Below the pieces are notes generated by a model. That model saw only the letters and a program-made list of their open reading frames with translations, searched no databases and had not been told where the DNA came from. Positions 1 through 64,000 of a stretch of DNA of 64,000 bases are shown piece after piece. Each line of letters starts with the position of its first letter. Within the stretch, counting starts at the first letter, position 1. The position numbers and the translations under genes were made by a program. Origin of the DNA: Nautiliales bacterium (lineage in GTDB: Bacteria; Campylobacterota; Campylobacteria; Campylobacterales; JAADDX01); NCBI GenBank assembly GCA_030826765.1, contig JAUUDM010000016.1:4070-68069 (forward strand). The letters run 5' to 3'.

Positions 1-1947
1 ACCATTTCTTATGTTTATCTCTTTGTTTGTAGGTATGTTTTGTAAATTTGGGTCTTTACTTGAAAGTCTTCCAGTTGCTGTTCCTGTTTGTAAAAAGCTT
101 GTGTAAACTTTTCCATTTTGATTATGTACTTGAAGAGGTTTGATGTACGTTGATTGAAGTTTAAAAAGTTCTCTATATTCTAAAAGTTTATGAACAATAG
201 GATACTCTTTTAGTGAATTTAAAACCGCTTCATTTGTAGAATATCCAGTTTTTGTTTTTTTCTTAGCAGGAAGTCCAAGCTTTTCAAATAAAATAAAAGC
301 AAGTTGTTTAGTGGAATTAATATTAAATCTTTCTCCCGCTAATTCATAAATTTCATTTGTTAAATTTTCTAATTTTTTTTCAAGTTTTTTTTCTAATTCT
401 TTAAAATATTCTATATCAACTTTAATTCCTCTGTTTTCCATATTTATAAGTACATCAATAAAAGGAATTTCTATGGTTTTAAGTTCTTTTTCAATTTCTT
501 CACTCCACAACATAGGATAAAGTTTTTCATAAAGTTTTAAAGTAATATAAGCATCTTCGCTTGCATATTTACTTGCTTCTTCTAAAGAAACATTTGAAAA
601 ATTCTCACCTTTTTTTACTGTATCTTTGAAATGAATCATTTCGTGATTTAAATATTTTTTACTTAAAGTATCAAGTCCTACTTTTTGATCTGGATCTAAA
701 ATCCACGCTAAAAGCATTGTATCCATAAAAGGAGTGATTTTTTCAATTCCATATTTATAAACTAAATTCAAATCAAATTTAAGATTATGTCCTACTATTT
801 TTTTTGTAAATAACTTTTTAATCGATTTTAATGCAATATCTTGTGATATTTGTTTTTCTACTCCTAAATAAAAATGATTAATTGGCACATAAAAGGCTTT
901 TTCACCAAAAGCAAAACTAAATCCTACTATTTTTTTATTTCTATCAAGGGAATCTGTTTCTGTATCAAAAGCTACAATTTCATCATCCTTTATAGAATCA
1001 ATAATAGAAAATAGTTTTTTTTCATCAAGAATCAATTCACTTGGAATTTCTATTTTTTCACTTTTAGGCATAGTTGTTGGAATTATCATACCTTCTTTTT
1101 GAACTCTTTCGATGATTTTATGCATATCTAAATCTATAAGTTTATCAGCTACTTTAATTATAGGATTAACTTCTGGGAATTTAAACTCTTCTAAATTTAT
1201 ATTTTTAAATAAATCATTTTTTAGTGTTACAAGCTTTCTACTTAAGAAGGCATTATCTTTTCCTTCAAGTAGTTTCTTTTTCATAGCACCTTTTATTTCG
1301 TCAATATGATCATAAAGATTTTCTAATGTATGATATTTATTTATAAGTTTAGCTGCAGTTTTGATTCCTACACCTTTTACACCGGGTACATTATCACTGC
1401 TATCTCCAAGAAGTGCTTGAAAATTTATAAAATCTTTTGGATGAACTCCAAATTTTTTGTATGCTTCTTCTTCATTTATAAATAATTTTTTGCGTGGATC
1501 AAAAATAACAACTTTATCATCATCAATTAATTGATACATATCTTTATCGTGTGAAACTATGATTACTTTTATACCATTTTGTTTAGCAATATTTGCAATA
1601 GAAGCTATGATATCATCACTTTCATAACCATCTATTTCTATTGATTTAAAGCCCATTTCTTTAATTAGTTCTAATGCAATGGGCAGTTGAGTTTTTAAAT
1701 CTTGGGGTGCTTCTGGGCGGTTTGCTTTATACTCTGGGTATATATTGTTTCTAAAAGATTTTCCTTTGGAATCTACGGAAAATAGGATATAATTTGTTTT
1801 ATAATCTCTTCCTAAATTAGAGATAAAATTCATAAAACCAGTTATCATACCTGTTGGGGTACCATTTTTAGCCTTTAAATAGGGTAAGGCATAATAGTTA
1901 CTAAATAAAAATCCAAAAGTATCGATAATAGTTAAAATTTTAGACAT
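1..1947 (-). CDS. polA: DNA polymerase I, first ~649 codons (5'-nuclease domain through the start of the polymerase domain); the 3' end of the gene lies beyond the window start
   Basis: Absent from the ORF track because it runs off the left edge. Reverse translation from the ATG at 1947-1945 gives MSKILTIIDTFGFLFSNYYALPYLKAKNG... (5'-nuclease N-terminus). Codons at 1-120 give QNGKVYTSFLQTGTATGRLSSKDPNLQNIP (family A polymerase motif). No stop-bounded minus-strand ORFs are listed in between, which fits one continuous frame. Confidence 0.9.
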   Translation of the reverse strand, partial: MSKILTIIDTFGFLFSNYYALPYLKAKNGTPTGMITGFMNFISNLGRDYKTNYILFSVDSKGKSFRNNIYPEYKANRPEAPQDLKTQLPIALELIKEMGFKSIEIDGYESDDIIASIANIAKQNGIKVIIVSHDKDMYQLIDDDKVVIFDPRKKLFINEEEAYKKFGVHPKDFINFQALLGDSSDNVPGVKGVGIKTAAKLINKYHTLENLYDHIDEIKGAMKKKLLEGKDNAFLSRKLVTLKNDLFKNINLEEFKFPEVNPIIKVADKLIDLDMHKIIERVQKEGMIIPTTMPKSEKIEIPSELILDEKKLFSIIDSIKDDEIVAFDTETDSLDRNKKIVGFSFAFGEKAFYVPINHFYLGVEKQISQDIALKSIKKLFTKKIVGHNLKFDLNLVYKYGIEKITPFMDTMLLAWILDPDQKVGLDTLSKKYLNHEMIHFKDTVKKGENFSNVSLEEASKYASEDAYITLKLYEKLYPMLWSEEIEKELKTIEIPFIDVLINMENRGIKVDIEYFKELEKKLEKKLENLTNEIYELAGERFNINSTKQLAFILFEKLGLPAKKKTKTGYSTNEAVLNSLKEYPIVHKLLEYRELFKLQSTYIKPLQVHNQNGKVYTSFLQTGTATGRLSSKDPNLQNIPTNKEINIRNG

Positions 1948-1990
1948 AAAAAAACCTTTTTTATAAGATTATATCAAAGCAAGGAAAAGA

Positions 1991-4117
1991 ATGCAACCAT
2001 TAAAGATTTTTAATATTAAAAGAGCAATTAGTAAAGTTAAATATACTAGTGAAGGCCGTTTGGTAGTAATTGATGAAGAAAATACAATTAGGATATTTGA
2101 CTTAAATGAAATGAAGCTTGATGGGGGATTTAAGATAAAATTACCTAAAAATAGAATATTTGCAAATAGTGTTGATATTAGTCAAGATGGTGAACATTTA
2201 ATATTTACAGTTCCTAAAACCAATAAAGCAGTGTTATGGAAAACAAGTACAAAAAAACCAAGTGCAAATCTTGGATGGCATAAAGGTGAGATTGAATCTG
2301 TTGCTTTTGATATACAAAATAAATATGTAGCAACTGGTGGAACAGATGGAAGAGCATATATTTGGAATATAAAAACAGGTAAAATGGTTGGAAGTTTAGC
2401 CCCACATGCTGATTATGTAACAGCTATAGCTTTTAGTAAAAATGGTTATTGGTGTGCTACTGGAAGTTATGATAAGGCTATTTCTATTACAAATATTTCT
2501 TCTATGCAATTTGCTTATAAAATAAGAGCTCATTCCACTATGGTTACTAAAATTAAATTTTTAAATAATTTTAAAATGGTAAGTGGAGATAAAGAAGGAA
2601 ATATAATTGTAAGTGATTATTCTAAAGGTAGAGTATTAAAAAGAGTTCCAAAGCTTCCTGATATAGCGTTAGATTTCACATTTAATACAGATGAAAAATA
2701 TATGTTTGCTACTACGAAAAATAAAAATATATTTTTATTTGATATGGAAAAGTATGATTTAATTACAGATAAATTTATAAATGTAACATCAACTATAACT
2801 TCTATTGATTTTGTACCTGAGATGATGTATTTAATTGTTGGGACAGTTGATGGAATTTTATATATTTATGATATTTTATCAGATGAAAAAAAGCTTAAAC
2901 ACTATATTGAAGAAAAAAAATATGCTGAGGCTTATGATTTGATAGAAGAAAATCCATTACTTAAGAATTCTACATTTTATTCTAGATTGGAACAAATTTG
3001 GGAAAATATAGTATCTAAAGCTCACACATTTTTAGAGCAAGGTCAAAAAGATGTAGCAAATCAAATTTTAAAACCGTTTATGTCTATTCCTTCAAAAAGA
3101 ATGTTTATTCAACAATTACTTAAAGATTTTGCCGAATTTGATAAATTTAAACTATTAGTTACTAAAAAGAAATATCCGCTTGCTTATTCACTTGCAAATA
3201 AATATTCCTCATTTAAAGATACAAAATATTATAAACATATGGAAAATGAATGGAAAAAAGCTTTTAATATGGCTAGACAACTTATTTTTGAAAAAAATAA
3301 AGAAGATTATGTAAAACAGTTATTGATGCCTTTTAGAGGAGTTTCCGAAAAAACTCCTCTTATACAATCTCTATTTAATGAAAAAGAGATTTACCAAATG
3401 TTAAAACAAAAATTATCGAAAAAAGATTTTAAAGGTTTTTTTGAACTAACAAATAGATTTCCATTTTTAGCAGATTTAGATGAATATAAAGAAGCTCTAA
3501 AATTTGGAGAGAAACTTTTAAAAGCTGCTAATAACTATATTCAAAGTGGGGATTATTCTAAGGTTTTACAATATGTAAATATGCTAAGAGATTTTCCTAT
3601 GTATCAAAAAGATGCTGAAGAAATTTTAAATAAAGCAAATGTTTTAGTGAATTTTATGAAGTATATGGCGAATAAAGAGTATGATAAAGTTTATGAATAT
3701 GTAAAAAAAGAGCCTTTTTTAGAAAATGTAGAAGATTTTAAACATTTAGAAGATGAATGGCAAAAAAGAGTAGAAATAGCTGAAGAGTATAGTGCAAAAG
3801 GTGATGTAACTCATATAATTGATATTTTAAAAAATTATATGAAAATAAAAGAAAAACTTCCTAAAATAGGAGAACTTATAAAAACTGCTTATTTATATCA
3901 AATATTAGAAAAATTAAAAAGTGAAAATTTAGATAATGAAACAGTTCAACAAGCTTTTAATAGGTATATTAAACTATTTGGGCTTGATCCTGAAATAGGT
4001 GATATAATAGAGTTTGCTAAGAAAGCAGGATATAAATTAGATTTTTCTAATATACAAGAAGGTGATAATTTTAGTTGGTGGTATGAAGGTAATTTACCAG
4101 CAAATATATTTGCTTGA
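1991..4117 (+). CDS. WD40 beta-propeller (N-terminal ~300 aa) fused to an all-helical TPR-like C-terminal region; function unknown
   Basis: 708-aa ORF. WD-type repeats include GWHKGEIESVAFDIQNKYVATGGTDGRAYIWNI and HADYVTAIAFSKNGYWCATGSYDKAISI. The C-terminal half is repetitive K/E/Y/A-rich helix. Divergent from polA across a 43-bp spacer. Confidence 0.7.
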   Translation: MQPLKIFNIKRAISKVKYTSEGRLVVIDEENTIRIFDLNEMKLDGGFKIKLPKNRIFANSVDISQDGEHLIFTVPKTNKAVLWKTSTKKPSANLGWHKGEIESVAFDIQNKYVATGGTDGRAYIWNIKTGKMVGSLAPHADYVTAIAFSKNGYWCATGSYDKAISITNISSMQFAYKIRAHSTMVTKIKFLNNFKMVSGDKEGNIIVSDYSKGRVLKRVPKLPDIALDFTFNTDEKYMFATTKNKNIFLFDMEKYDLITDKFINVTSTITSIDFVPEMMYLIVGTVDGILYIYDILSDEKKLKHYIEEKKYAEAYDLIEENPLLKNSTFYSRLEQIWENIVSKAHTFLEQGQKDVANQILKPFMSIPSKRMFIQQLLKDFAEFDKFKLLVTKKKYPLAYSLANKYSSFKDTKYYKHMENEWKKAFNMARQLIFEKNKEDYVKQLLMPFRGVSEKTPLIQSLFNEKEIYQMLKQKLSKKDFKGFFELTNRFPFLADLDEYKEALKFGEKLLKAANNYIQSGDYSKVLQYVNMLRDFPMYQKDAEEILNKANVLVNFMKYMANKEYDKVYEYVKKEPFLENVEDFKHLEDEWQKRVEIAEEYSAKGDVTHIIDILKNYMKIKEKLPKIGELIKTAYLYQILEKLKSENLDNETVQQAFNRYIKLFGLDPEIGDIIEFAKKAGYKLDFSNIQEGDNFSWWYEGNLPANIFA

Positions 4118-4142
4118 CAATGGAAAAAAATTATTATATAAT
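4114..4142 (+). promoter_or_regulatory. Sigma70-type promoter, exact TTGACA-N17-TATAAT
   Basis: TTGACA at 4114-4119 (overlaps the TGA stop of the WD40 gene), a 17-nt spacer, then TATAAT at 4137-4142. The predicted transcription start near 4149 lies just upstream of the leader RBS. Confidence 0.6.
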
Positions 4143-4165
4143 AATTCTTAAAAAAGGAGTAAATA

Positions 4166-4231
4166 ATGGCTAATCATAATAATAAACATTTCCCATTTTT
4201 AGCTTATTCACTCCTTCTCCTTTGCTTCTAA
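4166..4231 (+). CDS. Candidate leu leader peptide, 21 aa (MANHNNKHFPFLAYSLLLLCF)
   Basis: AAGGAG at 4154-4159 sits 6 nt before the ATG at 4166. Four consecutive Leu codons CTC CTT CTC CTT occupy 4211-4222. The stop is at 4229-4231, 64 nt upstream of the leuA ATG. Too short to appear in the ORF track. Confidence 0.45.
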   Translation: MANHNNKHFPFLAYSLLLLCF

Positions 4232-4295
4232 TAAATAAATTTTAATAAAATTAGATATAATCACACTATAAAAATGTAATTTAAGGATAAATAAA

Positions 4296-5849
4296 ATGAA
4301 TACAATTAAAATATTTGATACAACTTTAAGAGATGGAGAACAGAGTCCAGGTTGTTCGATGACTATTGATGAAAAAATAAAAGTAGCATCTCAACTTGAT
4401 AAATTGGGAGTTGATATTATTGAAGCTGGTTTTGCAGCAGCCTCTCCAGGGGATTTTGATGCAATTTCTAAAATAAGTGAAGTTGTGAAAAACTCAACTG
4501 TATGTTCATTAGCAAGAGCTTTGGATAATGATATAAAAAGAGCAGGAGAAGCAGTATCAAAAGCAAATCATAAAAGAATTCATACTTTTATAGCAACAAG
4601 TCCAATTCATATGGAATATAAATTAAAAATGAAGCCTGATGAGGTTATAAGAAGAGCTGTAAAAGCAGTAGAATATGCAAAAACATTTGTAGAAGATGTG
4701 GAGTTTAGTTGTGAAGATGCTGGAAGAAGTGAAATGCCATTTCTAAAAGAGATTATTTCAGCAGTTATTGAAGCAGGGGCTGGGACTATTAATATTCCTG
4801 ATACTGTTGGTTATACAATGCCTTGGGAATTTGGAGCTCAAATCAAAGAATTAGTTGATTTTGTAGAAAATAAAGCAATTATTTCAGTTCATTGTCATAA
4901 TGATTTAGGACTTGCTACAGCAAACTCTATTCAAGCTGTTAAAAATGGAGCAAGACAAGTAGAATGTACAATTAATGGAATAGGAGAAAGAGCAGGAAAT
5001 GCTGCACTTGAAGAAGTGGTAATGATAATGAAAACAAGAAAAGATATTTTTAGTGATGTTAAAACAAATATCAATACAAAAGAGATTTATAAAACAAGTC
5101 GCTTAATTACTTCAATTACAGGAATTGAACCGCAACCAAATAAAGCAATTGTTGGTAAAAATGCATTTGCTCACGAAAGTGGAATTCATCAAGATGGTGT
5201 ACTTAAACATAGAGATACTTATGAAATTATGAGTGCAGAGGATATTGGACTTGAAAAAAATAATTCAATTGTATTAGGAAAACATTCAGGAAGACACGCA
5301 TTTAATGATAAACTAAAAGAGCTTGGATATGAATTAAGTGAAGTTGAGTTAAATAAAGCATTTGAAAGATTTAAAATTTTAGCAGATAAGAAAAAAGAGA
5401 TTTTTGATGAAGATATTATTGCAATTATAAATGATGAAATGATAAATGATAATAAAATGTATGAATTAATTTCTCTTCAATTAAATGATTGTTCAAATGG
5501 GCTTGCAAGTGCGGCAGCGAGTGTGAAATTTGAAGACGAAATTTTAACTGACGCTGCTATTGGAGAAGGAACAATTGATGCGGTATTTAAAGTGATTGAC
5601 AGAATTACAGGTTATTCAGGAGAATTAATTAGTTATAAAGTTGATTCTGTTACCCAAGGTAAAGATGCCTTAGCAAAAGTTACTGTAAAAGTTATTTTTG
5701 ATGAAAGTAAGCCGGCGATTTTAGGACATGGATTAAATATAGATACAATGACAGCAAGTGCAAGAGCGTATTTAAATGCTTTAAATAGTTTTTTAGTATC
5801 AAAAGATTTGCTTACAAATTGTAAAGTTTCATATAAAGATAAAATATAA
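4296..5849 (+). CDS. leuA: 2-isopropylmalate synthase
   Basis: 517 aa. N-terminus [19 protein letters not shown], catalytic region [15 protein letters not shown], and a C-terminal LeuA dimerisation/regulatory domain. Confidence 0.95.
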
Positions 5850-6646
5850 TGCTTCCAGCAAAAACAAGAATGCTTCAAAAAGCAACTGTTTTTAATAAAC
5901 ATACAATTAATGAAAATTTTGAGAAAATGACAAAAGATAAGTCATTTATCTCAAAACTTCCTACAAAAAGAGAAAATCTGTTTTTTAGAAATTATAATGA
6001 TTATTTGATTTCACTTATGGATGATGAGGTTGAAGATTTTAGATATATGAGTATGCAAAAAGCTTTTAGCTCAAAATATATTCTTGAAGTTTTTAAAAAA
6101 GATTATGAATCACTGCCTGAAAGTAAAAAAGCAAGAAAAATTGTTGTTTTTGATACAGAAACTACTGATATTCTAGGTTATATTATTTCATATGCGATGG
6201 TTGAATATGATATGATAGAAAAAAAGATAACAAAAGAAATTCACGAATTTATAAACCCCGAGGCAAAAATAAATCCAGAAGCGTATGCTGTTCATAAAAT
6301 AAGTGCCGAAGATGTAAAAGATAAACCGACTTTTAGAGAAAAAAGAGATGAAATATTAGAAACATTAATGGGTGCAGATATGGTAGTTGGACATAATGTT
6401 TTGTTTGATTTTGGTATTTTAAAAAGAGAACTTGAAAGAGATAAATATCATACAAATTATATAGATGTTCCTATTTTTGATACTATGTATTTCGCGGCTG
6501 ATGTGGTTGAGCTTGAAAAAAAGAAAATGCCAAGACTCGAAGAGTGTGTGAATTACTTTTTTGGTCATCAAAATGCTGGATATCACGATGCTTTAGAAGA
6601 TGTAAAAATGACACTTAAAGTTTATGAAAAGTTAGTTTTTGGGTAA
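5849..6646 (+). CDS. DEDDh-family 3'-5' exonuclease (DnaQ/epsilon-like domain) with a ~95-aa N-terminal extension; start codon uncertain
   Basis: Exo motifs VVFDTETTD, VVGHNVLFDFGIL and GYHDALEDV. The ATG overlaps the leuA stop (TAATG). Confidence 0.8.
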   Translation: MLPAKTRMLQKATVFNKHTINENFEKMTKDKSFISKLPTKRENLFFRNYNDYLISLMDDEVEDFRYMSMQKAFSSKYILEVFKKDYESLPESKKARKIVVFDTETTDILGYIISYAMVEYDMIEKKITKEIHEFINPEAKINPEAYAVHKISAEDVKDKPTFREKRDEILETLMGADMVVGHNVLFDFGILKRELERDKYHTNYIDVPIFDTMYFAADVVELEKKKMPRLEECVNYFFGHQNAGYHDALEDVKMTLKVYEKLVFG

Positions 6647-6895
6647 GAATTTATTAAAAAGACAATACTTATACCAAAACTAATAAAAATAGTGTATAAT
6701 TTAATTGTGAGAAGGAACAAATTAAATCTATTGTCTTTTATCCTTATATTAAAAAGGCTTTTAGTGTAGAATAATTATATTGGAATGGGTATAAGTAATA
6801 AATTTTATTTATTAATTGAATATATATTTAATTTATGTGTTATAACTCTCCTATACAGTTTTAATATATAATCATCTGGTTAATAAGGTGTTGTT

Positions 6896-9800
6896 ATGAA
6901 TTTTAAGAAATTAAGTTTAAAGTATTTTATAATCTTTATTTTTGTGAATATATTTTTAGTTACTCTTAGCGGATTATTTTTATTTAATCATATATTTAAA
7001 GAAGATACAACCTTCTATGTTAATGAAAAAATAAAAACAGTTGATTTTATTATTCATAAAGAAGCTTCTTTATTAAAAAAATTATCTGTTGACTGGGGAG
7101 AATGGGATGATGCATATAATTTTGTAAATGATAAAAATAAAGAATTTATTAATAACAATTTTGGTGGTAATACTACTTTGATAGATCTTGGAATTAAAGA
7201 AATAATTTTTTTGGATAAAAATTTAAATCTTGTATATGGCAGGATTGTTGATAAAAATAAAGAAAAAGAGATAAAAAAACTGCCTCCTTTTGATTATTCA
7301 AAAAACGGCTTTAATATTTATTTTTTAAATCATAAACTTTATTTGGTTTATATACACGATATTACAAATACAAAAAAAAATAAAAAAAATGGAAAGATAG
7401 TTGTTTTTAAATATTTAAATAAAAAATGTTTTGAAAAAAACGGTTTTCAAATATTAAAAATAACCTGCAAACATTATAACACTCTTTATAAAATTAAAGA
7501 AAATTCGCTTATTATTTACTATCCATTAGATAAGGAAATCACATTAAAAATAGCTGTTGATTTTAGTAAAGTTGTACATTTAATAAATGAATTCTTTTTA
7601 CATTTCATTTTATTGATTATTATCACTTATATCATACTGTTTGTATTAGGAATATATTTTGTAAATAAAATTACCGAAGATATCGAATTTATATTTAATA
7701 TCCTATCAAAAGGTATTAAAGATTCAAAAGCATTGGAAGCTTTAAAAAATTATAAATTTAATATATCAGAGTTTGAGTTAATCAACACTCTTTTTGAAAA
7801 ACTTTATGAAAAACTTTATGATTTTGAGCAGATTTATAACATTTTAGATCAAGATGCCCCTTTTGGTGTTTTGATATACAATAAAAACATTTTATATGGA
7901 AATAAATTTTTTTTAAATCTGTTTAGTTTAAACAAAGAAGAGTTAAAAAATTTAGACCCTCTGGTATTTTTTAAAGATAAATCATTAAAAGAAAAAATTG
8001 CCGAAATTAACAGAAAAATATTAAACGGCGAAAAGATAATTTTCAAATATTCTACAGAAATTTTTTATAAAAATAAAAATATTTACGTTTTTATGGTCTC
8101 TTTTCCGGTAATTTATAACAATAACAAGGCTATAATGACATTTGCTATAGATTTGACTAAACAGATGGAATATCAGGAAATTATAAACAGAATTTTAAAT
8201 TCCATACCTGTTATTGTATTTGAACACAGTAAAAACGGTGAAAATAATATTACAATTTCTGAAAACATTGAAAAAATACTTGGGTTTAAAGTTAATGAAA
8301 TAGATGAAAACTGGTGGGTTTTGCATTTGCATCCAAAAGATAAAGAGAGGATTTTGAATGAACAAGACGAATTGAAAATCAAAGGAAAGTTAAATCATAT
8401 TTACAGACTAAGAAAAAAAGACGGTTCTTATATATGGGTTAATGAGTATGTTTTTTATAAAAAAGAAAATAAAGAAAAAATTTACGGTTTAGTAGAAGAT
8501 CTTACAGAAGAAGAAATTATTAAAAAGTTAAACGCTTCTTTATCTGAAATAAATCAGTTTTTAATTAAAGCCGGCAATAAAAAAAGTATTATAGATTATA
8601 TTTGCAAAAAAATGATTGAAAGCGAAGTTTTTAAATTTGCTTGGATTGGAAAAGTAAAAGATAATAAAGTTATACCGTTAAAACATTTTGGTGAAGGAAA
8701 AGAGTATTTAGATGATTTAGTGATTGAGATTAGTGATGGAGTTTTATCAAAAGGTCCTACGGGTGAAGTTTTATATAATTCTAATATTATAGGAATAAAT
8801 TCTAATACTTTTACTAACGAAAAAATTTCGCCGTGGAGGGAAAAACAGATAAAAAGCGGATTTTTTTCATCTATTGCTGTGAGGTTAATTGATGATTTAA
8901 CTATTAATTTATATTCTGAATTTACAGACTTTTATACTCAAGAAGTTTTGAATATTATTTCATCTATCAGGTCTTCTTTTATGATGGCGTGTGAAAAAAA
9001 CAAATATATTGAAAAACTTCAATATTTAACTTTTTATGATGAAATAACAAATCTTGGAAATTTAAATAAATTTAAAAAAGATTTTAATGAATATCATGAT
9101 AAATATATTTTATGTATGATAAATATAAAAGATTTTACTTCAATTAATTCTAATTTCGGTTTTGAGTTTGGAAATAAAGTATTAAAAAAAGTTGCGGAAG
9201 AGTTAAAAAAACATCTTAAAAAAGAGGATGAAGTTTATAGAATGTATGATGACAGGTTTTTACTTTTTTTTAAAACCGATATATGGAATTTTGACATCAT
9301 ACACAATCTAACGCAAAGAATTTCTGATATTTTTTCAGAAGAAGGCTTATTAATTGATAATAATACAATTTTTTTGGAAATAAACGGAAGCATAATTAGT
9401 TCAAAAGATATAGAAAAAGAAAAAGCTCTTGAGGGACTTATTTATGCTTATGTTTTTGTAAAAAAAGTTGTTAATAAATGTGTAATATATCAACCTTGGA
9501 TGTATGAAGAGGTAAAAGAGAGAATATATTTAAAAGAGCTTTTGTTTAGAGCAATAAGGGAGAAACTTTTTGATGTTTATTTTCAGCCTATTGTTGATAT
9601 TAATTCATATAAAGTGGTGCAGTTTGAGGCATTACTAAGATTAAAAGACAAAAATAAATTTGTAAATATGGAGAAGTTTATAAATATAGCAAATGAACTT
9701 CAGTTAGTCCCTGAAATTACAAAAATTGTAGTTGAAAAAGTTACAAAATATTTAAAAACATGTAAGAATGTCGTAGTATCTGTTAATATATCAAAAATTG

Positions 9801-10264
9801 ATATGGAAGAGGGATTTTTAGAATTTTTTAAAGATATGGTTATTGTTAATGAGTTAGATTTTAAAAATTTTTCTTTAGAAATTACAGAAAGAGAAAGTAT
9901 TGAAAATACTGAACTTACTAAAAATTTTGTAAAAGAGTTAAAAAAAGTCGGAGTAAAACTTGAAATTGATGACTTTGGTGTTGCTTATTCTAATTTAAAA
10001 CAGACTGTGAGTATTGATTTTGATATTTTAAAAATTGATAAGAGTTTCGTAGATAAAATTTATGAAGAAAAAATTCAAATTGCAATCAAATCCACTATAT
10101 TTTTAGCAAAATCTTTTAATGCAAAAACAATTGCAGAAGGTGTTGAAACAAAAGAACAGTTAGAAATTTTAAAAGAATTAGGAGTTGATTACATTCAAGG
10201 ATACTATTTTGCAAAACCTATGCCGTTTAATAAAGCAGTTGAATATTTAAAATTACATATATAA
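6896..10264 (+). CDS. Membrane-anchored CHASE4-like sensor with PAS domains, a degenerate GGDEF domain and an EAL domain (likely c-di-GMP phosphodiesterase)
   Basis: 1122 aa. N-terminal TM, then DWGEWDDAYNFV (CHASE4-type motif), then a second TM (FFLHFILLIIITYIILFVLGIYFV). PAS-like segments follow. The GGDEF position reads RMYDDRF (degenerate). EAL motifs appear intact: FEALLRL, EITERE, DDFGVAYSNL, KIDKSF, AEGVET, QGYYFAKP. Confidence 0.85.
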   Translation: MNFKKLSLKYFIIFIFVNIFLVTLSGLFLFNHIFKEDTTFYVNEKIKTVDFIIHKEASLLKKLSVDWGEWDDAYNFVNDKNKEFINNNFGGNTTLIDLGIKEIIFLDKNLNLVYGRIVDKNKEKEIKKLPPFDYSKNGFNIYFLNHKLYLVYIHDITNTKKNKKNGKIVVFKYLNKKCFEKNGFQILKITCKHYNTLYKIKENSLIIYYPLDKEITLKIAVDFSKVVHLINEFFLHFILLIIITYIILFVLGIYFVNKITEDIEFIFNILSKGIKDSKALEALKNYKFNISEFELINTLFEKLYEKLYDFEQIYNILDQDAPFGVLIYNKNILYGNKFFLNLFSLNKEELKNLDPLVFFKDKSLKEKIAEINRKILNGEKIIFKYSTEIFYKNKNIYVFMVSFPVIYNNNKAIMTFAIDLTKQMEYQEIINRILNSIPVIVFEHSKNGENNITISENIEKILGFKVNEIDENWWVLHLHPKDKERILNEQDELKIKGKLNHIYRLRKKDGSYIWVNEYVFYKKENKEKIYGLVEDLTEEEIIKKLNASLSEINQFLIKAGNKKSIIDYICKKMIESEVFKFAWIGKVKDNKVIPLKHFGEGKEYLDDLVIEISDGVLSKGPTGEVLYNSNIIGINSNTFTNEKISPWREKQIKSGFFSSIAVRLIDDLTINLYSEFTDFYTQEVLNIISSIRSSFMMACEKNKYIEKLQYLTFYDEITNLGNLNKFKKDFNEYHDKYILCMINIKDFTSINSNFGFEFGNKVLKKVAEELKKHLKKEDEVYRMYDDRFLLFFKTDIWNFDIIHNLTQRISDIFSEEGLLIDNNTIFLEINGSIISSKDIEKEKALEGLIYAYVFVKKVVNKCVIYQPWMYEEVKERIYLKELLFRAIREKLFDVYFQPIVDINSYKVVQFEALLRLKDKNKFVNMEKFINIANELQLVPEITKIVVEKVTKYLKTCKNVVVSVNISKIDMEEGFLEFFKDMVIVNELDFKNFSLEITERESIENTELTKNFVKELKKVGVKLEIDDFGVAYSNLKQTVSIDFDILKIDKSFVDKIYEEKIQIAIKSTIFLAKSFNAKTIAEGVETKEQLEILKELGVDYIQGYYFAKPMPFNKAVEYLKLHI

Positions 10265-10468
10265 AAGGACATTGATGATAAAAACTATTTGATACCATTT
10301 CTTTAATTACAATCTTAAATCCAATAGCAGCTGCGGCTATTATGATTTATCTTGTTAATACCAATTTCAAAATATCTAATAACTTTGATAGAATAAAGGT
10401 ATGGGAATAGTAAGATATAATAAATGAGAGTGAAGAAGAATTAAAAGAGTTGTTAAGAAAAGAAAAAA

Positions 10469-10588
10469 ATGCCAAGACTTGAAGAGTGTGTGAATTACTT
10501 TTTTGGTCATCAAAATACTGGATATCATGATGCTTTAGAAGATGTTAAAATGACACTTAAAGTATATGAAAAGTTAGTTTTTGGATAG
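10469..10588 (+). pseudogene. Duplicated 3' fragment (last 39 codons) of the DEDDh exonuclease gene
   Basis: Translates to MPRLEECVNYFFGHQNTGYHDALEDVKMTLKVYEKLVFG*. It aligns base for base with 6527-6646 with 7 mismatches in 120 nt by manual alignment (5 synonymous, 1 Ala-to-Thr, and TAA to TAG). There is no upstream exonuclease-domain coding sequence. Confidence 0.8.
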
Positions 10589-10659
10589 AAGTTTATTAAA
10601 AATAATTTTTTGTGATATAATTTAACATTATTATTGATTTTTAATATCAAGGAATTTTT

Positions 10660-11470
10660 ATGAAACTCTCAAAAACTTTTAAAATCATTGGATTTGGTAC
10701 TTTACTTATAATGTCTCTATTTTTTATAATATTTAATGTAATTGATGAATATAATGAATATCAAGAAGAAGTAACTCACGAAATAAATAAATATATTCTA
10801 ATAGAAAAACAAAAATTAAAAGAAAAAGTTAATTTGTTTGCTGAGGAATTTGAATATATTTTAAATAATATAAAGGCTCTAGAAAAGTTAAAAATCAATA
10901 AGCCCATATTTCTTTTTGGATGATATAAGTAACACAGCTTTATACTTTGATATAACAAAAACAATGATAAGAAAAAGTTGTGAAGTTTTTAAAAATAGAA
11001 AAGAAGATTTTTCTATTAATTTTTCATATAAAGATTTACATAATGAAGATATTAAAAGTTATTTAATTGAACAAATAGAAAAATATAATCTTCAAAATAG
11101 AGTAATAATAGAACTTCTTGAAACTGAAGCTATGGAAGATTTTAAAGAAGTTGTTAAATTTATTAAAGAAATGCATCCTTATGGAATTAAAATAGCAATA
11201 GATGATTTTGGAACAGGATATAGTAATTTTAGTTATTTAGCAGATATTAAACCAGATTATCTAAAAATAGATGGAAGTTTAGTTAAAACTATTGATAAAA
11301 ACAAAAGGTATTATACAATTGTAAAACATGTAAATGCCTTTGCACATGATCTTGGTATCCAAACTATTGCTGAATTTGTACATAATGAAGAAGTTTATAA
11401 TACATTAAAAGAAATAGGTATTGATGCTTTTCAAGGATATTATTTTGCTGAACCAAAAGAAAAAATATAA
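10660..11470 (+). pseudogene. TM-anchored, N-terminally truncated EAL-domain gene split into two frames (10660-10923 and 10916-11470); probable frameshifted or decayed gene
   Basis: ORF1 is a TM helix plus a coiled segment ending KPIFLFG*. ORF2 is in the +1 frame, starts at a TTG, and carries only the distal EAL motifs (ELLETE, DDFGTGYSNF, KIDGSL, AEFVH in place of AEGVE, QGYYFAEP). It lacks the EAL-x-R segment. The frame switch lies at the T5 run at 10913-10917. Confidence 0.5.
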
Positions 11471-11519
11471 AGTTTAGTTATTATTTATCAAGTTTATTTA
11501 AAAAATTTACTAACATATC

Positions 11520-11548
11520 TTGACATATTTTATAAAAATTGATATAAT
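11520..11548 (+). promoter_or_regulatory. Sigma70-type promoter, exact TTGACA-N17-TATAAT, for the hsp20 gene
   Basis: TTGACA at 11520-11525, a 17-nt spacer, TATAAT at 11543-11548. It lies ~45 nt upstream of the RBS-supported ATG at 11595. Confidence 0.6.
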
Positions 11549-11594
11549 TTTAGTACAAAATAACAAAATATCATATGTAATAAAGGAGGAAAAA

Positions 11595-12017
11595 ATGTGG
11601 CCAACAGTATTTGATCCTTTTAAAGAATTACAAGATATAGAAAGAAGATTAGGAGCAGTTCTTCATACAAATAAACCTGTTCAAAAAGTAGAAACTTTTA
11701 CACCTGCAGTTAATGAAAAAGTAGAGGAAAAAGGGTATCATTTAGAAATAGATTTACCTGGAGTAAAAAAAGAAGATATTGAAACAAGTGTAAATGATAA
11801 TATATTAACTATTTCAGGTGAAAGAAAACTTGAACAACAAGAAGAAAAAGATAATTATACAAGAATTGAAAGTTTCTTTGGTAGATTTGAAAGAAGCTTT
11901 AAATTACCATCTGATGCGGATGTTGAAAATATTGAAGCTAAATTTGATGATGGTGTTTTAAAAATATTTATTCCTAAAAAACCTAAAGCTGCAGGTAAAA
12001 AAATAGAAATTAAATAA
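11595..12017 (+). CDS. Small heat-shock protein, Hsp20/alpha-crystallin family
   Basis: AAGGAGG at 11583-11589 precedes the ATG at 11595. Alpha-crystallin core: YHLEIDLPGVKKEDIETSVNDNILTISGER...FGRFERSFKLP...AKFDDGVLKIFIPK. The longer TTG start in the ORF track (11520) is the -35 box of the promoter. Confidence 0.9.
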   Translation: MWPTVFDPFKELQDIERRLGAVLHTNKPVQKVETFTPAVNEKVEEKGYHLEIDLPGVKKEDIETSVNDNILTISGERKLEQQEEKDNYTRIESFFGRFERSFKLPSDADVENIEAKFDDGVLKIFIPKKPKAAGKKIEIK

Positions 12018-12039
12018 GATACTTTTTGATAGTTTTATC

Positions 12040-12062
12040 ATTCCCAACTTATAGTTGGGAAT
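12040..12062. terminator. Hairpin between the convergent hsp20 and Fur-family genes (possible bidirectional terminator)
   Basis: ATTCCCAACT-TAT-AGTTGGGAAT forms a 10-bp perfect stem. The flanks are only weakly T-rich. Confidence 0.5.
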
Positions 12063-12065
12063 AAA

Positions 12066-12458
12066 TTATTGACACTCTTTACAAACTCCGTATAAATATA
12101 CTTCACTTTCATCAATCTCAGAAATTTCACTTAAATTAGGATTACAACTTGTTTTTATTTCAAAGTCATAAATTTTTCCACACTTTTTACAAATAAAATG
12201 TCCATGAGGCTCTTTTTTTATTTCAAAATGTGATTTTGCATCTTGAGGATGAATTTCTAATAAAATTCCTTCATCTTTTAGTGTATGTATATTTTTATAT
12301 ACAGTTGCTAATGAAATTGATGGAAATTTTTCTTTTATGTGTGCATACAAATCATCTATTGAAATATGTCCATTTTTTTGGATTGTTTGTAAAATTTCTA
12401 ATCTTTGTGGAGTTACTTTTAGAGGAGAGTTTTTTAATAGGTTTTGTGAATTTTTCAT
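12066..12458 (-). CDS. Fur-family metalloregulator, PerR-like by context
   Basis: 130 aa. Winged-helix segment KVTPQRLEILQTI...SLATVYKNIHTL, metal-site segment HGHFICKKCGKIYD, and a C-terminal CKEC. Lies directly downstream of a peroxiredoxin gene on the same strand. Confidence 0.8.
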   Translation of the reverse strand: MKNSQNLLKNSPLKVTPQRLEILQTIQKNGHISIDDLYAHIKEKFPSISLATVYKNIHTLKDEGILLEIHPQDAKSHFEIKKEPHGHFICKKCGKIYDFEIKTSCNPNLSEISEIDESEVYLYGVCKECQ

Positions 12459-12473
12459 AGTTTTTAAGAGTAA

Positions 12474-12492
12474 CTAAGAGAAAAACTCTTAG
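12474..12492 (-). terminator. Short hairpin overlapping the peroxiredoxin stop codon (weak terminator or attenuator before the Fur-family gene)
   Basis: Minus strand reads CTAAGAG-TTTTT-CTCTTAG (7-bp stem). There is no strong trailing U-run. Confidence 0.3.
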
Positions 12493-13193
12493 TCAGCCAT
12501 AATTTCTTCGATAGTAATATAATCACCAACTCTACCAGTCATTTGTTCTACGTCAGTATTTACTGGTAATGTTTTTTTACCAGGTCTCCATCCTGCAGGA
12601 CAAACTTCACCAGTTTTATATGCATGTTGATGTGCTTTGATTTGTCTTACGAATTCTTTTACACTTCTTCCAACAGGTGGAGCTTGTACTTCTTGAGCTA
12701 CAATTACACCATCTGGGTTGATTAAGAATCTTCCTCTTAAAGCAATTCCAGCATCTTCGATTAATACACCAAATTTTCTACTTAATTCAGTTGTAGGGTC
12801 AGCTGCAATTGTAAGTTTTAAATCTTTTAATAATGGTTCAGTTTCAGCAAATCTTTTATGGCTGAATTTTGTATCAGTTGATACTGCTAATACTTCACAT
12901 CCAAGTTCACCTTTGATTACATCTAAACTTGCATTCATAGCTGCAATTTCAGTTGGACATACAAATGTGAAATCTGCTGGGTAAAAACAAATAACTGACC
13001 ATTTACCTTTAAAATCTTCACTTGATACTTCTGTATAGTGTCCTGTCTCTGCATTATAAGCTTCTGCTTTGAATTCTGGTATATTTTTAAGTACTAATAC
13101 TCCTGCTTGAGTTGCTTCCATTTTATTCTCCTTAGTTTCTGTTTTATTTTCTACTACTTCTTCAGTAGCTTTTACTTCTCTTTCACAAGCCAT
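12489..13193 (-). CDS. ahpC: Typical 2-Cys peroxiredoxin (AhpC/TSA family); alternative start at 13121
   Basis: Peroxidatic motif FYPADFTFVCPTE and resolving-Cys motif GEVCPAGW. Two in-frame ATGs each have an AAGGAG RBS: 13193 (MACEREVK...) and 13121 (MEATQAGV...). The start in the ORF track (13250) lies inside the promoter -35 box. Confidence 0.9.
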   Translation of the reverse strand: MACEREVKATEEVVENKTETKENKMEATQAGVLVLKNIPEFKAEAYNAETGHYTEVSSEDFKGKWSVICFYPADFTFVCPTEIAAMNASLDVIKGELGCEVLAVSTDTKFSHKRFAETEPLLKDLKLTIAADPTTELSRKFGVLIEDAGIALRGRFLINPDGVIVAQEVQAPPVGRSVKEFVRQIKAHQHAYKTGEVCPAGWRPGKKTLPVNTDVEQMTGRVGDYITIEEIMAD

Positions 13194-13221
13194 TTTAGCT
13201 CCTTTGTGATTTTGTAGTGGA

Positions 13222-13250
13222 ATTATAATTAAAAAATAAAAAAATGTCAA
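13222..13250 (-). promoter_or_regulatory. Sigma70-type promoter, exact TTGACA-N17-TATAAT, for the peroxiredoxin/Fur-family pair
   Basis: On the minus strand, TTGACA is at 13250-13245, followed by a 17-nt spacer and TATAAT at 13227-13222. Confidence 0.6.
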
Positions 13251-13368
13251 GGATAAAAATTATTATTTAATGAAATATTTCAAAAACAAATGATTTATTG
13301 TAATCAAAATGTAAAAAATAAATAATATTATATAATTATAAAAAGAAAATATAAAGAAAGGTTTTATA

Positions 13369-13734
13369 ATGGCAAAAATTTTAATAGTTGATGATGCAAG
13401 TTTGATCAGAAGTGTGGCGCAAAAAGCTGCTGAAGAAGCAGGACATAGTGTAATTACTGCTACAAATGGTGAAGAAGGATTACAGATAACTCAAGAAAGA
13501 GATGATATAGATTTAATATTTAGTGATGTTAATATGCCAATTATGGGTGGTCTTGATATGGTAGAAAAAATAAAACAGATGGATAAATATAAATTTACTC
13601 CTATTGTTATGCTTACAACAGAATCAAATCCTGATTTAAAAGCAAGAGGAAAAGCTTTAGGTGTAAAAGCTTGGATGTTAAAACCGTTTAACAAAGCAAA
13701 ATTTTTGATGGCTATTCAAAAACTGATAGGTTAA
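13369..13734 (+). CDS. cheY: Chemotaxis response regulator CheY (single REC domain)
   Basis: 121 aa. Motifs ILIVDDAS, FSDVNMPIMGG, MLTTES and KAWMLKPF. First gene of the che operon. Confidence 0.9.
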   Translation: MAKILIVDDASLIRSVAQKAAEEAGHSVITATNGEEGLQITQERDDIDLIFSDVNMPIMGGLDMVEKIKQMDKYKFTPIVMLTTESNPDLKARGKALGVKAWMLKPFNKAKFLMAIQKLIG

Positions 13735-13738
13735 ATAT

Positions 13739-13999
13739 ATGAAAATAGAAACTGAAAAAATAGGTATTTACGAAGTAGAAAATTTAAAAAAAAGTTTATT
13801 ACAAGAACTGGAAAACTCTAATTCAATAAATATTGATTTAGAAAAAGTAAAAAAAATAGAACTTTCAGCTATTCAGTTATTTGTTTCTTTAAAAAAAAGT
13901 TGTGATGAAAAAGGTATTGTATTAACTTTTTCAAAAATAAATGAAGATATTCATAAAAATATTGAAATGAGTGGATGCGATTCTTTTTTGGGGGTATAA
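13739..13999 (+). CDS. Small STAS-domain protein (anti-sigma-antagonist fold), CheS-like by position
   Basis: 86 aa. STAS-like pattern INIDLEKVKKIELSAIQLFVSLKKSCDEKGIVLTFSKINEDIHKNIEMSG. Starts 4 nt after cheY and abuts the cheA start. Confidence 0.55.
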   Translation: MKIETEKIGIYEVENLKKSLLQELENSNSINIDLEKVKKIELSAIQLFVSLKKSCDEKGIVLTFSKINEDIHKNIEMSGCDSFLGV

Positions 14000-16051
14000 A
14001 TGGATGAATTAGATTTATTTCGTGAAGATTCAGAAGAACAACTTCAAGCAATGGAGAATGCTCTTGTTGAAGCTAATGAAAATGGTGTTGATGAAGAGAT
14101 AATAGGATCAATTTTCAGAGCTATGCATACTATTAAAGGAAGTGCCGGTATGTTTGGCTTTGATAATGTAGTTAATTTTACTCACGTTGCAGAAAATCTT
14201 ATGAGTGAAGTAAGAAATGGAAAAGTTGAGTTAGATAGTGAATTAATTGAACTATTTTTTGGGGTTAAAGATCATGTTGAAAAGTTAATTGAATTAGAGA
14301 CGGCTTCTTTACCTTTAGACGGAGAAGTTTTAGAAAAAAATTATGATTTAATAGATAAATTAACTAAAAAACTGCCTGAAAATAATTTATTAAATGAAAT
14401 AGTGTCAATTGAACAAGAAATTAAAGAAAAAAATGATACTAATGAAGACAATACAATGTGGCATTTGTCTATTAGATTACATGAGGATTTTTTCGAATCA
14501 GGCATGGATATTTTATCAATATTCAGTTTTTTAAATAGTATGGGTGAAGTAGTTATAAATATACCAATACTTAATAATATACCGAAATTAGAAGATATTT
14601 CTCCAACAAAAGCTTATATTGGATTTGAAATTGATTTTATGACAGATGTTGATAAAGATATGATAGAAGAAGCTTTTGAATTTATATTAGATGATATTGA
14701 ATTAAAAGTCTTTAGACATAATGATGAAAAAGCTGTAAAAAAATTTTTAGAAAATGTAGAAGAATGTGTATTAAAAGAATTGAATGATAATGGTATTTTT
14801 GAAATTGAAACTTCTGTTGAAAATAAAAAAGAAATTCCAAAAATAGAAGAAAAAAAAATATCAACTCCTTCTAAAAATAAAAAATCAACCAAAAATTTTT
14901 CTTTAAGAGTTGAATCAACAAAAGTTGATCAACTAATGAATCAAATTAGTGAGATGGTGATTGCAAATGCAAAAGTTGCTCAAATGGCTGAATTAAAAGA
15001 GGATAATGAATTAGAAGAAGCTTCAGAAACACTTACTCATTTACTAGAAGAAATTAGAAATTCAGTAATGAGTATAAGAATGGTTCCTGTTGAAGACTCT
15101 TTTATTAAATTTAAAAGAATCGTAACAGATACAGCTAAAAAACTTGGAAAAGATATTGAATTTATAATTACAGGTGGAGATACTGAGCTTGATAAAACCG
15201 TTATAGAAAAAATAAATGATCCACTTGTACATATGCTTAGAAACTCTATTGATCATGGTATTGAGATGCCTCCAGAGAGAATAGCTAAAGGTAAAAATCC
15301 AAAAGGAAGAATTGAATTAAAAACTTATCCTGATGCTGGAACTATTGTTATAGAAATTATAGATGATGGTGCTGGATTGGATTCTGAGAAATTAAAACAA
15401 AAAGCTATTGATAAAGGACTGATTGATAGTAATGCAAATTTAACAGATAAAGAGTGTTTTGAACTTATTTTTCATGCAGGATTTTCTACAGCTAGTCAAG
15501 TCTCTGATATCTCAGGAAGAGGTGTTGGAATGGATGTTGTAAGAAGAAATATAGAAGAGTTAAGAGGAAAAATAGAGATTGACTCCATACTTGGTAAAGG
15601 AACTAAATTCACAATTAGACTTCCGTTAACTTTAGCTATTATAGATGGATTTTTAGTACAAGTTGGAAATAGTAAATTTGTAATTCCTTTAGATATGATT
15701 CAAGAGTGTATAGAACTTACAAAAGATTACAAAGAAAAAATGAAAGGTAATAATTTTGTAAATCTTAGAGGTGAAATATTACCTATATTTGATGTAAGAA
15801 AATATTTTAATGAAGATAAAAGCTATTATGAAAGAGAAAATATAGTGGTTGTTAGATATGCAAACTATTATATTGGTCTTTTAGTAGATGAACTTTTTGG
15901 TGAATATCATACGGTTATTAAACCTTTAGGGGAAGTATTCTCTAATGTTGCTGGAATATCAGGAGGTTCAATACTTGGAAGTGGAGAAGTGGCTCTTATA
16001 TTTGATATACCCGCATTGATTGATTATTATATAAAACAACAAAGGAGTTAA
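14000..16051 (+). CDS. cheA: Chemotaxis histidine kinase CheA
   Basis: Hpt segment FRAMHTIKGSAGMFGF, N box HMLRNSIDHGIE, G1 box DDGAGLD, G2 box GRGVGMDVV, and a C-terminal CheW-like domain. Confidence 0.95.
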   Translation: MDELDLFREDSEEQLQAMENALVEANENGVDEEIIGSIFRAMHTIKGSAGMFGFDNVVNFTHVAENLMSEVRNGKVELDSELIELFFGVKDHVEKLIELETASLPLDGEVLEKNYDLIDKLTKKLPENNLLNEIVSIEQEIKEKNDTNEDNTMWHLSIRLHEDFFESGMDILSIFSFLNSMGEVVINIPILNNIPKLEDISPTKAYIGFEIDFMTDVDKDMIEEAFEFILDDIELKVFRHNDEKAVKKFLENVEECVLKELNDNGIFEIETSVENKKEIPKIEEKKISTPSKNKKSTKNFSLRVESTKVDQLMNQISEMVIANAKVAQMAELKEDNELEEASETLTHLLEEIRNSVMSIRMVPVEDSFIKFKRIVTDTAKKLGKDIEFIITGGDTELDKTVIEKINDPLVHMLRNSIDHGIEMPPERIAKGKNPKGRIELKTYPDAGTIVIEIIDDGAGLDSEKLKQKAIDKGLIDSNANLTDKECFELIFHAGFSTASQVSDISGRGVGMDVVRRNIEELRGKIEIDSILGKGTKFTIRLPLTLAIIDGFLVQVGNSKFVIPLDMIQECIELTKDYKEKMKGNNFVNLRGEILPIFDVRKYFNEDKSYYERENIVVVRYANYYIGLLVDELFGEYHTVIKPLGEVFSNVAGISGGSILGSGEVALIFDIPALIDYYIKQQRS

Positions 16052-16053
16052 TA

Positions 16054-16911
16054 TTGGAAGTAAAAGAAAAAAAATTCAATGATAATGAAATGATAGTATC
16101 TATGACTGATGCGAAAGGAATCATTACTTATGCTAATGATATATTTTGTAAAATGGCAGAATATGATTTAGAAGAGGTAATAGGAAAGCCACATAATATG
16201 TTAAGACATCCTGATATGCCAAAAGTTGTTTTTAAATTAGTATGGAAAAATCTTTTAGCTGGTAGAAATTTTTATGGTTTTGTAAAAAATAAGACAAAAA
16301 ATGGAAATTATTATTGGGTAAAAGCATTTTTTCAACCTATCATAAAAAATGGAAGAGTTGATAAGTTAATATCATATAGACAATCAGTAAACGATTATAC
16401 AAAAGAGATTATTTCACCTGTTTACAAACAACTTTTAGATATAGAATCAAAAGAAGGTATAGTAGGAAGTGAGAAATTTTTAAATGATTTTTTAAATAAA
16501 AGAAATTTAAGTTATATGGAGTTTATAGATAGGTTAAGTGTTGGAAAATCTATAACAAATCCAGCTGTTTTTGATATTAATTATGAAAGTTTTTATAACG
16601 ACCATATAATTTTTAAAGAGCATATAAAGCATCAATGTGAATTAAAAAACTTCGATGTAAAAGTAACTGATAGTTGTTGTTGTAGATTTGGAAAATGGTT
16701 AGATAGTGTAAAAAATGAAGATTATACTAATCATCCAAGTTGGAAAAATATTCATTATGCTCATGATGATTTTCATAATAAATTAAAAGAGTATGTATCA
16801 AGTATGAAAAACTCAAATTCTACTTTATCTAATAAGTTATTAGAAGATATAGAACAAGATACAGAAAAAATTTTTGATAATCTTCAAAAAGTAATTGATG
16901 AGAGCCGTTAA
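16054..16911 (+). CDS. Stand-alone sensor: Aer/CetB-type PAS domain plus a C-terminal CZB (chemoreceptor zinc-binding) domain
   Basis: The PAS domain is very close to the Aer pattern (TDAKGIITYANDIFCKMAEYDLEEVIGKPHNMLRHPDMPKVVF...NGNYYWVKAFFQPI). The CZB motif H-xx-F-x22-C-x-F-G-x-W-x21-H-xxx-H reads DHIIF...CRFGKWL...HDDFH. TTG start with AAAGGAG 6 nt upstream. Confidence 0.75.
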   Translation: MEVKEKKFNDNEMIVSMTDAKGIITYANDIFCKMAEYDLEEVIGKPHNMLRHPDMPKVVFKLVWKNLLAGRNFYGFVKNKTKNGNYYWVKAFFQPIIKNGRVDKLISYRQSVNDYTKEIISPVYKQLLDIESKEGIVGSEKFLNDFLNKRNLSYMEFIDRLSVGKSITNPAVFDINYESFYNDHIIFKEHIKHQCELKNFDVKVTDSCCCRFGKWLDSVKNEDYTNHPSWKNIHYAHDDFHNKLKEYVSSMKNSNSTLSNKLLEDIEQDTEKIFDNLQKVIDESR

Positions 16912-16955
16912 ATAATATAAAAATAGAAGAATTAGAAAAAAAAGGAGAATAAAAA

Positions 16956-18740
16956 ATGAAATCTAAAGAACAATTAGAAGAAATAAAAAAAGTTTTAAAA
17001 GAAATATCAAAAGGAAATTTTGATGTTTTTTTAAGTAGTGAGAATAAATGTTTTGATGAATTTAAAGATTTAAAAGAAAATTTATCAAATTTAGAAAGTG
17101 ATATTAAAGATGTAAATGAGGCTGCATTAAAAGGTGAAATTGATGTAAGAATTGATGCTAGGAAATATGAAAATGGATTTAGAAAAATAGCTGAAGCTTT
17201 AAATTATACTATAGATTCAAATACTGGCGCTGTTAGAGAAATGGGGCAAGTAATTAGAAAATTGGCAAGTGGTGATTTATCTGCAAAAGTTACAAATAAT
17301 TATTCAGCAGATTTAAATGAAGTAAAAGAAGCTATTAATTATTTAGCAGATACTTTAAATAATCTAAGAAAAGATGCTGTACTTATTAGTGACGCAGTAT
17401 CAAAAGGTGAACTTAGTGTTAGAATAGATACATCTAAATATAAAGGAGATTTCACTTTAATACATAAAACTACTAATTTTACAATAGAAAGTGTTAATAA
17501 ATCATTTAAAGAAATTGCAGATGCATTAGTTAAGTTTGGAGAGGGGCAGTTTAAATATAGAATTACAAATGATTATAATGGAGATTTTAATACAATAAAA
17601 GAGTCTTTTAATCAAGCTTTTATTATTACGAATACTATTTTTGAAGAAGTTATTATGATGAAAGAAGCTGTTGAAAATGGAAATTTAGATGTTAGAGCTG
17701 ATATAAGTAAATATAAAGGCGATTTTATAGAATTAGTAGGTACTCTGAACTTAATGGTAAATATTACAAAAGATGCTTTAAATGATATTAATGAGAATTT
17801 AGAAAAACTAAAAATGGGAGATTTAACTACACAAATTACAAAAGATTATAAAGGAGCATTTGGTATTACAAAAGATGCTTTTAATAATTTTGTAGAAAAT
17901 TTAACTTCTATTACTACACAAATTAAAACAGGTGCTAATGAAATTACAACAGCAGCAAATACAGTAAGTAGTGCTTCTCAATCACTTTCAACAGGAGCAA
18001 CTGAGCAAGCAAGTAGTTTAGAAGAAACGAGTGCAGCTATTGAAGAAATGAGTGGCTCTATCAATGAAACAGCCAAAAATGCTATTAAAACAAATGAACT
18101 TGCAGAAGAGAGTGCAAAAATGTCTCTTGAAGGTGGAGAAGCTGTTGATAAAACAGTTGATGCTATGAAAACTATTAGTGAAAGAATTAAAATAATTGAA
18201 GATATTGTATATCAAACAAATTTACTTGCACTTAATGCAGCAATTGAAGCAGCTAGAGCAGGAGAGCATGGAAAAGGATTTGCAGTTGTGGCAGCTGAGG
18301 TTAGAAAATTAGCAAAAAGAAGTCAAATTGCAGCAGGTGAGATTAGTGAAATAACAAGAGATAGTCTAGATATTTCTCAAAAAGCTGGAACTTTAATCTC
18401 TACAGTAGTTCCAAAAATTCAAGAAACAGCAAATTTAATTAAAGATATTGCAAATGCAGCAAAAGAACAAGATATTGCAATTTCTCAAATCACATCAGCT
18501 ATGAGTCAGTTAGACCAAGTAACACAAGCAAATGCTTCATCTTCTCAAGCTTTAGCTGCGTCAGCTAAACAATTAAATGGACAAGCAAACTCTTTAACAG
18601 AAATGATTTCATTCTTTAAATTAGCAGATAGTCATGTAGGTGGTGGTTTTAATGCAGGTAAAGTTTCTCCACAAACAGTATCAAAACCAGCTAAAAACCT
18701 AAATAGTGAATTTGATTTAAGAGATTTTGATAGATATTAA
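16956..18740 (+). CDS. Soluble methyl-accepting chemotaxis protein with an N-terminal tandem HAMP-like array (no TM segment)
   Basis: 594 aa with no hydrophobic stretch. Three tandem ~88-aa repeat pairs are followed by the MCP signalling domain ([22 protein letters not shown]...[34 protein letters not shown]). Confidence 0.9.
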
Positions 18741-18741
18741 T

Positions 18742-19251
18742 ATGAAAAATAGAGATTACGAAGATGATTTAGACCTTAGTCTAAATCAAGATGGAGAACA
18801 ATATCTATTTTTCTCTTGTAACAATGATTTTTATGCAATTGATGCTTTAAGAGTGGTGGAGATTATAGAGTATCAACTGTATACTAAAGTTCCTATGATG
18901 AAAAGATTTGTCAAAGGAATTACAAATGTAAGAGGTGATTTGATAGCTGTAGTTGATTTAAAAGATTTTTTTGGATTTGGTGAAACTATCAAAGATAAAA
19001 AAACATCTATGATTATACTAAATGTAAAAAATAGTGATAATGAACTTAAAATTGCTATTATTATCGATGAGGTGTTTGAAGCTAAATATTTAGGCGAAGA
19101 AGATATAAAAAGTGCACCAGAATTTGGTGTTAAAATAGATTCAAAGTTTATAAAAAATATGTGTCAATATAATGGAAATTATATACCTATTTTAGATATT
19201 GATAAATTATTAAATGTAAAACAATTATCTAAAATTGAATTACATCAATAA
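18742..19251 (+). CDS. cheW: Chemotaxis coupling protein CheW
   Basis: CheW-like domain (YLFFSCNNDFYAIDALRVVEI...ITNVRGDLIAVVDLKDFFG). The ATG lies 1 nt after the MCP stop. The TTG start in the ORF track (18727) would overlap the MCP. Confidence 0.9.
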   Translation: MKNRDYEDDLDLSLNQDGEQYLFFSCNNDFYAIDALRVVEIIEYQLYTKVPMMKRFVKGITNVRGDLIAVVDLKDFFGFGETIKDKKTSMIILNVKNSDNELKIAIIIDEVFEAKYLGEEDIKSAPEFGVKIDSKFIKNMCQYNGNYIPILDIDKLLNVKQLSKIELHQ

Positions 19252-19260
19252 AGGTTTTGT

Positions 19261-20202
19261 ATGATAGAAGATATTAAAACAAATGATGATTTTAATGAAG
19301 AAGATGATGAATTAGATATTATAAAGTTAGTTTCTACTAATGCAAATAATTCTAATCAATATCTGATTTTTAATGGTTCAAATGGTGAACTTTATGCCAA
19401 AAATGTTTCTAAAATCGAGGAGTTAATTGTATATAAAGATTTAGAAATTGCTCATAACTCAACGGGTTCGCTTATTATAGGAACAGCTGATGTAAGAGGT
19501 CAGATGACACCTATTGTGAATTTCGATGAGTGGTTTGGAAATAAAGTTTTAGATGATAGTGAATATGAACTTGTAGTATTAGCTAGTTATGGTGGATATA
19601 GATTTGGGATTGTTGTAAAAAGTGTTGAGTATATTGTGGCTATTGAGCCAGAAGATATGGTTGATAATTCTATATCAAATCCAAAAACTACATTTATAAC
19701 AAAAGTAAAAGTTGGAAGTGAAAATAGACTTTGTACTATTTTTGATAGTGATAAAATGCTTTTAGATATTTTTGAAAATAGTGAAAAAAGTAATTTAGAA
19801 AAAATTTCAAATGTTACATCTAAGAGAGTTAGTGAAAAATTAGTTCTATTTGCTGATGATTCTAAATTTATTAGAGAAATGGTGAGAAAATTTTTTGTAG
19901 CTATGGATCTTAATTATAAAATTTTTGAAGATGGAAAATATTTGATTGAAGAACTTAAAAAATTAAATCCTAATGATATAGGACTTATTATTACTGATTT
20001 AGAGATGCCAAATCTTGGAGGTAAGGAAGTAATTAAATTTATTAGAGAAAATTTAAAATTTAATGATATAAATATAATAGTTCATACAAATATGTCAAAT
20101 AATATTATGGAAGAAGATTTATTAAAAGCAGGTGCAAATCAAATTATAAACAAAATTGATATGAAAGAATTATCGCAGAGTATTAAAAAGAATATAAGAT
20201 AA
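19261..20202 (+). CDS. cheV: CheV (CheW-like domain fused to a C-terminal REC domain)
   Basis: CheW-like N-terminal half (YLIFNGSNGELYAKNVSKIEE...). REC half with LFADDS, ITDLEMPNLGG and VHTNMS. Confidence 0.9.
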   Translation: MIEDIKTNDDFNEEDDELDIIKLVSTNANNSNQYLIFNGSNGELYAKNVSKIEELIVYKDLEIAHNSTGSLIIGTADVRGQMTPIVNFDEWFGNKVLDDSEYELVVLASYGGYRFGIVVKSVEYIVAIEPEDMVDNSISNPKTTFITKVKVGSENRLCTIFDSDKMLLDIFENSEKSNLEKISNVTSKRVSEKLVLFADDSKFIREMVRKFFVAMDLNYKIFEDGKYLIEELKKLNPNDIGLIITDLEMPNLGGKEVIKFIRENLKFNDINIIVHTNMSNNIMEEDLLKAGANQIINKIDMKELSQSIKKNIR

Positions 20203-21008
20203 TGAACAATTTAATCTTAAATGATAAAGAATTCAAAGTTTTTCAAAAAATTATTTTTGATGAGACTGGAATTAGTTTGAGTGATTCTAAAAAGATGTTA
20301 GTTCAAAGCAGATTATTAAAAAGAATTGCTTTTTATAAGATGAATAGTTTTTTAGATTATTTGAGATATATTCAAATAAATAAAAAAGAAAAAATAGAAA
20401 TGATAAATCAAATAACTACTAATGAAACTTATTTTTTTAGAGAAATGAAACATTTTGAATTTATTGAAAAGTTAGCTAAAAATATGGATATTAAAAGTAG
20501 GTTAAGAATATGGAGTGCAGCGTCTTCGGTAGGTGCTGAAGCTTATAGCCTTGCTATGGTAGTTGATGAATATTTAAGAAAAGATCAATGGGAAATAGTT
20601 GGTACAGATATAAATACAGAAGTTATTAAAAAAGCTAGAATTGGTCTTTATCCTGAAAGTTGGGTGAAAAAAATACCATTAAAATATAGACAAAAATATT
20701 GTTTAAAAGGAAAAGGGAATTATGAAGGACAATTTCTAGTAGATAGAAAACTAATCACTAATATAAAATTTGAAAAAGGTAATTTATTGGTAAAACAAGA
20801 AGGAATAGGAAAGTTTGATGTTGTTTTTTTAAGAAATGTTTTGATATACTTCAATGATGAAATAAAAAAACGCGTTATTCATAATGTGATTTCAAATTTA
20901 AAAATCGGTGGTTATTTTATTATTAGTTTGACAGAGAATTTAAAAAACTTAGATATAAAAGAGTTAGTTCAATTAGATACTTCTATATATCAAAAGGTAA
21001 GTAAATGA
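20202..21008 (+). CDS. cheR: Chemotaxis protein methyltransferase CheR
   Basis: ETYFFRE motif, SAM-binding segment RIWSAASSVGAEAYSLAM, and VFLRNVLIYF. Confidence 0.9.
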   Translation: MNNLILNDKEFKVFQKIIFDETGISLSDSKKMLVQSRLLKRIAFYKMNSFLDYLRYIQINKKEKIEMINQITTNETYFFREMKHFEFIEKLAKNMDIKSRLRIWSAASSVGAEAYSLAMVVDEYLRKDQWEIVGTDINTEVIKKARIGLYPESWVKKIPLKYRQKYCLKGKGNYEGQFLVDRKLITNIKFEKGNLLVKQEGIGKFDVVFLRNVLIYFNDEIKKRVIHNVISNLKIGGYFIISLTENLKNLDIKELVQLDTSIYQKVSK

Positions 21009-21817
21009 AAATAATGGTTGTTTCGAGCAAAGGTGGAGTTGGTAAAAGTACAATCTCTATGCAATTAATTGCTCCTTATCTTTATATACGTAATGATAAA
21101 AAACCTATTAAATTTTATGAATGTGATGATGAAAATAGTGATAGTTTGAGTTTTGGTGCATCTAATTTAATAGATAGAAAGTTAATAAAAGTGGATGTTC
21201 CTATCTTAAGAGAAGAACTTCTTGAAATTTTTTCTAAACCTGAGTTTACTTGTATGGATATTGGGGGAAATAAATCTACTACTATGGTTTTAGATGCCTT
21301 AGATTTAAGTGGGGCTATTCATTTTGTAGATTTAGCAGTTATTCCTATTTTAGATGGGGAACAAGATGCTATTAATGCAAGTGTTGTTTATACTCAAATA
21401 AAAAGTATGAATCCTAATATTAAATTTTTGTTTGTTTTAAATAGATGTAAAAATGAGAGATTTTTAGAGTATCAGTTTGAAAATTATTTTGGAGATGTGA
21501 GAGGAATTTTCAGTGAAAAATATGCTGTAAAAAACTATCTTTTTGATAATGATAAAGATAATTATATAGCTTTATTAGATGATGATGTTATAAAATATAG
21601 TAGAAAGTTTGGTCTTACTATTTATGAAATTGCAAAACAACAAAGAGATTTTATTCCTGAACTTAAAGTAAAAGTAGAAAAAATGACAAATGAACAAGAA
21701 GCAAAACTATTAAGTTTTAAGAATTATGTAAATAAAAGTGCAATAAAATATTATGAAAATGTCTTAATAAAAGGATTTAAAAAAATTGATAAAATATCAC
21801 AAAAGGGTAAATTATGA
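21005..21817 (+). CDS. ParA/MinD-family P-loop ATPase embedded in the che operon
   Basis: Deviant Walker A in MKIMVVSSKGGVGKSTIS, with candidate A'/B motifs ECDDEN and FTCMDIGG. Overlaps cheR and the next ORF by 4 nt on each side. Confidence 0.75.
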   Translation: MKIMVVSSKGGVGKSTISMQLIAPYLYIRNDKKPIKFYECDDENSDSLSFGASNLIDRKLIKVDVPILREELLEIFSKPEFTCMDIGGNKSTTMVLDALDLSGAIHFVDLAVIPILDGEQDAINASVVYTQIKSMNPNIKFLFVLNRCKNERFLEYQFENYFGDVRGIFSEKYAVKNYLFDNDKDNYIALLDDDVIKYSRKFGLTIYEIAKQQRDFIPELKVKVEKMTNEQEAKLLSFKNYVNKSAIKYYENVLIKGFKKIDKISQKGKL

Positions 21818-22731
21818 TAACAAGTAAGATTCAAGAATTTGTAGCATTTCTAGCTTCATCTAAAAGAGTGTTAATATTAAGTAATAGAGATATGTCACAA
21901 TTTATGGATATATTTGATAATTTTGAAATGGCTATTTTTGAAGGTATTAATGAAAATAGTATAAAAAATTTAAGTTTTAATTTTACAAAAAATCATATAG
22001 ATATTGTAATTTTTGCACCAGATGAAGATTTTGAAGATATTCTTTCTATGTATGGAAAAATTAAAGGAATATCTAATGAGACAGAAATACTTTTAATATT
22101 ACCTGAATATTGTAAAACAGATGAAATAGTTGAGATAGTTGATACTTATGATGTTGTAATGGGAGGAAATTTTTCAAGAGAAGTTTTATTAAATAGATTA
22201 TTTAGAGTCCTTAGTGCTCAATATGCAGTGAATAATGTTAATTTTGTATCAGAAGCTCTTTTTAAAGATGTTGAAAATAATAATAAAAAAGAACTTGAAG
22301 AGTTCTTGGATGTTTATGAAGGTGCTGTAATATTTTTGATAGATAATTTAGCTGAATTAATTGATCAATTAAAAAATGGAAATTTATCACAAGAATTACT
22401 TCAAAGGATTGGTGAAGAACTTATGGAAGTTCATGAAATATTTTCTATTCATAACTATACAAGAAAAGTAGCTCCAATATTTCAAAAATTTTCAGAATAT
22501 TTAAAAAATTTAAAATTAGAGGATATAGATGTTGAAAATTTAGAAGCTTTTAATTATTTAACAGATATTTTAGAAGATATAAATATTTATTTAAAAGATT
22601 ATTTTATTGATAGAATTTTTCAGGATGTTTATATGTTTCAGCATTCTCTTGAAAGTAATATAGAGTTTTTAGAAGCTAAATTAGCCGGAAAAGAAGATAG
22701 TGATGATGAAGATAGTTTAGAGTTTTTTTAA
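21814..22731 (+). CDS. Unknown che-operon protein X1: degenerate receiver-like N-domain, helical (Hpt-like?) C-domain and an acidic tail ending LEFF
   Basis: 305 aa. Shares 4-nt and 1-nt overlaps with the parA-like gene and cheB. C-terminus reads ...GKEDSDDEDSLEFF. Paralogous to the ORF at 23772-24902 over the C-terminal ~130 aa. Confidence 0.65.
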   Translation: MITSKIQEFVAFLASSKRVLILSNRDMSQFMDIFDNFEMAIFEGINENSIKNLSFNFTKNHIDIVIFAPDEDFEDILSMYGKIKGISNETEILLILPEYCKTDEIVEIVDTYDVVMGGNFSREVLLNRLFRVLSAQYAVNNVNFVSEALFKDVENNNKKELEEFLDVYEGAVIFLIDNLAELIDQLKNGNLSQELLQRIGEELMEVHEIFSIHNYTRKVAPIFQKFSEYLKNLKLEDIDVENLEAFNYLTDILEDINIYLKDYFIDRIFQDVYMFQHSLESNIEFLEAKLAGKEDSDDEDSLEFF

Positions 22732-23702
22732 TGATTAAAGTATTTATTATTGATGATTCTATATTAGTCAGAACAAAAATTATTAATATTTTACAAGATA
22801 AAGAAATTAATGTAATTGGAGATGCAGGAAATCCTATTGATGCTTTAAATATTTTTAAAAAAGTTGGCCTTCCTGATTTATTTATATTAGATATAGAAAT
22901 GCCAAAAATGAATGGTGTAGAATTTTTAGAAAAAATAAACACTCAAAGACCAACACCAGTGGTTATTATTTCTTCTTTTGTAGATGAAATTGTAAAAAAT
23001 AAATTATGTAATATAAATTCTACAATAGAAATGTTGCCTAAAACAAAAATGCAAAATATGAATAATTTTTCTAAAGATTTAATTAATAAAATTCATTTTC
23101 TAACAAATTCTAATATAAAAAAGCCTTCAAATTTACCATCATCAAAAATTATTTCTATTGGTTCTTCCACAGGAGGTGTTCAGATATTAGAAGAGATTGT
23201 TAGTAAAATAAATTATGGGCATAAAGGTATAGTGATTGTTCAGCATATGCCCGAAAGTTTTACTGCTTCTTTTGCTTCAAGACTTAATTCTCTGACAAGG
23301 AGTGAAGTAGTAGAAGCAAGAGAGGGAGATATTATTAAAGATTCTAAAATCATAATAGCAAAAGGCGGTATCCATTTAGAAGTGTATCATGCAAAAGATG
23401 GTTTTAGAGTTAGATTTAAAGATTATAAAAAAGTAAATTTTCATAAGCCAAGCGTAAATGTTTTATTTAAGAGTGTTGCAGAAAATGTTGGCAAAAGAGC
23501 TATGGGAATAGTTTTGACAGGTATGGGAGATGATGGAGCGATTGGTTTAAAAATGATGAGAGAAGCTGGAGCTCTTACTTATGCACAAGATGAAAAGTCA
23601 TCAATTGTTTATGGAATGCCAAAGGTAGCTTTAGAGATCGGTGGGGCTATGGAATCTTTGAATATTAATCAAATTGTAGAAAAAATAAATAATTTTAAAT
23701 AA
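22731..23702 (+). CDS. cheB: Chemotaxis methylesterase/deamidase CheB (REC + esterase domains)
   Basis: REC domain with VFIIDDS and ILDIEMPKMNG. Esterase domain with IGSSTGG, VQHMP and TGMGDDG. Confidence 0.9.
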   Translation: MIKVFIIDDSILVRTKIINILQDKEINVIGDAGNPIDALNIFKKVGLPDLFILDIEMPKMNGVEFLEKINTQRPTPVVIISSFVDEIVKNKLCNINSTIEMLPKTKMQNMNNFSKDLINKIHFLTNSNIKKPSNLPSSKIISIGSSTGGVQILEEIVSKINYGHKGIVIVQHMPESFTASFASRLNSLTRSEVVEAREGDIIKDSKIIIAKGGIHLEVYHAKDGFRVRFKDYKKVNFHKPSVNVLFKSVAENVGKRAMGIVLTGMGDDGAIGLKMMREAGALTYAQDEKSSIVYGMPKVALEIGGAMESLNINQIVEKINNFK

Positions 23703-23742
23703 TATTTACTAAAAGTAAATAAATTTTTATTTTTAGTAAATA
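23703..23742 (+). terminator. AT-rich hairpin after cheB (12-bp inverted repeat); weak terminator or processing site
   Basis: TATTTACTAAAA (23703-23714) pairs with TTTTAGTAAATA (23731-23742). A nested alternative is ATTTACT-AAA-AGTAAAT. Confidence 0.35.
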
Positions 23743-23771
23743 TTATAGTAATAAAATAATTGGAGGATACT

Positions 23772-24902
23772 ATGTTTATAGATGTAAAAGAGATAAAACC
23801 TTTAGTATTAGAAAATATTCAAAATCAAGGTGTGGTTCTTTTATCAAATAAAAAAAAATTTATTAAAGAATTTAAAAAAAATTTTTCTAAATTATCACAT
23901 AAAATAAAAATTTTGGATGATGAAACAAAAGGTTTACATGAGATATTAAAAAATGAAGATTTATATGATATTATAATTACAAATTTTAAAAATGGCTATA
24001 AAATAAAACGAATTATGCCCCATAAAAAGGTTTTAGTTGTTGATTATAAAGAAAATTTTGATTTTAAATATATAATTGTTGATGAATTTGTATCTAAACC
24101 AGTTGATAAAGTTATTTTTTATAATGCTATGTATTCTTTAACAAAAGTTATTGCAGATGAAAAAGAATTAAAATATTATCTAAACTCTTTAGAAACTGAA
24201 ATATCAGAATTGAATTGTAATATGTGTAGAACTTTAAATAAAAATATTGATGATATAAATTTATTAAGAAAAGAACTCTTTTCCCTTATGCATCATAATT
24301 GTGAATTTCAGTATAACTCTTCTCTATGTGGAATTGAGGAAAAAATTAAAGAAAAAGAAAAAATAGAAAATGATAAATATGAAAATCATAATATGAGATT
24401 TACCCTTGATGAAGATAAAAAAATAGATGCCCAAACTTTTGTATCAGAATTAAATGATATTGATTTTGAAAGAGTTGATATATTAAAAGAACATTTTGGA
24501 GAATTTACAATATTTCTAAATAATGCCTATACTATGGATTATTTAGAATTTTATGAAAATAAAGATTATATAGTATCTATGCTTAATGAATTATATCAAT
24601 CTATAAATAGATTTTATAGATTTGAGATTTTGGCTATTACATTTAAAGATTTTGCTGATTTTATAAATAATTTAACATTAGAAGATTTACAAAAAAGTGA
24701 TAATAAGGAAATGTTTCTAGATTCTTTAATTGCTATTATTGATGATGTAATTGATTGGATTGATATAATTTTCTTTTTGAAAACTACAGATAATATAAAT
24801 TATCTTGATGCTTCTTTTTCTAGTAATTGTGAACAAATTAAAGAAATATTTAAAAATGAAGAAGTATTAGAAGATGATATGGATGATTTAGAGTTTTTTT
24901 AA
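23772..24902 (+). CDS. Unknown che-operon protein X2: receiver-like N-domain, long linker, helical C-domain and an acidic tail ending LEFF (paralogue of X1)
   Basis: GGAGG lies 6 nt before the ATG at 23772 (the TTG start at 23760 in the ORF track is rejected). C-terminus reads ...EVLEDDMDDLEFF. The final 15 nt (tttagagtttttttaa) are identical to the X1 3' end. Confidence 0.65.
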   Translation: MFIDVKEIKPLVLENIQNQGVVLLSNKKKFIKEFKKNFSKLSHKIKILDDETKGLHEILKNEDLYDIIITNFKNGYKIKRIMPHKKVLVVDYKENFDFKYIIVDEFVSKPVDKVIFYNAMYSLTKVIADEKELKYYLNSLETEISELNCNMCRTLNKNIDDINLLRKELFSLMHHNCEFQYNSSLCGIEEKIKEKEKIENDKYENHNMRFTLDEDKKIDAQTFVSELNDIDFERVDILKEHFGEFTIFLNNAYTMDYLEFYENKDYIVSMLNELYQSINRFYRFEILAITFKDFADFINNLTLEDLQKSDNKEMFLDSLIAIIDDVIDWIDIIFFLKTTDNINYLDASFSSNCEQIKEIFKNEEVLEDDMDDLEFF

Positions 24903-24919
24903 TTTATAGAAAAGAAGAA

Positions 24920-26389
24920 TTATCTTCTTCTATTTCTGTCACCACTTCTTGAAGAGTTTCTACCACCTCTATCACCACCACCGTTTCTTGATGAAGAATT
25001 TCTACTTCTGTTACCACCTCTGTAACCACCTCTACTTCTTCTTCCTCTATCTCCCCCTCTATCATTTTTGGCTCTTGATTCAATTCTTGAAATTTCATTC
25101 ATATTTTTACCGATTCTTTCGTTTCCGGCAATTTTCATTTCATCTTCAAGTAGAGTCGCAAGTTTATAAGCGATAGTAGATAAGTCATATTCTTCTTTTA
25201 ATTGTTCAATTAATGTAATAGAATTTTCACTTACATCAGCTTGTTCGATTTTTTCAAGAAGTTCGTTGCTTTTTTTACCTTTTACTTCATGGATTGAAGG
25301 TATCTCTTTTGCGATTAGTTTGCTTCCTACTGATTTTTGAATTTTTAATAAACTTCTAAATTCAGCCGGAGTTACCAAAGAGATAGCCAAACCTTCTTTT
25401 CCGGCTCTTCCGGTTCTTCCGATTCTGTGCACATAACTTTCAGAATCAAATGGAATATGGTAGTTAAATACATGAGTTACATCATTTACATCAAGCCCTC
25501 TCGCCGCCACATCTGTCGCTACTAAAATTTCAAGGTCTTTTTTGAACGCTCTGATTGTTTCTTCTCTTTGTCTTTGTTCCATATCTCCGTGAAGACCCTT
25601 AGCTGCATAACCTTGAGAAACAAGCATAGTAGTAATTCTATCTACTTCACTTTTCATCCTACAGAAAATTATAGCTTTATTTGGGTCTTTATAGTCAAGT
25701 AGTCTGATTAGTGCTTCATCTCTTTCAAACTCTTCAACTACATAAAAACTTTGAGTGATTTTTGCATTTGTTACTTCGCTTTTTGTAATTGTGATAAATT
25801 CTGGCTCAACCAAGATTCTTTTTGCCAAATCTTTGATAGCTTGAGGCATTGTTGCACTAAATAAAAGTGTTTGTCTGTCACTTGGCATAAATGTGAATAT
25901 TTCTTTGATATCGTCTAAAAATCCCATATCAAGCATTTCATCTGCTTCATCTAATACTACATATTTTGGTGCTATATCAATTTTACCACCTCTTAGTAAA
26001 TCCAAAAATCTACCTGGTGTAGCTACTATTACACTTGCTTTTTCGATATGTTTAAGTTGTCTTGAATAACTTGTTCCACCATAAACTGTAGCTGTGTTGA
26101 TTCCCAAAAATTTTCCAAATCTGAAAATTTCATCACTAACTTGTGTTGCAAGTTCTCTTGTTGGCACGATAATTACTGCTTCTACACTTCCGTCAAGTTC
26201 TAATTTATTTAAAATTGGAAGTCCAAATGCTGCTGTTTTTCCTGTTCCTGTTTGTGCTTGTCCTACGATATCTTTTCCAGCTAAAACTACCGGAATTGCT
26301 TTTTCTTGAATCGGACTTGGTTCTTTAAATCCTGCTGTTTCGATTGCTTTGTTTAGTTCGTCTCTGAAATTAAATTCTGTAAATGTCAT
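24920..26389 (-). CDS. deaD: DEAD-box ATP-dependent RNA helicase with a C-terminal RGG/RS-rich tail
   Basis: Q motif region FKEPSPIQ, motif I AQTGTGKT, motif II DEAD, SAT, HRIGRTGRAG, and the tail RGGDRGRRSRGGYRGGNRSRNSSSRNGGGDRGGR. Confidence 0.9.
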   Translation of the reverse strand: MTFTEFNFRDELNKAIETAGFKEPSPIQEKAIPVVLAGKDIVGQAQTGTGKTAAFGLPILNKLELDGSVEAVIIVPTRELATQVSDEIFRFGKFLGINTATVYGGTSYSRQLKHIEKASVIVATPGRFLDLLRGGKIDIAPKYVVLDEADEMLDMGFLDDIKEIFTFMPSDRQTLLFSATMPQAIKDLAKRILVEPEFITITKSEVTNAKITQSFYVVEEFERDEALIRLLDYKDPNKAIIFCRMKSEVDRITTMLVSQGYAAKGLHGDMEQRQREETIRAFKKDLEILVATDVAARGLDVNDVTHVFNYHIPFDSESYVHRIGRTGRAGKEGLAISLVTPAEFRSLLKIQKSVGSKLIAKEIPSIHEVKGKKSNELLEKIEQADVSENSITLIEQLKEEYDLSTIAYKLATLLEDEMKIAGNERIGKNMNEISRIESRAKNDRGGDRGRRSRGGYRGGNRSRNSSSRNGGGDRGGRNSSRSGDRNRRR

Positions 26390-26593
26390 TTTGTTCCTTA
26401 ATTTTTGTGAATTAGATTAATTCTAAATTATTTTATATAAAATTTTAAATTGTGATAATTCACTGTTGTTTATTTACCTTGCTCGGTAAGTAGATAATAT
26501 TTTGAAGTGTTTCGTGAAGAAAATATGTTAAGAATGTATCTTAAAAATCTAAAATATTCGGTTACTCACCGTTTGGTTAGCCGAATTATATCA

Positions 26594-26623
26594 TAAAAAA
26601 ACAAAAAGTGAAGGTTTTTCACT
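26594..26623 (-). terminator. Rho-independent terminator of galU
   Basis: Minus strand reads AGTGAA-AAACC-TTCACT followed by TTTTGTTTTTTT. The hairpin overlaps the galU stop codon. Confidence 0.55.
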
Positions 26624-27455
26624 ATTTTTCACTATTATTGTTTTTTTTAATTTTATTATAAAAATGATTTGTAGCTTCAATAAATCCATCTACACTACCA
26701 CAATCAAATCTTTTTCCTTTAAATTTATATCCAATTACCATGCCATTTTTTGCTTGTTCAAGCAAAGCATCTGTGATTTGTATTTCTCCTCCTTTTCCAG
26801 CTTTTGTATCTCTTAAAATATTAAATATATCGGGAGTTAAAATGTATCTTCCTATGATTGCTAAATTACTTGGTGCATTTTTGGGTTCTGGTTTTTCTAC
26901 CATATTATTTATCATAAATACACCATTTTCTATCTCTTTACCTGCAATTACACCATATTTTGAAGTCTCTTCTTTTGGAACTTCTTCGATAGCTACGATT
27001 GAGCATTTAAATTTATTATAAAGTTTTACCATTTGAGATAAAACATTACCTTCACATAAATCATCTGCTAAAACTACTGCAAAAGGGTTGTTTCCAACTA
27101 ATGGTTCAGCAGTTAAAATAGCGTGTCCAAGTCCTTTCATCTCTTTTTGTCTAACATAAGTAAATGTACACTCTTCTATCATTTTAGTTGTATCTTCAAG
27201 AAGTTTTTCTTTTGATTTGCTTCCTTTTATACTTTGTTCAACTTCTGGTGCATAATCAAGATAATCTTCAATCGCTCTTTTGCTTCTTCCCGTTACAAAT
27301 CCAAATTCTTTGATTCCCGCTTTGTTTGCTTCTTCGATTCCATAATGAATTAGTGGTTTATTCACAACTGGTAGCATTTCTTTAGGGATTGATTTTGTTG
27401 CTGGTAAAAATCTTGTTCCATATCCAGCTGCTGGAAATATACATTTTTTTATCAT
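26622..27455 (-). CDS. galU: UTP--glucose-1-phosphate uridylyltransferase
   Basis: N-terminus KCIFPAAGYGTRFLPATKSIPKEMLPVVNKPLI, plus VLADD and the EKP motif. Confidence 0.9.
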   Translation of the reverse strand: MIKKCIFPAAGYGTRFLPATKSIPKEMLPVVNKPLIHYGIEEANKAGIKEFGFVTGRSKRAIEDYLDYAPEVEQSIKGSKSKEKLLEDTTKMIEECTFTYVRQKEMKGLGHAILTAEPLVGNNPFAVVLADDLCEGNVLSQMVKLYNKFKCSIVAIEEVPKEETSKYGVIAGKEIENGVFMINNMVEKPEPKNAPSNLAIIGRYILTPDIFNILRDTKAGKGGEIQITDALLEQAKNGMVIGYKFKGKRFDCGSVDGFIEATNHFYNKIKKNNNSEK

Positions 27456-27476
27456 CCTTTTTCTCCTTTAATAAAT

Positions 27477-27527
27477 GGTACTGACTAAATAAATTTACAT
27501 TATTGTTGAAAGTTTTAGGTCAGTACC
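27477..27527. repeat. Short copy (51 bp) of a palindromic intergenic element
   Basis: GGTACTGAC-TAAA ... TTTAGGTCAGTACC gives a 13-bp stem with one bulge. The minus-strand arm GTACTGACCTAAAACTTTCAACAATA matches 46390-46415 (GCACTGACCTAAAACTCTTAACAATA). It starts at the psd stop codon. Confidence 0.6.
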
Positions 27528-28315
27528 TAGTAAATTTCACCTAAAATTTCTCCAGTTTCTACTTCATCTTTTTGGTTTAAATATTTGAAATGTTCTTCTC
27601 CAAAGAAAAGTAAAATAGTACTTCCCATTTCAAATCTTCCAAGTTCTTCACCTTTTTTAAGGTGTAGATTTTCATATTCAAAAGTAGTTATTTTAGCATT
27701 ATTTGTATTTGTTTTAATCTTACTATCAAAATTAAATACCATACTTCCTACATTTAATGCTCCAACTGCTACAAAATAAAAGATTCTATCTTTTTTATCT
27801 TTACATCTTAAAATTACTCTTTCATTTTTACAAAATAGATTATCTCTTTTTTTAAGACTTGCTAAATTTACTGGATAAAGTGCACCTGGAATATGAGTTG
27901 CTTTTAAAATTTGCATATCTATTGGAACGTGATATCTGTGGTAATCTTTTGGAGAAAGATAGATATTTACAAAAAATCCATTTGTAAGTTTGTTTTCTGG
28001 AATTAGTTCATCAATAGAGTAGCTTTTACCTTTTATTTGGTAAGCTTTTTTGTTTTCAATTTCTCCATATTCTGTAATTAAACCGTCACAAGGAGAACAT
28101 AAAACATCCTCATCTTCGTGAAATTCTATCTCTTTTTTTTCTCTTATAAAAAGAGCGTTTAGAGTAGGGTATTTACAAGGGTCCTCTTCTTTAAATAGAC
28201 TCATATCTATTTTAAAAATTTTTACATAACTTTTATTTATAAAGCATTGCAAAAATTTAGGGAATTTTGTTTTAGCAAATTTCCCAAATATCTGCGAGAC
28301 GCCATTGGTGTTCAT
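27527..28315 (-). CDS. psd: Phosphatidylserine decarboxylase proenzyme
   Basis: 262 aa. Includes YHRYHVP, and the self-cleavage motif is embedded in GRFEMGSTILLFF. Confidence 0.9.
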   Translation of the reverse strand: MNTNGVSQIFGKFAKTKFPKFLQCFINKSYVKIFKIDMSLFKEEDPCKYPTLNALFIREKKEIEFHEDEDVLCSPCDGLITEYGEIENKKAYQIKGKSYSIDELIPENKLTNGFFVNIYLSPKDYHRYHVPIDMQILKATHIPGALYPVNLASLKKRDNLFCKNERVILRCKDKKDRIFYFVAVGALNVGSMVFNFDSKIKTNTNNAKITTFEYENLHLKKGEELGRFEMGSTILLFFGEEHFKYLNQKDEVETGEILGEIY

Positions 28316-29304
28316 TGTAGTTTAACTCCTTTGTTTCCTTCTTTTAATTCTCCAATAACATAACCATCACTATTTTCTAAAACAAAATCAACATTTTCTT
28401 TGTTTACAACTAAAACCATACCAACACCCATATTGAATGTTCTATACATTTCAGATTCTTCTACGAATTGACTCATAAAATCAAAAATAGGTAAAGTTTG
28501 GATTTTATTTTTGTAAACTACGGCTTCAAGGTTGTCAGGTAAAACTCTTGGTAAGTTTTCAACAATTCCACCGCCTGTAATGTGAGCTAAAGCATTGATT
28601 TTATCTTTTAGTTTTTTAAATTCTTTTACATAAATTCTTGTTGGAGTAAGAAGTGTTTCATACATTGGTTTACCATTGAATTCACTATTTACATTCATAT
28701 TGTTTGCTTCTAAGATTTTTCTAACTAAACTAAATCCATTTGAATGAACTCCACTACTTGGTAAAGCAATTAAAACATCTCCAGCTTTTGTGTGGCTTGT
28801 TCTTTCCATTTCATCTTCTTCAGCAATTCCAACTGCAAATCCTGCTAAATCAAAATCATTTTCCTTGTACATCCCAGGCATTTCAGCAGTTTCTCCACCA
28901 ATTAATGCAGATTCACTTAGCTTACAACCCTCAGCAATTCCTTTTACAACTTGGGCAGCTTCATTAGTTTTTAACTTTCCTGTTGCATAATAATCTAAGA
29001 AATATAAAGGTTCTCCAAAATTACAAATTAAATCATTTACACACATAGCAACTAAATCAATACCAACTGTATCAAATTTTTTAGCATCAATTGCAAGTTT
29101 TAATTTAGTTCCAACTCCATCAGTTGCACTAAGTAAAACTGGTTTTTTATAACCACTTGGAAGTCTAAACGCTCCAGCAAAACTACCAATTCCACCAATT
29201 ACATTTGGTGTCATTGTCTCTTTTACAAATGGTTTTATTTGTTCAACAAAACTATTTCCTGCATCAATATCAACACCACTATCTTTATATGAAATTTTAC
29301 TCAT
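28312..29304 (-). CDS. purM: Phosphoribosylformylglycinamidine cyclo-ligase (AIR synthetase)
   Basis: MSKISYKDSGVDIDAGN..., DGVGTKL, and GGETAEMPG. I place the start at the ATG at 29304 (AAGGAA RBS), which overlaps the upstream ORF's stop as ATGAGTAA. Confidence 0.95.
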   Translation of the reverse strand: MSKISYKDSGVDIDAGNSFVEQIKPFVKETMTPNVIGGIGSFAGAFRLPSGYKKPVLLSATDGVGTKLKLAIDAKKFDTVGIDLVAMCVNDLICNFGEPLYFLDYYATGKLKTNEAAQVVKGIAEGCKLSESALIGGETAEMPGMYKENDFDLAGFAVGIAEEDEMERTSHTKAGDVLIALPSSGVHSNGFSLVRKILEANNMNVNSEFNGKPMYETLLTPTRIYVKEFKKLKDKINALAHITGGGIVENLPRVLPDNLEAVVYKNKIQTLPIFDFMSQFVEESEMYRTFNMGVGMVLVVNKENVDFVLENSDGYVIGELKEGNKGVKLQ

Positions 29305-29539
29305 AAGTTTCCTTTTTATCTTCATCGCATTCGCAATAACATTTTGGTAAAAATTTACTTAATATCCAAATACTTGGACAAAAATCAAATACTGCCCATA
29401 CCATCATCATAATTGATACAAAAGCTAAAAATGCTAATGCTAAAGTTTCATGTCCTTTTGCAAAAATAGCAATAATTAAAACAATTACAATTGAAGTCAA
29501 AGCTCTTGCAACTCTTTCAGCACAAATTTTAAATTCCAT
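29297..29539 (-). CDS. Small two-TM membrane protein, DUF2892/YgaP-like, with a Cys-rich acidic tail
   Basis: 80 aa. N-terminal ERVARALTS, two hydrophobic helices, FDFCPSIW, and a C-terminal KCYCECDEDKKETYE. Confidence 0.45.
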   Translation of the reverse strand: MEFKICAERVARALTSIVIVLIIAIFAKGHETLALAFLAFVSIMMMVWAVFDFCPSIWILSKFLPKCYCECDEDKKETYE

Positions 29540-29541
29540 TT

Positions 29542-30513
29542 TTATCCTTTTATAAGTTTATTTACTTTTTCCATTTTTTCAGCTGCTATTTTACCAGCTT
29601 TTTGTTTAGATTTTTCTAAAATTTCTAATACATATTCATCACTTAGACTTGCTTTTTTTTCTCTAATTGGTGCTAAAAAGGCATCAATATTTTTTGCACA
29701 CTCTTTTTTACACGCTACACAACCAATAGTTCCAGCCGTACACTCTGAATATATTTTTTCTTGAGTTTCTTTATCAGAGAAAATTTTGTGATATTCCCAA
29801 ACTGTGCAAACTTCTGGATTACCTTTGTCAGTTTTTTTGATTCTATTTGTATCGGTTTTTGCACCTCTTAGTTTTTGCCAAATAGTTTCAGTGTCATCAT
29901 CTAAATAGATTGAATTATTATAACTTTTTGACATTTTTCTGCCATCAAGCCCACTAAGTTTTGAAGTTTCAGTGAGCTTCTCTTTTGGTTCAGTAAATAT
30001 TTCACTTCCAAAAAGATGATGAAATCTTCTAACAATTTCTCTTGCTAATTCTAAATGAGGTTTTTGGTCTTCTCCAATAGGAACAAGTTCTCCATCATAC
30101 AATACGATATCAGCTGTTTGTAATACAGGGTATGTTAAAAATCCAGCCATATTTTTATCTTTAAATTCAGGTTGTTCAAGCATATCTTTGTAACTTGGAT
30201 TTCTTTCAAGCCAATTTACAGGAGTTATCATATTTAAAACTAAATATAATTCAGAATGCTCTTTTATATCACTTTGAATAAAAACAGTTGATTTTTCGGG
30301 ATCAATTCCACAAGCTATCCAAGTTTTGGCTAAATCAATACTCAATTCTTGTAAATTTAATTTATCTTCATATTTAGTCGAAAGTGCGTGCCAATCAGCT
30401 ACAAAGAAAAAGCATTCATTTTCTTTTTGAAGTTCAAGCCAATTTTTAATAACTCCAAAATAGTGACCTAAATGTAAAGACCCAGTAGGTCTCATTCCAC
30501 TAACTATTCTCAA
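29542..30513 (-). CDS. trpS: Tryptophan--tRNA ligase
   Basis: HIGH-type motif in PTGSLHLGHYFG, the KMSKS motif, and 323 aa in length. Confidence 0.95.
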   Translation of the reverse strand: MRIVSGMRPTGSLHLGHYFGVIKNWLELQKENECFFFVADWHALSTKYEDKLNLQELSIDLAKTWIACGIDPEKSTVFIQSDIKEHSELYLVLNMITPVNWLERNPSYKDMLEQPEFKDKNMAGFLTYPVLQTADIVLYDGELVPIGEDQKPHLELAREIVRRFHHLFGSEIFTEPKEKLTETSKLSGLDGRKMSKSYNNSIYLDDDTETIWQKLRGAKTDTNRIKKTDKGNPEVCTVWEYHKIFSDKETQEKIYSECTAGTIGCVACKKECAKNIDAFLAPIREKKASLSDEYVLEILEKSKQKAGKIAAEKMEKVNKLIKG

Positions 30514-31283
30514 AATTTAACTCCTACTTCAGCAAATGCCCCTTTGAATTGTAATTTTGTTTCGTTATCCCCATCTTCACCTAAAATATCTTGATATCTA
30601 TATCCAGCTGATGCAGAAATATCTAAAATAGGTAAAGGTAGATGATATTTTAAAGCTCCAATATAATCATAATAGTGTCCTGTTCCACTAACATTTAAAT
30701 ATTTACCTTGTGCTTCTATACTAAATCCAAAAAGTTGCATAGTCTCAGCTCTTGCATAAAGATATGGAATAGGCTCTGTAGATGAAGCTGATGAAGTTTG
30801 TGTTGAAGTTTTTACAGTTGTATCTGTACTTAATACATTTACACCAATTCCTGCTTCTAAATCAACAATAACTGGTTTAAATTCATAAAAAAGTGTAGCA
30901 TCATAACTATTGATATCTAAATCTGTATGTACTCTATCAGAAAGAGATATACTTTTACCAAACACTTTAAGTTTTCCACTTGCTATACCGTCACCACTTG
31001 TTGAATATTTTGTATATTGTAATTTCACATTTGGAATAAGAGGAATTGGATGAATAAATTTTACCCAAATATAAGGTTCTGTTTCATCTTGTAATCCAAG
31101 GTTACCAGTATTATCATTTCCATCAGTTTCGGCAGATTTATTATTCATATAATTAATTGTATCACCACTTTTTACATAACCACTAATATTTTCTTGCCAA
31201 ACACCAGCACCTGCACTAATACTTAAAAAGTCGGCACTTGCAAAACTTCCTGCTACTAATAAACTTAAAGCTAATTTTTTCAT
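30510..31283 (-). CDS. Outer-membrane beta-barrel protein (signal peptide, alternating beta pattern, C-terminal Phe)
   Basis: Signal peptide MKKLALSLLVAGSFASA, Gly/Tyr-rich amphipathic strands, and a C-terminus ending ...FAEVGVKF. Confidence 0.6.
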   Translation of the reverse strand: MKKLALSLLVAGSFASADFLSISAGAGVWQENISGYVKSGDTINYMNNKSAETDGNDNTGNLGLQDETEPYIWVKFIHPIPLIPNVKLQYTKYSTSGDGIASGKLKVFGKSISLSDRVHTDLDINSYDATLFYEFKPVIVDLEAGIGVNVLSTDTTVKTSTQTSSASSTEPIPYLYARAETMQLFGFSIEAQGKYLNVSGTGHYYDYIGALKYHLPLPILDISASAGYRYQDILGEDGDNETKLQFKGAFAEVGVKF

Positions 31284-31316
31284 ACATTCTCCTTTTTTAT
31301 TTGTATTTTACCAAAA

Positions 31317-32705
31317 TTATTGTTCATTTTCTTTATCTTCGTCATATTTTTCACCTCTTTTTCTTACAGTAAAAAGTATTGGGCTACCTTCAAAATCAAA
31401 TCTTTCTCTTAAATAGTTTGCTAAATATCTTCTATAACTAAAATGTAAATGAGTTCTATTCATAATTAAAGCAATTCTTGGTGGTGCTGTTTCGTATTGC
31501 ACAGCATAAAGAATTTTAACCGGTTTTGTTTTATCTGTTGGAAGATAATGTCTTTGAGTTGCCTCTTTGATTACTTCATTTAGTTTTGAAGTTGGAATTC
31601 TTCTTGAATAATTTTCATAAACTTTTAAAACTAAATCTTTTAATTTATCTATATTTCTACCTGTTTTTGCACTTACTGCAATTACTGGGGCAAAATGAAG
31701 GAATTTAAATTTAAGTCTTACATTATCTACAAATTTTTTATATTCTTCTTTTGTTTCGTCCCATTTATTCATTACAATAATTACACCAGTTCTATGTTTA
31801 TCCACTAAACCTGCAATTTTTTCATCAAGTTCAGCAATTCCATTTTTAGCATCAATTACAAGCAGAGTTATATCACTCTCTTCAAGGTTTTTTTCAGTTC
31901 TCATCAAAGCATATTTCTCAATATCCTTGATTTTACTTCTTCTTCTTACACCTGCAGTATCAACGAAAGTGATTAATTTATCATTAAAATAAACAGTTTC
32001 ATCAATTGGATCAATCGTAGTTCCATCAACATCACTTACGATACTTCTTTCTTCTCCAAGTAAAGCATTTAAGAGTGAAGATTTACCTACATTTACTTTT
32101 CCGATAATTGAAACTTTTATATCTTTTTTTTCTACTTCTGGAGCTTCTTCTATCGCTAAAAGTTCTTCTAATGGTAAATCTTCATCATCAGCTAAAATCG
32201 GCTCAGTTATTTTATTTTCAGGGGTAATTCTTGCAATCTCATTTATAAGTTTTGTAACACCTCTGTTGTGAGTTACACTAATTGGAAATATTTTTTCAGC
32301 TCCAAGTTCGTAATATTCGTGTACCATTTGACCTAATTTATCATTATCTATTTTATTAAGTACTAGCCAAATTGGTTTTTTTAATTTTAATAAATTTCTA
32401 AAATATCTGATTTCTATATCATCTGGATATTTTTGACCATCTGCCATAAATAAAATAATATCTGCTGTTTTTGCTATTTCTAACGCTTTGTCTTTTACTT
32501 TGTTAAAAAGTTCATCTCTATCTTCAAGACCACCTGTGTCAATTAATGTTATTTCTTTATTCTCATCGATAACAACATCTCTTTTTTTAAAATCTCTTGT
32601 AGTTCCAGCTTTACTTGAGGTAATTGCATCTTGTGCTTTTACAATTCTATTAAATAGACTGCTTTTACCAACATTTGGCTGTCCTACTATCGCTACTGTA
32701 AACAT
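31317..32705 (-). CDS. der: Ribosome-associated GTPase Der/EngA (double G domain + KH-like domain)
   Basis: Two P-loops, GQPNVGKSS and GKVNVGKSS. DTGG and DTAG motifs, plus two NKID/NKWD motifs. Confidence 0.95.
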   Translation of the reverse strand: MFTVAIVGQPNVGKSSLFNRIVKAQDAITSSKAGTTRDFKKRDVVIDENKEITLIDTGGLEDRDELFNKVKDKALEIAKTADIILFMADGQKYPDDIEIRYFRNLLKLKKPIWLVLNKIDNDKLGQMVHEYYELGAEKIFPISVTHNRGVTKLINEIARITPENKITEPILADDEDLPLEELLAIEEAPEVEKKDIKVSIIGKVNVGKSSLLNALLGEERSIVSDVDGTTIDPIDETVYFNDKLITFVDTAGVRRRSKIKDIEKYALMRTEKNLEESDITLLVIDAKNGIAELDEKIAGLVDKHRTGVIIVMNKWDETKEEYKKFVDNVRLKFKFLHFAPVIAVSAKTGRNIDKLKDLVLKVYENYSRRIPTSKLNEVIKEATQRHYLPTDKTKPVKILYAVQYETAPPRIALIMNRTHLHFSYRRYLANYLRERFDFEGSPILFTVRKRGEKYDEDKENEQ

Positions 32706-32711
32706 ATATTT

Positions 32712-33698
32712 TTATCCTTTTAAAATTTCATCAACTATAAATTTTGCACCATTTACTGAATTAATTTCTTTTAACTTTTGTGATATTATATCAATATTTT
32801 TTATTTCCTCAAAAACATCTAAACTTAACTCAGTTTGAAGTCTTAAAAATGCTAAGTTTTTATCTGCTAAAAATTTTGCATTATAATATTGATGATTTCC
32901 TGCTGCGTAAGGGTATGGCACAAAAAGAGTTGGAATTTGGTTAGCAATTAATTCAAAAAGAGTGCTGGCACCCGCACGACTTACTGCAAAATCAGCCTCT
33001 GAAATTTTATCTACTAAATTTGAATTAAAATCAAAAAAATCTACTTCTAAATTATTTTCTTTATAGAATTTTTCACATCTGTCAAAGTCTTTTTTACCTG
33101 TTTGATGAATAATTTTATATTTTTTTGTTTTTGCTACATTTAAGGCAAAATCATTAATCGCTTTTGCACCTTGACTTCCACCTAAAAATATAATAGTTTT
33201 AATTTCTTTTCTAAGTTTTGCTTTATCAAAAAAGTCACTTCTTACAGGATAAGGGTCATTATATAAAAATGTATTAAAAACTCTTTTGGCAAAAGGTTTT
33301 AGAATTTTATTTAATTTACCCATATAAGCATTTTGTTCGTGAATAAAAAGAGATTTGTTAAACATAACAGCACCAAAACTTGCAGGGGCTGCAGAGTAGC
33401 CTCCAACAGAAAAAACTTTTGTGATATTATGTTTTTTAAATATTTGTTTTGTTTTAAAACTATAATTCAAAATATTTGTTAAAGATAATAATTTTTTTAT
33501 ACCTTTTTTATTTACCACTCCACTTGTATCAAAAAAATATTTCTCTTCCCATCCATCATCATTTTCAAACCAAGCTTTGTCTTGACCATAAGTTGAGCCT
33601 ATAAAAATAGGTTTGATACCTCTTTTGTTTAACTCTTCTTTTATAGATTTTGCTATAACTAAATGTCCACCCGTTCCACCACCTGTAATTGCTATCAT
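32712..33698 (-). CDS. murG: UDP-N-acetylglucosamine--N-acetylmuramyl-(pentapeptide) pyrophosphoryl-undecaprenol GlcNAc transferase
   Basis: N-terminus MIAITGGGTGGHLVIA. Includes GGSQGA. Lies adjacent to ftsW. Confidence 0.9.
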   Translation of the reverse strand: MIAITGGGTGGHLVIAKSIKEELNKRGIKPIFIGSTYGQDKAWFENDDGWEEKYFFDTSGVVNKKGIKKLLSLTNILNYSFKTKQIFKKHNITKVFSVGGYSAAPASFGAVMFNKSLFIHEQNAYMGKLNKILKPFAKRVFNTFLYNDPYPVRSDFFDKAKLRKEIKTIIFLGGSQGAKAINDFALNVAKTKKYKIIHQTGKKDFDRCEKFYKENNLEVDFFDFNSNLVDKISEADFAVSRAGASTLFELIANQIPTLFVPYPYAAGNHQYYNAKFLADKNLAFLRLQTELSLDVFEEIKNIDIISQKLKEINSVNGAKFIVDEILKG

Positions 33699-34870
33699 TT
33701 TAAATCAACCCTTTTACTAATCATTAAAACCATTCCACACGCTATACTAAAAGCAAGCATTGAACTACCACCATAACTTACAAAAGGGATAGGAAGACCT
33801 TTTAATGGTAAAATTCCTATAATTCCAAGTATATTAAGTAAAGTTTCAAACCCTATCAAAACTCCAATTCCAACACAAAAAAGTTGATAAACATAATCGA
33901 TTAGTCTTTTTGTTTGAATATGATTTGCAATTTTAAAAATTCTCCATATTAAAAGAGCTATTAAAATAAGTACAAGCATAACTCCTAAAAACCCAGTTTC
34001 TTCCGCAATTCCCGATAATACAAAATCTGTATGAACATCACTTAAAAATCCCATTTTAAGTTGACCATTTCCAATGCCTACACCAAAAAATCCACCATTA
34101 TGAATAGCATTTATACTTTGTCTAAGTTGATAAGAGATATCATAACTTGTAATATTTACATTAAACCATTTTTGCATAGATTCAGGAAGCATTAAATATA
34201 TATTATATAAAGCACTTTTAAATCTTTCTAAACGATATGATTTATGTGCTACACCAACTACAAATAAAATTCCTCCTATCAAAATTAATGCACCAAAAGT
34301 TTTAGGAGAAACTTTTGTAAATAGAAGCATAATAGTAAATATCATTAAAATAAGCAGAGTTTCACCTAGATCACTTTGAAATATAATGGTAACTATGGCT
34401 ACTACAGTTAATAAAAACAGGTATGGCCATATAGCCATAAATTCTTCTTTAAATGAATTAAAATGTTTTGGAAGTAATTTTCTTGAAAAACTCCAGGCAA
34501 AAAAGAAAATAAGACCAACTTTGAAAAATTCTAAAGGAGATATTCTAATAATTCCTAAGCTAATCCATCTTCTTGCCCCTTTAATTACAGGACAAATAGA
34601 CTCTGGTAGTTTAGGCATAATAAGAATAGTAATAAATCCTCCAAAAAATAGAGTCCAACCTAAAATTTTAAAAACTTTATCTGGATTAAGCTGTGCAAGT
34701 ATCATCATAATGATGATTCCTACGCTGGCAAAAGTTATATATCTTAGAAAAAAATGCCACTCTCCATAATTATATTTTGTTTCAATATAAATAGGTAAAG
34801 AATAACTAAAAACAGCACCTATAGACATTAGTGCGATAACAATGATAAATATCCATTTATCAGCAGCCAT
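33695..34870 (-). CDS. ftsW: SEDS-family peptidoglycan glycosyltransferase FtsW/RodA (FtsW by murG linkage)
   Basis: 391 aa and polytopic. SEDS pattern SDLGETLLI...HTDFVLSGIAEETGFLG...LPLKGLPIPFVSYGGSS. Confidence 0.85.
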   Translation of the reverse strand: MAADKWIFIIVIALMSIGAVFSYSLPIYIETKYNYGEWHFFLRYITFASVGIIIMMILAQLNPDKVFKILGWTLFFGGFITILIMPKLPESICPVIKGARRWISLGIIRISPLEFFKVGLIFFFAWSFSRKLLPKHFNSFKEEFMAIWPYLFLLTVVAIVTIIFQSDLGETLLILMIFTIMLLFTKVSPKTFGALILIGGILFVVGVAHKSYRLERFKSALYNIYLMLPESMQKWFNVNITSYDISYQLRQSINAIHNGGFFGVGIGNGQLKMGFLSDVHTDFVLSGIAEETGFLGVMLVLILIALLIWRIFKIANHIQTKRLIDYVYQLFCVGIGVLIGFETLLNILGIIGILPLKGLPIPFVSYGGSSMLAFSIACGMVLMISKRVDLK

Positions 34871-35406
34871 TATTTAGCACTTTTTGGAATATATTTTTTT
34901 AATTTTTCTGTCAAAAAGGCAGCTTTATTTGGGTCCATTTTTGCAAAAATTTTGGATAAAACTTTTGGTGAAAGTTTAGATAAAATTTCAAGTGAAGTGT
35001 TTGTATCCATATTAGAAATAATATTAGCGGCATTTCCTGCTCTCATTTTTGAATAACTTTGCACAAGTTTTGAAGCGGTTGCATCATTGATTTGTTTAAG
35101 AATTTGTTGATATTTTTTGAGTATTGCTTCATTTTCTTTTTTTGTATCTTCAATTTTTTTTAGTGTATTATTTATTTCTTGTTGTTTTTTATTTATTTTA
35201 GCTTCTTTCTTTTTGAGTATGTTCATAGAGGCATCTTTTAATGCTTGAAATGCTTGTTTTTGTTCTTCAATTTGTTCTAATTTCATCTCAAGTTCGCCTC
35301 TTCTTTGGTCAAAAATTTTATAACAATCTACTAATTTTGCTTCTTTATTTGCATTATTGGCAAATAGTAATATAAAAAATATAAATGGTATAAATAAAGT
35401 TTTCAT
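34870..35406 (-). CDS. Exported coiled-coil protein with an MgtE-N/MotE-like C-terminal domain (flagellum-associated family)
   Basis: Signal-like N-terminus, a long coiled coil, and a C-terminal AGNAANIISNMDTNTSLEILSKLSPKVLSKIFAKMDPNKAA (MgtE-N-type repeat). Overlaps the FliJ-like ORF. Confidence 0.45.
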   Translation of the reverse strand: MKTLFIPFIFFILLFANNANKEAKLVDCYKIFDQRRGELEMKLEQIEEQKQAFQALKDASMNILKKKEAKINKKQQEINNTLKKIEDTKKENEAILKKYQQILKQINDATASKLVQSYSKMRAGNAANIISNMDTNTSLEILSKLSPKVLSKIFAKMDPNKAAFLTEKLKKYIPKSAK

Positions 35407-35825
35407 TTTTGTCCTTTAAATAGCATTAGAGCAATTTCATCCATATTTTTAGCTTCTTCTTTTTTTAGTTTATTTATTATTTTTTTAATCTCTTCACCTT
35501 GAAGATATTTCATTTTTTCATATTCTATTTCTTTATCTTTTAATTGTGCATTTAAAAGATTTTTTTGATTTTCTAAAAATTTAATTTCTTCTTTTTTTAA
35601 ATTAATTTGATTTAAAAGAGCATTTTGCATCATTTTAATTTGTGTAATCATAGAAAAATTGCCACTTTTTGGATATTCTATTTTGTTAAACTCTTCATTT
35701 AATGCAATTAACTCTTGATTTGCTTTTGCAATTTTACCATTTTGTTTAATTATTTCTCTTGTAAGTTTATCAACATCCAATTTTTTTAATTTGACTAATG
35801 CATCAAACTTAGTTTTTACCACCAA
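35403..35825 (-). CDS. fliJ: FliJ-like flagellar export chaperone (coiled coil)
   Basis: 140-aa two-helix coiled coil. The C-terminal KKEEAKNMDEIAL resembles the FliJ E-x-K-x-x-DE-x-A signature. Confidence 0.5.
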   Translation of the reverse strand: MVVKTKFDALVKLKKLDVDKLTREIIKQNGKIAKANQELIALNEEFNKIEYPKSGNFSMITQIKMMQNALLNQINLKKEEIKFLENQKNLLNAQLKDKEIEYEKMKYLQGEEIKKIINKLKKEEAKNMDEIALMLFKGQK

Positions 35826-36415
35826 CTTCCAATCTCGTTATTTATGTTGTTTGGTTGTTTTTTAAACATATTATAAATATATCTTGCAAACATATCTGTT
35901 TCAATATTCACTCTTTGATGAATTTTATATTTTTTAAATAGAGTGTTTTCAAATGTGTGTGGAATAATTGTAAGTCTAAATCTATCACTCCAAACATCAT
36001 TTACAGTTAAACTAACTCCATCAATGGCAATGCTACCTTTGTTTATTATAAATTTTATAAATTCAGTAGGTACTTTTATTACTACATCATAAGAGTTGCT
36101 ATTTTTTTTAATTTTTAAAATTTCACCAATACAATCAATATGACCTTGAACTAAATGACCATCAACTCTATCACTTAATTTCATAGCTGGTTCGATATGT
36201 ACTTGATTTTTATAATTTTCTATTGCTATTTTATCCTGAGTTTCAGGAGATAATTCTACTTCAAAACCATCATTATAAATTTTAGTTGCTGTTAAACAAA
36301 CCCCGTTTACAGCTACACTATCGCCAATATTTGGAATATAGTTTGATTTTAGTGTAAGTTTGTTGTTGCTAAAACTTTTTACTTTTGCTATTTCTCTAAT
36401 AAGACCATTAAACAT
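35816..36415 (-). CDS. ribE: Riboflavin synthase (alpha chain)
   Basis: MFNGLIREIAKV..., a duplicated lumazine-binding repeat (GDSVAVNGVCLT / GSIAIDGVSLT). I place the start at Met6 of the ORF in the ORF track. Confidence 0.9.
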   Translation of the reverse strand: MFNGLIREIAKVKSFSNNKLTLKSNYIPNIGDSVAVNGVCLTATKIYNDGFEVELSPETQDKIAIENYKNQVHIEPAMKLSDRVDGHLVQGHIDCIGEILKIKKNSNSYDVVIKVPTEFIKFIINKGSIAIDGVSLTVNDVWSDRFRLTIIPHTFENTLFKKYKIHQRVNIETDMFARYIYNMFKKQPNNINNEIGSWW

Positions 36416-37337
36416 TAAAAAACCCTTCAATTAGCTTTAGCATCTCTTCATATTTTTCAGTTTTATTTACTTTATCTCTAAATTCGCCTGCATTTTGATA
36501 TCCTTTTGAATAAGTATGTAAATGCTTTCTAAATAAGATTATACCAAAATCACCATACCATTCATACATCGCTTGAAAATGCTCTAAAATAACTTCTTTT
36601 TTTTCTTTTTCTGTGATTGATTTTTGCTCTTTTATCTCTTTAAAAATCCAAGGTTTTCCAATTGCCCCTCGACCAATCATAACTCCATCACATTTTGTAT
36701 ATTCTAAAACCCATTTTGCTTTTTGATAACTATCAATATTTCCATTGGCTAAAACAGGAATTTTTAGAAATGATTTTATTTTTGCAATTTCTTCGTAATT
36801 TGTTTCACCAGTATAAAGTTGTTTTACAGTTCTACCGTGAACGGTAAGCATATCAGCTCCACTTTGTTCAATTAATTTTGCTCGTTCAACCCCATTTATA
36901 TCATCAAAACCAATTCTCATTTTTACTGAAAAAAACTTTTTATTATGTGTTTTTGCTATAGTTTCGATAATTTTTGCAAGATTTTCAGGTTCATTTAGTA
37001 AATTCCCACCATAACCACTTTTAATAGCTTTTTTTACAGGACATCCTACATTTAAGTCAATTCCATCAATAAAATCATACTCATTTAAAATTTCTACTGC
37101 TTTTTTAGCAATTTCTGGATTTTGTGCAGCAATTTGTACGGAATAGGGAGTTTCGTTTTCATTTTTTGTAAGCATTTTTAGAGTTTTTTCATTTTTAAAA
37201 GCAATAGCATTTGCATTTATCATTTCACTTATAGTCCAGTCAGCTGAATACTTTTTTACCACTTTTCTAAAAGGTAAATCAGTATAACCAGCTAATGGAG
37301 CAAGAGCGATTATAGGAAATTTAAAAATATCTTGCAT
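36408..37337 (-). CDS. tRNA-dihydrouridine synthase
   Basis: LAPLAGYTDLPFR, GIDLNVGCP, and the TVHGRT motif. TIM-barrel flavoenzyme pattern. Confidence 0.9.
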   Translation of the reverse strand: MQDIFKFPIIALAPLAGYTDLPFRKVVKKYSADWTISEMINANAIAFKNEKTLKMLTKNENETPYSVQIAAQNPEIAKKAVEILNEYDFIDGIDLNVGCPVKKAIKSGYGGNLLNEPENLAKIIETIAKTHNKKFFSVKMRIGFDDINGVERAKLIEQSGADMLTVHGRTVKQLYTGETNYEEIAKIKSFLKIPVLANGNIDSYQKAKWVLEYTKCDGVMIGRGAIGKPWIFKEIKEQKSITEKEKKEVILEHFQAMYEWYGDFGIILFRKHLHTYSKGYQNAGEFRDKVNKTEKYEEMLKLIEGFFNV

Positions 37338-38238
37338 TTAAAAAGTCATCTAATTTAATATTTTTTTCTTTTAAATCTAAATAATATTCAAAAAATTTAA
37401 TGTCGTTCTCTTTTATTAACTCTCTTGCTTTATCAATCATTTCATATTTAATAAGTAAATAAACATAAGGAACTATTTTTTTCTCAAATAAACTTATTAC
37501 ATTTTCAGGATTATTTTCTTCTTTTAAGTATAAAGCTTTTGCAATTTTGATATATTCATCACTTGTTAAATTTGATTTTTCTATTAATTCTTTAAGTCTT
37601 GGGCTTTCTAAATTGTTTAAAATAGTTTCTTTATAGATTGGATAATTATTTGCAAGGATTTCATTTACCTCTGCTTTTTTAGCTAAAAGGGATAGGGCTT
37701 TTTCTTTTAAAGATTCTATTTTTAGGGCTTCTTTAGCTGCAGATAAATCTTCATTGTTTATTCTATTTTCTAAATTTTTAATTACCCAAGGATTATTTGA
37801 AGAAAATTTATATTTTGTTAAATCAACTATTTCACCATTTTGAAGTTTTTCTAAATCCTGCATAAATTTAAAAGTTTCACTTTTTTTAGGTTTTATTTCT
37901 AAACCTTCTACCATATCAATAAATTCTTCTAACTCTTTTAAGATTTTTACAGGTAGTTTTTTATCTTTAAATAAAATTTTATTTTCTATATTCTTAATTA
38001 TATTTATTTTATCTTTGTGAATATTCTTTTCAAATATGAAGCTCTTATATTTTATAATAGCAAAATATATTACTGATATTAAATATAACATAAATACAAA
38101 TATCATAGACCATACGGCATTATAAAGTGTTATATTTACTCCTAATATATTAAATGTGGTAGATGAATCTGTATTCATATAAGTTAATAGCCCTATAATT
38201 GCAATAAATATAAAAGATATTATTGTGTATTTTTTCAT
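37321..38238 (-). CDS. Hypothetical membrane protein (two N-terminal TM helices plus a helical cytoplasmic or periplasmic domain)
   Basis: 305-aa ORF in an operon context. I recognise no motif. Confidence 0.5.
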   Translation of the reverse strand: MKKYTIISFIFIAIIGLLTYMNTDSSTTFNILGVNITLYNAVWSMIFVFMLYLISVIYFAIIKYKSFIFEKNIHKDKINIIKNIENKILFKDKKLPVKILKELEEFIDMVEGLEIKPKKSETFKFMQDLEKLQNGEIVDLTKYKFSSNNPWVIKNLENRINNEDLSAAKEALKIESLKEKALSLLAKKAEVNEILANNYPIYKETILNNLESPRLKELIEKSNLTSDEYIKIAKALYLKEENNPENVISLFEKKIVPYVYLLIKYEMIDKARELIKENDIKFFEYYLDLKEKNIKLDDFLNARYF

Positions 38239-38247
38239 TTTAGTCCC

Positions 38248-38592
38248 TTATTTTTCTTTTTCTATAATTTCCCTACAATCTATACAGTATTTAGCAAAAG
38301 GTTTGATTTTTAATCTTTCAGGATTAATTTCTTCTTCACACATTTTACAAATACCATAAGTTCCTTTATCAATTGCAAGTAATGCTTCTTCTATCTCTTT
38401 TAACTCTTTAAGTTGTTGTTTATAAATTAGATAATTATTTTCGCTATTTGTGCTACAAGCAGCAAAATCACCATCTTCTTTTATATCACAACCATTTACA
38501 CTTTGTAGTTCATTTTCTAAATTTTTTATAATCTTTTCTATCTCTTTTTTTCTGTTTAATAGTAATTCTTTATATTCACTATTTTGAGTCAT
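38248..38592 (-). CDS. DksA/TraR-family C4 zinc-finger protein
   Basis: Coiled-coil N-terminus plus CKMCEEEI...x...CIDC (a four-Cys finger). Confidence 0.8.
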   Translation of the reverse strand: MTQNSEYKELLLNRKKEIEKIIKNLENELQSVNGCDIKEDGDFAACSTNSENNYLIYKQQLKELKEIEEALLAIDKGTYGICKMCEEEINPERLKIKPFAKYCIDCREIIEKEK

Positions 38593-38601
38593 TTAATTCC
38601 T

Positions 38602-39036
38602 TTATTTATGATATGGATGATTATGATTTATAGCAAGTCCTCTAAAAACTTGCTCAAAAAGCATAATTTTCGCAATTTTATGACTTAAAGTAAGAGGTGT
38701 GAGTGATAATTTTATATCACATCTATTTTTAAATTCTTCTTCTAAGCCATATGCTCCACCAATAAAAAAGTTTACAGTTGTTTTATCTTCTAAAAGTTTA
38801 GCAAATTTAAAACTGTCAACTAATTTACCTTCTGGAGTAAGCGCGATATTATACCCATTTGTAAGGAATTTTTCAAATGCTTCACTGTAACTTTTAGGAG
38901 TATTGTTTTTTGCTATATTTTTATTAAAAATTGTTATATTTTTTATATCTGCAAATTGACGAGATTGTTTTACAAAATTATCTATTATTGGTTTATAATC
39001 CTCTTTTTTTTCTATTGAGTAGATATTAACTTGCAT
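38602..39036 (-). CDS. rlmH: 23S rRNA (pseudouridine1915-N3)-methyltransferase RlmH (SPOUT family)
   Basis: 144 aa. FFIGGAYGL..., LSLTPLTLSH, and a C-terminal HPYHK. Confidence 0.9.
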   Translation of the reverse strand: MQVNIYSIEKKEDYKPIIDNFVKQSRQFADIKNITIFNKNIAKNNTPKSYSEAFEKFLTNGYNIALTPEGKLVDSFKFAKLLEDKTTVNFFIGGAYGLEEEFKNRCDIKLSLTPLTLSHKIAKIMLFEQVFRGLAINHNHPYHK

Positions 39037-39575
39037 ATATCACTTCCTATGACTTTATATTTTACATTTGGTATATTATCATCAAGTCTTACTCCACCAA
39101 TCATAGCTACATCTTTATTTGAAAGTTTAGCTATTTGAATAAGTTTTTCACCACCAATACTTTTGACATCTTTTGTATTTGTAGCCCGATAAGCACCTAA
39201 TCCAATATAATCTATATTTAATTTATTAGCTTCTAAGATTTCTTTTTCATTATGAGTAGAAAGTCCTAAAATTTTATTTCCAATTTTTTTACGAATATTT
39301 TCAATTGATTGATGTTTGTCTAAATCCTCTTGCCCGATATGAAGTCCATCAGCATACTCAATTAATTCTACATAATCATTTATTATGAGAGTTTTATTCC
39401 ATAATTTTCTAATTTTTTTGAGTTTTTGTTCAATATCTTTTATGTCTGAATTTTTATCACGATATTGAATAATTTTAACATCTAATTCATAACATTTATT
39501 GATAAATGATTCAATTGTTATATTATATTTTTGAATTAAATCAAAATCAAGCAATGCATAAATCATAAATGACAT
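39012..39575 (-). CDS. thiE: Thiamine-phosphate synthase
   Basis: IIQYRDK, INDYVEL...ADGLHIGQEDL, LGLSTH and GLGAYRATNTK motifs. Confidence 0.8.
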   Translation of the reverse strand: MSFMIYALLDFDLIQKYNITIESFINKCYELDVKIIQYRDKNSDIKDIEQKLKKIRKLWNKTLIINDYVELIEYADGLHIGQEDLDKHQSIENIRKKIGNKILGLSTHNEKEILEANKLNIDYIGLGAYRATNTKDVKSIGGEKLIQIAKLSNKDVAMIGGVRLDDNIPNVKYKVIGSDICKLISTQ

Positions 39576-40432
39576 ACTTTGTTTGAATTTGTTCCAGATA
39601 AAACTAGTAAATCTGCAATTGTTTTTTTAAGATTATCTCTTTTTACTATCATATCAATAAGCCCGTGTTCAAGCAAAAATTCTGCTCTTTGAAAACCTTC
39701 TGGAAGTTCTTCACCAATAGTTTGTTTGATAACTCTTGCACCTGCAAAACCAATCATTGCTCCCGGTTCAGCTAAAATAAAATCACCTAAAAATGCAAAA
39801 CTTGCACTTACTCCACCCATTGTTGGGTCAGTTAAAAGTGAAATATAAGGAAGTTTTGCATCAGAAAGACTTGCTAATGCAACAGATGTTTTTGCCATTT
39901 GCATAAGTGAGAATGTAGATTCTTGCATTCTAGCACCTCCACTGGCACTAACAATTACAAGTCCACATTTTTTTTCTAAGGCTCTATTTACTGCACGCAC
40001 AATTTTTTCACCTTCAACAGACGACAAACTTCCACCCATAAAAGCAAAATCAAATACTACAAGTTCAGTTAAAACTCCACCAATTTCACATTCACCACTT
40101 ATTACAGATGATTTTCTACCTGTTTTTTTATAGTTTTCTTCTACTCTTTTTTGATAGCTTTTTTTATCTACAAAATGAAGTGGATCAATTGGTTCAAGAT
40201 TTGCATCAAACTCTTTAAATGTATCTTTATCTGCTAGTAAATTAATTCTATCAGTTGCACTCATTCTAAAGTGATATCCACATTTAGGACAAGTGTTATT
40301 TTGTTTCATAACTTCCTTATAAAAACTTAAAGCTCCACAGCTATGGCATTTTATCCAATGTTTTGGCGCTTCTTCTTTTGACGGTTGCGGTTTTTTGTTT
40401 GTAAATTTATTCAAGAAATTTTTCCATCCCAT
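39563..40432 (-). CDS. accD: Acetyl-CoA carboxylase carboxyltransferase beta subunit
   Basis: N-terminal zinc ribbon CHSCGALSF...CPKCGYH, then the carboxyltransferase core FAFMGGSLSSVEGEK...SASGGARMQE. Confidence 0.95.
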   Translation of the reverse strand: MGWKNFLNKFTNKKPQPSKEEAPKHWIKCHSCGALSFYKEVMKQNNTCPKCGYHFRMSATDRINLLADKDTFKEFDANLEPIDPLHFVDKKSYQKRVEENYKKTGRKSSVISGECEIGGVLTELVVFDFAFMGGSLSSVEGEKIVRAVNRALEKKCGLVIVSASGGARMQESTFSLMQMAKTSVALASLSDAKLPYISLLTDPTMGGVSASFAFLGDFILAEPGAMIGFAGARVIKQTIGEELPEGFQRAEFLLEHGLIDMIVKRDNLKKTIADLLVLSGTNSNKVCHL

Positions 40433-40435
40433 TTT

Positions 40436-41143
40436 TTATCCTTTAAAAAGTATATTAGAAAGTTTATTAAAATCTTTTTTTCTTTTTGCTACTAATATAA
40501 TATCATTTTTTATTTTGATATTTAAATGAGCATTAAAATGTAATCCTGCGGCAATATCAAATTCCCTAATATCACCTTTGAAAATTACCGCTTTACATCT
40601 ATGAGCTAGTGCTAAAGATAAAGCTAATGCTCCAGGAGAGCGATATTTGATGTTGTTGTTTGCTAACTTTTGGCAGATATCAATATTTGCATATGCTTTT
40701 TCAAATAAAATCATTTCATTAATTGAAGAAGTTACTTTTTTATTGTAAAAAATATTATTTTCAATTCTTGTTTTTTTGCTTTTATAAAAATAATCTCCTG
40801 TAGCTAAATTTATAATAAAAGATTTAATAATTTTTCCATTTTTTTTGACTGCTATACTGCTTCCATAATAAGGAAAAGCATTTGAAATATTAAAACTTCC
40901 ATCAATTGGGTCAATAATAAAAGTTATTTCTTTTTTATTATCAATAAGTCCACATTCTTCAGAGTAGATATTTCCTTGTTTTGAGAAGTGTTTTATAAAA
41001 ATTTGTTCAGCTAAAAGATCGATATTCATAGAAATATCGCCACCAAAACCTTTTTGGGTTTTATCAAAAATAGATTTATTACTGCTATGAATTAATTTTA
41101 TTATCTCTTTGCTGGCATTTTTACAATTTTTTAAAAATTTCAT
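40436..41143 (-). CDS. Inositol monophosphatase/FBPase-superfamily phosphatase
   Basis: SEECG...IIDPIDGSFN...YGSSIAV pattern. Confidence 0.7.
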   Translation of the reverse strand: MKFLKNCKNASKEIIKLIHSSNKSIFDKTQKGFGGDISMNIDLLAEQIFIKHFSKQGNIYSEECGLIDNKKEITFIIDPIDGSFNISNAFPYYGSSIAVKKNGKIIKSFIINLATGDYFYKSKKTRIENNIFYNKKVTSSINEMILFEKAYANIDICQKLANNNIKYRSPGALALSLALAHRCKAVIFKGDIREFDIAAGLHFNAHLNIKIKNDIILVAKRKKDFNKLSNILFKG

Positions 41144-41889
41144 TATCTAAATATACTTCCTCTATCTTTTATTTCATTCATATTTTTATCATAAAAACTT
41201 GGAGTTCCCTTCGCACCTAATTCATTAGCCGCTTTTTCAGATTTTGAGATTATTTTATCAATATTTTCTTTTTCTTTAGCAGTTGGTGTGAATTTTGAGT
41301 AAGTATTTCCACCATTTAATGTTTCTTTAAATCTTTTTGCTTTTTCTTTATCATTTTTTGCACTTAAAATATAATAAATCATAGCTTTTGAGTGTTTATG
41401 AAAAGCTAAAGGTAAGAAAATCACGTGAATTGTATATTTATCTGCAAGATGTGATTGTTCTGCTAATTTTTCAAATCTTTGACAGAATGGACACTCTGGG
41501 TCAGTTACTACATATAAATCTTTATTTCCATGACCCATTGTAAATACAACACCATCTTTTACAGTCTGTTTATTTCCTGAAAATGGTTCTGCAGGATAAG
41601 TTGGTCTAATTATTTGTTTTGTTTGATTATTTAAAATATTTCCTAATATAGTATATTTTAAATTTTTTGTTATAAATAGATTTCCTTCACCTCTTTTATC
41701 ATAAACTGTAATTAAATAAAAATCTTTCTTTTCTTGACCTTTTACTTTAAGTCCTTTTTTTAGTTTAGGTGCAATTTGATTATAAATAGGTGATGATTTT
41801 AAAATTTTTAAAGCTTCATTTTGATTTAAAATTTTATCACTTGCAAAAAGCGATAATGTTAATAATCCAATCCCTAAAATTTTTTTCAT
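41143..41889 (-). CDS. Periplasmic thiol:disulfide interchange protein, DsbC/DsbG-like (thioredoxin fold, CPFC)
   Basis: Signal peptide [16 protein letters not shown] and the active site [11 protein letters not shown]. Confidence 0.65.
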
Positions 41890-42581
41890 TTTGCTTCCTT
41901 TAATTTTTGTATAATTTTTTCAACTACTTCTTTTGGACTTTCTGCTTTATAAATAGGTCTTCCAACTACAATAAAATCAACTTTTGCATTTTTTGCAAAA
42001 TCAATATCGGCTACTCTTTGTTGGTCTCCACTATCTTCTCCAAATGGTCTAATTCCAGGCGTTAAAGTTATAAAGTTGTTATTTGTAATTTCTTTGATAT
42101 CTAAGCTTTCATATGCACTGCATACAACGCCATCAAGTCCAGCTTCATAGCTCATTTTAGCAAATTCACTGGCTTTTTGAGCTATTGGCGCTTCATAAAT
42201 TTCTTCAAAAGTTTTTTCATCAAAACTTGTAAGAGCGGTTACAGCTAAAACTAATGGTCTTTTTTTATATTTTGCAAGTCTCTCCATTATTGTTTTCATA
42301 GCCACTCTTCCGGCACTTGCGTGAATATTAAACATATCCACACCCATTTTTGCTATTTCTTCACTTGCATCAGCCATTGTATTTGGAATATCATAAAGTT
42401 TTAAATCTAAAAATATTTTAAATCCTAAATTTTGAAGCTCTTTTACAAACTCTTTTCCGTCACGAATATAACTTCTAAAACCAACTTTTAGCCAAATATC
42501 ATCACTAATTCCACAAATTTCCTTAGCTAATTGTAAATTTTCTTCTTTTGAAGGTAAATCAAGAGCTATACAAAGTTTCAT
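41886..42581 (-). CDS. pyrF: Orotidine 5'-phosphate decarboxylase
   Basis: [20 protein letters not shown], and VVGRPI. Confidence 0.9.
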
Positions 42582-42985
42582 TTTTCTTTCTCTTTTGCTA
42601 TTTTGTCAAGCATACCGTTTATAAATTTTGTAGAGTTTTCACTACTTAAAAGTTTTGCTATTTCCACAGCTTCATTAATTACAACTTGATAAGCTAAATC
42701 TGTAAATAAAATTTCATAAACACCAAGTCTTAGAATTGCTTTATCAACTTGGTCAAGTCTTGAAAAGTCCCATTCTTTACTTAAATGAGCTTTTATTATT
42801 TCATCAATTTCTTCTAAATGATCTAAAACACCTTGAAAAAGTGAATCAGCAAATTCGTGCTTTGCACCTTTTATTTTTCTTTCATCTAAATATTCATCAG
42901 ATTGTTTAGTCATTCCTTCATTACCCAAATCAAGGGCATAAAGCATTTGAACGACTGCTGTTCTTGCTTGTGTTCTTGTTGCCAT
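42578..42985 (-). CDS. nusB: Transcription antitermination factor NusB
   Basis: 135 aa. [20 protein letters not shown]... and INEAVEIAK. Confidence 0.9.
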
Positions 42986-43449
42986 TATATTACCTTATAA
43001 AGATTTATCATCTCAATCAAACCTGTCATTGCTTCAAAACCTTTGTTTCCAGCTTTTGTTCCAGCTCTTTCAATTGCCTGTTCGATTGTATCTGTTGTTA
43101 AAATTCCAAAAGTTACCGGAGTTGAATGTTTCATTGTAGCATTTGCAATTCCTTTTGTAGCTTCTGCACTTACATAATCAAAATGAGGAGTGGCACCTCT
43201 AATTACTGCACCAACTGTGCAAATTCCATCATATTTTTTACTTGCTAAAACTCTTTCAAGTGCAAACGGCACTTCAAATGCACCTGGAACTAAAATTAAA
43301 TCTAAATTGGATTCATCTCCACCGTGTCTTAAAAAGGCATCTTTTGCCCCTTCTACAAGTCTATCAGTGATTAGATGATTGAATCTTGCTGAAATTATTG
43401 CTATTTTTGCTTGTTTATCTAAACTTAAATTGCCTTCTATTATATTCAT
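42985..43449 (-). CDS. ribH: 6,7-dimethyl-8-ribityllumazine synthase
   Basis: [20 protein letters not shown]...VPGAFEVP...[14 protein letters not shown]. Confidence 0.95.
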
Positions 43450-43476
43450 ATAGTTAACCTTTTTTTTGAAATTATA

Positions 43477-44265
43477 TCAAATATTATTTCTTATTTTATC
43501 AATATCTCCAAGTAGAGTTTTCAAATCATCAAGCTGTAACATATTTGGTCCATCACTTAAAGCATTATCAGGGTCATAATGAGTTTCAAAGAAATATCCA
43601 TCTACACCGATTGCTGCTGCCGCTTTTGCAAGAGGGGCTACAAATTCTCTTTTTCCACTGCTTTTTCCATTAGCACCACCAGGCATTTGAACTGAATGAG
43701 TTACATCAAAAACAACTGGTGCAAATTTTCTCATAATTGGAAAACTTCTCATATCTACTACTAAATTTCCATATCCAAAAGTAGTTCCTCTTTCAGTTAG
43801 CCAAACTTTATGTTTTTTTGAATTTTCATAACTTACCTCATCACATCCACGAGTTTTAAGAACTTTTAAAACAGAATATTTCATATCTTCAGGGTTCATA
43901 AATTGTCCTTTTTTGATATTCACAATTTTATCTGTTTTAGCAGCTTCTACGAGTAAATCAGTTTGACGACATAAAAATGCTGGAATTTGTAAGACATCAA
44001 CTACTTGGGCTACTGGTTTTACTTGAATAGTTTCGTGAATATCTGTTAAAAGTTTATATCCAAATTCTTTTTTTACTTCTTCTAATATTTTAAGTCCTTC
44101 TTCAAGACCAGGACCTCTAAAACTATCTAAACTTGTTCTATTTGCTTTATCATAACTTGCTTTAAAATAAAATTCATATTTTTCATTTGCATAACTTAAA
44201 TTTTCAGCAATTCTCATAATCTGCTCACGACTTTCAATTACACAAGGTCCTGCAATTAATATCAT
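43477..44265 (-). CDS. kdsA: 3-deoxy-8-phosphooctulonate (KDO-8-P) synthase
   Basis: [35 protein letters not shown], and DVTHSVQ. Confidence 0.95.
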
Positions 44266-44322
44266 TTATTTATCCTTTTTTTTGATACAATTATAGCAAA
44301 ATAAATTAAAAGGGTAATTTAT

Positions 44323-46386
44323 ATGAATTTAAAAGAAAAGAATATTTCGAAATTAATTATGTTCTTACCAATAGTTAGTGTTATTATAACATCTTTATTG
44401 ATTATTAGTGTTGCAATTTTTTCAATAAATCAGACTTTTGAAAAGCAAAAACAAGAAATTACTAAAAAATTTATGCAAAATTTAAAATCCACTACAAAAG
44501 AAAAAGTTAATTTAGCTTATGTAATTGTAGATGCACTTTATAAAGAAAATTTAAAAATATATAAAGATAGAGAAAAAGCTAAAAATGTAACATTTAAAAA
44601 TTTTCCAATTTTTTTTGATAATTTTAGATGGCCTAAAAAAGGTTATATTTTTATGTTTTCTATAAAAAACAAAGGTGTAACTGTATATCATATAAATCAT
44701 AAATTTATGAAAATAAATAGGTGGAATTTAGTTCGTCACGGACAAAAAATTATTCAAATGATTACAAATGCGGCAATTAAGCATCCTGATGGAACTTATG
44801 TTAAATATTTAGCATACAACCCTGATGGAAAACCACAAGATAAAATTTCATATGTAAAAGTTTATAAACCTCTTGATATTTTGATTGGTGCTGGAGTTTA
44901 TCTAAATTATCTTGATAAAGATTTATTACAACTTCAAAAACAAGCTAACGAGTTATTAAATAATTTAATTAAAAAATTTATAATAATCTCTTTCATCAGT
45001 TTAATTTTGTTTAGTATTATAGTGTTTTTTCTCTCTAAAGAAGCGCAACAATTATTTGTTAGATATGAAAACGAGATTCAAAAAGAGAAAAATAAATTTA
45101 AGAAAAAGGCTTATTTTGATAATTTAACGGGTCTTTATACAAGATATGGAGCTAAAAAAGAGTTTGCAAAAATTAAAAAAGAGTTAGATGCTAATAATAA
45201 AAAAACAGCAATTTTATTTATAGATTTAGATCATTTTAAAGAAATTAACGATTCTTTAGGTCATAAGGTTGGAGATGAAATCTTAAAAGTAATAGCTGGT
45301 AGGCTTAAAAAATGTGTAACTATCAAAGATAAAGTTGTTAGATTTGGTGGTGATGAATTTATAATTATTTTAAATGAAATTAAAGACGAAAAAGAAATAA
45401 AAGAACTTGTCGAAAAAATTTTACTAGTTATAAAATTTGCAATAAATATAGATAATGTGAATTTTTATGTTTCTGCAAGTATTGGTATTACTATTTATCC
45501 GGATGATTCTAATGATTTCGAAACTCTTATTAGATTTGCAGATTCTGCTATGTATGAAGCTAAAGAAAGAGGAAAAGATAGATATATGTTTTTTAAAAAA
45601 GAGATAGGAAAAGCAGTAGATGATAAATTAAAGCTTAAAACTGAAATAAGAAAAGCTATAGAAAAAGATGAATTTGAAATATATTTTCAGCCTCAAATTG
45701 ATAAGAATGAAAAAGTTTACGGTGCTGAAGTATTGATTAGATGGAATAATCCTGAAAAAGGAATAATTTCTCCTTTTCATTTTATTCCTTTGGCTATTGA
45801 AGCAGGAATTATTGATAAAATAGATTTATGGGTGATAGAAGAAGCTATAAAACAGCATATTAAATGGCAAGAAAAAGGATATTATCCTATATTATCTTGT
45901 AATATAACAGTTTATCAGCTAGAAAAAGGGATATTTGCTGATAATTTAAAAAAATTGCTTCATAAATATAATTTTGATGCAAAATATTTAAATATAGAAG
46001 TTACAGAAGAAGGAGTTATGAAAAATCCAGAATTATCTATAAAAATACTTAATGAAGTGAATGATTTAGGAGTAAAAATAAATATTGACGATTTTGGAAC
46101 TGGATATTCTTCATTTGCATATCTTAAAAAACTTCCTGTTAATAAATTAAAGATTGATAGAGAATTTATAAAAGATATTCCAGATGACAAAGATGATGAA
46201 GTTATTACAAAAAGTCTGATAAGTTTAGCTAAAAATATGAATTTACAAAGTGTAGCTGAAGGAGTGGAAAATCAAGAACAATTGGATTTTGTACTATCAA
46301 ATGGTTGTGATTATATTCAAGGATATTTTTATTCACCACCAATTCCAGCCAGTGAATTTGAAGAAAAATTTTTAAAAAGTAATTAA
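44323..46386 (+). CDS. Membrane sensor with a periplasmic single-Cache-like domain, GGDEF and EAL domains (both motif sets appear intact)
   Basis: Cache_2-like segment (KGYIFMFS...HPDGTYVKYLAYNPDG...KISYVKVYKPLDILIGAGVYL) between two TM helices. GGDEF domain with RFGGDEF. EAL domain with AEVLIRW, EVTEE, DDFGTGYSS, KIDREF, AEGVEN and QGYFYSPP. Confidence 0.85.
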   Translation: MNLKEKNISKLIMFLPIVSVIITSLLIISVAIFSINQTFEKQKQEITKKFMQNLKSTTKEKVNLAYVIVDALYKENLKIYKDREKAKNVTFKNFPIFFDNFRWPKKGYIFMFSIKNKGVTVYHINHKFMKINRWNLVRHGQKIIQMITNAAIKHPDGTYVKYLAYNPDGKPQDKISYVKVYKPLDILIGAGVYLNYLDKDLLQLQKQANELLNNLIKKFIIISFISLILFSIIVFFLSKEAQQLFVRYENEIQKEKNKFKKKAYFDNLTGLYTRYGAKKEFAKIKKELDANNKKTAILFIDLDHFKEINDSLGHKVGDEILKVIAGRLKKCVTIKDKVVRFGGDEFIIILNEIKDEKEIKELVEKILLVIKFAINIDNVNFYVSASIGITIYPDDSNDFETLIRFADSAMYEAKERGKDRYMFFKKEIGKAVDDKLKLKTEIRKAIEKDEFEIYFQPQIDKNEKVYGAEVLIRWNNPEKGIISPFHFIPLAIEAGIIDKIDLWVIEEAIKQHIKWQEKGYYPILSCNITVYQLEKGIFADNLKKLLHKYNFDAKYLNIEVTEEGVMKNPELSIKILNEVNDLGVKINIDDFGTGYSSFAYLKKLPVNKLKIDREFIKDIPDDKDDEVITKSLISLAKNMNLQSVAEGVENQEQLDFVLSNGCDYIQGYFYSPPIPASEFEEKFLKSN

Positions 46387-46388
46387 AA

Positions 46389-46542
46389 GGCACTGACCTA
46401 AAACTCTTAACAATACACAAATTTTATCCATTTCGAAAAATGGAAAAGTGTGGAAATCAAAAATTTGATTTTAAGTACACTTTTTTTAATCCATTTTTCT
46501 CCATTAAAATTTGTGGTTGTTTCATTTATTTAGGATAGTGCT
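46389..46542. repeat. Long copy (154 bp) of the palindromic intergenic element; imperfect long hairpin
   Basis: Termini GGCACTGACCTAAA ... TTTAGGATAGTGCT are inverted. The arms share blocks GCACT, CCTAAA, AACAA, CACAAATTTTA, GAAAAATGGA, AAAGTGT and AAATCAAA around the central palindrome AAATCAAA-AA-TTTGATTT. The left arm matches the element at 27477-27527. Confidence 0.6.
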
Positions 46543-46568
46543 ATTAAAAAAATAATTAAGGAATGAAA

Positions 46569-47312
46569 ATGAATGTAACAAAATATAGTGCAAGTGGAAA
46601 TGATTTTGTGATTTTCCATACTTTTAAAAAAGAAGATAGAAGTGAACTTGCAAAAAAATTATGCCATAGGCAAGAAGGAGTGGGGGCTGATGGACTTATA
46701 GTTTTGATCCCTCACGAAATTTATGATTTTGAATGGCAGTTTTATAATGCAGATGGCAGTGTTGCGGCAATGTGTGGAAATGGAAGTCGTGCGGCTGCTC
46801 ATTATGCTTTTCGTAATAATTTAGCAGATAAAGAAATGAAATTTTTAACAGGTGCAGGAGTAATTAGTTGCACAGTTGAAAAAGATATAGTTGAAACTGA
46901 ACTAACTAAACCAGAACTTATACAAGATTATTTTACAGAAGAAGGGTATGAGTGGATTTTGATTGATACAGGAGTTCCTCATTTAGTAGCACTTGTAGAT
47001 GATATTACAAAATTTGATAAAGAATTAGCAAGAAAAATGCGACAAAAATATAATGCAAATGTAAATTTTGCAAAATTTGAAGATGGTATTTTAAAAGTTA
47101 GAACTTACGAAAGAGGGGTTGAAGATGAAACTTTGGCTTGTGGGACTGGAATGTGTGCAAGTTTTTTGAGTGCAAAAAATAAAGATTTTATAGATAGTTA
47201 TTCAAAAGTTTATCCAACAAGTAATGAAGAGTTAGAAGTTAGGTTTGTTGATGATACACTTTTTTTCAAAGGTAAAGTAAAAAAAACATTTGAAGCATAT
47301 TTATCTATTTAA
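46569..47312 (+). CDS. dapF: Diaminopimelate epimerase
   Basis: YSASGNDFV and the two catalytic Cys motifs, MCGNGSR and ACGTG. I prefer the second ATG (46569), which sits 7 nt after AAGGA; 46563 is the alternative. Confidence 0.9.
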   Translation: MNVTKYSASGNDFVIFHTFKKEDRSELAKKLCHRQEGVGADGLIVLIPHEIYDFEWQFYNADGSVAAMCGNGSRAAAHYAFRNNLADKEMKFLTGAGVISCTVEKDIVETELTKPELIQDYFTEEGYEWILIDTGVPHLVALVDDITKFDKELARKMRQKYNANVNFAKFEDGILKVRTYERGVEDETLACGTGMCASFLSAKNKDFIDSYSKVYPTSNEELEVRFVDDTLFFKGKVKKTFEAYLSI

Positions 47313-47328
47313 GGAATAAAATTTGCTT
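47313..47328 (+). promoter_or_regulatory. Sigma54-like -24/-12 element (GGAAT-N5-TTGCTT) upstream of flgB
   Basis: GG at 47313-47314 and GC at 47325-47326 have canonical spacing, and the flanks match the Campylobacter/Helicobacter form GGAAC-N6-TTGCTT. It lies 24 nt upstream of the flgB ATG. It is valid only if the genome encodes RpoN. Confidence 0.4.
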
Positions 47329-47351
47329 ATAAAAATTAAAAAGGAGTATCA

Positions 47352-47780
47352 ATGAGTTTTGAAATATCTAAATCATTTAAATATTTAGAATCAAGTCTTC
47401 AATATAGAGCAATTAGACAAGATTTGATAGCGGGAAATATTTCAAATGCTGATACTCCTTTTTATAAAGCAAGAGATATTGATTTTGAAGATATGCTAAG
47501 TAAAAAAGCCGCCAGAGAATTTAAAAAAGATGATAAAAAATTAGAACTTGCAAGAACTACTGAAAATATGATGCCAGGAATTGATGAAGAAAATAGTGAT
47601 AAACCAACTATATTTTTTAGAGATGGTCATTTAGCAAGAAATGATGGAAATACAGTAGATTTAGATGTAGAAAGTACAGAATTAAGTAAAAACAGTATGA
47701 TGTATAATGCAAGTATAGAAGCTCTAAAAAAACAAGCTTCTATTTTTAAAGCGGTAATTGCATCTAGTAAAAATATATAA
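47352..47780 (+). CDS. flgB: Flagellar basal-body rod protein FlgB
   Basis: N-terminal rod motif LQYRAIRQDLIAGNISNADTPFYKARD. Confidence 0.9.
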   Translation: MSFEISKSFKYLESSLQYRAIRQDLIAGNISNADTPFYKARDIDFEDMLSKKAAREFKKDDKKLELARTTENMMPGIDEENSDKPTIFFRDGHLARNDGNTVDLDVESTELSKNSMMYNASIEALKKQASIFKAVIASSKNI

Positions 47781-47789
47781 GGATAAAAA

Positions 47790-48281
47790 ATGAGTTTTAT
47801 GAGCAGTTTTGATATTAGTGGATATGGTCTTTCAGCGCAAAGATTTAGAATTAATACAATATCTAGTAATATTGCAAACGCAAATACAATCCAGACTCCA
47901 GAAGGTGGTCCATATAGAAGAAAAGAGGTTGTTTTTAAGGCGATTGATTTTGATAAAGAGCTTAATAATGAACTTAATACTAATTATTTAAAATATTCAA
48001 ATCCTTTAGCTGAAGAAGGAAATGATGATATACAAGCAAAACCGGCTTTAACAACTGTATCAGTTGCAAAAATAGTTAGAGATGATTCAAAACCAATTTT
48101 GAAATATGAGCCAAATAATCCAAATGCAGATAAAAATGGATATGTTGCTTATCCAAATATTAATCCAGTTATAGAAATGTCCGATTTAGTAGAAGCGACA
48201 AGAAGTTACCAAGCAAATGTAGCAGCATTTCAAAGTGCAAAAACAATGGCAAGTAGTGCAATAAGTATTTTAAAAGGATAA
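47790..48281 (+). CDS. flgC: Flagellar basal-body rod protein FlgC
   Basis: SGYGLSAQRFRINTISSNIANANT...GGPYRRK...YPNINPVIEMSDLVEATRSYQANV. Confidence 0.95.
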   Translation: MSFMSSFDISGYGLSAQRFRINTISSNIANANTIQTPEGGPYRRKEVVFKAIDFDKELNNELNTNYLKYSNPLAEEGNDDIQAKPALTTVSVAKIVRDDSKPILKYEPNNPNADKNGYVAYPNINPVIEMSDLVEATRSYQANVAAFQSAKTMASSAISILKG

Positions 48282-48284
48282 CAG

Positions 48285-48587
48285 ATGGCAATTAATGTAA
48301 ATAATATAGGAAATATTTCTACTCAAGATCTGTTAAATGATAAAAAAGTATCTAATAATGAGAGTGGTCTTAATTTTGGTGATATGCTAAAAAAAGAGAT
48401 TGATTCTACAAATGAAGTTATGGAAAATGCTCAAAAAGCAGAGGTAGATATAGCAACAGGAAGTGTAAAAGATTTAGCAAAAGCCAATATTGCTATAGAA
48501 AAAGCAGATTTAAAAATGCAAATGATGTTAGAAGTGAGAAATAAAGCAATTAACGCATATAAAGAATTATCAAAAATACAAGTTTAA
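48285..48587 (+). CDS. fliE: Flagellar hook-basal body complex protein FliE
   Basis: 100 aa. FGDMLKKEIDSTNE and the C-terminal MMLEVRNKAINAYKEL pattern. flgBC-fliE synteny. Confidence 0.85.
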   Translation: MAINVNNIGNISTQDLLNDKKVSNNESGLNFGDMLKKEIDSTNEVMENAQKAEVDIATGSVKDLAKANIAIEKADLKMQMMLEVRNKAINAYKELSKIQV

Positions 48588-48593
48588 TAGTTA

Positions 48594-50330
48594 ATGTCTC
48601 ATAAATCTCCTCACAAAATTACACTAAAGATAGGTGTTTTATTTATTTCTTTTAGTGTTCTTATTTTACTATTTTTAGCAATGATTTTTTTTTTGGATAT
48701 CCATAAACAAGATTATATGATATCTACGATTATATCCAAAAAAGATTTATCTCTTAGAGGTAAGATAATATCAAAAGATAATCAACTTTTAGCAAATAAT
48801 GAAAAAATATATGAGGTAGCTGTTTTTCAAAATTATATAAATCCTAATAAATTTAATTTATTTATCAATTTACTCTCTATTTATACAGATACTCCAAAAA
48901 GTTATTTTTTACATAAATTTAAAACAGCAAAAACAAATAGAGTAATTTTATTAAAAAATATTCCTTTTAAAATTAAAAAAAATTTAAAATATTTATCAGA
49001 TGTTTTAGCAATTAAAAAAGTATTTCTTGAGAATAAAAAAACTCATATTATTTATGGATTAGATATTTATGAAAAACCTTCAAAACGGGTTTATAGGTTA
49101 AAAGACACATTAGAGCCAGCTTTAGGATTTACTTCTTATGATTATAAATTTACTCATAAATTAGTCGGAAAATCAGGAATTGAAAGATATTATGATGAAG
49201 CAATGCAACCTAAACAAAATGGAATTGTCAAAGGTTATAGAGATGTAAAAAATAGAATAATTTATGATAATAAAGTTATTATACAAAAAAAAATAGATGG
49301 AGATGATGTTGTTTTAAATATAAATTCAATTTTTCAAAGAAAAATAGAAAAAATGCTGGATATTATGAAAGAAAAATTAAAAGCTCAGGAAATTCTGACA
49401 GTTGTAATGGAGAGTAAAACAGGAAAAATAATAGCAATTGCTAGTTCAAATAGATATGATCCAAATCATATAACTAATGTAAAAAATCTAAAAATATCAC
49501 ATATTCAATATAATTATGAGCCTGGGTCTGTAATGAAACCTATTACTTTATCTATTTTATTAGAACATAATAAAGTAAATCCATTGGAAGTTTTGAATGC
49601 TCACAATGGTGTTTGGTATTTTAAAAGACATTTTACAATTTATGATGATGAGAGATTTAAGTGGCTTAGTGTAACTCAAGGGGTAGTTCATTCAAGCAAT
49701 ATTGTGTTTGCTCAGTTAGGACTTAGACTTACTCCATCTGAATTTCGAAATGGACTTTTACAATTTGGATTTAGTAAAAAAAGTGGTGTTGATTTACCTT
49801 ATGAATATAAAGGTCATCTGTTTTCTTTAAAAGAGTTTCAAAGAGAAACTCATAGAGCAAGTATGGCATTTGGATATGGACTTCAAGTTAATTTAATTCA
49901 ACTTTTAAAAGCTTATAATATGTTTAATAATTATGGAATAATGATAACTCCAAAAATTGCTTATAAATATGGAAATAACATCATTCAAACTACAAAAAAA
50001 CAAGTAATTTCACCGACAATTGCCCAAACTGTTTTGCAAATCTTAAGAAAAGTTGTTTTACAAGGAACAGCAGTAGCAGCTAAGGTAGATGGAATTTTTA
50101 CAGCAGGAAAAACAGGAACTGCTAAAATAAATAAAAATGGAAAATATATAAAAGGGTTGTATAATTCAAGCTTTATAGGCTTTGCTAATGATAAAACTCA
50201 TAAATATACGATAGCGACTTTAACAATAAAACCGGACGAAAAACATTATTTTGCATCTCAAACTTCTGTTGTTGTATTTAAAAATATTGTAAATATTATG
50301 CTTGAGATGAATATGCTTAAGAAGTATTAA
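48594..50330 (+). CDS. Class B penicillin-binding protein (transpeptidase, FtsI/PBP2-type)
   Basis: N-terminal TM anchor. SxxK motif in PGSVMKP, SxN motif in HSSN, and KTGT in AGKTGTA. Confidence 0.85.
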   Translation: MSHKSPHKITLKIGVLFISFSVLILLFLAMIFFLDIHKQDYMISTIISKKDLSLRGKIISKDNQLLANNEKIYEVAVFQNYINPNKFNLFINLLSIYTDTPKSYFLHKFKTAKTNRVILLKNIPFKIKKNLKYLSDVLAIKKVFLENKKTHIIYGLDIYEKPSKRVYRLKDTLEPALGFTSYDYKFTHKLVGKSGIERYYDEAMQPKQNGIVKGYRDVKNRIIYDNKVIIQKKIDGDDVVLNINSIFQRKIEKMLDIMKEKLKAQEILTVVMESKTGKIIAIASSNRYDPNHITNVKNLKISHIQYNYEPGSVMKPITLSILLEHNKVNPLEVLNAHNGVWYFKRHFTIYDDERFKWLSVTQGVVHSSNIVFAQLGLRLTPSEFRNGLLQFGFSKKSGVDLPYEYKGHLFSLKEFQRETHRASMAFGYGLQVNLIQLLKAYNMFNNYGIMITPKIAYKYGNNIIQTTKKQVISPTIAQTVLQILRKVVLQGTAVAAKVDGIFTAGKTGTAKINKNGKYIKGLYNSSFIGFANDKTHKYTIATLTIKPDEKHYFASQTSVVVFKNIVNIMLEMNMLKKY

Positions 50331-51826
50331 TTCTTTTCTTTTTTAAGTAACAACATAAAAATAAAAACAACTCCCACAACTCCCCAAAATCCAGCATGCA
50401 TCCAAATAGAATGATATCCATAATTCATAGCCATAAATTTTTCATATTGAGAAAATAAAACATCTCCCATTTGGGAATATAAAGAATGAAGTTTATCAAG
50501 TATAGATGAGGTTAATATTTGATTTTGAAATTCGTTTATGGCGTTAAATTTTTCCTCTGTAAAATATACCAAATTATTTGTGGCAATTGCTGTTCCAAAT
50601 CCAGCCCCAATAAATCTTAAATAATCTGTAATTAAAACTGATTGTTCTTTAAATTCTCCTGAATTATTTATGATTAGTACGGTAATCGGAGCGAAAAACA
50701 TACCTAAAGCCATACCAAAAAGCATTGTTTTTATAACAGCAATATAAAAAGGAGTGTAATAATTAATTGTAGGAATTAAAATTAAAGTAGAAATTAAATA
50801 TAAAATTCCTGCAATTGTTAGAGTGAAACTTGGTGAAAATTTATCTACAAGTTTTCCTGCAACTATACTGAATATTCCTATCCAAATCCCAAATCCTAAA
50901 ACTCCAATCCCTGCCATACTCGAAGGAAGTCCTTTGATATGTTCGTAAAAATATGGAAGTAAATAAAAATATTGAAACATTGAAAAACCAAATAGAGTCA
51001 TAAAAATTAATGCCCCAATTGTAAAATGATAATTTTTAAACAGTGAATATTCAAACAGTTTAATTTTAGAAATAATTTCACTTATTGCAAAAAATAGAGT
51101 AGAAAGAATTGTTGTAAAAATAAGATAAACAATAAAAGATGAATTTAACCATCCATATTGTTGCCCTTTTGATAGTAAAACTAACAGTGAAACCGTTGCT
51201 ATACTTAAAAAAATTAAAGAAAAAATATTTATTTTTGGAATTTGTCTTTGGCTTTTATCAGGCAATAATAGTGAACCAAAAATTATTAAAACTATACCAA
51301 CAGGAACATTTATAAAAAAGGCACTTCGCCACGAAAAATACTCTGTTAAATATCCCCCAAGGGTAGGACCAGCTGCTGGAGCAAAAGCTACTCCTAAGGC
51401 AAAAATCCCCATTGCAATTCCTCTTTTTTGAGGTGGAAAAAAGTTAAATATCATAACTTTTGCACTAACTAATATTAACGCTTCTCCAAATCCTTGAAAA
51501 ACTCTTGAAAAAATTATAAATCCTAAACTATTAGAAACTCCACAAAGCAAAGAAAAAAGAGTGAATATTGTTATGCCTAAAATATATGTATTTTTATTTC
51601 CTATTAGTTTGATTATAGAATCAGTAATCAAAAATCCAATGGCAGCTGAAATCATATAAGCCGTAATTACCCATTGAACTCCATACAAATCAGTTGATAA
51701 AGGTCCTTGAAGTCTTGGCACCATAATATCCACGATTGTGGTGTCTAAAACAGCCATAAAAACCCCAACTATTGTTAAAACAACCCAAATTGTAAGTTCT
51801 GTTTTATTTGATGATTTTATATACAT
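50327..51826 (-). CDS. MFS efflux transporter, 14-TMS DHA2/EmrB-type
   Basis: 499 aa and highly hydrophobic. MFS motif region FSRVFQGFGEA and ...PPQKRGIAMGI. Paired with the HlyD-family gene upstream. Confidence 0.85.
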   Translation of the reverse strand: MYIKSSNKTELTIWVVLTIVGVFMAVLDTTIVDIMVPRLQGPLSTDLYGVQWVITAYMISAAIGFLITDSIIKLIGNKNTYILGITIFTLFSLLCGVSNSLGFIIFSRVFQGFGEALILVSAKVMIFNFFPPQKRGIAMGIFALGVAFAPAAGPTLGGYLTEYFSWRSAFFINVPVGIVLIIFGSLLLPDKSQRQIPKINIFSLIFLSIATVSLLVLLSKGQQYGWLNSSFIVYLIFTTILSTLFFAISEIISKIKLFEYSLFKNYHFTIGALIFMTLFGFSMFQYFYLLPYFYEHIKGLPSSMAGIGVLGFGIWIGIFSIVAGKLVDKFSPSFTLTIAGILYLISTLILIPTINYYTPFYIAVIKTMLFGMALGMFFAPITVLIINNSGEFKEQSVLITDYLRFIGAGFGTAIATNNLVYFTEEKFNAINEFQNQILTSSILDKLHSLYSQMGDVLFSQYEKFMAMNYGYHSIWMHAGFWGVVGVVFIFMLLLKKEKN

Positions 51827-51827
51827 T

Positions 51828-52940
51828 TTACTTTTTTATAGTTACTTCGCAACTCATACCAACTCTTAACTTATCATCTGGATTTATAAGTTTTAGTTTT
51901 ACTATAAATCTTTGTGTAAGTTTTGTAAATTCTCCACTGCTTAAATCTCTTGGAACTATTGCAAATGTAGATGCACTAACTGGTAAAATAGTTTCTACTT
52001 TTGCTTTATAATTTTTATCTAAGGCATCTATGTGAATAGTGGCAGGATTTCCTATTTTTAGCCCTTTTAATTTAGTCTCTTCTAAAAAAACAGATACATA
52101 AATATCTTTTGGATTTACAAGAGTGACAATATTTTGTCCTTTTTTAATTACTGCATAATTATTTACATATTTTTTAGCAACTATTCCATTAAATGGAGCA
52201 TAAATAAAACTATCATTTATTTTTTCTTCAATTAATTTAGCTTGTTTTTGCATAGCTTTTTTGGAATTAATTAAAGATATAATTGTTTTTGAGAGTTTTT
52301 TAACATCATTTTTTTCATTTTCTATAAGTTGTTGTTCTATAAGTAAATTATTTTTAGATAAAATTGTTGCATCTAAACTTTTTTGAGCTGATTTAATTTT
52401 GAATTTCATTGAATTATAATTTGTAAAAGCAGTTTCATATTCATTTTTTGAAACTTTTTTTCTTTGGTATAAAAATGAGTATCGTTTATAATCATCTTTT
52501 AGTTTTTTAAGCTCTACTTCCATAGAATTTATATTTAATCTATTTGCTTGAATATTTTTATTTAATATTTTTAATTGATTTTCATTTAAGTCACTATTTA
52601 ATTTAATATCATTGATAAGTTTCGCTTTTTGAATATTCATAGAATCAATTTTGTTTTGAAGTGATAAAATATTAAATTTAGTTTGATTGAGTGAAGTATT
52701 TAATTCTTTTGTTTCTAATGATGATAGTAACTGATTCTTTTGAACTTTATCACCTGAAACAAAAGGTAAATAATTTATTTTTCCGTCAATTTTAAAAGAA
52801 AGATAAGTTAAAGAATTTGTTTTGATAAATCCTGCATCACTTGAAATATAATTTTCATTATAATTTATATATTTTATTAAAGCTGTAAGAGATAAAATTA
52901 TTAAAATCCCAAGAATTAGAAGTGCAATCTTTTTTTTCAT
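51828..52940 (-). CDS. HlyD/EmrA-family membrane fusion (periplasmic adaptor) protein
   Basis: N-terminal anchor, a long coiled-coil hairpin, and a C-terminal beta-barrel segment (IYAPFNGIVAKKYVN...GMSCEVTIK). Confidence 0.85.
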   Translation of the reverse strand: MKKKIALLILGILIILSLTALIKYINYNENYISSDAGFIKTNSLTYLSFKIDGKINYLPFVSGDKVQKNQLLSSLETKELNTSLNQTKFNILSLQNKIDSMNIQKAKLINDIKLNSDLNENQLKILNKNIQANRLNINSMEVELKKLKDDYKRYSFLYQRKKVSKNEYETAFTNYNSMKFKIKSAQKSLDATILSKNNLLIEQQLIENEKNDVKKLSKTIISLINSKKAMQKQAKLIEEKINDSFIYAPFNGIVAKKYVNNYAVIKKGQNIVTLVNPKDIYVSVFLEETKLKGLKIGNPATIHIDALDKNYKAKVETILPVSASTFAIVPRDLSSGEFTKLTQRFIVKLKLINPDDKLRVGMSCEVTIKK

Positions 52941-53056
52941 TTAAATACCTTTTATTTTTTTGTAATTATACCAACTATTTAGTCGAAATGTGAATTTTTT
53001 AAGATTGATTATTTATATTTGGTATAATTAAGTAAAAACTTTGATTGGAGTCGATA

Positions 53057-54511
53057 ATGAAAAAAATAGCAAGTTTGTTGTTAGCAGGAAGTTTAGCATT
53101 TGCTGGAAATATTTATATAAAAGAAAATAATAAAATAGCACAAAAAGTAGATGTTCCTCTATTGTTTAAAACTACAGCATTAAATAATATTCAAAATGTA
53201 GCAATTTCTAATGATGATAAAAAAGTGATAATGGCAACGAGGATAAAGGTAAAAATTTTTGATACAAAAACAGAAGAGTTAATTAAAACATTAAGATTTG
53301 AGAATCCTGTAATAAAAGCTCAATTTTCAACAGATAATAAAAAAATATTTATTTTAACAAACAAAAAGTTTTACATTTATGATAGTAATAAATATAAAAT
53401 GATTGGTAAAATTGATAGAGTTACTAGTTATACTTTTGATAATTTTTTTATCAAAAACAATTTTTTAACAATTTTAGAAGATTACAATCCTACTATTGTT
53501 AGAATTTTTAATTTAAAAACTGGAAATAAAATAGTTTCTTTTAAAATTAATGGAAGAATAAAAGAAGGAGATTTTTCACCAAATTTAAAAAAAATAGCAT
53601 TTACTTCAAATCAAAAATCTTTTATTTATAATTTAAATGGGGAATTACTGCATAAATTACCAGAGCTTGGAAAATATTATAAAATCAAATGGTTAAATAA
53701 CAAAGATGTTGTTGTTGAATCAACAAATAGAGCATATATTTTTGATATAAAAACTTCTGAAATACTTAACACAATTAAAACAAAAAACAATATAGCTGGT
53801 ATAGAAATTTTAGATAATAAGCATATTGCTACTTTTATTTATAATTATAAAATGAAAATTTTTGATATTAATAAAAATAATTTCTTAAATAAAGAATATA
53901 TATTAAAAGGTGAAAGTTCAAATGATTATATCGAATCTGTTGATTTATCAGACGATAAAATACTTTTGGCAATTGCATATAATAGTAAAAATATGAAACT
54001 TTATAAAACTTCTGAAATATTTAAAAATTTTATGACAGAAAATGATAATTTAAATAATAAAATTTCACAAGTTGAAGAACCTAAAAAAGAAGAAAAAGTC
54101 AATCCACAAATTGTAGAACCAAAACCAAAAGTAATTATTAAAAAAGAAATTGTGGAAAAGGTTGTTGTAAAGAAAATAAAAGAACACGAAAATAAAAAAC
54201 CAACGCTTATAATTTATGCATCTCAAACAGAGGGAGAAGTTCCATTAACAGTAAATTTTAAATTTTTAGCAAATGATGAAGATGGAAAAATTGCATCTTA
54301 TTATGTAAATTTTGCAGGGAAAGAGATTATACATAAAGGTAATCCTACTAAATTATTTAATTATACTTTTACAACTCCTGGAAAATATAAAATAATGGTA
54401 GCGGTAAAAGATAATCAAGGTGCAATCACTACAAAACAAGTTACAATTAGTGTAAAACCTAAACACGAAGAGACATTTGAAGAGTATAAAAAAAGTATAA
54501 TGGGTGAATAA
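53057..54511 (+). CDS. Secreted protein: beta-propeller-like repeats, a Lys/Glu/Pro/Val linker and a C-terminal PKD-like Ig domain
   Basis: Signal peptide MKKIASLLLAGSLAFA. There are ~40-aa repeats each ending in I[FY]D/N. The PKD-like segment reads PTLIIYASQTEGEVPLTVNFKFLANDEDGKIASYYVNF...YKIMVAVKDNQGA. ATG at 53057 with a GGAG RBS (the TTG at 53045 is rejected). Confidence 0.6.
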   Translation: MKKIASLLLAGSLAFAGNIYIKENNKIAQKVDVPLLFKTTALNNIQNVAISNDDKKVIMATRIKVKIFDTKTEELIKTLRFENPVIKAQFSTDNKKIFILTNKKFYIYDSNKYKMIGKIDRVTSYTFDNFFIKNNFLTILEDYNPTIVRIFNLKTGNKIVSFKINGRIKEGDFSPNLKKIAFTSNQKSFIYNLNGELLHKLPELGKYYKIKWLNNKDVVVESTNRAYIFDIKTSEILNTIKTKNNIAGIEILDNKHIATFIYNYKMKIFDINKNNFLNKEYILKGESSNDYIESVDLSDDKILLAIAYNSKNMKLYKTSEIFKNFMTENDNLNNKISQVEEPKKEEKVNPQIVEPKPKVIIKKEIVEKVVVKKIKEHENKKPTLIIYASQTEGEVPLTVNFKFLANDEDGKIASYYVNFAGKEIIHKGNPTKLFNYTFTTPGKYKIMVAVKDNQGAITTKQVTISVKPKHEETFEEYKKSIMGE

Positions 54512-54565
54512 GTAATTTTAAATTCATAGAAAAGTTGTAAAATTAAATAAAAAAAGGAAGAAATA

Positions 54566-55048
54566 ATGAAAAAATATTTAGCTATAGCCTTATTAGGTTC
54601 ATCTTTATTTGCATCTCAATTTGTACAAAAATACAATATTGCGTTGATTATGCAAACAAATAAAGCAGTATTAGATAAAGTAACTAATCTAAATAAAGAG
54701 GTAAAAAATAATAAAAAATGTGAAATAAAAGAGAATATTCAATATACAAAAGATGATAAATATCCATATAATATAACATTAAATATCTCTTGTAACTCAA
54801 ATGATAATAAAGATATAGAAAAAATTAAAAATATTGTGAGTGATATTGTAAAATCAAAAGATGTAAAAATAGAAGAGTATGCAACTGAAACTTATCAAGC
54901 AAATGAGGAAAAATATAAAAATGAAAAAGAGTTTTTAGATAAACATAAAGATGTAGTTAGAATGTTAAATAAAGCTTTATTTATACAACAACAAATGCAA
55001 AAAGAGATACAAAAAGAAATGCAAGAGATGCAAAAATTATTTAATTAA
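54566..55048 (+). CDS. Hypothetical secreted protein with a Q/K/E/M-rich C-terminal helix
   Basis: Signal peptide MKKYLAIALLGSSLFAS and an AAGGAAG RBS. I recognise no motif. Confidence 0.5.
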   Translation: MKKYLAIALLGSSLFASQFVQKYNIALIMQTNKAVLDKVTNLNKEVKNNKKCEIKENIQYTKDDKYPYNITLNISCNSNDNKDIEKIKNIVSDIVKSKDVKIEEYATETYQANEEKYKNEKEFLDKHKDVVRMLNKALFIQQQMQKEIQKEMQEMQKLFN

Positions 55049-55158
55049 GTAACTATTTGTAAAAAAATCAAAAATAATACAAAAAATTTCTTTAATTGCT
55101 CCTATTTTGAAATAAAAATGAAGTATAATCTAAAAATATTTTTATTAAAGGAGCAATT

Positions 55159-55347
55159 ATGGATGGTGTAAAAGATTATTGGAAAAATCCACTATTTTTA
55201 GTAGGTATGTTTTTATGTGTAGTAGGGACACTTGCAGCAATTACTGGAGCTCATCATATTGGTGTGTGGAGTGAATTAGGCGGATTTGCTATTATTGTAG
55301 CAGCAATTTATTTAATTAATTTAAATAACAAAGAAAAAGTTCACTAA
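55159..55347 (+). CDS. Small hypothetical two-TM membrane protein (62 aa)
   Basis: AAGGAG RBS and two hydrophobic helices (LFLVGMFLCVVGTLAAITGA and GGFAIIVAAIYLI). Confidence 0.4.
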   Translation: MDGVKDYWKNPLFLVGMFLCVVGTLAAITGAHHIGVWSELGGFAIIVAAIYLINLNNKEKVH

Positions 55348-55955
55348 ATTCCAAGCATTAAAATTTTATAAAGAGATTCTATCTCTTTTTCATCTAAAAG
55401 TAGTGTTTTTTTCTCATTAAATAGAGTTTTAATTTTTTCTATTTCAAACCCTTTTTTAGGTATGCACTCTTCACAAGCAGTTAAATAGCCTCTTGCTAAA
55501 TTTACTCTATTGTTGATAGGTTTTTCACATAAAAAGCACTCAAATTCATTATGAAGTCTTCCTTCAAACTCAAGAAGTTTTATATAATTTTCTACTAAAA
55601 CTCTTTTAGGATTTCTATCAAAATTATTCAATATATCCATAAGTAAATCAAAATAAAAACTATCAATTTCTTCTACTTCAAAAAAATGTTCATTAAACAG
55701 TTTTATAAAATTTTGCCAAATCATCATTTTATTTATATCTAATAAAAATTCAAATCCAATTTGCATAACATTTCTTAAACGGTTTATTTGAACTGATGTT
55801 TCTTCTTCTTCAAAATCAATCAAAAAACCAACATTGATTGTAGAGTGTCTAGCACCATAAAAACGATAAAGTCTTAAAATTTTATTTTTTGTTAGAATCG
55901 TAACGACTAAATCTTCTTCTTTTACAAGAGTAGTATGTAAAATAAATCCTCTCAA
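55344..55955 (-). CDS. recO: DNA repair/recombination mediator RecO (epsilonproteobacterial type)
   Basis: MRGFILHTTLVKEEDLVVTILTKNKILRLYRFYGARHS...IDFEEE matches the N-terminal OB-fold pattern as I remember it from Helicobacter/Campylobacter RecO. A C-terminal Cys cluster reads CFLCEKP...CEEC. Confidence 0.7.
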   Translation of the reverse strand: MRGFILHTTLVKEEDLVVTILTKNKILRLYRFYGARHSTINVGFLIDFEEEETSVQINRLRNVMQIGFEFLLDINKMMIWQNFIKLFNEHFFEVEEIDSFYFDLLMDILNNFDRNPKRVLVENYIKLLEFEGRLHNEFECFLCEKPINNRVNLARGYLTACEECIPKKGFEIEKIKTLFNEKKTLLLDEKEIESLYKILMLGI

Positions 55956-56072
55956 TTTGTTCCTTTTAGTAATAATTATGATTTATTATAACAAATATAG
56001 TAGATTTTAATATAAATTTAAAGCTTAATTTAATATAATAAAAACATATTACTCTATATAAAGGAATTTATT

Positions 56073-59000
56073 ATGAATCTATTAAGTTTTAAAGATAACT
56101 GTGGATTTGGATTACTTGCAAGTATTGATGCAACTCCAAGTCATAAAAATGTAGAAGATGCAGTTACTGCACTTGAAAGAATGATGCATAGAGGTGCAAT
56201 AGCAGCTGATGGGAAAAGTGGTGATGGTAGTGGATTGCTTTTTGGAATGCCTACTAAATTTATGAAAAAAGTAGCACACAATGAAGGTGTAGATTTACCT
56301 GAAATTTTTGGTATTGGTGTTATTTTTACAAAAGATGATGAATTATTAAAAATAGTAGAAGAAAAACTTCAAAATAATGATTTGAAAGTAGTTTTAACAA
56401 GAAAAGTTCCTGTAAATACTGAAGCTCTTGGAGAGTTAGCTCTTAAAACTTTACCAAATATTTATCATTTATTTATAACTCCAAATTCTTTAGTTGCGAC
56501 TAAAAGATTTGAAGAAATGTTATATTTAAGTAGAAAAGAGATTGAAAATACAATAGATGATGAAGATTTTTATATTCCTACAATGAGTAGTAAAAAAGTG
56601 GCTTACAAAGGGCTTGTAATGCCTACTCATATCAAACAATTTTATGTAGATTTAGATGATAAAGATTTTGAAGTCGGATTTGCACTGTTTCATCAAAGAT
56701 TTTCTACTAATACTTTACCAAAATGGAGACTTGCCCAACCATTTAGATACATCGCTCATAATGGTGAAATCAACTCTATTCAAGCAAATAGAATCAACGC
56801 ACTAATAAAAACAGAATCAGTAAAAAGTGATGTGTTTAGTGAGGAAGAAATTGAGAGACTTCTTCCAATAGTTCAGATGGGTGGAAGTGACAGTGCAAGT
56901 TTGGATAATATCTTTGAATTTTTAACAATGAATGGAATGGATTTCTTCAAAGCAGCAAGAGCTTTAGTTCCAATGCCTTGGCAAAATTCACCTCATATGG
57001 ATAGTGAACTTAGAGCATTTTATGAATTTACATCTACTTGTTTTGAAGCATGTGACGGACCGGCAGCTGTAAGTTTGACTGATGGAAGATATATCGGAGT
57101 TGTATTAGATAGAAACGGACTTAGACCTGCAAAATATATTATCACAAAAGACAACAGAATTTTAATTTCAAGTGAATATGGTGTAAATGATATTGATGAA
57201 GATAATATTTTAGAAAGAGGAAGACTTCAAGCAGGGCAAATGATTGGAATTGATTTGAAATTTGGTCTGATTCTAAAAGATGAAGAAATCAATAACTACT
57301 TAAAATCAAGACATCCATATAGTGAATGGTTAAATAAAAATTTAGTTTATCTTCAAGAATATACAGAAAACACTTATGCCGTAAGTGATTGTAAAATAGA
57401 AGATTTGGCACACAAACAGAGATATTTTGGTTTTTCAAGAGAAGTTATAAAAGAACAAATCATTCCTATGATGACAGAATCAAAAGAAGCAACAGGAAGT
57501 ATGGGTGATGATGCTCCTATGGCTGCTTTTAGTGATTATCCTTTCAGAAGTTTTAACGACTTTTTTAGACAAAAATTTGCACAAGTTACAAATCCGCCAA
57601 TCGATTCACTAAGAGAAAAAATTGTAATGAGTTTAAATACGGGATTTGGAGAAATTCACAATATTTTACAAGAAAATCCAGACAATGCCAAAAGACTTAA
57701 AGCTTCATCTCCTATTTTAACGCAAAGTAAAGTAGAAGTTTTATCTTCTTTTGGAAATGAAGAATCACCAAGATTTGAGAGTTGCTATAAAAATAAAACT
57801 TATTCAACTACTTTTATAGGTGATTTGAAAACTTCGTTGGAAAATTTAGTTTCAACTATTGCAAATGATGTGAAAAACAACGGAGTTAGAATTATTTTCT
57901 TAGATGACAGAGGATTAGATGTAAATAACAACATTATCCCTATGACTATGCTAATCGGAAGACTTCACAAAAAACTGTTAGATGAAAAAGTTAGACATCT
58001 TACAAGTATAGTAGCAATTACAGGTGAAGTAATAACTCCTCACGATGCAAGTGTTATGATAGCATATGGTGCGACTGCAATTTATCCATATATGCTTTTC
58101 AAAACTGTAATAGATACAGCAAAAGCAGAAAATATAAACCCAGAAGATGCAATAGCAAAAACACAAAGTGCATTAAACAAAGGTATTTTAAAAATTATGT
58201 CAAAAATGGGTATCTCAACAGTTGCAAGTTATAGAAATTCAGCACTATTTGACATAATTGGACTTAGCGAAGAGATGCACAAAGAGTGTTTCATAGGAAG
58301 TGAATTATTAATCCCAGGACTTGGATATAAAGATATCGAAAAAAAATTATCTACAAGACTTCACGAAGCATTTGCAAAAGATAAAATAGAAGCTGGTGGT
58401 GTGTTTAATTTTAGAAGAAATGCTGAAAAACACGATAATATTCCAGCCATTGCAAAGGCGATTAAAACTCTATCTGAAACTGGACTTAAAGAAGAGTATG
58501 ATAAATTTAAAGAATTAGTAGAAAATAGAGATGGAGTTTACATCCGTGATTTCCTTGAAATTAAAAGTGATAGAGAGCCTATTTCAATCGATGAGGTTGA
58601 ACCAAAAGAAGAGATATTTAAAAGATTTGTAAGTGCCGCTATGAGTATCGGTGCACTTAGCAAAGAATCTCACGAAGCCCTTGCAGAAGCGATGAATACA
58701 ATTGGTGCAAAATCAAACTCTGGTGAAGGTGGAGAAGATAAAGCTAGATTTAAAACTATTAAAGAGAGTAAAATCAAACAAATTGCTTCAGGTAGATTTG
58801 GGGTAACTCCAGAATATTTAAGAAATGCCGAAGAACTTCAAATTAAAGTAGCACAAGGTGCAAAACCAGGTGAAGGTGGGCAATTACCAGGATTTAAAGT
58901 TACTGAATATATTGCAAAACTTAGAAATACAACACCAAACAAAACTCTAATTTCACCACCACCACATCATGATATTTATTCAATTGAAGATTTAGCTCAA

Positions 59001-60461
59001 CTTATTTTTGATTTAAAACAAATCAATCCAAAAGCAATCGTTTCAGTAAAACTTGTATCAACTGCGGGAGTTGGAACAATAGCAGCAGGTGTTGCAAAAG
59101 CATATGCTGATAAAATTGTTATCAGTGGTAGCGAAGGTGGAACAGGTGCTGCTCCTATTACTTCAATTAGACACGCAGGTAATCCTTGGGAAATTGGTCT
59201 TATTGAAGCACATAATGCATTAAAAGTAAATGATTTGAGAGGTTTAGTAAGACTTGAAACTGATGGTGGATTAAAAATTGGTAGAGATGTAATTATTGCA
59301 GCACTTCTTGGGGCTGAATATTATGCATTTGGTACAAACTTACTAATGGCTTTAAAATGTATTTTCTGTAGAAGCTGTCAAAAAAATACTTGTCCAGTGG
59401 GACTTACAACTCAAGATGAAGAATACATCGCAAAATATACAGGAAGTGTACAAAATGTAATCAATTATTTAACTTTACTTGCTGAAGATGTTAGAGAATA
59501 TTTAGCTGAGATGGGATATAAATCATTAGATGAAATTATCGGTAAAAATCATTTATTAACTCTAAAAGATAATGAAAAAGCCAAAAAATTTGATTTTAGT
59601 GATTTATTCTATCATGTGGATGGTGATGATACTTGTAAATTCCCTACAAATGAACCATTTGATAAAAATGAATTTGAAAAAGAAATTTTAGAAAAAGTAA
59701 GAAAAACTATTAAAAATCCAGCTCATAAATCAGTTGTAAGAACAAATATTTGTAACTTAAATAGAAGTTTTGGAACACTTACAAGTGGTGAAATCGCTCA
59801 ATATTATGGTGATAAAGGTTTGGAAGATGATAGTATTATTTTCAAACTAAAAGGAACAGCAGGTCAAGGACTTGGAACTTTCTTAAATAATGGTATTACT
59901 ATTGAACTTGATGGAGTTGCAAATGATTATATCGGTAAAGGAATGCACGGTGGTAAAATTATTATCGTTCCAGAAAATCAAGGTGAAAATCTAAGTGCTG
60001 GTGGAAATACTTGTCTTTATGGTGCAACAGGTGGAAAACTTTTTGTAGCTGGTCAAGTAGGTGAAAGATTTGCCGTTAGAAATTCTGGTGCAGTTGCAGT
60101 AGTTGAGGGAACAGGGGATCATCCTTGTGAATATATGACAGGTGGAGAAGTAATCATTCTTGGTTCAACTGGTGTAAATTTCGGTGCTGGTATGACTGGA
60201 GGAATCGCTTTTGTTTATGATACAAAACACGAATTTATTGATAATATCAACCCGGAACTCATTGATGTAAAAAGAATTGATACTGATGAAAATGAAAAAG
60301 AAAAACTTTACCTTAAAAAAAGAATAGTTGAGTATTATAATGCTACTCACTCTAAAAAAGCTAAATTTATTTTAGAAAACTTTAGAAGTGAAGTAAGACA
60401 TTTCTGGATGGTAACTCCAAAAGATAATAAAGTTCCTTTAGATCCAAATGATATGGACTAA
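56073..60461 (+). CDS. gltB: Glutamate synthase large subunit
   Basis: 1462 aa. Ntn-amidotransferase start ...NCGFGLLA, FMN/Fe-S central domain (PPPHHDIYSIEDL, GSEGGTGAAP), and a C-terminal GXGXG beta-helix domain. Confidence 0.95.
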   Translation: MNLLSFKDNCGFGLLASIDATPSHKNVEDAVTALERMMHRGAIAADGKSGDGSGLLFGMPTKFMKKVAHNEGVDLPEIFGIGVIFTKDDELLKIVEEKLQNNDLKVVLTRKVPVNTEALGELALKTLPNIYHLFITPNSLVATKRFEEMLYLSRKEIENTIDDEDFYIPTMSSKKVAYKGLVMPTHIKQFYVDLDDKDFEVGFALFHQRFSTNTLPKWRLAQPFRYIAHNGEINSIQANRINALIKTESVKSDVFSEEEIERLLPIVQMGGSDSASLDNIFEFLTMNGMDFFKAARALVPMPWQNSPHMDSELRAFYEFTSTCFEACDGPAAVSLTDGRYIGVVLDRNGLRPAKYIITKDNRILISSEYGVNDIDEDNILERGRLQAGQMIGIDLKFGLILKDEEINNYLKSRHPYSEWLNKNLVYLQEYTENTYAVSDCKIEDLAHKQRYFGFSREVIKEQIIPMMTESKEATGSMGDDAPMAAFSDYPFRSFNDFFRQKFAQVTNPPIDSLREKIVMSLNTGFGEIHNILQENPDNAKRLKASSPILTQSKVEVLSSFGNEESPRFESCYKNKTYSTTFIGDLKTSLENLVSTIANDVKNNGVRIIFLDDRGLDVNNNIIPMTMLIGRLHKKLLDEKVRHLTSIVAITGEVITPHDASVMIAYGATAIYPYMLFKTVIDTAKAENINPEDAIAKTQSALNKGILKIMSKMGISTVASYRNSALFDIIGLSEEMHKECFIGSELLIPGLGYKDIEKKLSTRLHEAFAKDKIEAGGVFNFRRNAEKHDNIPAIAKAIKTLSETGLKEEYDKFKELVENRDGVYIRDFLEIKSDREPISIDEVEPKEEIFKRFVSAAMSIGALSKESHEALAEAMNTIGAKSNSGEGGEDKARFKTIKESKIKQIASGRFGVTPEYLRNAEELQIKVAQGAKPGEGGQLPGFKVTEYIAKLRNTTPNKTLISPPPHHDIYSIEDLAQLIFDLKQINPKAIVSVKLVSTAGVGTIAAGVAKAYADKIVISGSEGGTGAAPITSIRHAGNPWEIGLIEAHNALKVNDLRGLVRLETDGGLKIGRDVIIAALLGAEYYAFGTNLLMALKCIFCRSCQKNTCPVGLTTQDEEYIAKYTGSVQNVINYLTLLAEDVREYLAEMGYKSLDEIIGKNHLLTLKDNEKAKKFDFSDLFYHVDGDDTCKFPTNEPFDKNEFEKEILEKVRKTIKNPAHKSVVRTNICNLNRSFGTLTSGEIAQYYGDKGLEDDSIIFKLKGTAGQGLGTFLNNGITIELDGVANDYIGKGMHGGKIIIVPENQGENLSAGGNTCLYGATGGKLFVAGQVGERFAVRNSGAVAVVEGTGDHPCEYMTGGEVIILGSTGVNFGAGMTGGIAFVYDTKHEFIDNINPELIDVKRIDTDENEKEKLYLKKRIVEYYNATHSKKAKFILENFRSEVRHFWMVTPKDNKVPLDPNDMD

Positions 60462-60493
60462 AAAAATTATAGAATAAAATCTATAATTTTTTT
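60460..60493. terminator. 13-bp perfect AT-rich inverted repeat between the convergent gltB and MazF-like genes
   Basis: AAAAAAATTATAG-AATAAAAT-CTATAATTTTTTT. A/T runs on both sides would give U-tails in either direction. It overlaps the 3' end of the MazF-like ORF. Confidence 0.45.
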
Positions 60494-60955
60494 GACTTCT
60501 TCTATCTCTTTTTGAGTTAGTTTTGCAATTAATCCTCTATCCCATAAAAATTTATTAACTGCTACTATTCCAATAGCATTACAAACTATCTCACTTGTTT
60601 TAGGTAAATTTGCGCGGGCTTCTATTCTATATCTCATCTCACCTCCAACTAATTGAGAACTAAGTGGTAAAACGATTACAGAATGATAATCACCTCTAAA
60701 ACACGCTTCATTTAAAAAATTATTTTGCCAAATTACAAATGGTCTTTTTTTTGATTTTTTTGTAATTTTAGCGTAATAAATTTCGCCTTTTTTGAAGTTA
60801 ATTGGAGAGATTCCTTCATAACTATTTTCGATAAAATCAGCAAAGCTAAATTGTTGACTTCTTGGTTTACATTTTAGTGAATTTTTATTTTTTTCAAACC
60901 ATTCTTCATAAGTCAAGATTCTCTTACCTTTTTGTATTCTTTTGGTATTAAACAT
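60467..60955 (-). CDS. MazF/PemK-fold toxin-like protein with a ~55-aa N-terminal extension; no adjacent antitoxin ORF
   Basis: It aligns by eye to E. coli MazF as follows: KKGEIYYAKI/GDLIWVDF, KKRPFVIWQNNFLN/HRPAVVLSPFMYNN, SVIVLPLSSQ/CLCVPCTTQS, and the C-terminal LTQKEIEEVKKIIDFIL/VAPEELQLIKAKINVLIG. Confidence 0.6.
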   Translation of the reverse strand: MFNTKRIQKGKRILTYEEWFEKNKNSLKCKPRSQQFSFADFIENSYEGISPINFKKGEIYYAKITKKSKKRPFVIWQNNFLNEACFRGDYHSVIVLPLSSQLVGGEMRYRIEARANLPKTSEIVCNAIGIVAVNKFLWDRGLIAKLTQKEIEEVKKIIDFIL

Positions 60956-61773
60956 TCATTAGCGTCAAGCAGTTCCGGATAAAATCCAGCATTAAATCCA
61001 AGTTCAAAAAGTTTGTTTATTGCTTTTAGCTGAAGTTCACTTAAAGTTATACTTTCATCATTTGCATATAAAGAAAGGTATTTTTTTAGAGTTTCGCTAT
61101 CAACTCTTACTAAATTTCTTTCAATTAACATTTTAGAAAGCAGTTCTTTATGAGTATTTCCTACTTTAACAGCTTTTGTAAGAACTTCTTCTATATTTAT
61201 TGCATCAAGCAAAGGAATGCTTCTTCTTATAGCCATTCCTCCAAGTGGAAGTGGTAAGTTTTCTTTATTTAGTTCACTCCAAATATCCCAAATTTCAGCT
61301 TCAACTTCTAATCTTTCGTCATAAGTCAAAATTGATTCGTGTATCAAAACTCCAGCGTCAACTTCTCCATCCAAAACAGCTTTTTCAATCTCTAAAAAGT
61401 TATAATATTTTATTCTGGCCTCTGGATATTTAAGTCTAAAAATTAGAGCATTTGTAGTATATTTTCCACTAAGTGCAACTTTAAAATTTCTTTTTAGTTT
61501 TTTGTCTTTTAGTTTGATGAGTTTAGGTCCATAGCCTTCTCCAAAACTTACAGCAGTTCTAAGAAGTGCATATTCTTGTGCTATGTGTGGATAAAGAGCG
61601 AAACTAATTGCACTAACATCCCAAATTCCTGCTAATGTTTGTTGATTTAGGGTTTCAATATCATCAGCCGTGTTTTTAAAATCATAATCACTACTAACCC
61701 ATCCAAATTTAATAGCATAATACATAAATATATCATCTGCGTCAGGAGAGTGTGCTAAATTTATTTGTTTCAA
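60913..61773 (-). CDS. MqnA/MqnD/SBP-family protein (futalosine-pathway menaquinone biosynthesis family)
   Basis: N-terminal LAHSPDADDIFMYYAIKFGW signature and a periplasmic-binding-protein-like fold length (286 aa). Assignment to a specific Mqn step is not possible by eye. Confidence 0.55.
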   Translation of the reverse strand: MKQINLAHSPDADDIFMYYAIKFGWVSSDYDFKNTADDIETLNQQTLAGIWDVSAISFALYPHIAQEYALLRTAVSFGEGYGPKLIKLKDKKLKRNFKVALSGKYTTNALIFRLKYPEARIKYYNFLEIEKAVLDGEVDAGVLIHESILTYDERLEVEAEIWDIWSELNKENLPLPLGGMAIRRSIPLLDAINIEEVLTKAVKVGNTHKELLSKMLIERNLVRVDSETLKKYLSLYANDESITLSELQLKAINKLFELGFNAGFYPELLDANECLIPKEYKKVRES

Positions 61774-61913
61774 TGTAAGCCTTTTTTGTGTAATTATAGC
61801 AAAAAGATATAATTATGATAATTTAATTTATATTTTAAAATAAGAGTAAATTTATAAATTTATGTTATAATTAAACATATGTAGTTATAAAATAAATAAA
61901 GATATTCTATAAA

Positions 61914-63185
61914 ATGAAGACATTAAAACATATTTCAAAACTTATTCCATATATAAATGATGCATTTACAGAATTTTATGATGCAATGCTTAGTGATCCG
62001 AAACTTTCCATATTTTTTGAAAATGATGAACAAATACAGCATCTTATCAAAATGCAAAAAGCTCGTTTTCTAAAAACATTAAGTATGGAGGATGAAGAAA
62101 TTCAAAATTTATATATAAGGTTAGGAGAATATCATTATGATATTAAAATTCCATATGTTGATTTTATAAAAGGTGCTCAAATTCTTGAAGAATATTTTTT
62201 AATGCATGCAGGGAATATTGATAATTGTAAAGAGATTATAAAAGAAATTTTTATTTATTTTAAATATATGAAATCTTTTACTGCAAAAGGTTATCTTAAT
62301 AGGATGATAGAAGAGGATCAAAAAGATATAGATAATTTTTTTTCTCATTCAAATGATGAATGTTTTCAATCACCTTATATTACAGCAAAAATAAAATGGT
62401 TAAGAAAACTTTTAGATAGAATAATGGATGATGTTGATATTGATAATATAGATTTAACATTAGAATGTTGGTCAGAAGAAATTACTAAATTTTCTAAAGA
62501 TAAAAAAGAATTTATATGCAGTATTGAAAAAAGAATTATGTTAAATACACAAAATCTTTTTTATTTTCTAAAGAGACAAGATTATTTAGAAATTTTACCA
62601 CTTTATAGTTCTTTACTTGAAATTTATAAATTAACATTACTTCTTAATAATCTTGTAACTGTTGAAATAGCAGATGAGACTATATGTTGTTTAAAAATTG
62701 ACGGATTATCAAAATTTCTAAGAAAAGAGAGCTTTGAAGAAATTCTAAAAAAAGAGATAAATTATGCTAAAAGATACAAAGAATATACTTTTAGTGTAGC
62801 TTATATTGATTTTGATAATTTTAAGTATATAAATGATAATTTTGATCATTATAGTGGGGATAAAGTTATAGAAAAATTTGGTGAAACTGTTCGAAATAAT
62901 ATTAGAGGTTCTGATATAGCGTTTAGAATTGGTGGTGATGAATTTGCTATTATATTTAAAAACGCTACAAAAGAAGCTGCAAAAAAAGTTTGTCAAAAAA
63001 TAGAAACAGAATTTTCATCTTATGAATTTGCTTTTAATGATGAAACAGTATTTAAAGTAACTTTAAGTATAGGAGTAGTGGAATATAATAGAAATATAGA
63101 TATTGATTTTAATTCAATGATAGAAAGAGTTGATGCTAAATTATATGAAGCGAAAAAAAATGGTAAAAACCAAATAGTTTATTAA
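61914..63185 (+). CDS. Globin-coupled sensor diguanylate cyclase (N-terminal sensor globin, middle helical domain, C-terminal GGDEF with I-site)
   Basis: Sensor-globin pattern FTEFYDAMLSDPKLSIFFENDEQIQHLIKMQKARFL...RLGEYHYDIKIPYVDFIKGAQIL (candidate proximal His). GGDEF domain reads RGSDIAFRIGGDEFAIIF, with RxxD located 5 residues upstream. Confidence 0.75.
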   Translation: MKTLKHISKLIPYINDAFTEFYDAMLSDPKLSIFFENDEQIQHLIKMQKARFLKTLSMEDEEIQNLYIRLGEYHYDIKIPYVDFIKGAQILEEYFLMHAGNIDNCKEIIKEIFIYFKYMKSFTAKGYLNRMIEEDQKDIDNFFSHSNDECFQSPYITAKIKWLRKLLDRIMDDVDIDNIDLTLECWSEEITKFSKDKKEFICSIEKRIMLNTQNLFYFLKRQDYLEILPLYSSLLEIYKLTLLLNNLVTVEIADETICCLKIDGLSKFLRKESFEEILKKEINYAKRYKEYTFSVAYIDFDNFKYINDNFDHYSGDKVIEKFGETVRNNIRGSDIAFRIGGDEFAIIFKNATKEAAKKVCQKIETEFSSYEFAFNDETVFKVTLSIGVVEYNRNIDIDFNSMIERVDAKLYEAKKNGKNQIVY

Positions 63186-63513
63186 TTGGAAATTTATAAA
63201 CTATTTAAATTAAACTAATTTTTATGAGTTTATATCTATAAGTTTTTCTTAAAAGTATATATTCTTATGAATATGTTCAAATAAAAAGCAAAATTAATTA
63301 TACTAATATTCTATAGTCCTACTAAATAGTTGATTTAGAATTTTAATATTATATGTAAATTTGAAGAGAGTGTTAAATTAATTTATTTGTAATTAGATTA
63401 TATTTTAAGTATAATCAAATTAGTAATATTAGCTATAAATAAATTTAAAAAGTAATAATTTACAATTTTATTTATAAATATAATTATACACAAGTTAGTA
63501 GGAGAAGTTTATT

Positions 63514-64000
63514 ATGAAAATACTAAAAATATTAGCTTTATCTTTAATATTTGTTTCAGTATTATATTCATTTGAACAACCAAATGTTGATTTTATATCT
63601 ATGTCAATGGGTGATGCTGGAGTTGCAAGTAGTTATGGTGCTATGAGTGCATATAAAAACCCTGCTCTTTTATCAAGTAGAGATAATAATAGAAGTACTG
63701 AAATAGCTTTTAGTATAGGGTTAGGACTTTATGATTATAAATTAGGAAATGATTTAAATAAAATTAGTGATGCAGATTTTTCATGGACAATAGATCAAAT
63801 AAAAAATGGAAAGGGTAAAGATGAAAAAGTAAAAGAAAATGCATCTATTATTAAATCATCTTTAAATAATTTATCTATGACTAATAATAATTTAGCAATA
63901 TTTCCTTTTGTTAGATTATCTGTAAAAATGGGAGAATTTTCTTTTGGTGTTTATAGTATGGCTATAGCTACATTATCTAGTGTAATTGATAAAGATAGAT
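63514..64000 (+). CDS. Outer-membrane protein, 5' part only (TraF-like/UPF0164-like beta-barrel); continues beyond the window
   Basis: Not in the ORF track because it is truncated by the window edge. GGAG RBS, then ATG at 63514. Translates to MKILKILALSLIFVSVLYSFEQPNVDFISMSMGDAGVASSYGAMSAYKNPALL... and stays open to 64000. Confidence 0.5.
   Translation, partial: MKILKILALSLIFVSVLYSFEQPNVDFISMSMGDAGVASSYGAMSAYKNPALLSSRDNNRSTEIAFSIGLGLYDYKLGNDLNKISDADFSWTIDQIKNGKGKDEKVKENASIIKSSLNNLSMTNNNLAIFPFVRLSVKMGEFSFGVYSMAIATLSSVIDKDR

Follow-up and report, generated by a model that had tools for sequence, protein, structure and literature searches.

The acidic, Phe-terminated C-terminal peptide of CheZ and the N-terminal peptide of FliM both dock on CheY. 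CheZ is made of a helical bundle, a flexible linker and a tail, the latter tethering the substrate for the bundle. In FliM/FliY (N-peptide) and in CheA (P1-linker-P2), short acidic-hydrophobic peptides or tethered modules likewise form a receiver docking site beside a functional domain, and chemoreceptors of the NWETF type carry, after a flexible linker, a conserved C-terminal aromatic docking peptide with the pattern x-[WFY]-x-x-[FWY]. In DNA metabolism, the SSB tail (..DDDIPF), in which a disordered acidic run leads to a hydrophobic tip with a final Phe, is a docking hub for many partners. Finally, ChePep is a chemotaxis regulator specific to Campylobacterota, with a putative receiver motif at the N-terminus, which is acidic (Asp and Glu make up about 30% of its residues, and poly-Glu tracts occur) and affects CheY-dependent switching (PMC3143842).

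The window analysed here, a stretch of 64,000 nt from a Nautiliales bacterium, contains a che operon encoding two proteins, termed X1 and X2, that resemble CheZ in combining a helical bundle, a flexible linker and an acidic Phe-ended C-terminal peptide (...VDDLLDSLGF in E. coli CheZ), the tails being alike in composition (acidic run, Leu and terminal Phe). They differ from CheZ by the absence of the catalytic Asp-x3-Gln, the family invariants being D325, F334 and S348 (X2 numbering) with no conserved Gln, by the additional N-terminal receiver or pseudo-receiver and by a shorter tail; Pfam gave no match with CheZ (PF04344), and the hhalign probability against E. coli CheZ was 0.05%. X1 and X2 share with ChePep the phylum, the receiver-like N-terminus and the acidic character. 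However, judging by composition alone, they contain 20% Asp plus Glu, with a family maximum of 26%, and no ChePep-like poly-Glu protein (>26% Asp plus Glu) was found among 237 family proteins. The tail of X1 and X2 is comparable to the receptor pentapeptide as a conserved aromatic C-terminal peptide of a che system, but the pentapeptide sits on receptors, whereas X1 and X2 carry DLEFF and the receptor of this operon ends with DFDRY. The FliM/FliY and CheA peptides are N-terminal or internal and unrelated in sequence to LEFF, while the SSB tail ends with I-P-F instead of L-E-F-F and has no contextual tie to the X1/X2 operons.

The che operon and the position of X1 and X2

The operon lies on the forward strand and starts with a single-domain CheY (nt 13369–13734), which we infer to be a candidate receptor of the tail and which is conserved more strongly than any other protein of the operon (67–75% identity), as would fit an invariant ligand. 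It is followed by a small STAS-domain protein (nt 13739–13999), CheA with Hpt, dimerisation, HATPase and CheW-like domains (nt 14000–16051), a PAS and CZB sensor protein (nt 16054–16911) and a soluble poly-HAMP chemoreceptor (nt 16956–18740). At its C-terminus the receptor has a tail of its own, which is conserved separately and belongs to the xFxxY pentapeptide type (residues 586–594, FDLRDFDRY, nt 18711–18737), with the end ..LRDFDRY strictly conserved in at least nine operons and in agreement with the x-[WFY]-x-x-[FWY] definition. CheW (nt 18727–19251), CheV with CheW-like and REC domains (nt 19261–20202), the CheR methyltransferase (nt 20202–21008) and a ParA/MinD-like P-loop ATPase with the Walker A motif KGGVGKS (nt 21005–21817), variably present in this operon type, precede X1 (nt 21814–22731). 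CheB (REC and methylesterase, nt 22731–23702) separates X1 from X2 (nt 23772–24902). As stated in the first-pass annotation, no CheZ, CheC, CheX or other known CheY-P phosphatase domain was found in the 12 operon genes.

Both ORFs were present as previously annotated, X1 ending with DSDDEDSLEFF and X2 with LEDDMDDLEFF. X1 overlaps at its start with the stop of the parA-like gene (ATGA) and at its stop with the start of cheB. The ATG at nt 23772 appears a better X2 start than the TTG at nt 23760, on the basis of a GGAGG 5 nt upstream and of the agreement with the database protein P0004. The identity of the two genes at their 3' end was also observed, but over 16 nt (T-TTA-GAG-TTT-TTT-TAA) and not over the 15 nt originally reported; since a genome of 26.6% G+C leaves few codon options, this identity is uninformative beyond the shared peptide.

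The translationally coupled order cheR-(parA-like)-X1-cheB-X2 was found in more than 20 independent contigs from Sulfurimonas, Sulfuricurvum and other Campylobacterota, with X1 and X2 on either side of cheB in every orthologous operon seen, so that the gene positions are indeed kept in related che clusters. In 20 of 45 metagenome loci, short contigs in many cases, cheB was adjacent to, or no more than two genes from, a family gene, and up to four family members were found per operon. This synteny may reflect the common descent of one operon type and not independent selection. The parA-like gene was missing from at least eight operons (L001, L003/L004, L008, L022, L023, L033, L076 and L084) in which X1, X2 or both are kept; where it is absent, cheR directly adjoins X1. 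The co-occurrence is therefore not obligate, which disfavours the earlier proposal that X1 and X2 are adaptors for the ParA-like ATPase.

Domain organization of X1 and X2

AF2 models of X1 (305 aa) and X2 (376 aa) had a mean pLDDT of 82.6 and 85.0, respectively, and showed in both proteins the same architecture, with a longer linker in X2. In X1, an N-terminal helix precedes a (beta-alpha)5 receiver-like fold (residues 1–135, nt 21814–22218); the five-helix C-domain (residues 157–290, nt 22282–22683) contains the family-invariant D255, F264 and S278, and is followed by the acidic linker and terminal L-E-F-F (residues 291–305, nt 22684–22728). In X2, the receiver fold (residues 1–112, nt 23772–24107) continues into a long alpha-5 extension helix (113–156) and a further segment, modelled at low confidence at 176–207 (residues 113–207 as a whole, nt 24108–24392). 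The helical C-domain of X2 (residues 208–361, nt 24393–24854), with the family-invariant D325, W329, F334 and S348, is followed by the acidic linker and terminal D-D-L-E-F-F (residues 362–376, nt 24855–24899). Both tails were modelled at low confidence and undocked, with a pLDDT below 50 at residues 296–305 of X1 and 368–376 of X2, as would be expected of a tether acting in trans.

The N-domains, in which strands and helices follow the order beta1-alpha1 to beta5-alpha5, matched in Foldseek the receivers CheY, DivK, Spo0F and KdpE (target-normalised TM 0.65–0.77). The residues that define a receiver (PF00072) are the acidic pair D12/D13, the phospho-acceptor D57, the Thr/Ser T87 and the Lys K109. 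In the alignments, the acceptor position is occupied by A68 in X1 and by N71 in X2; X1 further has S23, N24 and G118, and X2 has S25, N26 and D91, with K109-P110 retained. As the catalytic residues are replaced and no PF00072 match was found by Pfam in either protein, both N-domains are pseudo-receivers with a dead phospho-acceptor site. This agrees with the description in the first-pass annotation of receiver folds that have lost the acidic pocket, with a K-P left in X2 only. A full set of receiver catalytic residues is found in the X2-position relatives of L022 and L023.

Pairwise BLASTP gave only a borderline match between X1 and X2 (E 0.043; 30% identity across the C-terminal 90 aa). The comparison of the X1-family and X2-family profiles by hhalign gave instead a probability of 91% (E 1e-6) over 294 columns, corresponding to the full length, and an HMM built from X2-type proteins alone scored X1 at 51.5 bits. 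These family profiles establish the two proteins as paralogues. The alignment of the C-domains proposed earlier, including X1 His207 opposite a Tyr of X2, is the one also returned by hhalign.

The X1/X2 family and its C-terminal tail

No Pfam or NCBIfam model matched X1, X2 or their family, in accordance with the suggestion that they belong to a new one. A search with the C-domain profile retrieved 886 representatives of 50%-identity clusters, with the match nearly always at the C-terminus of the protein; on sequence evidence the family is thus large, uncharacterised and unnamed, and its helical C-domain (≈140 aa) is unique to it. The N-terminal parts found across the family include bona fide REC, REC-PAS, pseudo-REC and a ≈350-aa region without Pfam match. 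Because a true receiver domain is present in many relatives, the C-domain and the tail together are the output module shared by the response regulators and pseudo-response regulators of this large, undescribed family.

In orthologues and in distant relatives alike, the tail is almost invariant, with the consensus (D/E)n-[L/I]-[E/D]-[F/L]-F. The motif [LIVMF][ED][FL]F was terminal in 220 of the 237 family proteins (93%), versus a fraction of 0.0007 (0.07%) expected from composition, and the rare tail-less members mostly look truncated. In one protein (P0093), two tandem C-domains are accompanied by three LEFF motifs, with internal copies between the C-domains. The same tail occurs on two GGDEF cyclases within these operons, namely a stand-alone GGDEF protein ending with LYENDDLEFF, which in L055 has a family member on one side and cheB on the other, and an EAL-PAS-GGDEF protein ending with LYENEDIDFF, after X2 in L008; the LEFF-type tail is therefore a portable short linear motif. 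Family members were also found outside che loci, near ordinary histidine kinases and c-di-GMP enzymes (L006; P0015 in L003), so that the partner of the tail may not be specific to che systems. The size of the family with its many genuine response regulators, the tailed GGDEF enzymes and the receptor's own DFDRY tail had been overlooked in the first-pass annotation.

Candidate functions of the tail and of the helical domain

Most likely, the acidic D-L-E-F-F peptide serves for docking within a signalling pathway of the chemotaxis type. As to its partner, we tentatively prefer a reading in which X1 and X2 would belong, as accessory proteins, to a non-canonical che pathway, with the tail docking on a receiver domain of that pathway (CheY, CheB or CheV). 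The tail would tether each protein bearing it to one shared partner, most probably the alpha4-beta5-alpha5 face of the operon's CheY or of the REC domain of CheB or CheV. It would thereby place the conserved residues D325, D/N341, S348 and N/S352 (X2 numbering), which form one face of the helical domain, on the same partner, leading to its sequestration, scaffolding or dephosphorylation. The proteins with a LEFF tail, that is X1, X2, the related proteins of ≈550 aa and the GGDEF cyclases bearing the tail, would then represent the effector and regulator set of the pathway. The lack of a CheZ, CheC or CheX domain in the operon is consistent with receiver docking, whereas the tail, with only 4–6 ordered residues compared with the roughly 12-residue CheZ helix, and the invariant Asp, Ser and Phe, different from the Asp/Gln or Glu/Asn pairs of phosphatases, argue against it.

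It is also possible, albeit rather unlikely, that the tail is a localisation tag binding a component other than a receiver and bringing both X proteins, together with the tail-bearing cyclases, to the cytoplasmic chemoreceptor array. Candidate components are CheA P5, CheW, the coupling domain of CheV, the chemoreceptor, the STAS protein, the ParA-like ATPase and landmarks at the pole or nucleoid. The soluble poly-HAMP nature of the receptor, the presence of a ParA-like ATPase in many operons, as in systems with partitioned cytoplasmic arrays, and the occurrence of the tail on several different proteins of one operon would fit such a role. Moreover, MinD/ParA-type ATPases bind acidic-hydrophobic peptides, as FlhG does with the FliM/FliY N-peptide. 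On the other hand, the parA-like gene is missing from the operons listed above, and the near-inseparability of helical domain and tail would be left unexplained. That association (93% of members), the up to four family members in one operon and the arrangement of P0093 would be accounted for by self-assembly, in which the helical C-domain itself would receive LEFF tails, forming head-to-tail hetero-oligomers or a scaffold to which the tail-only GGDEF enzymes would be recruited, with the receivers and pseudo-receivers gating the process. Indeed, the top Foldseek match of the X2 C-domain was a peptide-binding helical STI1 domain (9ckx_A, E 5.7e-4). The match is weak (target-normalised TM 0.36), AF2 leaves the tail undocked in cis, and the tail-less, receptor-only members to be expected are rare and mostly truncated-looking, which make self-assembly improbable.

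The overlapping stops and starts in the order cheR-X1-cheB-X2, together with the placing of an aromatic C-terminal peptide past a flexible linker, recall the receptor NWETF pentapeptide, whose job the tail might do in trans by holding the adaptation enzymes encoded next door. This appears very improbable, since the receptor of the operon already has a conserved peptide of this type, position 2, aromatic in the pentapeptide, is a Leu in DLEFF, neither X1 nor X2 is a receptor, and the tail is found on proteins outside che loci. Least probable of all is that the C-domain, described as Hpt-like in the first-pass annotation, is a degenerate Hpt acting as phosphotransfer relay or phosphate sink. A helical bundle does follow the receiver domain, His207 of X1 falls at the end of helix 2 in the alignment, and the slot right after cheB is filled in L023 by a genuine REC-Hpt gene; however, the latter lacks the LEFF tail, and that locus contains an X2-type gene as well. 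None of 14 C-domains matched Hpt (PF01627) at E ≤ 10, all hhalign comparisons with Hpt gave a probability of 0.1–0.3% (for a 240-sequence C-domain profile, 0.3% with CheA-P1 as the compared profile and 0.16% with a true REC-Hpt), and no Hpt structure was among the Foldseek top 50 for the X1 and X2 models. Furthermore, His207 is replaced by Ser or Ala in X1 orthologues and by Tyr in X2, so that no conserved His corresponds to the phospho-His that Hpt domains carry in an HxxKG context.

Returning to receiver docking, a broader and more speculative proposal, which we regard as possible at best, is that the acidic-[L/I]-[E/D]-F-F tail may be an unrecognised docking code for phosphorylated CheY (or for the CheB or CheV receiver) in a non-flagellar che pathway of Campylobacterota and related phyla, defining an effector set that would include the tailed diguanylate cyclases, with the helical domain as a new receiver-directed regulator (phosphatase, sink or clamp). 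If true, the chemosensory array would be linked directly to c-di-GMP output, with no receiver domain on the enzyme.

Paired pseudo-receivers of the che operon

X1 (21814–22731) and X2 (23772–24902) encode paralogous pseudo-receivers that flank cheB at conserved positions and carry a family-specific helical C-terminal domain (C-domain) followed by a nearly invariant acidic tail, LEFF. They are the tenth and twelfth of the twelve genes that make up a + strand che operon of the window, which according to Pfam opens with cheY (13369–13734), a small STAS gene (13739–13999) and cheA (14000–16051), and continues with a PAS+CZB sensor (16054–16911), a soluble poly-HAMP receptor (16956–18740), cheW (18727–19251), cheV (19261–20202), cheR (20202–21008), a ParA/MinD-like ATPase gene (21005–21817), X1, cheB (22731–23702) and X2. 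Stop-to-start overlaps join cheR, the ATPase gene, X1 and cheB; a DEAD-box helicase gene (24920–26389), convergent with the operon, lies directly after X2. The STAS protein (86 aa, anti-sigma-antagonist-like) was also found between cheY and cheA in the orthologous operons with that end captured. An AT-rich inverted repeat (23699–23746; 21 nt, 95% complementary, 6-nt loop) occupies the cheB-X2 gap just 5' of the X2 ribosome-binding site and may form a hairpin within the operon or serve as an operator; several orthologous operons lack the gap and have cheB and X2 directly adjoining.

The two proteins (X1, 305 aa; X2, 376 aa) end in DSDDEDSLEFF and LEDDMDDLEFF, respectively. Pairwise BLASTP gave a marginal match (E 0.043, with 30% identity across the C-terminal 90 residues), and when the family alignments of X1 and X2 were compared by hhalign, the probability reached 91% (E 1e-6) over 294 columns, from the N-terminus to the tail. 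X1 was moreover scored at 51.5 bits by an HMM built from X2-type proteins only, the reciprocal test being also positive. These results bear out the paralogy proposed by the first-pass annotation, whose local alignment of the C-domains, with His207 of X1 opposite a Tyr of X2, is the same as that given by hhalign. The final 16 nt of the two genes are identical, an identity that adds no further weight since it is accounted for by the common peptide and by codon bias (genome 26.6% G+C); it gives no evidence of recent gene conversion.

AlphaFold2 models, obtained from alignments of 63–64 sequences (mean pLDDT 82.6 for X1 and 85.0 for X2), showed the same order in both proteins. An N-terminal helix precedes a (beta-alpha)5 domain whose alpha-5 is extended, in X2 to great length (residues 113–156); a low-confidence linker then leads to the helical domain (five helices at residues 157–290 in X1; residues ~208–361 in X2), and the chain closes with the tail, where pLDDT is <50 (X1 296–305, X2 368–376). 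Foldseek matches of the models in PDB were dominated by the receiver domain, matched by the N-domains with target-normalised TM of 0.65–0.77. The catalytic positions are S23, N24, A68 (acceptor position) and G118 in X1, and S25, N26 and N71 (acceptor position) in X2, where K109-P110 is kept. A receiver fold with loss of the catalytic residues makes both proteins pseudo-receivers, as had been read from the sequence.

Outside the operon, c-di-GMP enzymes are dense in the window (6896–10264, 10916–11470, 44323–46386, 61914–63185), with CHASE4-PAS-GGDEF-EAL, Cache-GGDEF-EAL and protoglobin-GGDEF types; an EAL ORF of 184 aa is N-terminally truncated, since its match is limited to profile positions 55–236, and could represent a pseudogene or an ORF whose start was called wrongly. 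A 708-aa protein (1991–4117) gave strong matches to the WD40 beta-propeller, which is unusual, not unknown, in bacteria.

C-domain family and tail

Close relatives retrieved by direct search were few (3 for X1, 12 for X2), all ending in LEFF. Among representatives of 50%-identity clusters, a C-domain profile picked up 886 proteins at E≤1e-3 (439 at E≤1e-10), and the matched region almost always reaches the C-terminal residue. The tail, as [LIVMF][ED][FL]F, ends 220 of the 237 members examined (93%, versus 0.07% expected by composition), and most of the members without a standard tail appear truncated or have 1–4 residues after LEFF. Family-wide invariants, in X2 numbering, are D325 (100%), F334 (99%), S348 (99%), W/Y329, D/N341 and the terminal Phe. 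The N-termini range from bona fide receivers (PF00072, E 1e-17 to 1e-28) and REC plus PAS to pseudo-receivers, a further type being a ~350-aa region without Pfam match. Acceptor Asp and Lys are kept in about 40% of 63 X2-type representatives, and the X2-position proteins of two relatives' contigs, L022 and L023, are complete receivers. The members with true receivers show the C-domain plus tail to be a response-regulator output module.

No meaningful Pfam or NCBIfam match was found for X1, X2 or 14 isolated C-domains, the sole match of a PDB sequence-profile search was insignificant (2ets, E 0.019), and a literature search for tail strings gave only noise. Named members, annotated as 'hypothetical protein' or 'response regulator', come from Sulfurimonas (in S. 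autotrophica the X1 orthologue is Saut_0974), Sulfuricurvum, unclassified Campylobacterota and Limisalsivibrio acetivorans, a member of the Deferribacterota; a scan of the genome collection with a narrow peptide pattern retrieved 13 loci. The genome of the window was not among these 13, and its organism is placed tentatively as a low-G+C relative of Sulfurimonas within the Campylobacterota. Judging from the Pfam and NCBIfam libraries and from paper searches, the family is undescribed so far, its new elements being an output domain and a predicted docking motif on a response-regulator or che-accessory protein.

Tail portability and gene neighbourhood

The tail is portable between proteins. It was found on two proteins without the family C-domain, both encoded inside orthologous che operons: a 245-aa stand-alone GGDEF protein (L055:1684–2421 (-); PF00990 at residues 71–233), ending in LYENDDLEFF, whose gene lies between that of a 560-aa family member and cheB, and an EAL-PAS-GGDEF protein (L008:10934–12286 (+)), ending in LYENEDIDFF, downstream of X2. 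In P0093, a metagenomic protein of 642 aa with two tandem C-domains, the first C-domain is followed by ESDLEFFDEVEEDVDDDTLEFFDEE, so that internal copies, DLEFF and TLEFF, lie in the linker and a free carboxylate is not strictly needed. Taken together, the tailed cyclases and these internal copies point to the tail as a putative short linear docking motif for a shared partner. A 927-aa HerA-like ATPase (DUF87; L082:3202–5985 (-)), in a context unrelated to che, also ends in NSDDLDDLEFF, which could be chance or independent use.

When the che proteins of the window were used as BLAST probes on the loci of relatives, a recurrent order was found, cheY-STAS-cheA-(PAS/CZB)-receptor-cheW-cheV-cheR-(parA-like)-X1-cheB-X2, in contigs L002/L015, L003/L004, L008, L013, L014, L016, L017, L020, L022 and L023, as well as in L033, L038, L051, L055, L069, L071, L076 and L084, which derive from a metagenome scan for tail DNA. 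The position of X1 and X2 is therefore conserved in related che clusters, a point that the earlier reading had asked to be checked. Its suggestion that they serve as adaptors of the ATPase fared differently: about twelve of the contigs with the recurrent order have the parA-like gene, and at least eight contigs lack it while retaining X1, X2 or both (L001, L003/L004, L008, L022, L023, L033, L076, L084), so that a dedicated adaptor role is disfavoured on phyletic grounds.

Some operons have three or four family members (four in L084), and in L024, L055, L069 and L084 the interval from X1 to cheB holds a member of ~550 aa. Two members are encoded away from che genes: P0015 (L003), whose neighbours, a FIST-PAS histidine kinase and a REC-GGDEF-EAL gene, form with it a cluster adjacent and convergent to a che operon, and P0009 (L006), adjoining a SiaABC-like module, HD-GYP genes and a kinase. 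A REC-REC-GGDEF cyclase gene (WspR type) lies directly 3' of X2 in L011:2082–3332 and L016:10504–11766 (Pfam) and in L020:4082–5350 (similarity); none follows X2 in the window. This arrangement suggests that the che pathway controls c-di-GMP, and the pathway looks like a c-di-GMP-linked, non-flagellar che system. According to a published survey (PMC9321776), Sulfurimonas and Sulfuricurvum possess, in addition to the flagellar F3 class, further che classes that have one or two receptors of their own.

Among other neighbours, J-domain (DnaJ) proteins (L002:11056–11700 (-) and L019:6020–6796 (+)) adjoin X2-type genes in two loci, possibly by coincidence; a genuine REC-Hpt protein (AHKLKG motif, without LEFF tail) is encoded directly 3' of cheB in L023:10953–11648 (+); and HDOD-domain proteins, one with a weak Hpt match, flank related clusters (L022:12063–13670 (+), L023:1–1281 (-)).

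Candidate partners of the tail

We propose that the tail would dock its bearer onto a shared partner, for which a receiver domain of the pathway, either CheY or the REC domain of CheB or CheV, is our tentative choice. Known receiver-docking peptides, such as the CheZ C-terminus and the FliM N-terminus, are likewise short, acidic-hydrophobic, terminal and placed on a flexible linker, and the bundle-linker-tail plan is common to CheZ; CheY is also the most conserved protein of the operon, and diffusible phospho-CheY would explain the control of a tailed GGDEF protein without receiver domain. C-domain and tail occur together almost without exception, which suggests that they bind one partner jointly; such bipartite binding would be compatible with a role as clamp, sink or phosphatase. 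The tail might instead dock on a non-receiver array component or a localisation factor, which we consider unlikely, or mediate head-to-tail self-assembly, which appears more doubtful still. Tethering of CheR or CheB by the tail is quite improbable, given that the receptor carries a tail of its own, FDLRDFDRY (18711–18737), second in the operon and different from LEFF, which fits the x-[WFY]-x-x-[FWY] definition of the CheR/CheB-tethering pentapeptide (xFxxY type); in at least nine orthologous receptors L(D/N)LR(D/E)F(D/N)R(Y/F) follows a variable low-complexity linker. Compared with the E. coli beta-subdomain, the window CheR keeps Q182, G188, G190 and G194, with R187K and R197L, which together with the receptor tail makes LEFF a less likely tether.

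A degenerate Hpt relay is hardly credible, though a distant fold kinship of the C-domain with Hpt is conceivable. Pfam gave no Hpt or CheZ signal in 14 C-domains even at E≤10, and hhalign probabilities were ≤0.3% against all targets (E. coli CheZ, CheA-P1 of E. coli and of the window, a P1 profile of seven sequences, the true REC-Hpt encoded after cheB in L023 and an Hpt-like segment associated with HDOD), so that sequence homology to Hpt or CheZ was rejected. The His of X1 is replaced by Ser or Ala in X1 orthologues, and the label 'Hpt-like' in the first-pass annotation accordingly finds no support. The best structural match of the X2 C-domain, a weak one, was the peptide-binding STI1 domain 9ckx_A (E 5.7e-4, target-normalised TM 0.36).

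X1 and X2 are predicted to be functionally most like CheZ or ChePep-type accessory regulators, although by membership they fall outside CheZ, Hpt, true receivers and ParA partners. With CheZ they share the bundle-linker-tail plan and not sequence homology. ChePep shares with them the phylum Campylobacterota, an N-terminal receiver-like motif and acidity (PMC3143842; PMC9665402). It is, however, far more acidic.

To our knowledge, no CheY target is established in most non-flagellar chemosensory pathways. The locus offers a sequence-defined handle, an invariant tail of 4–6 residues that, within one conserved operon, is common to pseudo-response regulators, true response regulators and diguanylate cyclases. 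Its receptor, if found, would show what this class of pathway has as its output and give a function to a family of several hundred 50%-identity clusters without a Pfam model, and the tail system may show a new mode of receiver-domain regulation.
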